From contig JAVVHL010000002.1 in assembly GCA_032249575.1 (NCBI GenBank), positions 7,318-39,317 on the forward strand: 32,000 nt of DNA, read 5' to 3'. This stretch comes from Candidatus Calditenuis sp. Its GTDB lineage: Archaea > Thermoproteota > Nitrososphaeria_A > Caldarchaeales > Calditenuaceae. Below the pieces are notes generated by a model. That model searched no databases and had not been told where the DNA came from. It worked only from the letters and a program-made list of their open reading frames with translations. The translations under genes were made by a program, and so were the position numbers. Below are positions 1 to 32,000 of this stretch, in pieces (within the stretch, counting starts at the first letter, position 1; each line of letters opens with the position of its first letter).

Positions 1-32
1 TCGTCAGGGTTGGCATAACTTTCCATTGGTTA

Positions 33-779
33 ATGCATAATTACGCCTTCGAATGTCACCACCTCGTGAGATATGGAGGTCTGAGGTTGGGACTGATAGT
101 GCCTTCCTCCAACACCACGATGGAGCCGGAGCTGACGAGGGCCCTCCCCGACTGGATCACGGTCCACACCAGCAGGATCAGGCTTGTCGACGTCGACGAG
201 AGGTCCCTTGTCGCGATGGAGGAAGGGGTTGAGAGGGCAGCCCTTGAGCTCGCCGATGCCGAGGTCGACCTCATCCTGTTCGGATGCACCACAGGTAGCT
301 TGATCGGTGGCAAGGGATACGATCTGATGATCGCCGATAGGATAACGTCCGTCACCGGGATCAGGGCTTTGACCACATCGACGGCTGTCCTGAGGGCTCT
401 GGAGGCCGTGAATGCGCGCAAGATCAGCGTGGCCACGCCATACATCGACAGCGTGAACGAGGCCGAGCGGAGGTTCCTGGAGGAGAACGGTTTCGAGGTC
501 CTGAGGATAAGGGGCCTCGGCATCCTGAGGAACACAGAGATAGGTCGGGTCCCACCGGAGCGCGTCGTGGAGCTGGCCAAGCAGACCTATGTCCCGGGTT
601 CCGATGCGCTCTTCATCAGCTGCACCAACCTGAAGACCTTCACCGTCATAGGACGTCTCGAATCGGAGCTGGGGAAGCCTGTCGTGACCAGCAACCAGGC
701 CTCCCTGTGGGCCGCGTTGAGGGCGCTCGGGACGGACGTCCGGCTCGGCGGGCTCGGAAAGTTGCTGGAGGACCTCTGA
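33..779 (+). CDS. Maleate cis-trans isomerase / arylmalonate decarboxylase-like protein (Asp/Glu/hydantoin racemase superfamily)
   Basis: Complete 248-aa ORF with ATG at 33 and an in-frame TAA at 15-17 upstream. It carries the N-terminal motif 'LGLIVPSSNTTMEPE' and two Cys motifs, 'LFGCTTGS' and 'FISCTNL', about 115 aa apart. I associate this pattern with the maleate isomerase branch. Codon usage is GC3-rich like the neighbours. Confidence 0.7.
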   Translation: MHNYAFECHHLVRYGGLRLGLIVPSSNTTMEPELTRALPDWITVHTSRIRLVDVDERSLVAMEEGVERAALELADAEVDLILFGCTTGSLIGGKGYDLMIADRITSVTGIRALTTSTAVLRALEAVNARKISVATPYIDSVNEAERRFLEENGFEVLRIRGLGILRNTEIGRVPPERVVELAKQTYVPGSDALFISCTNLKTFTVIGRLESELGKPVVTSNQASLWAALRALGTDVRLGGLGKLLEDL

Positions 780-2741
780 TCAGGACCTCTCGAGGATCAG
801 GGACGCCTTGGGCCCGACCGATACGGTCCAACCGTCAGGGACGACGGTGGTCGAGTTGTACTCGTCGATCAGCGCCGGACCCTCTGCCCTGAAGCCCCTC
901 GGAAGTCGGTCCCTCCTGTAGACCGGCGTATCGACCCACTCGTCCCTCATCAAGGTCCTCCTAACGGAGGATGGTTCGGTGGATCCAAATGCTGGGGCCT
1001 CCGGAAGGACGGGTTTGCGTCTGACCGAGACGGCCATCGCCCTGACCGTCACGACCTCTATCTCACGGTCGAGCTTCACGCCGTAAACAGTCTGGTGCTT
1101 CTCCTCGAAGGCCACCCTCACGTCCTCCAGCGTGCAGGGCCTGGGCACCTGGACGGTGAGCTCCCATCCCTGTCCCCTGTACCGGACGTCGGCCATCCTG
1201 ACGAAGAAGTCCACCTTTCCCAGCTTGCCGGCCAGCCCCTCCTCGAGCCTCCTGAAGGTCCCCTCTAGGTCGGTGGGGAAAGAGGCCCTCGCCTCGAGCC
1301 TCCAGTCGGCCATCAGCAGTCCGAGAGCGCTGAAGACGCCGGGATGCGGAGGGACGACCACCTTCCGTATGCCGAGCTCCTCGGCCACGAACGGAGCGAA
1401 CTGGGGGCCTGCGCCGCCGAACGCGAAGAGGGCGAACTCCGAAGGGTCGAGCCCCCTCTCGACGGTCACCAGCCTTATCGACCTGGCAGCCTCGAGGTGA
1501 GCGATCCTCAGGGCATCCCTCGCGACGCCGTAAGGGTCACCCATCCTCCTGAAGGCCTCCTCCACAGGGGCCTTGAGGAGCGGCATCTCGCCGCCGAGCA
1601 GACGGTCCGGCAACAGCCCTAACAGCAGGTTGGCGTCGGTCACCGTCGGGACCTTTCCTCCCCTTCCGTAACATATCGGCCCAGGATCGGCACCCGCACC
1701 CATCGGGCCCACCTTCAGCGCACCGAACTCGTCCAGCTCGATCATCGTCCCGCCTCCAGCAGAGACCTCAGCGAGGTCGATGAAGGTCGACCTGACAGGG
1801 TACCCCGAGCCTTTGACGATCCTGCCGTGATGGGCCTCCCCTCCTACCTCGTACTCGCCGGTCAGCTCGATCTCGTAGTTGACAACGGACCCGGCCTTGG
1901 CAGTCGTTCCGCCTACGTCGAAGCTGATCACCTTCGGCTCCCCGATCAGCTTGGCGAACTCGCTGGCGGCCACCACACCGGCTGCCGGACCGCTCTCAAT
2001 CATGTGGATCGGCCTCCTCCTCACCTCGTCGGTGTCCACGAGGCCGCCCGCGCTGGACATCACGTAGACCTCGCAACCGTCTCCCAACCCCTCCACCAGC
2101 CTCGAGACGTAGGTGGAGACGATCGGCATCAGGAGCGCGTTCACAACCGCAGTCGAGAACCTCTCGTACTCCCTGGGCTCAGGGGCGACTTCATGTGACG
2201 CTACGACGAACTCGAACTCCTCCGAGAGGACCCTCTTCGCGACCTCCTCGTTGTGGGGGTTGGCGCTGGAGTTCAGGAACGTGACGGCCACAGCGACGAC
2301 GCCTTTGCGCTTGAGAAACTCCGCTGCCCTCCTCACGTCCTCGACGCTCACCTCTTTCAGCACCTCACCTCGCGCATCGACCCTCTCGTCGACCTCTACC
2401 CTCAGCTCCCTCGGGACCAAGGGCCTGGGCTTCTCGAAGAAGAGGTCGTAGAGCTTGGGCCTGTTCTGCCTGCCGATCTCGATGACGTCCCTGAACCCTC
2501 GTGTAAGCACCATCCCCACAGTAGGGACATCGAAGTGTACCTGCCCCCTCAGCGCGTTGGTCGCGATGGTGGAGGCGTGTAGCAGCTCCCTCACAGCACC
2601 GGCCCTCCTGACGCCCTCGATGACGGTCCTCTCAGGTGCCCTGACGTCGGTGAGGAGCTTGAACTGAACCACGTTGCCTTGCTCGTCTATCCGCACGAAG
2701 TCGGTGAAGGTCCCTCCTATGTCGACGGCTATTGTAGACAT
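780..2741 (-). CDS. Hydantoinase A / oxoprolinase family protein (HyuA-type, ASKHA-fold ATPase)
   Basis: 653-aa ORF with ATG at 2741-2739. It has the N-terminal phosphate motif '[12 protein letters not shown]' and a second motif '[13 protein letters not shown]', typical of the N-methylhydantoinase A / acetone carboxylase beta / oxoprolinase family. Its stop codon abuts the stop of the convergent gene with a 0-nt spacer. Confidence 0.85.
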
Positions 2742-2756
2742 CGGTCCTCGACTCCC

Positions 2757-2768
2757 CGCATCGATGCG
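2757..2768 (-). promoter_or_regulatory. Perfect 12-bp palindrome CGCATCGATGCG between the hyuA-type TATA-like box and its start codon (candidate operator)
   Basis: I read the palindrome directly from the sequence. It lies 16-27 nt upstream of ATG 2741 and just downstream, in gene orientation, of the A/T box at 2774-2783. That places it about where the transcription start would be. Confidence 0.3.
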
Positions 2769-2773
2769 CGTTC

Positions 2774-2789
2774 CTAATTAAAGCTGGGG
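2774..2789 (-). promoter_or_regulatory. BRE/TATA-like box for the hyuA-type gene (minus-strand reading CCCCAGCTTTAATTAG)
   Basis: It is an isolated A/T-rich block in GC-rich DNA, 33-42 nt upstream of ATG 2741. It shares the 'CAGCT + A/T box' arrangement with the boxes upstream of the ALDH and aldolase genes. Confidence 0.4.
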
Positions 2790-2905
2790 CTTCGCTGCTG
2801 GCGATTCTGAAAGTGGGTAGGGACATGTTCCGTGGAGCTCCACATGCAACTCGGATGGACGTCCTTCAAGAGACGAGGGCGTGCGAAGAGCTGAGGATAA
2901 GTCCG

Positions 2906-2929
2906 CCGTGAAATCTTAAAAATCATAAA
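2906..2929 (+). promoter_or_regulatory. BRE/TATA-like promoter (CCGTGAAA + TCTTAAAAATCATAAA) for the 383-aa orphan gene
   Basis: It is the strongest A/T block in the 212-nt intergenic region, about 25-35 nt upstream of TTG 2954. The 8-mer CCGTGAAA recurs in the ligase promoter at 13618-13625. Confidence 0.45.
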
Positions 2930-2934
2930 GGAGA

Positions 2935-2952
2935 ACCCGTCGAGCGACGGGT
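2935..2952 (+). promoter_or_regulatory. 18-bp near-perfect palindrome ACCCGTCGAGCGACGGGT (7-bp arms, 4-nt centre) between the TATA box and the start codon
   Basis: I read it directly from the sequence. The arms ACCCGTC and GACGGGT are exact reverse complements. It sits at the expected transcription start, so it is either an operator or a 5'-terminal RNA hairpin. Confidence 0.35.
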
Positions 2953-2953
2953 C

Positions 2954-4105
2954 TTGGAGCTGCTGATCAGGGACATGGTCAGAGCTTGCATAGTCTCGAG
3001 GATGATCGGAGGAGAAGACGCGATGAAGGCCGGCTTCGGGATGCTCCACCGGGAGGTGGTGGCGTGTCATGTCAGCCTCGCTCAGCTCATGCTCTCCACG
3101 AGCTGGGTGGCCCAGAGGGCCCTGGAGATCGTCGAGAGGCACAGGGTGAGGAGGAAGGTGAAGGAGTTCGACGGAGTAGGTGGTGTGGACCGGGCTCTCA
3201 GCTCCCTGGTCTCGCCGTTTACCCTCCTGATGGCGGCCTCTGCCACATCAGGTGGGATGTGGGCACTGGTCAGGTACTCCGGCACCTACGCATCGAGGCT
3301 GTTGGAGCTCGTCCGCGAGCTGGAGGAAGACGACGAGCTCGTCAGCACCGTAGGTCGGCTGGTCGAGCACGCCGCGCTGGCCAGCACCTTTGAGGAGAGG
3401 GGCAGGACGCTGATGCGCGACGTCCCCGAGGGCGAGGACGAGAGGTGGGTAAGCGAGAAGCAGGAGGCCGTCTACAACCTCCTCAGCACATCGGTAACGA
3501 GGCTCAGGACGAGGCTCGAGGAGTCAGGGGTCTCGAGGGAGGAGACCGCTGCGGCCGAGGAGCTGTGGGAGCTGGCGCTCCTCACGACGGGACCCACTCA
3601 GCCGATAGTGGAGGCCGCCCTCAGCGTGCTCACCGACACGATAGGGAAGGTCAGCTTTAGGGGTGACATCGAGGAGCCGACCGAGCACGAGCTGCGGGAC
3701 CTCGAGAGATCGATGGTGCTGGCGATGGAGGTGGCGCCTGCTGCTGCACTGATGGCCGCGGTCCTCTACAGCCCCGTCGAGGTCTACAAGGTGGAGATGG
3801 CAGTGGGAGGGAACGCCATGACCGCGCTGCTGGCCATGCTGGAGGAGGGCAGGGAGGCGCTCGGGAAGCTGAGGGAGGCCGTCGAGAGGGCACCTGAACC
3901 GGGAGGGGAGCTCGTCAGGCTCTGGCACCAGGAGCTGATGCTTTGGACTCCCTTCCACGTCGTCATCAGCCACGTGGCCCTGGCAGGCCTGCAGGACGAG
4001 TACTGGAAGGAGTTCAGGGAAGGGGTCGAGGAGCTCTACCAGCAGCTCAAGGAGGGCCTCGGTCGGAAACGGAGGCGGACGAAACGTCGCGGCAAGGGGC
4101 GCTAG
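2954..4105 (+). CDS. Hypothetical protein, predicted all-alpha, with a polybasic C-terminal tail
   Basis: 383-aa ORF with GC3-rich codon usage matching the neighbours. The composition is rich in E, L, A and R, and the C-terminus reads 'GRKRRRTKRRGKGR'. I recognise no family. The start is ambiguous: TTG 2954 fits a leaderless start after the TATA box, and ATG 2975 is the alternative. Confidence 0.6.
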   Translation: MELLIRDMVRACIVSRMIGGEDAMKAGFGMLHREVVACHVSLAQLMLSTSWVAQRALEIVERHRVRRKVKEFDGVGGVDRALSSLVSPFTLLMAASATSGGMWALVRYSGTYASRLLELVRELEEDDELVSTVGRLVEHAALASTFEERGRTLMRDVPEGEDERWVSEKQEAVYNLLSTSVTRLRTRLEESGVSREETAAAEELWELALLTTGPTQPIVEAALSVLTDTIGKVSFRGDIEEPTEHELRDLERSMVLAMEVAPAAALMAAVLYSPVEVYKVEMAVGGNAMTALLAMLEEGREALGKLREAVERAPEPGGELVRLWHQELMLWTPFHVVISHVALAGLQDEYWKEFREGVEELYQQLKEGLGRKRRRTKRRGKGR

Positions 4106-4145
4106 GAATCCCGTGGTGATATTGAGCTCGCATCCGCGTGTCACA

Positions 4146-4155
4146 ATAATTTAGC
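4146..4155 (+). promoter_or_regulatory. TATA-like box ATAATTTAGC upstream of the nitroreductase gene
   Basis: It is an isolated A/T block about 30-38 nt upstream of ATG 4184. The identical 10-mer occurs at 7614-7623. Confidence 0.35.
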
Positions 4156-4183
4156 CGGGCTATCGACATGGGGAGGAGTCCTC

Positions 4184-4957
4184 ATGAAGACAAGGGCGAG
4201 GAGGGGGACGCTGAGCGTCATAGCGAACAGGAGGAGCATCAGGTTCTTCTCCGATACGCCGGTACCGGACGAGGTCGTGGAGGTCCTCATCGATGCAGGC
4301 CAGAGGGCTCCCTGCGTCTTCCAGTCCTACACAGTCATCAGGATCGCGGACCAATCGCTGAGGAGCAGGATCAGGGAGATAGCGGAGGACGATCCGGCCC
4401 TCTCAGCACCGGTCTGGCTCCTCCTCTGCCTCGACCTGAGGAGGACCTCGAGGCTACTCAGCCTGATAAACGAGAGGAACGTGCTGAGGACCGAGAGGCA
4501 TCCGATCGAGACGGTGGAGATGCTGACGGAGCTGGCGATGTTCGCGGAGAACGTGATCATAGCGTCCGAGGCGATGGGGCTCGGGAGCGTTCTGCTCGAC
4601 TGGCCGCTGAGGGAGCCGGAGGAGTTCTCGAGGCTCCTGAAGCTTCCTGAGGGCGTGGTGCCTCTCTACCTCCTCTGCATAGGACAGCCTAGGGAGAGCC
4701 CGCCCCTGAGGCCCAGGTTCCCGAGGCATCTGGTCTACAGCGTCGACCGTTACAAGGAGGCGAGCGACGAGGAGCTCCTGAATTACCTCCGAGATGCCGA
4801 CGTGGCCCTCAGATCCGAGGGGTACCTGAAGAAGTATGCAGACCTCGACGTGAGCCTCGCCGAGTACCTCTCGATGAAGGTGGCGGCGACGAAGGAGCAG
4901 GAGAGGGCAGAGGCAGAGGTCCAGAAGTTCCTGAGGAGGGCAGGCCTTACCATCTGA
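4184..4957 (+). CDS. Nitroreductase family protein with a ~70-aa C-terminal helical extension
   Basis: 257-aa ORF with the N-terminal 'IANRRSIRFFSD' motif typical of the FMN nitroreductase fold. An SD-like GGGGAGGAG at 4170-4178 lies 5 nt before the ATG. Confidence 0.8.
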   Translation: MKTRARRGTLSVIANRRSIRFFSDTPVPDEVVEVLIDAGQRAPCVFQSYTVIRIADQSLRSRIREIAEDDPALSAPVWLLLCLDLRRTSRLLSLINERNVLRTERHPIETVEMLTELAMFAENVIIASEAMGLGSVLLDWPLREPEEFSRLLKLPEGVVPLYLLCIGQPRESPPLRPRFPRHLVYSVDRYKEASDEELLNYLRDADVALRSEGYLKKYADLDVSLAEYLSMKVAATKEQERAEAEVQKFLRRAGLTI

Positions 4958-5003
4958 TCGGCCGGCTGAAAACCTATCACAAAGGACTTCTGAAGATCTG
5001 GCG

Positions 5004-6059
5004 TTGGGAGCGCTCTCCGAGCTGATGCCCAGGTACATCGAGATCGTTGAGGAGTCGATGCGGAGGCTCCTTCCGATGCGGATGGACGAGGGCTATCTGA
5101 GGGAGCTGACGGGCCTTGACGGTTTCGACGTGGAAGCCCTCAACGCTGCCCTCTCGGTCCCCGCCTGGGACCTGCTGGGAAGGGGAGGGAAGAGGTGGAG
5201 GCCTGTGATGACGATGATGGTTTACGAGGCCCTCGGAGGGATGGCGGAGGAGATAGCGGATTTGGCAGCTGTGACGGAGCTGATCCACAACGGAACGCTG
5301 GCCGTGGACGACGTCGAGGACCGCAGCGAGCTGAGGAGGGGAAGGCCCTGTGTTCACATCCTTTACGGAGAGGACATAGCGATCAACATGGGCAACACCC
5401 TCTACTACCTGCCTCTCCTGGCAGCGATCAGGAGGGGCTCGGTCCCGGAGCGGCTGACGGGCAGAATTCTCACGGTCTACTTGGAGGAGATGACGAACCT
5501 CAGCTTGGGCCAGTCCCTGGACATCGCCTGGCACAGGTCGCTCTCCGAGGACGTCGACGAGGAGCGGTACATGACGATGTGCAAGCTCAAGACTGGATCG
5601 CTCGTCAGGATGGGCGTCAGGTTCGCGTGTGCTTTGCGTGGCGTCGACGAAAGCGTGGAGGAGAGGTTGGTGAGGTTCGGAGACGCGGTCTCGGTCGCGT
5701 TCCAGATACAGGACGACGTGCTCAACCTTGTGGGCACAGAGGCCGAGTACGGCAAGGAGATAGGCGGCGACATCAAGGAGGGCAAGAGGACCTTGATGGT
5801 CGTCCACGCGCTGAGGAACCTGCCTGAGGCCAAGGCGAGGAGGCTCCTCGAGATCTTGAGAATGCAGACGTCGGACCAGCATCTGATCCGGGAGGCGATA
5901 TCGCTGATCGTCGAGGCCGGGTCGATCGAGTACAGCAAGGCAGTAGCGCGGAGGCTGGTCGAGGAAGCCTGGGCTGGGATCGAGGGGCTGCTGCCCGAGT
6001 CGAGGCAGAAGGAGGGGCTAAGGGAGCTGGCGGCGTTCCTGGTGGAGCGGAGCAAGTAG
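5004..6059 (+). CDS. idsA: Polyprenyl (geranylgeranyl) diphosphate synthase
   Basis: The first Asp-rich motif is 'LAVDDVEDRSELRRGRP' and the second is 'FQIQDDVLN'. 'KTGSL' and 'GDIKEGKRT' are also present. The start is either TTG 5004 or ATG 5025 ('MPRYIEIVEE...'); the end is firm. Confidence 0.9.
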   Translation: MGALSELMPRYIEIVEESMRRLLPMRMDEGYLRELTGLDGFDVEALNAALSVPAWDLLGRGGKRWRPVMTMMVYEALGGMAEEIADLAAVTELIHNGTLAVDDVEDRSELRRGRPCVHILYGEDIAINMGNTLYYLPLLAAIRRGSVPERLTGRILTVYLEEMTNLSLGQSLDIAWHRSLSEDVDEERYMTMCKLKTGSLVRMGVRFACALRGVDESVEERLVRFGDAVSVAFQIQDDVLNLVGTEAEYGKEIGGDIKEGKRTLMVVHALRNLPEAKARRLLEILRMQTSDQHLIREAISLIVEAGSIEYSKAVARRLVEEAWAGIEGLLPESRQKEGLRELAAFLVERSK

Positions 6060-6060
6060 C

Positions 6061-7596
6061 TCAGGAGGTTCTGGTCCTCCGGACCTTCCCGAGCCCGGCC
6101 GGCTCGAGGTTGAAGACTATAGTCTTGATCACCATCATCTCCTCGATCGAGTACCCGATCCCCTCCCTCCCCAGGCCCGAGTCCTTCACACCTCCGAACG
6201 GGAAGAAGCCGACGCCGTGCCTGGGATAGTCGTTGACGGTCACCTCGCCCACCCTGAGCGCCTTGGCGACCCGCCACATCCTGTAGAAGTTGTTGGTGAA
6301 GACCGCCGCGTCGAGCCCGTACCTCGACCTCTCGGCTATCTGGAGGGCGTGCTCCTCGTCCCTGACCCTGACTATCGGGATGACCGGACCGAAGGTCTCC
6401 TCCCAGAGTATTTTGGCGCTCTCCGGCACCCTGTCGAGCACCGTCGGCTGGTGGTAGGCCCTTTCGCGCTCCCCTCCGTGCAGCAGCACCGAGCCCTTTT
6501 CCACCGCGTCCCTTACGAGGCCGTTCACCCGCTCAGCGGCCTGCTCGTTGACGAGCGGCCCCATCTTGGTCGACGGGTCCCTAGGATCGCCCAGCCTCCA
6601 CTCGGTTACCTGCTTCATGACCTCCTCCACGAACTCGTCGGCTACCGATTCCTGGACCAGAACGGCGCTCACGGCGTCGCACCTCTGCCCCGCGTTCCTG
6701 AAGGCGCCCTCGACGCACTTCGCAGCGCTCAGCTTCAGGTCGGCGTCGTCCAGCACTATCGCGTACGCCTTCCCTCCCAACTCGAGATGAAGCATCTTCC
6801 CGACGCCGTGCCTCGCGACCTCCCTTCCCACTTCGGTGCTTCCGGTGAAGGAGACCATGCCGACGTCCCTGTGGGCCGCCAGGAGGCTTCCGAGGTAGCC
6901 TGGGCCCGTGACGACGTTCAGGACGCCTTCAGGGAGGCCGGCCAGCTGGAAGGCCCTCGCCATCATCAACATCGAGATGGGGGTGGAGCTGGAGGGCTTG
7001 ACCACCACCGAGTTGGCGCCGAGGATCGCTGGTATCACCTTCGCCGATGGGATGAAGAGCGGGTAGTTGAAGGGCCCGATCGCGCCCACAACGCCTACAG
7101 GTTCCCTCAACACTATCGCGACCTTCCCCACCGTGTCGGGCGACCAGTCACCGGGTATGTACTCTCCGCTGACCTTCCGCGAGTCCTCCATCGCCAGCCT
7201 CAGCCTCTCCGCTACCGCCCTCACCTCTCCCGGCGACTCCGAGATGGCCCTGCCCATCTCGAGCGTTATCGTCATGGCGAAGTCATCGGCGTGGTTCCTG
7301 ACTATCCGCGCAACTTCCTCCATTATCTCGATCCTGTCTATAGCTGCGAGTGACCTGATCTTCCTCTGGTTCTCCTTCGCGGCCCTCACAGCCCTCTCGA
7401 GGTCCGACTCGTTGCAGCGCTGGACCCTCGCGATCACGGAGCCGTCGATGGGCGTCCTCAGGTCGAAGGTCGTTCCTTCTGAGGACCTGGTCCAAGAGCC
7501 GTCGATGAAGGTCTTGAACTCCGGGACGCCGTCAGGCCCCTCCTCGTAGATCTCCGAGAATATCCTGCCGAGCTTGATCTCGACGGACCCCATCAC
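6061..7596 (-). CDS. NAD(P)+-dependent aldehyde dehydrogenase (GAPN-like / glyceraldehyde dehydrogenase-like)
   Basis: 511-aa ORF with ALDH superfamily motifs: 'FTGSTEVG', the catalytic Glu in 'LELGGKA', the catalytic Cys in 'AGQRCDA', and 'EETFGPV'. The specific substrate is inferred only from adjacency to the glycerate kinase gene. The start is GTG 7596 or ATG 7593. Confidence 0.85.
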   Translation of the reverse strand: MMGSVEIKLGRIFSEIYEEGPDGVPEFKTFIDGSWTRSSEGTTFDLRTPIDGSVIARVQRCNESDLERAVRAAKENQRKIRSLAAIDRIEIMEEVARIVRNHADDFAMTITLEMGRAISESPGEVRAVAERLRLAMEDSRKVSGEYIPGDWSPDTVGKVAIVLREPVGVVGAIGPFNYPLFIPSAKVIPAILGANSVVVKPSSSTPISMLMMARAFQLAGLPEGVLNVVTGPGYLGSLLAAHRDVGMVSFTGSTEVGREVARHGVGKMLHLELGGKAYAIVLDDADLKLSAAKCVEGAFRNAGQRCDAVSAVLVQESVADEFVEEVMKQVTEWRLGDPRDPSTKMGPLVNEQAAERVNGLVRDAVEKGSVLLHGGERERAYHQPTVLDRVPESAKILWEETFGPVIPIVRVRDEEHALQIAERSRYGLDAAVFTNNFYRMWRVAKALRVGEVTVNDYPRHGVGFFPFGGVKDSGLGREGIGYSIEEMMVIKTIVFNLEPAGLGKVRRTRTS

Positions 7597-7613
7597 ATTT
7601 CGTTCTCCACCGC

Positions 7614-7626
7614 ATAATTTAGCTGA
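7614..7626 (-). promoter_or_regulatory. BRE/TATA-like box for the ALDH gene (minus-strand reading TTCAGCTAAATTAT)
   Basis: It lies within the 31-nt spacer between the glycerate kinase stop (7628) and the ALDH start, about 22-25 nt upstream of the start codons. This suggests a leaderless mRNA with its own promoter. Confidence 0.4.
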
Positions 7627-7627
7627 A

Positions 7628-9001
7628 TCAGGCCGACCGCCGCTCGAAGGTCGTTCGCCGCTCGCTTCCTAGGACGATGATGACGGTTATGTCGCCGACG
7701 TTCGTCCCTGTAGGGCCCGTGTAGATCAGGCCTCCGACCCTTTTGAAAAACGTATGAGAGTCGTTGTTCTCGAGGTACTCTTCCGGGTTCAGGCCCTTCT
7801 CGGCTGCACGTCGGAGCGTATCATCGGTCACCACGGCTCCTGCGGCATCGGTCGGCCCGTCGATCCCGTCCGTCCCCATCGACGCGGCCACGAACCCTTC
7901 CACATCCCTGAGGTTTACAGCTAGAGCAAGGGCGAGCTCCTGGTTTCTGCCTCCCACACCGCTGCCCCTGACGGTTACGACCGTCTCCCCACCTGCCACG
8001 ACGGCTGCAGGAGGTCTGAGTGGAATTCCGGACCTTCTGATGTCCTTGGCGATGGCCGACAGCAAACGGGCCGCTTCACGGGCCTCGCCTGAGAGCATGC
8101 TCGTCAACGGGAGGGTTTTGATGCCTCTTCTGCTGAATGCCGATGCGGCTGCTTTGACGGCGTCCAGGTTGCTGCCCACCACCACGTTGCGGACCTTGCT
8201 GAAGCACTGGTCTCCGGGCTTCGGCGTCTCCGGGTAGGCGCCTCGCGCGCCGGCCTCCAAATGCCTTAAAACCCTCTCAGGCACGTCGGCTCTCCTCCTC
8301 GCTATCACCTTGAGCGCGTCGGCGTACGTCGTGGGATCCGGTGCGGTGGGACCTGATCCTATCACATCTATCCTGTCGCCGACCACGTCGGAGAGTATGA
8401 GGGCATAGGTTCTGCACCTGAGTTCTTTCGCGAGCCAGCCGCCCTTGATGGCGCTGAGGTGCTTGCGGACCGTGTTGAGCTCCTCTATCGAGGCTCCAGC
8501 CCTCATCAAGGCCTCTGAGGCCGCAGCCACTTCCTCCACTGTCAAATCGCCGGCGGGAACGACGCAGAGCGACGACGCACCACCGGAGAGGAGGACGAAC
8601 GCCAGTGACCTCTCGCCGCAGCTTCGAGCGTACTCGAGGACCTTCTGTCCCGCCGTCAGGCTTGACGAGTCGGGTTTGGGGTGCGATGCGTGGATCGTTT
8701 CGAGGGGCTGGAGGCTTCCGGGCGGTTCGTAGCCTCGGGGCAACACTACAACTCCCCTGACTGGCCTCCCCTCAAGGAGTTTGAGCATCTTGGCCGCCAT
8801 GGAGTACGATGCCTTCCCCACCGCGAGGACGACGAATTCGTCGAACTTGTCGAGCTTTAGCACTTCACCGTCTACGAAGAGCCTTCTCCCAACCCTCTTG
8901 ACGTGACGGCCCAGCAGACGGCCCGGCTCAACTGCCTCGAGGACGCGGTCCAACGTGTAAACCAAGTCGCCTACGTCCTCCAGCCCCTCGACCCTGATCA
9001 T
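7628..9001 (-). CDS. Glycerate 2-kinase (DUF4147 + MOFRL family, TtuD-like)
   Basis: 457-aa ORF with ATG at 9001. It carries 'VVLAVGKASYSMA' and the C-terminal 'GGETVVTVRGSGVGGRNQELALALA' signature of MOFRL-type glycerate kinases. Confidence 0.85.
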   Translation of the reverse strand: MIRVEGLEDVGDLVYTLDRVLEAVEPGRLLGRHVKRVGRRLFVDGEVLKLDKFDEFVVLAVGKASYSMAAKMLKLLEGRPVRGVVVLPRGYEPPGSLQPLETIHASHPKPDSSSLTAGQKVLEYARSCGERSLAFVLLSGGASSLCVVPAGDLTVEEVAAASEALMRAGASIEELNTVRKHLSAIKGGWLAKELRCRTYALILSDVVGDRIDVIGSGPTAPDPTTYADALKVIARRRADVPERVLRHLEAGARGAYPETPKPGDQCFSKVRNVVVGSNLDAVKAAASAFSRRGIKTLPLTSMLSGEAREAARLLSAIAKDIRRSGIPLRPPAAVVAGGETVVTVRGSGVGGRNQELALALAVNLRDVEGFVAASMGTDGIDGPTDAAGAVVTDDTLRRAAEKGLNPEEYLENNDSHTFFKRVGGLIYTGPTGTNVGDITVIIVLGSERRTTFERRSA

Positions 9002-9023
9002 CCACAGATAGGGAGGGCTGCTG

Positions 9024-9032
9024 GCTTTTTTG
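9024..9032 (-). promoter_or_regulatory. TATA-like A6 tract (minus-strand reading CCAAAAAAGCC) for the glycerate kinase gene
   Basis: It is centred about 27 nt upstream of ATG 9001, which is consistent with a leaderless transcript. Confidence 0.35.
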
Positions 9033-9155
9033 GAGTTGTTTTGGCGAGTGCGGTCGATTCGTTAGTGGCTCGAGGAAGCACACCGGTGACGGAGTAGCGT
9101 GACACAGCTGTCGAGTACCGATTGGAAAAGCGGCGTGCGGTGTGGCAGGTCGAGG

Positions 9156-9167
9156 GTGACCTTATTA
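9156..9167 (+). promoter_or_regulatory. BRE/TATA-like box GTGACCTTATTA for the site-2 protease gene
   Basis: It is centred about 30 nt upstream of ATG 9195 and supports that ATG over GTG 9099 as the start. Confidence 0.35.
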
Positions 9168-9194
9168 CCAGCAGGGACCGCAAGACGACGGAGG

Positions 9195-10451
9195 ATGAGG
9201 TTAGGCGAGAACGTGGAGTTGCGGTTTCCTCTGATCATCATCAGGACCAAAAGGGCTTCTGCGGTCTTCGAGGTCCTTGGGAGGAGCAGATTCGCCGGGG
9301 CCTTCGGTTTAGCCTCGGCGATCGCGCTCCCCGTGCTGGCCGGGGTGGCCACGTACTTCCTGTTGACATCGCTGACGCTGATGCTGACGAGGCCCGAGGT
9401 CCAGCAGGTCCAGAGGGAGCTAGGCCCCGCGTCCTACGTCCTGCTCCCAGGGCTGAACCCGTACCTCCCTCTGCTTTACGGATGGCTGGGGATAGTCGTC
9501 GCCCTGATCGTCCACGAGGGGGCCCACGGCGTGGTGGCGAGGCGCTACAACTACACCGTCAGGTCCAGCGGCATCGTCCTCTTCCTCGGCATCCCGATAG
9601 GCGCCTTCGTCGAGACGGACGAGAACGAGATCAAGACCGGGAGGTTCTCCGAGGTCGTCAAGATCCTCTCCTCGGGACCTGCCAGCAACGCGGCGGTCGC
9701 AGTCCTCGCACTCGTCGGCGTCCTAATGGTGACGTCGGGTCTCGTGCCCTCGATCCCGTTGGTAGTCGATCGCGTCGTGGAGGGTTATCCGGCTGCGGCG
9801 GCAGGGATCGAGCCGGGCGACAGGATCGTATCGGTGAACGGCTCGCCCGTCCACTCGCTCCAAGACCTCCGGTCGTCCTTCTCGGCGGCCGGTATCGGTG
9901 GCACGGTCACGGTCGGTGTGGAGAGGGGAGGAAAGGTGCTGGAGTTCCACGTTAAGCTCGCCGACATAGGCAACGGAACTCCGGGGCTGGGCGTGATGTT
10001 GAGGGACGCGGACCTGCTGGCGTTCGCCTCGAACACCCTGCAGCACTTCAAATCGATCGCCTACTCGAGACCGGTGGCCCTTCTGCTGCCCCCGACCCTG
10101 GACTTCATCCTGTATCCCTTCTCGGACCGGGAGATCTGCGTCGTGAGGGAGCAGGGCGAGGTCTGCAGGAGCGTCAGCTCGCTCTACACGCACCCCATGC
10201 TCGGAGACTCTTACAGGATCGTTTCTTCCCTTCTCTACTGGATCTGGTTCGTCAACTTCAACGTGGCCATCTTCAACGCGCTGCCCATTTACCCGTTGGA
10301 CGGCGGACAGGCCTTGAGGAAGCTGTTGACGGCCTTCGTCAAAGGAGCGGAGGGACAGAGGATAGCATCGGCGATCACGACGGGTGTCACGCTCTTCTTC
10401 GTCTCCGTCATCATCTCGATCATCCTCCTGCCTTACCTGAGCCTGAGATGA
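9195..10451 (+). CDS. Site-2 protease family (peptidase M50) intramembrane metalloprotease with a PDZ domain
   Basis: It has the HExxH motif 'VHEGAHGV' in a TM helix and the PDZ-like segment 'GYPAAAAGIEPGDRIVSVNGSPVHSLQDL'. The third zinc-ligand motif 'FNALPIYPLDGGQ' is present, along with multiple TM segments. The ORF is open from GTG 9099, but I prefer ATG 9195 ('MRLGENVELRFPLIIIRTKR...', 418 aa). Confidence 0.85.
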   Translation: MRLGENVELRFPLIIIRTKRASAVFEVLGRSRFAGAFGLASAIALPVLAGVATYFLLTSLTLMLTRPEVQQVQRELGPASYVLLPGLNPYLPLLYGWLGIVVALIVHEGAHGVVARRYNYTVRSSGIVLFLGIPIGAFVETDENEIKTGRFSEVVKILSSGPASNAAVAVLALVGVLMVTSGLVPSIPLVVDRVVEGYPAAAAGIEPGDRIVSVNGSPVHSLQDLRSSFSAAGIGGTVTVGVERGGKVLEFHVKLADIGNGTPGLGVMLRDADLLAFASNTLQHFKSIAYSRPVALLLPPTLDFILYPFSDREICVVREQGEVCRSVSSLYTHPMLGDSYRIVSSLLYWIWFVNFNVAIFNALPIYPLDGGQALRKLLTAFVKGAEGQRIASAITTGVTLFFVSVIISIILLPYLSLR

Positions 10452-10461
10452 GTTAAGGCCC

Positions 10462-11187
10462 ATGGGCCTCGTGGTCCTGAGGGCCACCAACCTGAGGGGC
10501 GCACGGACCGCCGCCTTCAGGATTGCCCTCCTCCAGCCGTCTGTGCTCTTCCTAGAGCTGCCCGAGTCCGCGGAGGGGCCCGTGAACGAGTTCCTGATGT
10601 ACGGTGACAGAGAGATATTAGACTCGCATCCGTCGGAACTGGTGAGGGTCTCAACAAGACCACACATCAGGTTCCTCTCGGAGCTGAGGGAACACGGGTA
10701 CAGGGGCGAGGTGAGGTGCGTTGTGGACGACGGTGCCCTGGAGCGGGAGATGGAGGTCGCTTCCGAGGCCTCAAGGCTGACGCTCAGGTACATGCTGACG
10801 GGAAGGGTGGAGCTGGAACGGTGGAGGGGCCTTCTGAGGAGGGCCGTGGACGTAGAGCCGGGCGATACGGTGATGCGTTTGCTCGAAGCCGTAGCAGATG
10901 TTGGGGAGCCGTGGGCGGCCGTGCTCGAAGTCTGGCGGATGAGGAGCCTGAGGCCCCTAAAGGAGGCCGGTGTGGCGGAGTTGGTCGTCTGCGGCCTTCC
11001 GGCGTGCCGCTCCCCGCTCGACGAGATGGTCTTGCTCGAGAGGCTCCGAAAGCTCACCGACGAGAGGTTGAGGGCGCTGGTCGAGGAGCACGCGGAGTTC
11101 GTCAGGACAGTCCAGGTCTCGCCGGACCTCGAGACGGCCTACGAGGTCTGGACCGAGAGGTGCCTCGGCAGGTGGTTCGGGCTTTGA
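10462..11187 (+). CDS. Hypothetical protein (241 aa), co-oriented 10 nt downstream of the S2P protease
   Basis: It starts at ATG 10462 and uses GC3-rich gag/ctg/agg-biased codons like the confirmed genes. No TM segment is evident and I recognise no family. Confidence 0.6.
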   Translation: MGLVVLRATNLRGARTAAFRIALLQPSVLFLELPESAEGPVNEFLMYGDREILDSHPSELVRVSTRPHIRFLSELREHGYRGEVRCVVDDGALEREMEVASEASRLTLRYMLTGRVELERWRGLLRRAVDVEPGDTVMRLLEAVADVGEPWAAVLEVWRMRSLRPLKEAGVAELVVCGLPACRSPLDEMVLLERLRKLTDERLRALVEEHAEFVRTVQVSPDLETAYEVWTERCLGRWFGL

Positions 11188-11190
11188 GCC

Positions 11191-11415
11191 TCATCGGTCT
11201 ATCCCGAGAGTCTTCCTCAACCTCTTCAGGCGCTCGAGGTGCTGGGCCACCACATCCTCCCTCCCGACAGGCAAGCTGAGGCCGTGCATCCTCAGCACCT
11301 CCTCCTTAACCTCCACCCACTCCCTCGCCAGCTCCTCCAGCTCCTCCTCCCTCAGCCCCGGCTCGAGCATCCTGGCCGATATCCTCCTGAACCTCTCCTG
11401 CGGGTCCTCGCTCAT
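11191..11415 (-). CDS. Hypothetical small helical protein (74 aa), stop/start-coupled to aspS
   Basis: Its ATG at 11415-11413 overlaps the aspS TGA at 11414-11412 as ATGA. It is rich in charged heptad-like sequence ('EELEELAREWVEVKEEVLR'). Codon usage is consistent with coding. Confidence 0.5.
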   Translation of the reverse strand: MSEDPQERFRRISARMLEPGLREEELEELAREWVEVKEEVLRMHGLSLPVGREDVVAQHLERLKRLRKTLGIDR

Positions 11416-12740
11416 GGCAGGAGCCTCTCGGGCGCCCTCGGGAACAGCGCGGCCTCTCTGATGTTCTCGAGGCCGAGGAGGGCCATCGTCAGGCGCTCGA
11501 TGCCGATGTTGAAGCCTCCGTGGGGTGGCGCGCCGTACCTGAAGAACTCGGTGAACCAGCTGACGCTCTCGAGGCTCATGCCCTTCAGCCTGACCTGCTC
11601 GACGATCTTCTCGTACCTGTGCTCCCTCTGCCCTCCGGAGCTCAGCTCAAGCCCCCTGTAGATCAGGTCGACGCTCCTGGCCCAGAACGGGTCCTCGTCG
11701 ACGCGCATCACGTAGAAGGGCTTGACGTCGAAGGGGAACCTGTTGACGAAGAAGGCCTCGGCCCCGTACTTCTCCCTCACGTACTCGGCCAGCATCCGCT
11801 CGGCCTGTCGGTCGAGGTCCTCACCGTAAGGTATCTCCTTGCCCATCTCGGCCAGTATCCTGTAGATCTCGGGGAACCTGAGTTCCGGGAAAGGCCTCTT
11901 GGGGAGATCCACCTCAACCCCCAGCAGCTCCAGCTCCTTCGCGTTCTCCTCGAGGACCCTCTTGATGCCCGCTACCAGAAGTTCCTCCTCCAGCCTCATC
12001 ACGTCCTGCTCGTCGGAGATGTAAGAGAACTCGACGGCACATCCCCTGTGCTCGCAAAGGTGCCTCGGCGTGTGGCTCGGCTCAGCCCTCCAGCTCGGCC
12101 CCAGGTCGTAGATCCTCTCGAAGCCAGCGACCATCAGGAGCTGCCTGTGGAGCTGCGGGTCCTGCCTGAGGTAGGCCTTTCTGCCGAAGTAGTCTATCTC
12201 GAACATCTCGGCCCCGCTCTCTGACGGAGCGCCTATGATGCAGGGCGTGAAGACCTGGACGAACCCTCGGGAATCGAGGTACTCGGTCATCCCCTTCACC
12301 AGCGAGTGCTGTATCCTGAAGATCGCGAAGTTCCTCGGGCTCCTCAGGTCGATGGGCCTGTAGTCCAACCTCGTATCCAGCTGCGTCTGGACGGTTCCGG
12401 TCACGTCTATCGGGAGCCTCTCCGCCCTAGAGAGGACCTCTATCGAGCTCGGTATCAGCTCCATTCCCACCTTAGCTCCCCTCTTCTCCGGGACCCTTCC
12501 TGTTGCGGCGATGACGTCATGGGTGTTCAGCGACCTCGCCAGCCGTATGAGGGACTCGTCGACCTGACCGCTCTTCAGCGTGAGCTGCGCTATGCCCGAC
12601 CTGTCCCTGACCCAGACGAAGACTACCCTTCCGACCTCCTTGACGTTCTCTACGAAGCCTGCTATCCTGACCTCGACTCCGGGCTCTTCCGGTATCTCGG
12701 CTATCTCGTGGGTCCTGAGCAACCCTCCCACCTTGATCAA
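11412..12740 (-). CDS. aspS: Aspartyl-tRNA synthetase, archaeal/eukaryal type
   Basis: It has an N-terminal OB fold ('VRIAGFVENVKEVGRVVFVWVRDRSG'). Class II motif 2 is 'GPSWRAEPSHTPRHLCE' and motif 3 is 'PPHGGFNIGIERL'. It ends 'LFPRAPERLLP', like archaeal AspRS. The start is uncertain among TTG 12740, GTG 12731 and TTG 12722. Confidence 0.95.
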   Translation of the reverse strand: MIKVGGLLRTHEIAEIPEEPGVEVRIAGFVENVKEVGRVVFVWVRDRSGIAQLTLKSGQVDESLIRLARSLNTHDVIAATGRVPEKRGAKVGMELIPSSIEVLSRAERLPIDVTGTVQTQLDTRLDYRPIDLRSPRNFAIFRIQHSLVKGMTEYLDSRGFVQVFTPCIIGAPSESGAEMFEIDYFGRKAYLRQDPQLHRQLLMVAGFERIYDLGPSWRAEPSHTPRHLCEHRGCAVEFSYISDEQDVMRLEEELLVAGIKRVLEENAKELELLGVEVDLPKRPFPELRFPEIYRILAEMGKEIPYGEDLDRQAERMLAEYVREKYGAEAFFVNRFPFDVKPFYVMRVDEDPFWARSVDLIYRGLELSSGGQREHRYEKIVEQVRLKGMSLESVSWFTEFFRYGAPPHGGFNIGIERLTMALLGLENIREAALFPRAPERLLP

Positions 12741-12794
12741 AGACCTGCGGTTACATCAAAAATCTTGTCGCGGAGAGGCGGCGTACCGGAGAGG

Positions 12795-13613
12795 TTATCT
12801 GGCGGCCTGACCACCGACGACCTGGCCGAGCTCTTGGGCGGCCTCCTTCGGCGTCCAGCCCTCGTGGACGATCCTCCGCAGGGCCCTTATCATGCCGACG
12901 GGGTTCGACGACTGGAAGACGTTCCGGCCGAAGTCCACTCCAGCCGCACCAGCAGAGACCGCGTCGTAGGCCAGCTGAAGGGCGTCCAACTCCGACTCGA
13001 GTTTCGGACCTCCCGCGATCACCAAGGGCACCGGAGCCGCGTCGACCACCTTCTCGAACTCGGGCGTGTAGTAGGTCTTGATGAAGTGGGCTCCGAGCTC
13101 CGCAGCAACCCTGCACGCGAGGGCTATGTACCTCGTCTCCCTCTTCTCGAGCTCCCTGCCGACCGCTGTCACAGCGAGTATCGGTATCCCGTAATCTTCG
13201 CCTAGGTCGACGAGCTTCGCAAGGGCCTTCAGCGTCTGGTGCTCGTACTGTGTCCCGACGTAGATGGAGAAGGCGAGGGCAGCCGCGTTCAGCCTTATCG
13301 CGTCCCTGACCGAGGTCACTATGTCCTCGTTCCCTAGCGCAGGTCCTGCTATCGTGTTGCCGCCGGAGACCCTCAGAACTATCGCCACGTCCACCGTCGG
13401 GTCCACCGAGGTCCTCAGCACACCCCTGGTCAGCATCAGCGCGTCGGCGTAGGGCAGCAGGGGCGTTATCGTCCTCCTCGGGTTCTCAAGTCCCTTTATA
13501 GGCCCGAGGAAGTAGCCGTGGTCGACGGCCAGCATGACGGTCCTTTTGGTCTTCGGCTTGATGATCCGGGCGAGCCTGTTCTGGAGACCCCAGCTCACAC
13601 CTCCAGAGGTCAT
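12795..13613 (-). CDS. Class I aldolase of the DhnA/FbaB/LsrF family (LsrF-like subtype by motif)
   Basis: It carries 'TVMLAVDHGYFLGP' and 'YVGTQYEHQT', the Schiff-base Lys context 'HFIKTYY', and 'VPLVIAGGPK' and 'GVDFGRNVFQS'. The ORF is open to 13742, but I prefer ATG 13613, or possibly GTG 13598. The upstream 43 codons are S/T-rich and overlap the ligase gene. Confidence 0.85.
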   Translation of the reverse strand: MTSGGVSWGLQNRLARIIKPKTKRTVMLAVDHGYFLGPIKGLENPRRTITPLLPYADALMLTRGVLRTSVDPTVDVAIVLRVSGGNTIAGPALGNEDIVTSVRDAIRLNAAALAFSIYVGTQYEHQTLKALAKLVDLGEDYGIPILAVTAVGRELEKRETRYIALACRVAAELGAHFIKTYYTPEFEKVVDAAPVPLVIAGGPKLESELDALQLAYDAVSAGAAGVDFGRNVFQSSNPVGMIRALRRIVHEGWTPKEAAQELGQVVGGQAAR

Positions 13614-13617
13614 GCCC

Positions 13618-13635
13618 CCGTGAAAAACGTTTAGC
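13618..13635. promoter_or_regulatory. Shared A/T-rich promoter element CCGTGAAAAACGTTTAGC in the 49-nt divergent aldolase/ligase spacer
   Basis: It is the only A/T block in the spacer. On the plus side, CCGTGAAA plus the A/T box lies 28-40 nt upstream of the ligase GTG 13663. On the minus side it reads GCAGCTAAACGTTTTTC, immediately upstream of the aldolase start region. Confidence 0.4.
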
Positions 13636-13662
13636 TGCAGGGTCGGGAGGCTCTGGGAGGGA

Positions 13663-15264
13663 GTGGAGGAGAGGTCGTTCGCGGAGTTCGTGGAGCTCTG
13701 CCAACTCCTCGAGCTGACGGCCAGCAGGTCCTCGAAGGTCAAGGCGGTGGCATCTTTCCTCTCGAAGCTCAGCCCTGAGGAGGCGAGGGCCTTCGCTTAC
13801 CTTCTGGTCGGCAGGAAGTCGGGCGAGAGGGGAAGACCGATCAACGTGGGCTGGTCCACGATCCAAAGGGCCCTCTCTATAGCCGAGGGTTCGGCGACGC
13901 TCGACCTTTGGGGCAGGAGGCTCGGGCTGCTGGAGGTCTGGAACTCGCTGGAGGGGCTCTCTTCCCTTGAGGGGCCTGGATCTCAGGAGAAGAGGTTGAG
14001 GGCCCTCGCCTCGCTCTTCGTGAGGTGCACGCCCGAGGAGCGGGAGTGGCTGGTGAGGATTCTATCGGGCGAGATGAGGCACGGCGTCAACCACGGCGTC
14101 TTCCTCGAGGCGATCGCGGCCATGCTCAGGAAGGACGTCGAGGAGGTCAGATACGCGGACATGGTCTACTCTGACATCGGAAAGCTGGCTGAGCTCGCGG
14201 TGCGCAACGCGCTCCAGACCCCTGCCGTCGAGCCGATGAAACCCGTGAGGCCGATGCTCGCAGAGACGTGCAGTTCGCCGGCAGAGGCCCTTGCGGAGCA
14301 CGGAGGTCGATCCATCTTCGAGCCGAAGTACGACGGCATCAGGTTGCAGGTCCACATCCTCGGAGGCGAGGTGAGGCTCTTCACCAGGAGGCTCAGGGAC
14401 GTTACCTCCAACCTCCCCGACGTCGTCGATTCCGTCAGGAGGGAGATCAGGTGCGAGTCGGCCGTCTTGGACTCGGAGGCGATCGCGATCGGGCCCGACG
14501 GCAGGCCGATGCCCTTCCAGGAGACCGTGCGCCGCGTGGGAAGGGAGAGGGAGCTGGAAGAGGTCCTCAAAGAGCTGCCGCTGGTGCTGAGGGTCTTCGA
14601 CGTCCTCCACCTCAACGGCCGGAGCACCGTCCACCTGCCCTACACCGAGCGTAGGTCCCTCCTGGAGAGCGTCGTCCCCGAACCGATGCTGACGCCGGCG
14701 CTGGAGCTCACAGACCCGAGGGATGTCGAGGCGATGATGAGGAGGTCGGTCGATGAGGGTAACGAGGGCCTCCTCGCCAAATCGCCGGGCTCTCCCTACA
14801 TACCCGGAAGGAGGGGGAAGCACTGGCTGAAGCTGAAGAGGTCTGAAACGATAGACGCCGTCATCGTGGCGGCCGAGTGGGGCCATGGGAGGAGGTCGGG
14901 ATGGTTGAGCAACTACCACCTAGCCGTTTACGACGATAACTCAGGAAGGTTCGTGACCGTCGGCAAGACCTTCAAGGGCCTCACCGACGAGGAGTTCGAG
15001 GCGATGACGAGGAGGCTCCTCTCGATAGCCGTGGAGCAACGTCCGTGGGGCGTGATCGTCAGGCCTGAGGTGGTTGTTGAGGTGGCCTTCGACGAGGTCC
15101 AGCGGAGCCCGAGGTACGAGGGAGGACTCGCGCTGCGTTTAGCCCGAATCATAAGGATCAGGGACGACAAACCGGTGACCGAGGTCTGCACGCTGAACGA
15201 GCTCAGGAACGTTTACGCCCGTCAGATGGAGAGGCGGTCCTATTCGGACCGGTTAGCGCTGTAA
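13663..15264 (+). CDS. lig: ATP-dependent DNA ligase
   Basis: 533-aa ORF with a GTG start. Motif I is 'EPKYDGIRLQVH', which holds the adenylation Lys. It also carries 'VFDVLHLNG', 'EGLLAKS', 'HWLKLK' and a C-terminal OB-fold region. Confidence 0.95.
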   Translation: MEERSFAEFVELCQLLELTASRSSKVKAVASFLSKLSPEEARAFAYLLVGRKSGERGRPINVGWSTIQRALSIAEGSATLDLWGRRLGLLEVWNSLEGLSSLEGPGSQEKRLRALASLFVRCTPEEREWLVRILSGEMRHGVNHGVFLEAIAAMLRKDVEEVRYADMVYSDIGKLAELAVRNALQTPAVEPMKPVRPMLAETCSSPAEALAEHGGRSIFEPKYDGIRLQVHILGGEVRLFTRRLRDVTSNLPDVVDSVRREIRCESAVLDSEAIAIGPDGRPMPFQETVRRVGRERELEEVLKELPLVLRVFDVLHLNGRSTVHLPYTERRSLLESVVPEPMLTPALELTDPRDVEAMMRRSVDEGNEGLLAKSPGSPYIPGRRGKHWLKLKRSETIDAVIVAAEWGHGRRSGWLSNYHLAVYDDNSGRFVTVGKTFKGLTDEEFEAMTRRLLSIAVEQRPWGVIVRPEVVVEVAFDEVQRSPRYEGGLALRLARIIRIRDDKPVTEVCTLNELRNVYARQMERRSYSDRLAL

Positions 15265-15325
15265 TCCTCGTTCGAGCTCCTGAAGTTAACTCGAATCATC
15301 CGCTCGCTCGGTACCCCGATGCATG

Positions 15326-15335
15326 ATAAATTTAT
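15326..15335 (+). promoter_or_regulatory. Palindromic TATA-like box ATAAATTTAT upstream of tRNA-Glu
   Basis: It is a perfect 10-bp A/T palindrome about 40 nt upstream of the mature tRNA 5' end. Confidence 0.4.
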
Positions 15336-15370
15336 GAGAGGGGTGCATACGTAGCGAGTGGCGGCCAGCG

Positions 15371-15445
15371 GCCCCGGTAGTATAGCCCGGTCAAGTATGC
15401 CGGCCTCTCGAGCCGGAGACCCGGGTTCAAATCCCGGCCGGGGCA
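15371..15445 (+). tRNA. tRNA-Glu (anticodon CUC), no encoded CCA, no intron
   Basis: I folded the cloverleaf by hand:
- acceptor stem GCCCCGG/CCGGGGC
- D arm GTAT-AGCCCGGTCAA-GTAT
- anticodon stem CCGGC/GCCGG with loop CTCTCGA (anticodon CTC at 15407-15409)
- variable loop AGAC
- T arm CCGGG-TTCAAAT-CCCGG
- discriminator A
Total length is 75 nt. Confidence 0.9.
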
Positions 15446-15530
15446 ATTGACTGAGGCAACGTGACCCTGTTAAAACAAGCCGTTCAAGACATCGCGAGCT
15501 GAAGAGAGAAGATCGAGATGCGGTGCGGTC

Positions 15531-15896
15531 TCACTGCTTGAAGTAAACCGAGAGGAGCATGTTGATGAAGCCGAGGTTGGGATTCGGCTTAGTTATGGCC
15601 ACGACGACGTCGCCGCCGTAATGGAGCGCGAACATGTATCTCCTGTCCTCGAGCTCGACGTAGATCTTCCTGTAGTCTCCCAACCTCATCATGTCCAGCA
15701 CCGACGTCACGACGCCCGATACGGTCGAGATGGCCGCTGCGAGGAAGTCGGGTCTCAGCGATATGGTGTTCGCGTAAGCTACTGGGGTCCCGTCGGGCTT
15801 CACTACCATCAGGACCTCCAGGGCTCCTCGGCTGACCCTGATGACCTCGTCGAGGTAGTTCTTGAGGGTCTCCGGGTCCTGCACGTAGCTGCTCAA
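15531..15896 (-). CDS. Roadblock/LC7 (MglB-like) domain protein
   Basis: 121 aa. The pattern 'GALEVLMVVKPDGTPVAYAN...LAAAISTVSGVVTSVLDMMRLGDYRKIYVELEDRRYMFALHYGGDVVVAITKPNPNLG' matches the Roadblock/LC7 family layout. Its TTG start overlaps the upstream gene's TGA as TTGA at 15896-15893. Confidence 0.8.
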   Translation of the reverse strand: MSSYVQDPETLKNYLDEVIRVSRGALEVLMVVKPDGTPVAYANTISLRPDFLAAAISTVSGVVTSVLDMMRLGDYRKIYVELEDRRYMFALHYGGDVVVAITKPNPNLGFINMLLSVYFKQ

Positions 15897-16597
15897 CCCC
15901 TCCTCACCCCCAGCATCGCATGGAGGAACGAAGAGCAGGAGGATATGGCGCGCTTGAGCGAATCTAGGGGGATCTTGCCTGAGGGCCTCACGTAGACGTA
16001 AACCTCCCTCTCCGCGAAGGCCTCGAGCTTGGCGACGGCTTCGTTGACGTCGTCCTCCAGAACGACGAGCCTGACGCCCTCGTTGGACATCGAGATGACG
16101 GAGTAGGCCTCTGCGAGGAGGGCGGCGACCTTCTCTGGTTCAACCGAACCGACGTAATCGATTACTTGACCTGCCGAGTCGAAGATGACAACCCCCTGCA
16201 GACCGTAGTGCCTCGCGAGCTCGTCGAGGGAGCCGAAGGTCAAAGGCTCCTCGGGAGGCGGGGCTTGGGGCTGTTGACCGACTGGTTGGGGAGCGGACGC
16301 AGGTAACCCTTCAAAGACCTGAGGCGGTGTAGGGCTGGGCGTCCGGCCCTCTTCGGCCTCCTTTTCGACAGGATGGGCAAGTAGGGGCTCGGTTGCTGGG
16401 GTTCTCACCTCAGGCCGAGCCTCGGCCTGCTGGGGCTGAGGGACCTCCCTCACTGTGATCTGTAGCGCCTCCCTCATCAGCTTCACCTCCGAAGCCAGCT
16501 TCCTCACAGTCCCGAGGACCTGAAGGGCGAAGATCACTAGGACGGCGGCCACTATCCCAACGGCGACCAACGTCGTCAGCTCCCAAGCAGACAGCAT
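15893..16597 (-). CDS. Membrane-anchored protein with a P/Q-rich linker and a C-terminal Roadblock/LC7-like domain
   Basis: 234 aa with ATG at 16597. The N-terminal TM helix is 'LTTLVAVGIVAAVLVIFALQVLG'. An ~90-aa P/Q/E/A-rich low-complexity linker follows. The C-terminal ~110 aa ('LQGVVIFDSAGQVIDYVGSVEPEKVAALLAEAYSVISMSNEGVRLVVLEDDVNEAVAKLEAFAEREVYVYVRPSG') reads as a Roadblock pattern. Confidence 0.65.
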   Translation of the reverse strand: MLSAWELTTLVAVGIVAAVLVIFALQVLGTVRKLASEVKLMREALQITVREVPQPQQAEARPEVRTPATEPLLAHPVEKEAEEGRTPSPTPPQVFEGLPASAPQPVGQQPQAPPPEEPLTFGSLDELARHYGLQGVVIFDSAGQVIDYVGSVEPEKVAALLAEAYSVISMSNEGVRLVVLEDDVNEAVAKLEAFAEREVYVYVRPSGKIPLDSLKRAISSCSSFLHAMLGVRRG

Positions 16598-16625
16598 CTC
16601 CCTCGGTCACCGGTTAAGTCTCGCG

Positions 16626-16633
16626 GTATAAAG
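16626..16633 (-). promoter_or_regulatory. TATA-like box (minus-strand reading CTTTATAC) for the membrane-Roadblock operon
   Basis: It is centred about 33 nt upstream of ATG 16597 in the 109-nt spacer. Confidence 0.35.
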
Positions 16634-16706
16634 CGTGATCCCCTCAATTACGCCAATATCTCCTGTGACAGATTCTGAGCATCCGTTGCGGAGGCCTTTG
16701 GAGAGC

Positions 16707-16934
16707 TCAGCCGACCGTGGACCCGGCGAGGGCGATCCTGATCCTAGTCCTGGCCTCCTCGAGCAGGAGCTTCCGCATGTAGCAGAGCTTGCAGACCGGA
16801 CCAGAGATGTGGTGAACGGTGCAGCTGGCGCAGATGAGCTGGCCGCAGACCACGCACCTCCTCGGAGCGAACCTGTCGGGATGATAGTAGCACTTGAAGG
16901 TCAGGCTCTCGCCCAAGGTCTCGGGGAGCGTCAT
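16707..16934 (-). CDS. Small B-box-like zinc-finger protein
   Basis: The Cys/His array is C-x2-H-x8-C-x2-C-x4-C-x2-C-x2-HH-x5-C-x2-C ('CYYHPDRFAPRRCVVCGQLICASCTVHHISGPVCKLCY'), followed by a short basic helix. The ORF is open to GTG 17030. However, codons upstream of ATG 16934 switch to A/T-ending codons (gta, tca, tat, aaa, caa), so I call ATG 16934 (75 aa). ATG 16976 is an alternative. Confidence 0.6.
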   Translation of the reverse strand: MTLPETLGESLTFKCYYHPDRFAPRRCVVCGQLICASCTVHHISGPVCKLCYMRKLLLEEARTRIRIALAGSTVG

Positions 16935-17087
16935 CGCAGGAGGTCCTAGAAACTTGGACTTATCACGGATCGGCATGCTGACTTGAGGTGATTTCAGCGT
17001 ATCTACTGAGGGATATCGTGAGAATACCACGGTAGCACTTCGCCGGCTCGTGCAGCCTCAACCCTCCGTTCTGTAGGCCGCTCCAGC

Positions 17088-17393
17088 CTAGGTCTTCGCC
17101 ACGGAACCGGAGGGGCCTGTGAGGATGTACCTCCGCCGATCGGAGAGGAGCTTGACGCCGTAAAGCCACCCGGCCATTGCTGGCACTGCACCCCTCACCC
17201 TGACCTCGGTCCCCCTGACGTCGATGACCAAGGTGCAAGGCCTCGTGACGTTCCCCTTCCTCTCGAACCAGTGGACCACCATCAGCCTCCCCGGCAGTAG
17301 GAAGATGTGGCCCTCGATCACCTCCAGCAGCTCGCCCTTCAGACCCGCATCGTCCTGACCGGCGTCCTTCTGAACGCTCCGACGCAGCCTCAT
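17088..17393 (-). CDS. Hypothetical protein (101 aa), stop/start-coupled to the PQQ-type dehydrogenase gene
   Basis: Its ATG at 17393-17391 overlaps the upstream TGA as ATGA at 17393-17390. Codon usage is GC3-rich and typical of coding sequence. I recognise no family. Confidence 0.5.
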   Translation of the reverse strand: MRLRRSVQKDAGQDDAGLKGELLEVIEGHIFLLPGRLMVVHWFERKGNVTRPCTLVIDVRGTEVRVRGAVPAMAGWLYGVKLLSDRRRYILTGPSGSVAKT

Positions 17394-18520
17394 CTCCTCG
17401 ACCCTATCACGAGGACCCTGTCGTCACCGGGCCTGGGCGCGCCTCTTCCGTCCCGGTTGCTGGTCAGCACGTACAGCGATCCGTCGGGCCCCTGCCTCAC
17501 GTCCCTCAGCCTCCCGTAGGTCCCCTGCAGCAATCTGAAGTGCTCGACCGGCCTCATCTCTTCTTCGTCGAACCGCACGACGTGGAGAGCCGCCCCCCTC
17601 AAGGCCGCGAAGAGCAGGCATCCTTTCAGCTCGGGGAGGTCGGAGGAGGTGCAGAAGTCGCACCCGGATGGAGCCCAGGTCTCGTCGCCGCTCTCGAGGA
17701 CCGGGTCGATGTACCTCGGATCGCCGGCCCTCCCTATGACGTGGGGCCAGCCGTAGTTACCTCCGGGAACTATCAGGTTCAGCTCGTCGTGGGCGAAGGC
17801 ACCGAACTCGCCCGTCGGTCCGTGCTCAGTCGCGAAGAGCCTCTTGTGCTTTGGGCTCCAAGCTATCCCCTGCGGGTTTCTGTGGCCGAGGCTGTAGATC
17901 GGAGAGCCGGGGAAGGGGTTGTCGCTAGGCACATTTCCGTCAGGCCTGATCCTCAGTATCTTGCCTGCCAGCGAATCGAGCCTCTGGGAGAGCTCCGGCC
18001 TCCTCGCGTCGCCGGTCGTGACGTAGACGTTTCCGTCAGGTCCGAGCCTCACCCGACCTCCGTCGTGGACGCTCGCTCCCTCAACAGGTCCCAGCACATC
18101 AACGCCGTCTCGCAGCGTCAGGTCATCGTAAACGGTAAGGACGTTCGCGAGGGAACCTCCCCTCATCACAGTCCTGTAGAGCAGGATCCGGGGTCCGGGC
18201 CTGAGCAGCTCGCAACCGAGGAGTCCGCCCTCGCCGACGTGCGCAACCTCCACCGTCCCTAGGATCTGGGTCCTGCCCGTGTTCAGGTCGACGAGCCTTA
18301 CCCTTCCAGGCCTCTCGGTGACCAGCGCCTCGCTTTCAGAGATGAACGCGATCGACCAGGGGATCTCGAGACCGGTGACGAGGTCGCGGACCTCGATCGA
18401 TCCGATGCCTTTCTGCCCCTTTTGTTCTGGGCTCTCCAGGCTCCGCGTCAGAATCAGGAATGCGGCCGCTAATCCTCCGGCTGCGAGGGCAACGATGAAC
18501 TCCCTCCGCCTTATCCTCAA
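17390..18520 (-). CDS. Soluble PQQ-dependent aldose sugar dehydrogenase family (glucose/sorbosone dehydrogenase, YliI/Asd-like beta-propeller)
   Basis: 376 aa with a TTG start. It carries 'LEIPWSIAF', 'GEGGLLG', 'HDGGRVRLGPDGNVYVTTGD', 'GKILRIRPDGNVPSDNPF', 'SLGHRNPQGIAW', 'EHGPTGEFGAFAHDELNLIVPGGNYGWP' and 'GRLRDVRQGPDGSLYVLT'. The N-terminus 'RIRRREFIVALAAGGLAAAFLIL' resembles a twin-arginine signal or membrane anchor. Confidence 0.85.
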   Translation of the reverse strand: MRIRRREFIVALAAGGLAAAFLILTRSLESPEQKGQKGIGSIEVRDLVTGLEIPWSIAFISESEALVTERPGRVRLVDLNTGRTQILGTVEVAHVGEGGLLGCELLRPGPRILLYRTVMRGGSLANVLTVYDDLTLRDGVDVLGPVEGASVHDGGRVRLGPDGNVYVTTGDARRPELSQRLDSLAGKILRIRPDGNVPSDNPFPGSPIYSLGHRNPQGIAWSPKHKRLFATEHGPTGEFGAFAHDELNLIVPGGNYGWPHVIGRAGDPRYIDPVLESGDETWAPSGCDFCTSSDLPELKGCLLFAALRGAALHVVRFDEEEMRPVEHFRLLQGTYGRLRDVRQGPDGSLYVLTSNRDGRGAPRPGDDRVLVIGSRR

Positions 18521-18549
18521 CCCTCTCCACCCGAAGTGACCGACGGCCC

Positions 18550-18562
18550 AAAGAAATAATTC
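18550..18562. promoter_or_regulatory. Shared A/T-rich block AAAGAAATAATTC in the 59-nt divergent spacer (PQQ dehydrogenase / EVE-like gene)
   Basis: It is centred about 24 nt upstream of ATG 18580 on the plus side and about 36 nt upstream of TTG 18520 on the minus side. The minus-side start is preceded by GGTGGAGAGGG. Confidence 0.35.
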
Positions 18563-18579
18563 TCGCCGAACGACACATC

Positions 18580-19041
18580 ATGAACGTGACGAACTACTGG
18601 ATCATGGTAGCGAAGGACCACAAGGGAAAGGAGAAGGGGTCCGTGATCCCGGCGCAGGCGGTCATCGAACGCCGGGTTAGATACGGAATCTGGTTCATCA
18701 ACCCGAGGAACCCGTACGCGAGGAGGCTCGAACCCGGAGACAGGGGTCTGATGCTCGCGCTCGGAAGGGAGGAAAGGCAGTTCTTGGGAGAGCTGACCAT
18801 CAACAGCAGGCCTCTTCCGGTCGATGCGGCCCTCGAGTCGCTGAAGGAGGGTCTGCCGTCGACGATGTTGACCCACTACCTCAAGATAACAGCCATCCTG
18901 TGGCCCAGGCCGAAACCGCTCGAGATGTTCCTCCACAAGCTGGACTTCGTGAAGAACAGGACCAAGTGGTACTCGTACTTCCAAGGCTCACTCAGGCCGA
19001 TCTCTGAGGCCACGTTCAAGGCGATCGCCTCAGACCCCTGA
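18580..19041 (+). CDS. PUA-like / EVE-like domain protein (tentative)
   Basis: 153 aa. It has the N-terminal 'NYWIMVAK', a central 'LEPGDRGLMLALG...FLGELTI' and a C-terminal 'FQGSLRPISEATFKAI'. These resemble the EVE layout (YWLMK ... GD.v.fY ... S.l.pit.eef..i). The family call is from memory only; the CDS itself is well supported. Confidence 0.55.
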   Translation: MNVTNYWIMVAKDHKGKEKGSVIPAQAVIERRVRYGIWFINPRNPYARRLEPGDRGLMLALGREERQFLGELTINSRPLPVDAALESLKEGLPSTMLTHYLKITAILWPRPKPLEMFLHKLDFVKNRTKWYSYFQGSLRPISEATFKAIASDP

Positions 19042-19046
19042 TGGCC

Positions 19047-20315
19047 TCACCTCGGTGGGACGCTGAGGACCCAGGCCGGCCTCCTGACCGTCACGACCTC
19101 ACCGCGCACGAGCCTTTCCCGATACGGCGGCACCTCGATGTACCCGTCTGCGAAGGCGATGCTCGAGAAAGCGGAGGACTCGCTGGGCATCGGATGGCAT
19201 AGCGTCCTCTCTCCGTAGCGCTCTAGCCTGACCCAGACGACCTTCCTGAAGTCGACGTACCTGGTGAAGGTCAGGTCCTCGGCGAGCTCGGCCTTGACCT
19301 CGTAAACCAGCTGCTCTGGGTCGAAGTAGCCCAGACGTCCCAGGATGGGGACGGCCAAGTAGTTGAAGACGTTCACGGTCGAGTGTATCAGCGCGGGGAG
19401 CACGACCACCGGCTTGCCGTCCACGACCGCTACCCCTCCGACCCTTCCCGGTTGGAGCTGGAGTCCTTGAGCGAAGAACCAGTTGCCGGACCTGTGGAGG
19501 ATCGAGGCCACGTCGGTGTCTCCGACGCTCGAACCGCCTATCGTCAGCACCATGTCCGAAGCCCTCAGCGCCTCCTCAAGCGCCCTCGATACCTCACCGA
19601 CCTCGTCCGGCAGGAGGCCCGCATACCTCGGGACGCACGGAAGGGCCGAGAGGAAGGAGATCACGGTGGGCGCGTGGGTGTTGAGCGTCTTCAGACCCGT
19701 AGCCTCCTCCGGGTCGTCGGTGAGCTCGGACCCTATCGAGATGACGGAGACGACCGGCCTCCTGAAGACCTCGACGCGCCTTATGCCCAGCGCCTCCATG
19801 AGCGCCGACTTCACAGGCCTCAATACCTCTCCCCTCTTCGCGATCACTTGGCCCTCCTTGACGTCCGAGCCTCTCCGGTCCACGTACTGATGGGGTGTGA
19901 CGGGGTTCCTGACGACGAGCTCTCCGTCCTCCACCTCGACCTCCTCCTGCGGGACGACCGCATCGGCACCCTCTGGAAGTAAACCTCCGGTGAGGATTCG
20001 CCTCGCGTGGCGCGGAGCAAGAGGTGGCCCGGCGACGTTGGGCAGGTTGAGGTGACCGTCTATCTTGAGCCTCACAGGCCTCTCCGGCGAGGCGCCTGCC
20101 GTATCCGAGGACCGAACCGCGTATCCGTCCATGTGGGACATGTCGGCTTGAGGTCTGGGAGCCGGTGCGACGACGTCGACGGCCAGCACCCTTCCGACTG
20201 CTTCCAGCGGCCTGACCAGCTCGGTCACGCCTATCGGAGAGACCCTCTCGAAGACCTCCCTCAGGACCTCCTCGACCGGGTAGAAACGCTCGATCGCCCT
20301 GTGCCTGTGAACCAT
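19047..20315 (-). CDS. moeA: Molybdopterin molybdenumtransferase MoeA
   Basis: 422 aa with ATG at 20315. It carries 'SHMDGYAVRS' and 'RILTGGLLPEGADAVV', a MoCF-type domain with 'TIGGSSVGDTDV', and a C-terminal MoeA_C beta domain. Confidence 0.9.
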   Translation of the reverse strand: MVHRHRAIERFYPVEEVLREVFERVSPIGVTELVRPLEAVGRVLAVDVVAPAPRPQADMSHMDGYAVRSSDTAGASPERPVRLKIDGHLNLPNVAGPPLAPRHARRILTGGLLPEGADAVVPQEEVEVEDGELVVRNPVTPHQYVDRRGSDVKEGQVIAKRGEVLRPVKSALMEALGIRRVEVFRRPVVSVISIGSELTDDPEEATGLKTLNTHAPTVISFLSALPCVPRYAGLLPDEVGEVSRALEEALRASDMVLTIGGSSVGDTDVASILHRSGNWFFAQGLQLQPGRVGGVAVVDGKPVVVLPALIHSTVNVFNYLAVPILGRLGYFDPEQLVYEVKAELAEDLTFTRYVDFRKVVWVRLERYGERTLCHPMPSESSAFSSIAFADGYIEVPPYRERLVRGEVVTVRRPAWVLSVPPR

Positions 20316-20824
20316 TCCTTTCCTGATTTCTCGGCCTCGAACTTCAAGAGCATTCCCTTGATCCTCGGATCGGGCGAGTACCCTCCCGGCGATCCGTCAG
20401 ACCTGACGACCCTGTGACACGGTATCAGGATGGGGATCGGGTTGGCGGAGAGGGCTGCGCCGACTGCCCTCGCGGCCCTCCCAGCGCCCACGGCCCTAGC
20501 GACCTCGGCATAGGTCTTCGTCTCACCGTAGGGTATCGTTGACGTCACCTCCCAGACCCTCTTCTGGAAGTGTGTCCCCTCAGGCCGGAGAGGCAGATCG
20601 AAGGACCTCCTCAAACCCCTGAAGTACTCGTCGAGCTGGACCAGGGCTCTCTCCAAAACCTTCGCATCAGTAGGCAGTGGCGAAACGCCGTCGACCTCAG
20701 GCTCGGACAGGATCGAGACCCCGACGACGGCGCCTCCGGAGACGACAACGTAAACCCTTCCTATCCAGGTATCGATGTGCCCCACAGCGTCCCTCTCACG
20801 CGGCCTCTCCTTCAACGCCGCCAC
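20261..20824 (-). CDS. ogt: Methylated-DNA--protein-cysteine methyltransferase
   Basis: It carries 'FQKRVWEVTSTIPYGETKTYAEVA' and 'RAVGAALSANPIPILIPCHRVV', the latter holding the active-site PCHR. The start is GTG 20824, which overlaps the purB end by 29 nt, or GTG 20785. The 3' end overlaps the moeA start by 55 nt. Confidence 0.9.
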   Translation of the reverse strand: MAALKERPRERDAVGHIDTWIGRVYVVVSGGAVVGVSILSEPEVDGVSPLPTDAKVLERALVQLDEYFRGLRRSFDLPLRPEGTHFQKRVWEVTSTIPYGETKTYAEVARAVGAGRAARAVGAALSANPIPILIPCHRVVRSDGSPGGYSPDPRIKGMLLKFEAEKSGKEWFTGTGRSSVSTRSRRS

Positions 20825-22199
20825 CGCCAGCCTCGCCGACCTTCAGGCCTGTCCTGCGCATCACCTCCCTGTAGACTTTCTCCGCGATCTCGACCGAGAG
20901 GCCCGTGTACTCGAGCGGGTCGGAAGGCATCACTTGATCCGGCCTCAGGCCGTACTTCCTGCAGAGCTCACCTACCGCGTCCCTCAGGCTCAAACCCGAC
21001 GAGAGCATCGACCTCAGCTCGTCGATCACGTCGAACCCGTGCCTCCTGAACCTCAGCTGCACCGCCTCTGCCAGCACCTCCTCGTGCCTCCTGAGGTCTT
21101 CCTCCATAGCCTTCGCGTCGAAGCTAGCCCTCCCCAGGAACCTCCTCAGCTGCCTGACGCCTATGAGGAGGTGCGCGATCCCTACGGCGACGTTCCTCCT
21201 CAAGGTCGAGTCGGAGAGGTCCCTTTGGAGGCGTGTGGTCTGAAGGCGGTTGGCGACGAAGCTCAGGAGGTTGGCGGCCAGCTCGAGGTTACCCTCGGCG
21301 TTCTCCGCCTCCACCGGGTTCTGCTTCTGGGGCATCGTCGAGGACCCCACCCTCGTCGGCCTCAGCTCCACGTATCCGAGCATCGAGAGCAGCCACAGGT
21401 CCCTCGCGAGGTCGGTGAGGGCCATCGAGAGGGAGGCGAGGTGGTGGAGGTAGATCGAGTACCTGTCGGCCGGCAGGACCTGCTTCGTCACCAGGACTGG
21501 TTCCAGGCCCAGAGACCTCAGGAACCTTTCGACGAACCCGAGGGTCCTCTCGCCGAGAAACTCCCTGAGGCCGGCGTAACTCCCTATCGCTCCGCTCAAC
21601 TTCCCCGGCATCCTGAACCCCCTCAACCTCTCGATCCACTCGAGCGTCCTCATCGCGTGGTAGGCGAGCTCCCTCCCCAGCGTCGTCGGGACCGCAGGCC
21701 TTCCGTGCGTCCTCGCCAGCATCGGCGTCGCCCTCTCCCTCCACGCCACCTCCGCCAGCTCAGCGCAGAACCCCTCGAGCTCTGGAACCAGCACACTCTC
21801 GTTCACCGCCTTCAGCGAGAGCGAGAAGGCAGTCGAGTTGACGTCCTCCGAGGTCAGCCCCGCGTGGACCCAGACCGATGACCTGAAGAAGCCTTTGGAC
21901 CTCAGCCTCGACTTCAGGAACCTGACGATCGCCTCCACGTCGTGCCCCACCTCTGCCTCGATCGACTTCACCTCCTCCGCCTCCTCAGGACCGAAGCCCT
22001 CGGTGAGTCCCCTGAGGTAAGTCAAGGCACCGGGCTCTAAATCGATGAACCCCTCCTCGGCGAGGGCCCTGAGGTACTCGACCTCCACGATGACCCTGTA
22101 CCTGATGTAACCGAACTCGGAGAGGTGGGGCCTGAGGTCCTCGACCAGGTCGGCGTACCTCCCGTCGACGGGCGAGAGCGCCAGGAGCCTCGAGGTCAG
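20796..22199 (-). CDS. purB: Adenylosuccinate lyase
   Basis: It has the N-terminal 'LSPVDGRY' and the fumarate-lyase signature 'GSSTMPQKQNP'. The ORF is open to ATG 22361 (521 aa), but that adds 54 Arg-rich codons lying inside purA. I place the start at the CTG at 22199-22197, which overlaps the purA TGA; see the findings. The end coordinate is firm and the start is uncertain. Confidence 0.85.
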   Translation of the reverse strand: MTSRLLALSPVDGRYADLVEDLRPHLSEFGYIRYRVIVEVEYLRALAEEGFIDLEPGALTYLRGLTEGFGPEEAEEVKSIEAEVGHDVEAIVRFLKSRLRSKGFFRSSVWVHAGLTSEDVNSTAFSLSLKAVNESVLVPELEGFCAELAEVAWRERATPMLARTHGRPAVPTTLGRELAYHAMRTLEWIERLRGFRMPGKLSGAIGSYAGLREFLGERTLGFVERFLRSLGLEPVLVTKQVLPADRYSIYLHHLASLSMALTDLARDLWLLSMLGYVELRPTRVGSSTMPQKQNPVEAENAEGNLELAANLLSFVANRLQTTRLQRDLSDSTLRRNVAVGIAHLLIGVRQLRRFLGRASFDAKAMEEDLRRHEEVLAEAVQLRFRRHGFDVIDELRSMLSSGLSLRDAVGELCRKYGLRPDQVMPSDPLEYTGLSVEIAEKVYREVMRRTGLKVGEAGGGGVEGEAA

Positions 22200-23443
22200 C
22201 GCTCCAACACCTCTTCTATCGCCGGCCCAATTCCGACGTGGGAGACGGGGACGCCCAGCTCGGACTCGACGAACTCGACGTACCTCCTCGCGTTGGGATG
22301 CAGAGCTCCGTAGCCTTCTTTCATCAACCTGGCCCGCTCGGCGTCGTCGATCCTCGGCCATCCCTCGAGCTCCACGTACCTGGGCCTCACGGACTCCAGG
22401 GCCTTCAGGTCCTCAGGGAAGCGCGCCGCGTTCTCATAGGAAACGCAGACCTTGACCTTCTCCAGGCCTGAGAGCGTGTCGATCCTCGTCATGAAGACCG
22501 AGTCGACGCCGTTCAGCTCGACCGCGTACCTCAGCTGCGGAATGTCGAGCCATCCTATCCTCCTCGGCCTGCCGGTGGTGGCGCCGTACTCTCCGCCCGC
22601 CGACCTGATGCGCTCAGCGACCTCTCCGTGCATCTCCGTCGGGAAAGGCCCGGAGCCGACGCGGGTCGTGTATGCCTTGGCGACTCCGACGACCTTCCCG
22701 AGGCTCCTGAAGGGGACGCCGCATCCGATCGCTGCGCTCGCTGAGGTCGTAAAGCTCGAGGTCACGTAGGGGTAGGTTCCGAAGAGGAGGTCGAGCATCG
22801 TGCCCTGCGCACCCTCGAAGACCACAAGACCTCCTGCGCCGAGGACGTCAGAGATCACCGGGCCGGTCTCAACGACCTTTACGCCTAACCCCTCGAACGA
22901 CTCCATCAGCTCCCTCGCCTCAGCTTCAGGTTCAGTGCCGTCGAGCCTCCAGAAGCCCTTCAGCTCCCTCAGCTTCGAGACGAGTGTGTCAGGCTCGAGC
23001 AGGTCCGCCACCCTGATCGCCAGCCGCGCAGCCCTCTCCACCGACGTGGGGCCTATCCCTCTCCTGGTGGTGCCTATGGCCCTGCTGCCCTTCAGGCCCT
23101 CGAGGAAGTCCTCCGCAGCCCTCGCCGACGGCCTTATCACCGAAGCCCTAGGGCTCAGGTAGACGTCGATCTCGCCCCTCACGCTTCTGACCTCCTCCAG
23201 CTCCTCGCGAAGGACCTTCAGGTCGACGAGGACTCCGGCGCAGATCGCGGCCGCACCGCACACCACGCCTCCGGCTGGGACGAGGTGCATCCTCAGGACC
23301 TTTCCACCGTAGAAGATTGTGTGGCCTGCGTTGGGCCCTCCGTTGAACCTTACAGCCAGCCTCGCACCCCTCGAGAAGTAGGCCGCTACCTTGCCCTTGC
23401 CTTCGTCGCCCCACTGAAGGCCTATCACTGTTATCGCTGGCAA
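22196..23443 (-). CDS. purA: Adenylosuccinate synthetase
   Basis: It carries 'GLQWGDEGKGK', 'GPNAGHT', 'GTTRRGIGP' and 'GATTGRPRRIGWLD'. Its TTG start lies 1 nt after the guaB stop. Confidence 0.95.
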   Translation of the reverse strand: MPAITVIGLQWGDEGKGKVAAYFSRGARLAVRFNGGPNAGHTIFYGGKVLRMHLVPAGGVVCGAAAICAGVLVDLKVLREELEEVRSVRGEIDVYLSPRASVIRPSARAAEDFLEGLKGSRAIGTTRRGIGPTSVERAARLAIRVADLLEPDTLVSKLRELKGFWRLDGTEPEAEARELMESFEGLGVKVVETGPVISDVLGAGGLVVFEGAQGTMLDLLFGTYPYVTSSFTTSASAAIGCGVPFRSLGKVVGVAKAYTTRVGSGPFPTEMHGEVAERIRSAGGEYGATTGRPRRIGWLDIPQLRYAVELNGVDSVFMTRIDTLSGLEKVKVCVSYENAARFPEDLKALESVRPRYVELEGWPRIDDAERARLMKEGYGALHPNARRYVEFVESELGVPVSHVGIGPAIEEVLER

Positions 23444-23444
23444 G

Positions 23445-24896
23445 TCAAGTCACTCTCTCGACGTCGTGGGGCAGGCTCTCCCTGTAACCTGCCTCGGTGA
23501 TCCTCACGAAGACGGCCCTCTCCCTCAGCTCCTTGATGGTCCTGGCTCCGAGGTAGCTCATTCCTGACCTGAGGCCTGCGACGAGCTGCGCCAGGACCTC
23601 TGCGGCCGATCCCCTGTAGTCCACGTAAGCCTCGACCCCCTCGGCCATGTACGAGTAGTCGGCCACATCGTCGAGGTCCACCTCTCCCTTCTCCCTCGCC
23701 TCCCTTCCTAGCATCGCGTAGAACGAAGCCATTCCCCTGTAGACCTTGCTCTTCTTCCCGTTCCTGACCACCACGGCTCCAGGGCTCTCGTCGGTCCCTG
23801 CGAGGAGCATCCCTATCATCACGGTCGATGCTCCTGCGGCGAGGGCCTTCACCAAGTCAGCGGAGCTCCTGATCCCTCCGTCTGCTATCATCGGCACACC
23901 TGTCCTCTCGGAGACCTCGGCGCAGTTCATGATCGCTGTCAGCTGTGGAACGCCCACACCGGCTACGATCCTCGTGGTGCAGACGGCTCCCGGCCCTATG
24001 CCCACCTTGACCGCGTCGGCGTAGGCGGCCAGGTCCTCGAAGCCCTCGGGCGTAGCGACGTTCCCTGCCACCAGCTGCACCTCGTCGCCGAATTCCTTCC
24101 TCAGCCTCTTCAGGACGTTGAGCACCATCTCTGTGTGGCCGTGGGCGACGTCGATAACGATCGCGTCAACCTCGGCCTCCAGCAGCGCCTTCGCCCTCTC
24201 GAAGTAGTCGCCCTTCACGCCTATCGCCGCTGCCACCCTCATCCTCCCCTTCGCGTCCCTCGTCGAGTGAGGGTAGAGCCCCCTCGACTGGATGTCCTTG
24301 GCCGTTATCAGGCCCCTCAGCCTCCAGTCGTCGTCGACGATCGGGATCTTCTCTATGCGGTAAGTCCTGATCAGCTCTATGGCCTCCTCTTGAGTTATCC
24401 CGGGCCTCGCCGTGATCAGCTCGTGCCTCGGCGTCATCACCTCCCTCACGGGCCGCTCGTCAGGCTCGAAGAGTAGGTCCCGCCTCGTCACGATCCCCCA
24501 TACCTTCCTCTCCCTGTCCACCACGACGAGCCCTGAGACGCCGTGCCTCAGCATCTCCCTCCGCGCCTCACCGACCGTCGCATCGAGCGGTATCGTGTAC
24601 GGGTCCTCGATCAGGACCCCCTCGGCCCTCTTCACCTTCTGGACCTCCCTGACCTGCTGCTCGATCGGCATGAACCTGTGGATCACGCCTATCCCTCCCT
24701 CCCTCGCCATCGCTATCGCCATCCTGCTCTCGGTGACCGTGTCCATCGCGGCCGAGACGATCGGTATATGCAGCTCTATCTTCCTCGTGAAGAGCGACTT
24801 CGTCGAGACCTCCTTTCTGGACCTGATGTCGGAGTACCTCGGCACCAGAAGCACGTCGTCGAAGGTCAGGGCCAGCTCCTCAACGAAACGGCCCAA
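23445..24896 (-). CDS. guaB: IMP dehydrogenase (with CBS pair)
   Basis: It carries 'ALTFDDVLLVPRYS', a tandem CBS region and the catalytic loop 'VGIGPGAVCTTR'. 'ADGGIRSSADLVKALAAGA' and 'YRGMAS' are also present. The start is TTG 24896. Confidence 0.95.
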   Translation of the reverse strand: MGRFVEELALTFDDVLLVPRYSDIRSRKEVSTKSLFTRKIELHIPIVSAAMDTVTESRMAIAMAREGGIGVIHRFMPIEQQVREVQKVKRAEGVLIEDPYTIPLDATVGEARREMLRHGVSGLVVVDRERKVWGIVTRRDLLFEPDERPVREVMTPRHELITARPGITQEEAIELIRTYRIEKIPIVDDDWRLRGLITAKDIQSRGLYPHSTRDAKGRMRVAAAIGVKGDYFERAKALLEAEVDAIVIDVAHGHTEMVLNVLKRLRKEFGDEVQLVAGNVATPEGFEDLAAYADAVKVGIGPGAVCTTRIVAGVGVPQLTAIMNCAEVSERTGVPMIADGGIRSSADLVKALAAGASTVMIGMLLAGTDESPGAVVVRNGKKSKVYRGMASFYAMLGREAREKGEVDLDDVADYSYMAEGVEAYVDYRGSAAEVLAQLVAGLRSGMSYLGARTIKELRERAVFVRITEAGYRESLPHDVERVT

Positions 24897-24925
24897 CCGA
24901 TCCCACCGCTAATTCGAGGTCCTCA

Positions 24926-24935
24926 GCAAAAAACG
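24926..24935 (-). promoter_or_regulatory. T6-containing TATA-like box (minus-strand reading CGTTTTTTGC) upstream of guaB
   Basis: It lies 30-39 nt upstream of TTG 24896 and is the only strong A/T block near the operon's 5' end. It could also act as a second oligo-T terminator for DoxX. Confidence 0.3.
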
Positions 24936-24983
24936 TGTGCCCGGGAACGGGCCGGCCGGTTATGAGAAGTTGACGCAGAGCAG

Positions 24984-24988
24984 AAAAA
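24984..24988 (-). terminator. Oligo-T (T5) tract 25 nt downstream of the DoxX stop
   Basis: The minus strand reads GCGTTTTTCTGC. Archaeal RNA polymerase terminates at oligo-T tracts. This is the first such tract after the stop codon at 25015-25013. Confidence 0.25.
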
Positions 24989-25012
24989 CGCATGAGGGTA
25001 ACGGGACGGCCC

Positions 25013-25492
25013 TCAGAAGATCCGGAGGAGGGCGTCGACCGAGAAGGAGCCTGGTCCGAGGAGCAGCAAGAGCAACGCAACGCCGAGTATCAGCAGGTCG
25101 AACTCCCAGCCTCCAACACCTGCCATGAACCCCCTCATGAACCTCCTCGAGTTGGAGACCATCTGGTGCAGCACCTCAGGCGGCGGAACCATCGTCCCGA
25201 GCTTGCCCAGATAGAGCGCTATTGTTCCGATCATCTCGAGCAGGAAGAGGAGCGAGACGATCCTGGTCATCAGCCCCAGTATGAGGAAGATGCCGCCTAG
25301 GAACTCGAGGACTCCCACGAGGTCGAAGAGTACCGGATGTATCCCTAACTGGGACATGCCTCCCCTCATCATCGGCCTCGCCGGACCGAAGAGCTTCGGC
25401 GCTCCGTGTACCACCATGATGAAGCCCAGAATCAACCTCACCAGCAGTAGCCCAGCGTCGCCGTAAGAGCTCAGGAAGCCGAGTTGGAGCAT
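25013..25492 (-). CDS. DoxX family membrane protein
   Basis: It has four hydrophobic segments and the motif 'LILGFIMVVHGAPKLFG' typical of DoxX. I prefer ATG 25492 ('MLQLGFLSS...') over TTG 25510. Confidence 0.8.
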   Translation of the reverse strand: MLQLGFLSSYGDAGLLLVRLILGFIMVVHGAPKLFGPARPMMRGGMSQLGIHPVLFDLVGVLEFLGGIFLILGLMTRIVSLLFLLEMIGTIALYLGKLGTMVPPPEVLHQMVSNSRRFMRGFMAGVGGWEFDLLILGVALLLLLLGPGSFSVDALLRIF

Positions 25493-25506
25493 GCTGTTTT
25501 CACCTC

Positions 25507-25519
25507 GCAACCAGATTGC
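25507..25519. promoter_or_regulatory. Inverted repeat GCAA-N5-TTGC in the DoxX/HxlR divergent spacer (weak operator candidate)
   Basis: I read it directly from the sequence. The half-sites are only 4 bp, so this could easily be chance. Confidence 0.15.
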
Positions 25520-25528
25520 AAAACGCTA

Positions 25529-25538
25529 CTTTTTTAAC
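25529..25538 (+). promoter_or_regulatory. TATA-like box CTTTTTTAAC for the HxlR-family gene
   Basis: It is centred about 30 nt upstream of ATG 25564 and supports that ATG as a leaderless start. Confidence 0.4.
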
Positions 25539-25563
25539 TGGGAAGTGGCATCCGCGGTACCGG

Positions 25564-25956
25564 ATGACGACGGAGCCTGTCGAGGAAGAGTATGGGAATT
25601 GGTGCCCTGTGGTGGCGGCGTCGAAGGTCCTCTCGAGCGTATGGGCGATCGTCGTGATCTATTACCTGATGGACGGGCCGAAGGGCTTCAACGAGCTCCT
25701 GAGGGCCATACCGGGCATGAACTCGAAGACCCTCTCGAGGACCCTGAAGTCGCTCGTGTCGAAGGGGCTTGTGGTGAGGGAGGTAGTGAGCGTCCAGCCC
25801 TTCGCTGTGCATTACAGGCTCACACCGATGGGCGAGGAGCTGGTGCCTGTCCTCAACGCTTTGCGGGAATGGGGCGAGAAGTGGGCGCGTCCAGGAACAA
25901 CACAAGGAGGGACTCAGATCCCCACCGTCAGGGACAACAGGGGAAAGTCACAATAA
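25564..25956 (+). CDS. HxlR family winged-helix transcriptional regulator
   Basis: 'CPVVAASKVLSSVWAIVVIYYLMDGPKGFNELLRAIPGMNSKTLSRTLKSLVSKGLVVRE...YRLTPMGEEL' matches the HxlR pattern (CP...G.KW...L..G..RF.EL...IPGIS.K.L...L..LE..GLV.R). The ORF is open from TTG 25516, but I prefer ATG 25564. Confidence 0.85.
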   Translation: MTTEPVEEEYGNWCPVVAASKVLSSVWAIVVIYYLMDGPKGFNELLRAIPGMNSKTLSRTLKSLVSKGLVVREVVSVQPFAVHYRLTPMGEELVPVLNALREWGEKWARPGTTQGGTQIPTVRDNRGKSQ

Positions 25957-25981
25957 ACGGAGCGAGGAGCACAGAGGCCGA

Positions 25982-26932
25982 GTGGGGGCCTTGGGCAACG
26001 AGGGATATGCGGTCGTCGCCGAAGATCTAGTCAAAGTCTACGGGAATCGCGTTAGGGCCCTGGACGGCGTATCGCTTCAGGTGAGGAGGGGCGAGGTCTT
26101 CGCGCTGCTCGGTCCGAACGGCGCCGGCAAGACCACCCTCGTCGAGATCTTCCTAACCCTCAGGAGGCCCACTTCGGGCAGGGCGTACGTTCTGGGCGAG
26201 GACGTCCTCGACAAAAAGGGGCGATCGGTCGTCAGGGAAAGGGTTGGGGCGATCCTGCAGGAGTCCGAGTCCTTCGAGCTCCTGACCGTAAGGGAGACGC
26301 TCAAGTTCTACGGAAGGATCTATGGCGCCGACGCCGAAAGGGCTGAAGAGCTCATCGAGCTGCTCGACCTGAGAGATCACGCTGACAGGCTCTACGGCAA
26401 GCTCTCCGGAGGTCTGAGGAGGAGGGTCCTTCTGGCGGCAGCGCTGATCAACGACCCCGAGCTGGTCTTCCTCGACGAGCCGACGACGGGCCTCGACCCC
26501 GCATCGAGGAGGGAGGTCTGGGGCCTCCTGAGGAGGATGAGAAAGGAAGGCGTCACCGTCTTCCTGACGACGCACTACATGGAGGAGGCGGAGGCGCTCT
26601 CCGACAGGGTCGGGATCATCGTCAACGGAAAGATTGTGGCCGTCGGGTCTCCGAGGGAGCTGGCGGAGAGGTACGGCGGTGCGAAGACCGTGAGGGTCTC
26701 AGGTTTGAGGCCTGAAGTGGCCGAGGAGTTGCAGAGGGAGCTGGGCGAGGCGAGAGTCGACGGTGACGAACTGGTCTGGACTGCCTCCGACCGCTCGGAG
26801 GTGAATAAGATAGTCCAGAAAGTCATAGCGGCCTCTCCGGAGGCGATGGTTTCCGTGAGGAATCCTGGCCTCGAGGAGGTCTTCCTGAGACTCACAGGCC
26901 GAAGGATAACGGAGGAGGGTGGGATCGCTTGA
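25982..26932 (+). CDS. ABC transporter ATP-binding protein (ABC-2/DrrA-like)
   Basis: Walker A is 'GPNGAGKTT', the signature motif is 'LSGGLRRR', Walker B is 'LVFLDEPTTGLD' and the H-loop is 'TTHYMEEA'. The start is GTG, with GAGGAG 10 nt upstream. Confidence 0.9.
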   Translation: MGALGNEGYAVVAEDLVKVYGNRVRALDGVSLQVRRGEVFALLGPNGAGKTTLVEIFLTLRRPTSGRAYVLGEDVLDKKGRSVVRERVGAILQESESFELLTVRETLKFYGRIYGADAERAEELIELLDLRDHADRLYGKLSGGLRRRVLLAAALINDPELVFLDEPTTGLDPASRREVWGLLRRMRKEGVTVFLTTHYMEEAEALSDRVGIIVNGKIVAVGSPRELAERYGGAKTVRVSGLRPEVAEELQRELGEARVDGDELVWTASDRSEVNKIVQKVIAASPEAMVSVRNPGLEEVFLRLTGRRITEEGGIA

Positions 26933-28179
26933 GGAGGGCGCTCGCCTTCTCTTCTGTTGTAGCCCGCAGTTGGATGAGGAGCAAATCGGCCCTGTTCTGG
27001 ACGACGGTCTTCCCTCTGATGTTGCTGCTGATCTTCGGTGCGGTCTTCGGAGAAACGAGGGCCCAGACCTACCCGTTGCTCGTGGTGAACGAAGACCTCT
27101 ACCCCTCGGGGCCACCGACCAAGCTCTCATGGATCTTCATCAATGCCCTCAACTCGACAGGCGTCATCGAGGTCCACCAAGTCGATCCGGGGCAAAACCT
27201 CGAAGAGGCCATGAGGTCGAAGGGGATCTACAGGGCCCTCGTGATCCACAGGGGCTTCGAGGAGGAGCTGACGAAGGTCTCTGTGGCGGGAAGGGTGGAC
27301 GTCATGGTGTCTACGTTGGAGTACGTCCTCGCCAACTTCGGCAACGTAACCTCTCCTGAAAACAGGTCGCAGATGGAATCGGGCCTCTCGGCCCTCAAGG
27401 CCTTCAGGGCGAACCTCAGCTCCGGCACCGTCGAGGTAACCTACGTCAGGGATCCCAACGACAGGGCCTCATCGGCCGTCGAGGGCGTCATCAGGTCGTT
27501 CCTTGCAGCCTTCAACCTGAGGCTCCTCGGAGCCAACGAGTCGGTGACGGTCAGCCCAGCAGACCTCGGCTTCAGGAGGACCAGGCCCATAGACTACTAC
27601 CTTCCTGGCATCCTGATGGCCTTCGTCATGACGAACGGCGTCCTAGGCGTGGCCCCTCCCCTTGCCGAGATGCGGAAGTCCAGGCAACTCAAGAGGCTCG
27701 CGGTAACGCCCCTCAAGCTCTCGGAGCTCCTGACCGGTTTCATGCTGGTCCAGGTGCTGATGTCCTCGGTCCTCGCGGTCCTGCTCGTCGCTGTCGGATG
27801 GGCCGTCTTCAGGCCGTCCTTCACGCTCAATCCCTATGCGTTGGCGTTGACCGTCGTCGCCTCGCTCTTCTTCACCTCCCTCGGACTGCTGATAGGCTCG
27901 GCGCTGAAGGAGTTGGAGGCGGTCGTTGCTGCGAGCAACGTCATCGTCTTCCCGATGATGTTCCTCTCCGGTGCCTTCTGGCCCCTCGAGTTCGCACCCC
28001 CAATCATGCGGACGATCGCAGGCTTCACGCCCCTGTACTACTTCGCCGAGGGTCTTCGCTCCGTAGGCGTCTACGGCGAGCTGGGCCCGTCGCTTACCGC
28101 CTTCGCGATCGGTTTGGTCGCGTCTCCTGTCCTCCTCTTCATCGGATCGTCGCTATTGGGGAGGGAGCTGGCTGAGTGA
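26929..28179 (+). CDS. ABC-2 type transporter permease with a large extracytoplasmic loop
   Basis: Its TTG start overlaps the ATPase TGA as TTGA at 26929-26932. It has an N-terminal TM helix ('LFWTTVFPLMLLLIFGAVF'), an ~190-aa non-hydrophobic region and then five C-terminal TM helices. Confidence 0.8.
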   Translation: MRRALAFSSVVARSWMRSKSALFWTTVFPLMLLLIFGAVFGETRAQTYPLLVVNEDLYPSGPPTKLSWIFINALNSTGVIEVHQVDPGQNLEEAMRSKGIYRALVIHRGFEEELTKVSVAGRVDVMVSTLEYVLANFGNVTSPENRSQMESGLSALKAFRANLSSGTVEVTYVRDPNDRASSAVEGVIRSFLAAFNLRLLGANESVTVSPADLGFRRTRPIDYYLPGILMAFVMTNGVLGVAPPLAEMRKSRQLKRLAVTPLKLSELLTGFMLVQVLMSSVLAVLLVAVGWAVFRPSFTLNPYALALTVVASLFFTSLGLLIGSALKELEAVVAASNVIVFPMMFLSGAFWPLEFAPPIMRTIAGFTPLYYFAEGLRSVGVYGELGPSLTAFAIGLVASPVLLFIGSSLLGRELAE

Positions 28180-28189
28180 CGAACTGCCG

Positions 28190-28205
28190 GTGATAGGCTT
28201 TTTAC
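28190..28205 (+). promoter_or_regulatory. BRE/TATA-like box GTGATAGGCTTTTTAC upstream of the aminotransferase gene
   Basis: It is centred about 27 nt upstream of ATG 28229, which favours that ATG over GTG 28190. Confidence 0.35.
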
Positions 28206-28228
28206 GGCAACGCGTGAAGCCGGGGCAG

Positions 28229-29425
28229 ATGGTCAGGCTGATCAGGTTCTTCGCGCCCCGCGGCATCAAAGTCTCGAGGGCAAAAGGGCAGTACGTCTGG
28301 GACTCGGAGGGGAGGAGGTACCTCGACTTCCACACCGGAAACGGAGCGGCGCTCCTCGGCCATCTGAACCCCTACGTGATGAGGAGGCTGAAGGAGCAGA
28401 TGGAGAGGGTAACGGTCCTTCCGCCGCTTTACGACAGCGAAGTCCTCGAAGAGGCCCTCTCTGCCCTCGGAAGGATACTCCCGCCACACCTCGGCAACGT
28501 CTTCTTCCAGAACTCCGGAAGCGAGGCGGTGGAGCTGGCCCTCAAGCTCGCACGTAAGAGGACGAGGAGGAGGAAGGCGGTCGCCTTCACCGGGTCCTTC
28601 CACGGCCGGACCTTCGGCGCCCTCTCTGTGACCTTCAACAGGACGTACCGCGAGGGCTACGATCCCTTTCCCTTCGAGGTGGAGTTCCTGCCCTTCAACT
28701 CGCTCGAGGACCTGCGCAGGATCGGAGAGGACGTGGCCGCTGCGATCGTCGAACCGGTTCAGGGAGAGGGAGGACTGACGCCTGCGACCGACGAGTTCCT
28801 GAGAGAGTTGGAGAGGAGGTGCAGGGAGGTGGGAGCTTACCTGATCGTCGACGAGGTCCAGTCGGGATTCGGCAGGACGGGTCTGATCTGGGACCACTTG
28901 AGGGCTAACGTGAGGCCTGACGTCTTGGTCGCAGGCAAGTCAATTGGAGGAGGGTTCCCCGTTAGCCTCGTCGCGGTCGACGATGAGATTGCCTCAAAGG
29001 TCGAGGAGGGAGAGCACGGCTCCACCCACGGCGGGAACCCCCTCGCCCTCGCGGCGGTCACCGGAGGCGTCGAGGCCCTCATTTCCGAGGACGTCCCCTC
29101 AAAGGCCCATGCGGCCTCCGAGCTGCTCTTCGCAGGTTTACGGGAGGTGGCGGCCGAGAACGCGGAGCTCGTCAGGTCCGTGAAGGGAAAGGGGCTTATG
29201 TTGGGACTGGAGCTGCGATTCAACCCGTCCCAGGCGATAAAGGACCTCCAGTCGAAGGGGCTTCTGTCTCTGAAGGCGGGGACGACCGTGCTGAGGTTCC
29301 TTCCGCCCTACATGATAACGCAAGAGGACATCGAGTGGGCCGTCGCCAGGGTCTCCGAATCGCTCTCCGCCCTCAAGGCCTCGAGGGCCTCCGGACGCCA
29401 GACGCCTGCCCAGAGCCCGCTATGA
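28229..29425 (+). CDS. argD: Class III PLP aminotransferase, acetylornithine / LysW-linked (ArgD/LysJ-type)
   Basis: It carries 'AKGQYVWDSEGRRYLDF', 'FFQNSGSEAVE' and 'DEVQSGFGRTG', with the PLP Lys in 'LVAGKSIGGGFP', plus 'THGGNPLA'. The ORF is open from GTG 28190. Confidence 0.9.
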   Translation: MVRLIRFFAPRGIKVSRAKGQYVWDSEGRRYLDFHTGNGAALLGHLNPYVMRRLKEQMERVTVLPPLYDSEVLEEALSALGRILPPHLGNVFFQNSGSEAVELALKLARKRTRRRKAVAFTGSFHGRTFGALSVTFNRTYREGYDPFPFEVEFLPFNSLEDLRRIGEDVAAAIVEPVQGEGGLTPATDEFLRELERRCREVGAYLIVDEVQSGFGRTGLIWDHLRANVRPDVLVAGKSIGGGFPVSLVAVDDEIASKVEEGEHGSTHGGNPLALAAVTGGVEALISEDVPSKAHAASELLFAGLREVAAENAELVRSVKGKGLMLGLELRFNPSQAIKDLQSKGLLSLKAGTTVLRFLPPYMITQEDIEWAVARVSESLSALKASRASGRQTPAQSPL

Positions 29426-29454
29426 CCTACGCATCATCCCAGGGAAAGCCCGCT

Positions 29455-29489
29455 GAAGCCTCCTCCCGCAAGGGCTTCAAGGAGGGAGG
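29455..29489 (+). promoter_or_regulatory. Leader with two mutually exclusive hairpins, one pairing an anti-SD (CCUCCUCCC) with the SD (GGAGGGAGG) of the GTPase gene
   Basis: GAAGCC at 29455-29460 is the exact reverse complement of GGCTTC at 29473-29478. CCTCCTCCC at 29459-29467 can pair with GGAGGGAGG at 29481-29489 as 7 Watson-Crick pairs, 1 G-U pair and 1 mismatch. The ATG is at 29493. Confidence 0.3.
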
Positions 29490-29492
29490 ACC

Positions 29493-30047
29493 ATGGCCAC
29501 GCAGCGGATGAAAAGCATCAAGGTGGTGATCGTCGGGCCCTTCAACGCCGGCAAGACGACCCTCGTCAAGACCCTTTCCGAGATAAGCATGACCCACGAG
29601 GTGGAGGTGACGTCGCCGGAGGAGAGGGCGAAGAAGGGCACGACCACCGTCGGCATGGACTTCGGGATCGTCAACATAGGTGAGGGCTACGTCGTCAGGC
29701 TCTTCGGGTCACCAGGCCAGCAGAGGTTCTGGTTCATGTGGAGGGTCTTCCAGCCGGGGGCCCACGGCGTGATCTTCATGGTCGACTCGGCTGACAGGGA
29801 ATCCATACCAGAGGCCGCGAGGGAGTTCTCCAGGGCCCTCTCCACTTTCAGGGGACTTCCGACGGTGGTGGCGGCCAACAAGCAGGACATCAGGGGCGCG
29901 ATGTCTCCGGAAGAGCTCAGGTTCGTGCTCGACGTTCCCTCATGGATACCTGTGATACCTTGCGTCGCGACCGACAGGTCGATGGCTTGGAAGGTCCTCG
30001 GCACCCTCCTCGAGGAGATCTTCAGGGTCAGCAAGGTCGAGGCCTGA
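29493..30047 (+). CDS. Small Ras-like GTPase of the COG2229 / MglA-CvnD-like type
   Basis: 184 aa. G1 is 'GPFNAGKTT', the G2 region is 'GTTTVGMDFG', G3 is 'LFGSPGQQRF' with no Asp at the DxxG position, and G4 is 'NKQD'. Confidence 0.8.
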   Translation: MATQRMKSIKVVIVGPFNAGKTTLVKTLSEISMTHEVEVTSPEERAKKGTTTVGMDFGIVNIGEGYVVRLFGSPGQQRFWFMWRVFQPGAHGVIFMVDSADRESIPEAAREFSRALSTFRGLPTVVAANKQDIRGAMSPEELRFVLDVPSWIPVIPCVATDRSMAWKVLGTLLEEIFRVSKVEA

Positions 30048-30062
30048 ACACCCTCTGCATCC

Positions 30063-32000
30063 TCATCCTCCTGCGTTTCCGACGTCGGCTTTGCTCTGCA
30101 GGACCCTCAACTCCACCAGCTCACCGACGCCGTAGGGGACGAGGGACATCAGACGCTCCACGAGCCGTTCATCGGGTTTCGAGCCCGTCACCCTCTCCAC
30201 CTCCCTCACCAGCTCACCGACGAGCTCCCTGGCGTGCCTCCTCCCAGGCCTGATCACCGCATACGCGATCGAGACTGTCCTCACATAGTCCGGGTGGCCG
30301 CAGACCGCCTCGCCCTCGGCCGTTACCCCTATCGCGATCTTCAGCTCAGCTGCCACGTAGTTCTTCGGAGGCTTCACGATGAAGGACCCCTTCTCGAGGT
30401 ACATTCCGGGAGGAGGTGTGAAGGAGATCTGCTCCGGCTTCACGTAGTAGACCGAGACGCTCCCTAGCCCCTCCCTCCAAGCCCTGCTGTAGGCAGCGCA
30501 GAAGGTCGCCGCTTGTATCACGTCCGACTCGTCCGAAGCTCCTCCCTTGAGCAGAACGACGGGTGATCCTCGGACCTCGGCGTGGAAGACCAGGTCTTCG
30601 CGCTCCGTGTGACGCTTCAACAGCCTGACGTTCGAGGAGGCGTCCTTTCCGCCGACGACGAGCCTGCCGGACGTGGTGAAGGTCCACCTGTAGGACTCGT
30701 ACCACTGTTTGGGCTTCGAGGGCCTCACCGATACGGCCTTCGGCGCCTCCAACCTCTCAGCCTCGTGCCTGATCCTCTCGGCATCAGACCTCAACTTCTC
30801 CGCCTCTGCGACCAGGTTCCTCCTGGCCTCTTCCAGCCCCTTCACCCGGTCGAAGAGCGAAGAGATCTGCCTCGTCACCGGCTCTGAGAGGCTCAGCTGG
30901 AACCTCTGCCCACCGACCTCGACCTCGATCGCGTTCCCCCTGACCTCAGCCCTGAGGCCATCCGAGACGAGAGCGCCTGACCTCGTCAGCCTGAGCCTCT
31001 CCAGCTCGCCGGCGTTGACGAAGAGCGCCTCCGCTGCCCTCCTCAATCCCTCGGCCTGTGCTCCGATCGATGCGGCCTGGGCCAGCTTCTCCTCCGCCTC
31101 CCTCTCGAGCCTCCTCGCCCTCTCCTCAACCTCCTTCAGCCTCGCCGATCTGGACTGGAGCGCTGAAGCCATCCTGTGGTACTCCCTGACGGCCTCGTTC
31201 ACCTCTCCGAACTCCTTCACCTCCACCGCCTCGTCCTCCAAATGCGTCAGCCTCACCAGCGATAGCTCGGCCCTGTCCTTCAGGACGTAGATGCGCGGCG
31301 TTCCTGAGCGGGCCTCTTCAAGCAGCGCCTCCATCTCCCTCCTCAACCTCTCCAGCTGATCCGTCCCCAGCTCTCCGAGCCTCAGGTCGCCCTGAAGCCC
31401 AGCCCTGTGGAGGGCCTCGTTCGCGTACTTCGGAGCTATCCCTAGCTCCCTCACCAGCACCGAACCGAGCTTCTTGGACGGCGCGGTCTTCCTCAGACCC
31501 TCGAGAGCGTTCAGGTCAAGCGTCGCGGAGCTGCCCTTGCACGGACCGATCGACGTCTCGCCATGCCTCTGCGCCGGATGTGCCGCCAAGACCGATCCGT
31601 CAGTCGCGTTCAGGAGAACGATCCTGCCTCCTGGGTAGAGCTGGCAGCAGAGCTCTAGCCCTCCCTCGAAACGGATCGAAACGGCCCTCTCCCCTTTCAC
31701 CGCCTCTATCGCGGTCACCGTCTTTCCCCTCAGGTGCTCCCTGAGGGCCCTGCAGAAGCCGTCGGGCTCCGCCCTCTCCTCGAAGGTGCCCTTGACCAAG
31801 ACCACGAGCGACTCGGGGACCAGCTGGAGCTCCCAGCTCTCGCCGCCCTTCCTGAGCCTGAGCGTGTAGGACCCGTCTGGAAGGAGGTAGGCGTTCTGGA
31901 CCCTCGAGCCTCTCACCTGATCGGACAGTTCTGCAGCGAGCCTCTCGACGTCAAAGCTCGATAGCTGGACCCTCACCGTCCCTTTTTGCTCACCGTTCAA
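30063..32000 (-). CDS. NFACT family protein (RqcH/FbpA-like ribosome quality control factor homolog)
   Basis: The N-terminal NFACT-N pattern is 'LSSFDVERLAAELSDQVRGSRVQNAYLL'. A long coiled-coil centre follows, then the NFACT-R/DUF814 motif 'RLVVGGKDASSNVRLLKRHTEREDLVFHAEVRGSPVVLLKGG'. The ORF runs to the window edge. The true start may be GTG at 31976-31974 or lie just outside the window. Confidence 0.85.
   Translation of the reverse strand: MNGEQKGTVRVQLSSFDVERLAAELSDQVRGSRVQNAYLLPDGSYTLRLRKGGESWELQLVPESLVVLVKGTFEERAEPDGFCRALREHLRGKTVTAIEAVKGERAVSIRFEGGLELCCQLYPGGRIVLLNATDGSVLAAHPAQRHGETSIGPCKGSSATLDLNALEGLRKTAPSKKLGSVLVRELGIAPKYANEALHRAGLQGDLRLGELGTDQLERLRREMEALLEEARSGTPRIYVLKDRAELSLVRLTHLEDEAVEVKEFGEVNEAVREYHRMASALQSRSARLKEVEERARRLEREAEEKLAQAASIGAQAEGLRRAAEALFVNAGELERLRLTRSGALVSDGLRAEVRGNAIEVEVGGQRFQLSLSEPVTRQISSLFDRVKGLEEARRNLVAEAEKLRSDAERIRHEAERLEAPKAVSVRPSKPKQWYESYRWTFTTSGRLVVGGKDASSNVRLLKRHTEREDLVFHAEVRGSPVVLLKGGASDESDVIQAATFCAAYSRAWREGLGSVSVYYVKPEQISFTPPPGMYLEKGSFIVKPPKNYVAAELKIAIGVTAEGEAVCGHPDYVRTVSIAYAVIRPGRRHARELVGELVREVERVTGSKPDERLVERLMSLVPYGVGELVELRVLQSKADVGNAGG

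Follow-up and report, generated by a model that had tools for sequence, protein, structure and literature searches.

A probable MglA/MglB-type GTPase switch of Caldarchaeales with a membrane-tethered Roadblock subunit and, in Candidatus Calditenuis sp., a displaced GTPase gene

Small-GTPase/Roadblock modules are considered ancient, and their membrane attachment in prokaryotes is poorly known; elsewhere, MglB is attached by a basic patch and Ragulator by a lipidated subunit. The window analyzed here, a 32,000-nucleotide (32-kb) stretch of contig JAVVHL010000002.1 of Candidatus Calditenuis sp., a hot-spring archaeon, carries two overlapping genes for predicted Roadblock proteins, one of them membrane-tethered, and no small GTPase gene adjoins them. 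The locus thereby raises the question of which GTPase, if any, such a pair might serve. An earlier note, made from the sequence alone, had described the pair and an upstream zinc-finger gene as a trio resembling Ragulator, and had pointed to an unlinked GTPase gene as a possible partner.

All three minus-strand ORFs described in that note were found: (i) gene B (15893..16597), encoding a 234-aa single-pass, membrane-tethered Roadblock protein of predicted N-out/C-in topology (ORF list, AlphaFold model, Foldseek and Pfam); (ii) gene A (15531..15896), encoding a 121-aa soluble Roadblock protein (ORF list, model and Foldseek); and (iii) a gene encoding a 75-aa zinc-finger protein (16707..16934; ORF list and conserved ligands). 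The dN/dS values obtained in comparisons with two relatives are 0.04-0.05 for A, 0.28 for B and 0.19-0.33 for the zinc finger, and at such low values these are not chance ORFs. The stop codon of B (TGA, 15893-15895) and the start codon of A (TTG, 15894-15896) overlap in the minus-strand sequence TTGA (15893..15896), as had been claimed, and translational coupling, with close B-A spacing, holds throughout the family. In all related loci (designated by L numbers below) B and A adjoin, and in longest-ORF calls the spacing ranges from -46 to +9 nt, the larger overlaps arising because such calls pick upstream starts. In L030, L032, L034, L038, L040 and L041 the two genes have been duplicated jointly, as a pair. 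Upstream, the zinc-finger ORF ends 109 nt before the ATG of B (16597), and a TTTATA box (16627..16632, minus strand), located about 30 nt upstream of this ATG, is a candidate promoter of the B-A unit, judged by its sequence and position; a TTTATAC motif is aligned at the same place in L001, L003 and L004.

Hydropathy analysis and the AlphaFold model agree with the single N-terminal transmembrane (TM) helix and the Pro/Gln/Glu-rich linker that had been proposed for the B protein. The helix spans about residues 10-32 (16502..16570, minus strand), and residues 10-28 constitute the sole strongly hydrophobic segment (mean Kyte-Doolittle value 2.92). Among 51 members of the B family, the mean number of Lys and Arg residues is 0.12 in the 15 residues preceding the helix and 3.1 in the 15 residues following it, a positive-inside bias which places the C-terminus, and with it the Roadblock domain, in the cytoplasm, where this domain could meet a GTPase. 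The linker (residues 46-112; 16262..16462, minus strand) is predicted to be disordered (pLDDT <50), and family members differ in both its length and its sequence. The C-terminal domain (residues 124-229; 15911..16228, minus strand) was modeled with an alpha-beta-beta-alpha-beta-beta-beta-alpha topology (pLDDT 78-94). Its Foldseek matches are structures of MglB, LAMTOR2/3 and Asgard Roadblock proteins (E-values of 2e-5 to 5e-4; best target TM-score up to 0.72, with MglB 6hjm_D), which bears out the Roadblock fold suggested for this region, and the Pfam Robl_LC7 profile scores 25.9 bits, above the cutoff of 23. Residues F139, G143, A158 and A159 are invariant in an alignment of 18 sequences; the Asp between F139 and G143 is not conserved, so that B is devoid of the Asp-Gly pair. 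The family is small: a search of 1.84 billion proteins yielded only 38 representatives at E<=1e-3.

The A protein, which had been called a canonical Roadblock protein, was modeled with a pLDDT of 78.6 and a pTM of 0.71, and in Foldseek the model reached TM-scores of 0.65-0.76 against structures of LAMTOR2, MglB and Asgard Roadblock proteins. Its homologues are annotated by NCBI as roadblock/LC7 domain-containing proteins. The Pfam Robl_LC7 score is 19.4 bits, below the cutoff of 23, a search of NCBIfam for a Roadblock assignment gave no match, and profile searches against PDB sequences were weak for both proteins (E = 0.018 for B, with dynein LC7, and E = 0.21 for A). With so weak a signal at the sequence level, it is the structure models that carry the fold assignment; by these, both A and the C-terminal domain of B have the Roadblock/LC7 (MglB) fold. 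A KPDGTPVA motif, which includes an MglB-type Asp-Gly pair, is invariant in the A alignment; such a conserved pair was reported for MglB proteins coupled to MglA of groups 2-5 (PMC4316618). The two proteins are not recent paralogues, a relation ruled out by the lack of mutual similarity in BLASTP and hhalign comparisons. This dissimilarity, together with the missing Asp-Gly pair in B, counts against a switch built of A and B.

Does the pair lack a GTPase throughout the group? Of 30 species-level Caldarchaeales loci, 27 have a gene for a small GTPase of 168-187 aa directly after A (gaps of -44 to +5 nt in longest-ORF calls). The only loci without this adjacency belong to the Calditenuis clade, which includes the window, and the missing neighbour is therefore a local peculiarity. 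Hence the earlier statement that no GTPase adjoins the pair is true of the window and does not extend to the system as a whole. If MglA-MglB coupling is defined as location no more than four genes apart (PMC4316618), the genes are coupled in the 27 orthologous loci and uncoupled in the window. TM-Roadblock, Roadblock and GTPase make up the conserved unit.

The sole small GTPase gene of the window (29493..30047, plus strand; 184 aa) is located 12.6 kb and about 15 genes away from the B-A pair, on the opposite strand. The Pfam matches of its product are Arf, at 67 bits, and ATP_bind_1, at 61 bits; nearly the entire protein aligns with MglA (3t12_A; E = 3e-10), and it is 56-70% identical to the GTPases encoded directly downstream of A in L004-L025, the level of identity roughly tracking the divergence of A. 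Four motifs are invariant in 12 aligned GTPases, including that of the window: (i) G1, GxxxxGKTT; (ii) G2, TTV; (iii) G3, FG[ST]PGQ (FGSPGQ in the window); and (iv) G4, NKxD (NKQD in the window). MglA proteins of groups 2-5 are characterized by a Thr replacing the Arg finger in G2, a G3 motif GTPGQ without Asp and a G4 motif [NT]KxD (PMC4316618), and the window GTPase has the motifs of this type. Its identity to the operon-encoded GTPases and the group 2-5 signature mark it as a displaced cognate of the B-A pair. The partnership suggested in the earlier note is thus likely, orthology being judged from similarity, given that orthologues lie directly downstream of A in the 27 species-level loci.

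An assembly artefact as the cause of the split was ruled out, since 13 independent metagenome contigs encode an identical GTPase protein, and the context is aminotransferase-GTPase-NFACT in each of the four cases listed. We infer that a rearrangement in the Calditenuis clade separated the GTPase gene from the operon; a single inversion of approximately 13.9 kb with proposed breakpoints at 15446-15530 and 29426-29492, a model based on position and strand only, would restore the ancestral order. The downstream boundary of the pair is marked by a tRNA-Glu(CTC) gene (15371..15445, plus strand; ARAGORN), convergent with A and situated where relatives have the GTPase gene; in L001, L003 and L012 a different tRNA gene occupies this position. 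At its present site, the GTPase gene follows a row of HxlR, ABC transporter and aminotransferase genes, from which it is separated by a 67-nt gap without an obvious TATA box, and its expression may now be uncoupled from that of the B-A pair.

Taken as a whole, we consider it probable that A and B are the regulatory subunits of an MglA/MglB-type GTPase switch conserved in Caldarchaeales, whose GTPase gene has been displaced in the window. B would present its cytoplasmic Roadblock domain on a flexible tether of approximately 70-90 residues, and A would be the soluble Roadblock subunit, keeping the Asp-Gly pair. The overlap of the genes would ensure that both are made in fixed proportion, and together they would most likely form a Roadblock heterodimer at the inner membrane face. 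The predicted heterodimer would bind one MglA-like GTPase and control its nucleotide state (as GAP and/or GEF) and its location. Heterodimer formation, GTPase binding and GAP/GEF activity are all inferred.

The proposed switch resembles the known MglA/MglB modules (structures 3T12, 6IZW and 6H5B) in its Roadblock-fold regulators, in the adjoining GTPase gene of orthologous loci, in the GTPase motifs (G2 TT, G3 G[ST]PGQ and G4 NKxD), and in having one Roadblock protein with the Asp-Gly pair and two Roadblock genes per GTPase. Modules in which MglA and MglB genes occur in a 1:2 ratio have been described (Wuichet and Sogaard-Andersen, 2014; PMC4316618), and archaeal group 4 MglA proteins were then reported only from Euryarchaeota and one korarchaeon (PMC4316618). 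The proposed switch differs in the N-terminal TM helix and long disordered tether of B, in the GTPase, which is without the bacterial insertion and in the window is unlinked, and in its composition, MglB being a homodimer, whereas A and B have no detectable mutual sequence similarity.

A different explanation is that B-A constitutes a GTPase-independent scaffold, serving a membrane machine (the T2SSF platform, for example) in a structural or regulatory accessory role, with the GTPase partnership lost in the Calditenuis clade. This would account for the paralogous B'-A' pairs found without a GTPase directly upstream of T2SSF in the six loci with joint duplications, and would agree with a window in which a convergent tRNA gene bounds the pair and unrelated genes precede that of the GTPase; 328 orphan MglB homologues have also been listed (PMC4316618). 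However, an intact GTPase orthologue with every catalytic motif invariant is still present elsewhere in the 32-kb window, A has kept the Asp-Gly pair that is associated with MglA contact, and L040, where the pair occurs without a GTPase, originates from the same isolate/MAG as L026, which carries a full B-A-GTPase operon on a separate contig. We therefore regard the scaffold as quite unlikely.

The parallel with Ragulator (yeast EGO) drawn in the earlier note was reduced by these data to an analogy. Both systems have Roadblock-fold subunits in a membrane-attached GTPase platform, and for both the A and B models LAMTOR2/3 chains rank high among the structural matches. Nevertheless, MglB fits these models equally well, the anchor of Ragulator is a separate lipidated subunit (LAMTOR1/Ego1) and here a TM helix in cis, and Rag/Gtr proteins are heterodimers with a C-terminal Roadblock domain of their own, whereas the window GTPase is a 184-aa single-domain protein of the Arf/MglA type. 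Ragulator is composed of five subunits, and no relation to B-A was detected at the sequence level. A nutrient-signalling platform of this kind, with the zinc finger as adaptor and the GTPase reporting amino-acid or metabolite status, would fit the membrane anchor and the location of the window GTPase gene behind aminotransferase and ABC transporter genes. This neighbourhood is limited to the rearranged clade, a LAMTOR1-like wrapping subunit is absent, the G3 motif is the MglA-type GSPGQ, and fewer than half of the species loci have a gene for the supposed adaptor; such a platform is accordingly very improbable.

The actinobacterial conservon likewise combines a Roadblock protein (CvnB), an MglA group 2 GTPase (CvnD) and a membrane component in one operon. 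In the conservon, the role of membrane component falls not to a Roadblock protein but to a sensor histidine kinase (CvnA), and the GTPase has the G4 motif NxFD, in contrast to the canonical NKQD of the window GTPase. The window proteins scanned and the genes called in related loci gave no match to a kinase or to DUF742 (CvnC), and a conservon was ruled out on the absence of CvnA and CvnC equivalents.

The 75-aa protein, for which eight or more Cys/His residues in a B-box-like spacing had been reported, contains 10 Cys/His residues, eight of which are conserved in its homologues (C15, H18, C27, C30, C35, C38, C48 and C51), with the spacing CxxH-x8-CxxC-x4-CxxC-x9-CxxC. The spacing of the eight ligands is compatible with a B-box, but the consensus His-His pair is not conserved in the homologues. 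The Pfam matches, zf-B_box (20.6 bits, cutoff 24.1) and DZR_2 (18.1 bits), are both below cutoff. The protein resembles B-box (PF00643) and double zinc ribbon (PF18912, PF12773) domains in its eight Cys/His ligands, the spacing of which would suit a B-box1-like or double-knuckle two-zinc module, and differs from them in being a stand-alone protein with scores under the Pfam cutoffs. One subclade has an extra N-terminal zinc ribbon. Membership of arCOG06883 was not adopted, those double zinc-ribbon proteins being approximately 290-410 aa long as against 75 aa; they are linked to thaumarchaeal type IV pilus loci.

The gene-neighbourhood comparison proposed in the earlier note confirmed a GTPase adjoining the pair elsewhere, and found the zinc-finger gene directly upstream of B in 11 of the 30 species loci (it is present also in L001-6, L010-11 and L051). 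The trio is not general: the zinc-finger gene is missing in L007-9, L017-19 and L026-41, and the proposal of a Roadblock-Roadblock-zinc-finger unit was consequently abandoned. Could the zinc finger still be an integral third subunit (an adaptor or effector), forming a true trio or quartet where present? All loci of the Calditenuis clade, as well as the L004, L010 and L051 groups, have its gene directly upstream of B and in the same orientation, the synteny holds down to 36% identity, and the gene is under purifying selection. On the other hand, besides the loci without it, the 109-nt spacer with its conserved TTTATA box lies between the zinc finger and B, and synteny extends over the entire GSDH-zinc finger-B-A block, so that adjacency may be no more than a result of descent. 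A subunit role is thus unlikely, if less so than the scaffold discussed above; more probably, the zinc finger is an accessory of some lineages or just a neighbour by synteny, without a shared promoter.

As to what the proposed switch might control, the 16 more distant loci (L026-L041) all have genes of the T2SSE ATPase and/or the T2SSF platform beside the module, followed in eight of them (L030, L032, L034, L035, L036, L039, L040 and L041) by pilin-like genes with class III signal sequences. In these loci, from which the filament link is drawn, A shows only 30-40% identity. The window and the Calditenuaceae loci have no type IV pilus genes in the 7-8 kb around the module, and in neither the window nor any of L001-L025 does the module lie in a T2SSE/T2SSF/pilin cluster. 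Roadblock proteins are known to occur in archaeal type IV pilus loci (arCOG02603; Makarova, Koonin and Albers, 2016; PMC4858521), where, as in L026-L041, they lie inside T2SSE/T2SSF/pilin clusters, unlike the locus of the window. The survey devotes one sentence to them, in which neither a TM-anchored Roadblock protein nor a coupled small GTPase is mentioned, and the Caldiarchaeum type IV pilus loci given there are without Roadblock or GTPase genes (PMC4858521). The closest named species, Ca. Calditenuis fumarioli, has archaellum genes and a type IV pilin (PMC10547907).

The location of the module inside type IV pilus-like clusters of relatives suggests an archaeal counterpart of MglAB filament control, MglA/MglB of Myxococcus and Thermus being similarly tied to type IV pilus machinery. 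By extension from these relatives, a type IV filament machine (pilus or archaellum) is the likely output of the switch in the window organism as well. The broader proposal, that a heterodimeric Roadblock platform, tethered to the membrane, positions and switches an MglA-like GTPase at type IV filament machines in Caldarchaeales and perhaps in other TACK archaea, is put forward tentatively, and we rate its chances as somewhat less than even.

Literature searches for a TM-anchored Roadblock protein or an Aigarchaeota Roadblock-GTPase system returned nothing specific. With the displaced GTPase found in the window, the "hypothetical" proteins A and B gain a cognate partner and a testable model, and their small size and thermophilic origin should make them amenable to biochemical and structural study. 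A Roadblock subunit that itself carries a TM anchor, kept across an archaeal order, would represent a third solution to membrane attachment. The platform proposed above, if real, would correspond in archaea to the MglAB switch of polarity and pili in bacteria, and would be a prokaryotic precedent for the Ragulator principle, in which a membrane-fixed Roadblock heterodimer recruits a small GTPase. Given the pilus-like clusters around the module in sister families, type IV filaments may be under GTPase control in archaea too, as they are in Myxococcus and Thermus.

Three ORFs proposed in the earlier note were found at their positions on the minus strand of the window: a zinc finger protein of 75 aa (16707-16934), protein B of 234 aa (15893-16597) and protein A of 121 aa (15531-15896). 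The sequence also contains the proposed TTGA, in which the stop codon of B overlaps the start of A, and 109 nt separate the end of the zinc finger ORF from B. Purifying selection acts on each of the three genes (dN/dS versus two relatives: A, 0.04-0.05; B, 0.28; zinc finger, 0.19-0.33). The flanking genes are housekeeping genes (GSDH, MoeA, purine biosynthesis, DNA ligase and AspRS), and a convergent tRNA-Glu gene lies directly downstream of A. The sole small GTPase of the 32-kb window is encoded at 29493-30047 on the plus strand (Pfam Arf, 67 bits; ATP_bind_1, 61 bits). Two further ORFs were recorded near GSDH. The first (101 aa; 17088-17393, minus strand) separates GSDH from the zinc finger, has a 4-nt overlap with the GSDH stop codon, is conserved only within the Calditenuis clade (78% identity, dN/dS 0.25-0.35; also called in L001 and L003, two of the loci closest to the window) and had no match in Pfam and NCBIfam scans. 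The second (153 aa; 18580-19041, plus strand), divergent from GSDH, has a weak EVE-domain match (E 0.05), and a counterpart of similar size and position was called in most related loci.

Pfam Roadblock matches are weak for both B (25.9 bits) and A (19.4 bits; cutoff 23), and no sequence similarity between A and B was detectable. The structure model of B, built from an alignment of 33 sequences, comprises an N-terminal helix (residues 4-49), a disordered region (residues 46-112, pLDDT <50) and a confident C-terminal domain (residues 124-229, pLDDT 78-94) of the order alpha-beta-beta-alpha-beta-beta-beta-alpha. In a Foldseek search of the PDB, the model of B matched LAMTOR2/3, MglB of Myxococcus and Thermus, and Asgard Roadblock homodimers, with target TM-scores up to 0.72, in agreement with the Roadblock domain first read at this C-terminus. 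The model of A (pLDDT 78.6, pTM 0.71) matched LAMTOR2/3, MglB and Asgard Roadblock too (TM-scores 0.65-0.76), and both proteins thus have the Roadblock fold. Lys and Arg average 0.12 per 15 residues before the transmembrane (TM) helix versus 3.1 after it (51 B-family sequences). The positive-inside rule assigns the charged flank of a TM helix to the cytoplasm, so the Roadblock domain of B is predicted to be cytoplasmic.

All homologues originate from Nitrososphaerota/"Aigarchaeota" MAGs, and the 30 loci obtained by scanning one genome per GTDB species all belong to Caldarchaeales, the closest being that of Ca. Calditenuis fumarioli (A 93% identical). In every locus, a TM protein with an N-terminal helix (176-272 aa) is encoded directly upstream of a 118-135-aa Roadblock protein. 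The absence of an adjacent GTPase, emphasized in the earlier note, is true of the window and of its nearest loci (L001-L003), but a GTPase-less trio was rejected as the unit: a small GTPase (168-187 aa) directly follows A in 27 of the 30 species loci, its orthologue is kept in the window, and a zinc finger gene precedes B in only 11. The A-to-GTPase gap, defined like the sizes of the B relatives by longest-ORF calls, is -44 to +5 nt, most commonly a 4-nt overlap. The three exceptions are a Calditenuis locus (L012) and two loci (L038 and L040) with a paralogous pair, B'-A'. Outside the Calditenuis clade, the annotated genomes of L004, L010, L050 and L051 show the order GSDH, (zinc finger), B, A, GTPase, convergent tRNA-intron endonuclease and PhoU_div. 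In the 'Aigarchaeota' MAG of L051, ubiquitin-like and JAB deubiquitinase genes (3430-4454) precede the GSDH-zinc finger-B-A-GTPase block by about 3.5 kb, and RING-finger proteins are encoded near the module in L007-L009.

The window GTPase, suggested earlier as an unlinked partner, shares 56-70% identity with the operon-encoded GTPases, a range that roughly follows the divergence of A, and its sequence identifies it as the predicted displaced partner of B-A. Twelve aligned GTPases have invariant G1 (GxxxxGKTT), G2 (TTV), G3 (FG[ST]PGQ) and G4 (NKxD) motifs; this is the published signature of MglA groups 2-5, in which Thr replaces the Arg finger and GTPGQ replaces DxxGQ (Wuichet and Sogaard-Andersen, PMC4316618). 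The Asp-Gly pair conserved in MglB proteins coupled to these groups (PMC4316618) is kept in the invariant KPDGTPVA of A and is not conserved in B. Systems with two MglB genes per MglA are documented, as are many orphan MglB genes (PMC4316618). The split between GTPase and pair is real, since 13 metagenome contigs carry a GTPase identical to that of the window and the aminotransferase-GTPase-NFACT context is unchanged in all four places shown. The gene is past the upstream end of the operon and on the other strand; judged from geometry only, flipping 15531-29492 back would bring it immediately behind A in matching orientation. The tRNA genes at the A-proximal boundary differ among the window, L001, L003 and L012, which suggests that this boundary was rearranged repeatedly. 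No obvious TATA box was found in the 67-nt aminotransferase-GTPase gap (29426-29492, plus strand), and the GTPase may share a transcript with the HxlR-ABC-ABC2-aminotransferase gene row. This gap contains an imperfect inverted repeat (CCTCCTCCC ... GGAGGGAGG) overlapping a Shine-Dalgarno-like GGAGG immediately upstream of the ATG.

The zinc finger is optional, its gene being absent from L017-19 and from L026-41, outside Calditenuaceae. It has a sub-threshold Pfam B-box match (20.6 bits; cutoff 24.1) and also a double zinc-ribbon match; homologues keep eight ligands (CxxH-x8-CxxC-x4-CxxC-x9-CxxC) and do not conserve the His-His pair found in the window protein. One Calditenuaceae subclade (L004, 6930-7307; L021-L025) encodes a 122-129-aa form with an extra N-terminal CPxC...CPFC zinc ribbon before the eight-ligand module. 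The window, L001, L003 and L004 share a conserved TTTATA box some 30 nt ahead of the B start, so B-A(-GTPase) probably has its own promoter.

In all 16 loci outside Calditenuaceae (L026-L041), the module lies inside a type IV pilus-like cluster containing: (i) a nearby T2SSE ATPase of about 600 aa with a PilB3_C domain (120-122 bits); (ii) adjoining the module, a T2SSF platform protein (about 590 aa, 8-9 TM helices, 82-84 bits); (iii) then small proteins with class III signal sequences such as SGISPVMATVILVAIAIVIAIAVAFWA; and (iv) another classical Roadblock gene and larger pilin-like proteins. The B'-A' pairs, which have no GTPase, are without exception located upstream of T2SSF. The hosts are Wolframiiraptor, Geocrenenecus and related Caldarchaeales (e.g., L036, 1526-10530; L030, 201-13161); the clusters include a conserved protein of about 200 aa, and Wolframiiraptor has a B-A-GTPase operon plus a second pair directly upstream of T2SSF. 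In bacteria, motility that depends on type IV pili is controlled by MglA/MglB. The window and L001-L025 had no type IV pilus genes within 7-8 kb of the module; the genome of Ca. C. fumarioli is reported to contain genes for the archaellum and for a type IV pilin at other positions (PMC10547907). In the window's organism, a type IV filament would be the target of the module.

When 1.84 billion representatives were searched exhaustively by HMMER using the B-family profile, only 38 proteins reached E<=1e-3, most with matches spanning almost the entire protein and a few being short fragments. B homologues with names are mostly "hypothetical protein", and one cluster member is a "roadblock/LC7 domain-containing protein". 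A few distant matches are from "Thermoprotei" MAGs. Two 'Thermoprotei/Thermoproteales' loci (L042, 1128-3247; L043, 574-2693) encode a row of a 123-aa Roadblock, a 148-aa protein (weak SLM4/Ego3-like match), a 187-aa small GTPase and a 237-aa TM protein (weak match to the B profile and ArlX), which may be a relative of the module in another gene order. In L044 (4659-7118) and L045, a weak B-family match (214 aa, E 9e-4) stands between a 111-aa protein and genes for a KaiC-like ATPase (DUF7125) and a coiled-coil protein with HTH, and no small GTPase adjoins it. No account of a TM-anchored Roadblock subunit or of the Caldarchaeales module emerged from literature searches; a study of archaeal type IV pilus loci by Makarova, Koonin and Albers (PMC4858521) records Roadblock proteins in them and mentions neither a GTPase nor a TM-anchored Roadblock form, and recent Asgard work describes soluble Roadblock homodimers with GTPases mostly outside their operons (PMC10933270).

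The parallel with Ragulator drawn earlier holds by analogy for the principle, a membrane-fixed Roadblock pair recruiting a small GTPase, but two defining features of Ragulator tested in the window system were both absent. A and B would form a heterodimer with GAP/GEF activity, and the zinc finger may have a role. The system is an MglA/MglB-type switch with a membrane-tethered Roadblock subunit and a second, unlike one; its GTPase gene is displaced in the Calditenuis lineage, and its proteins are small and thermostable.
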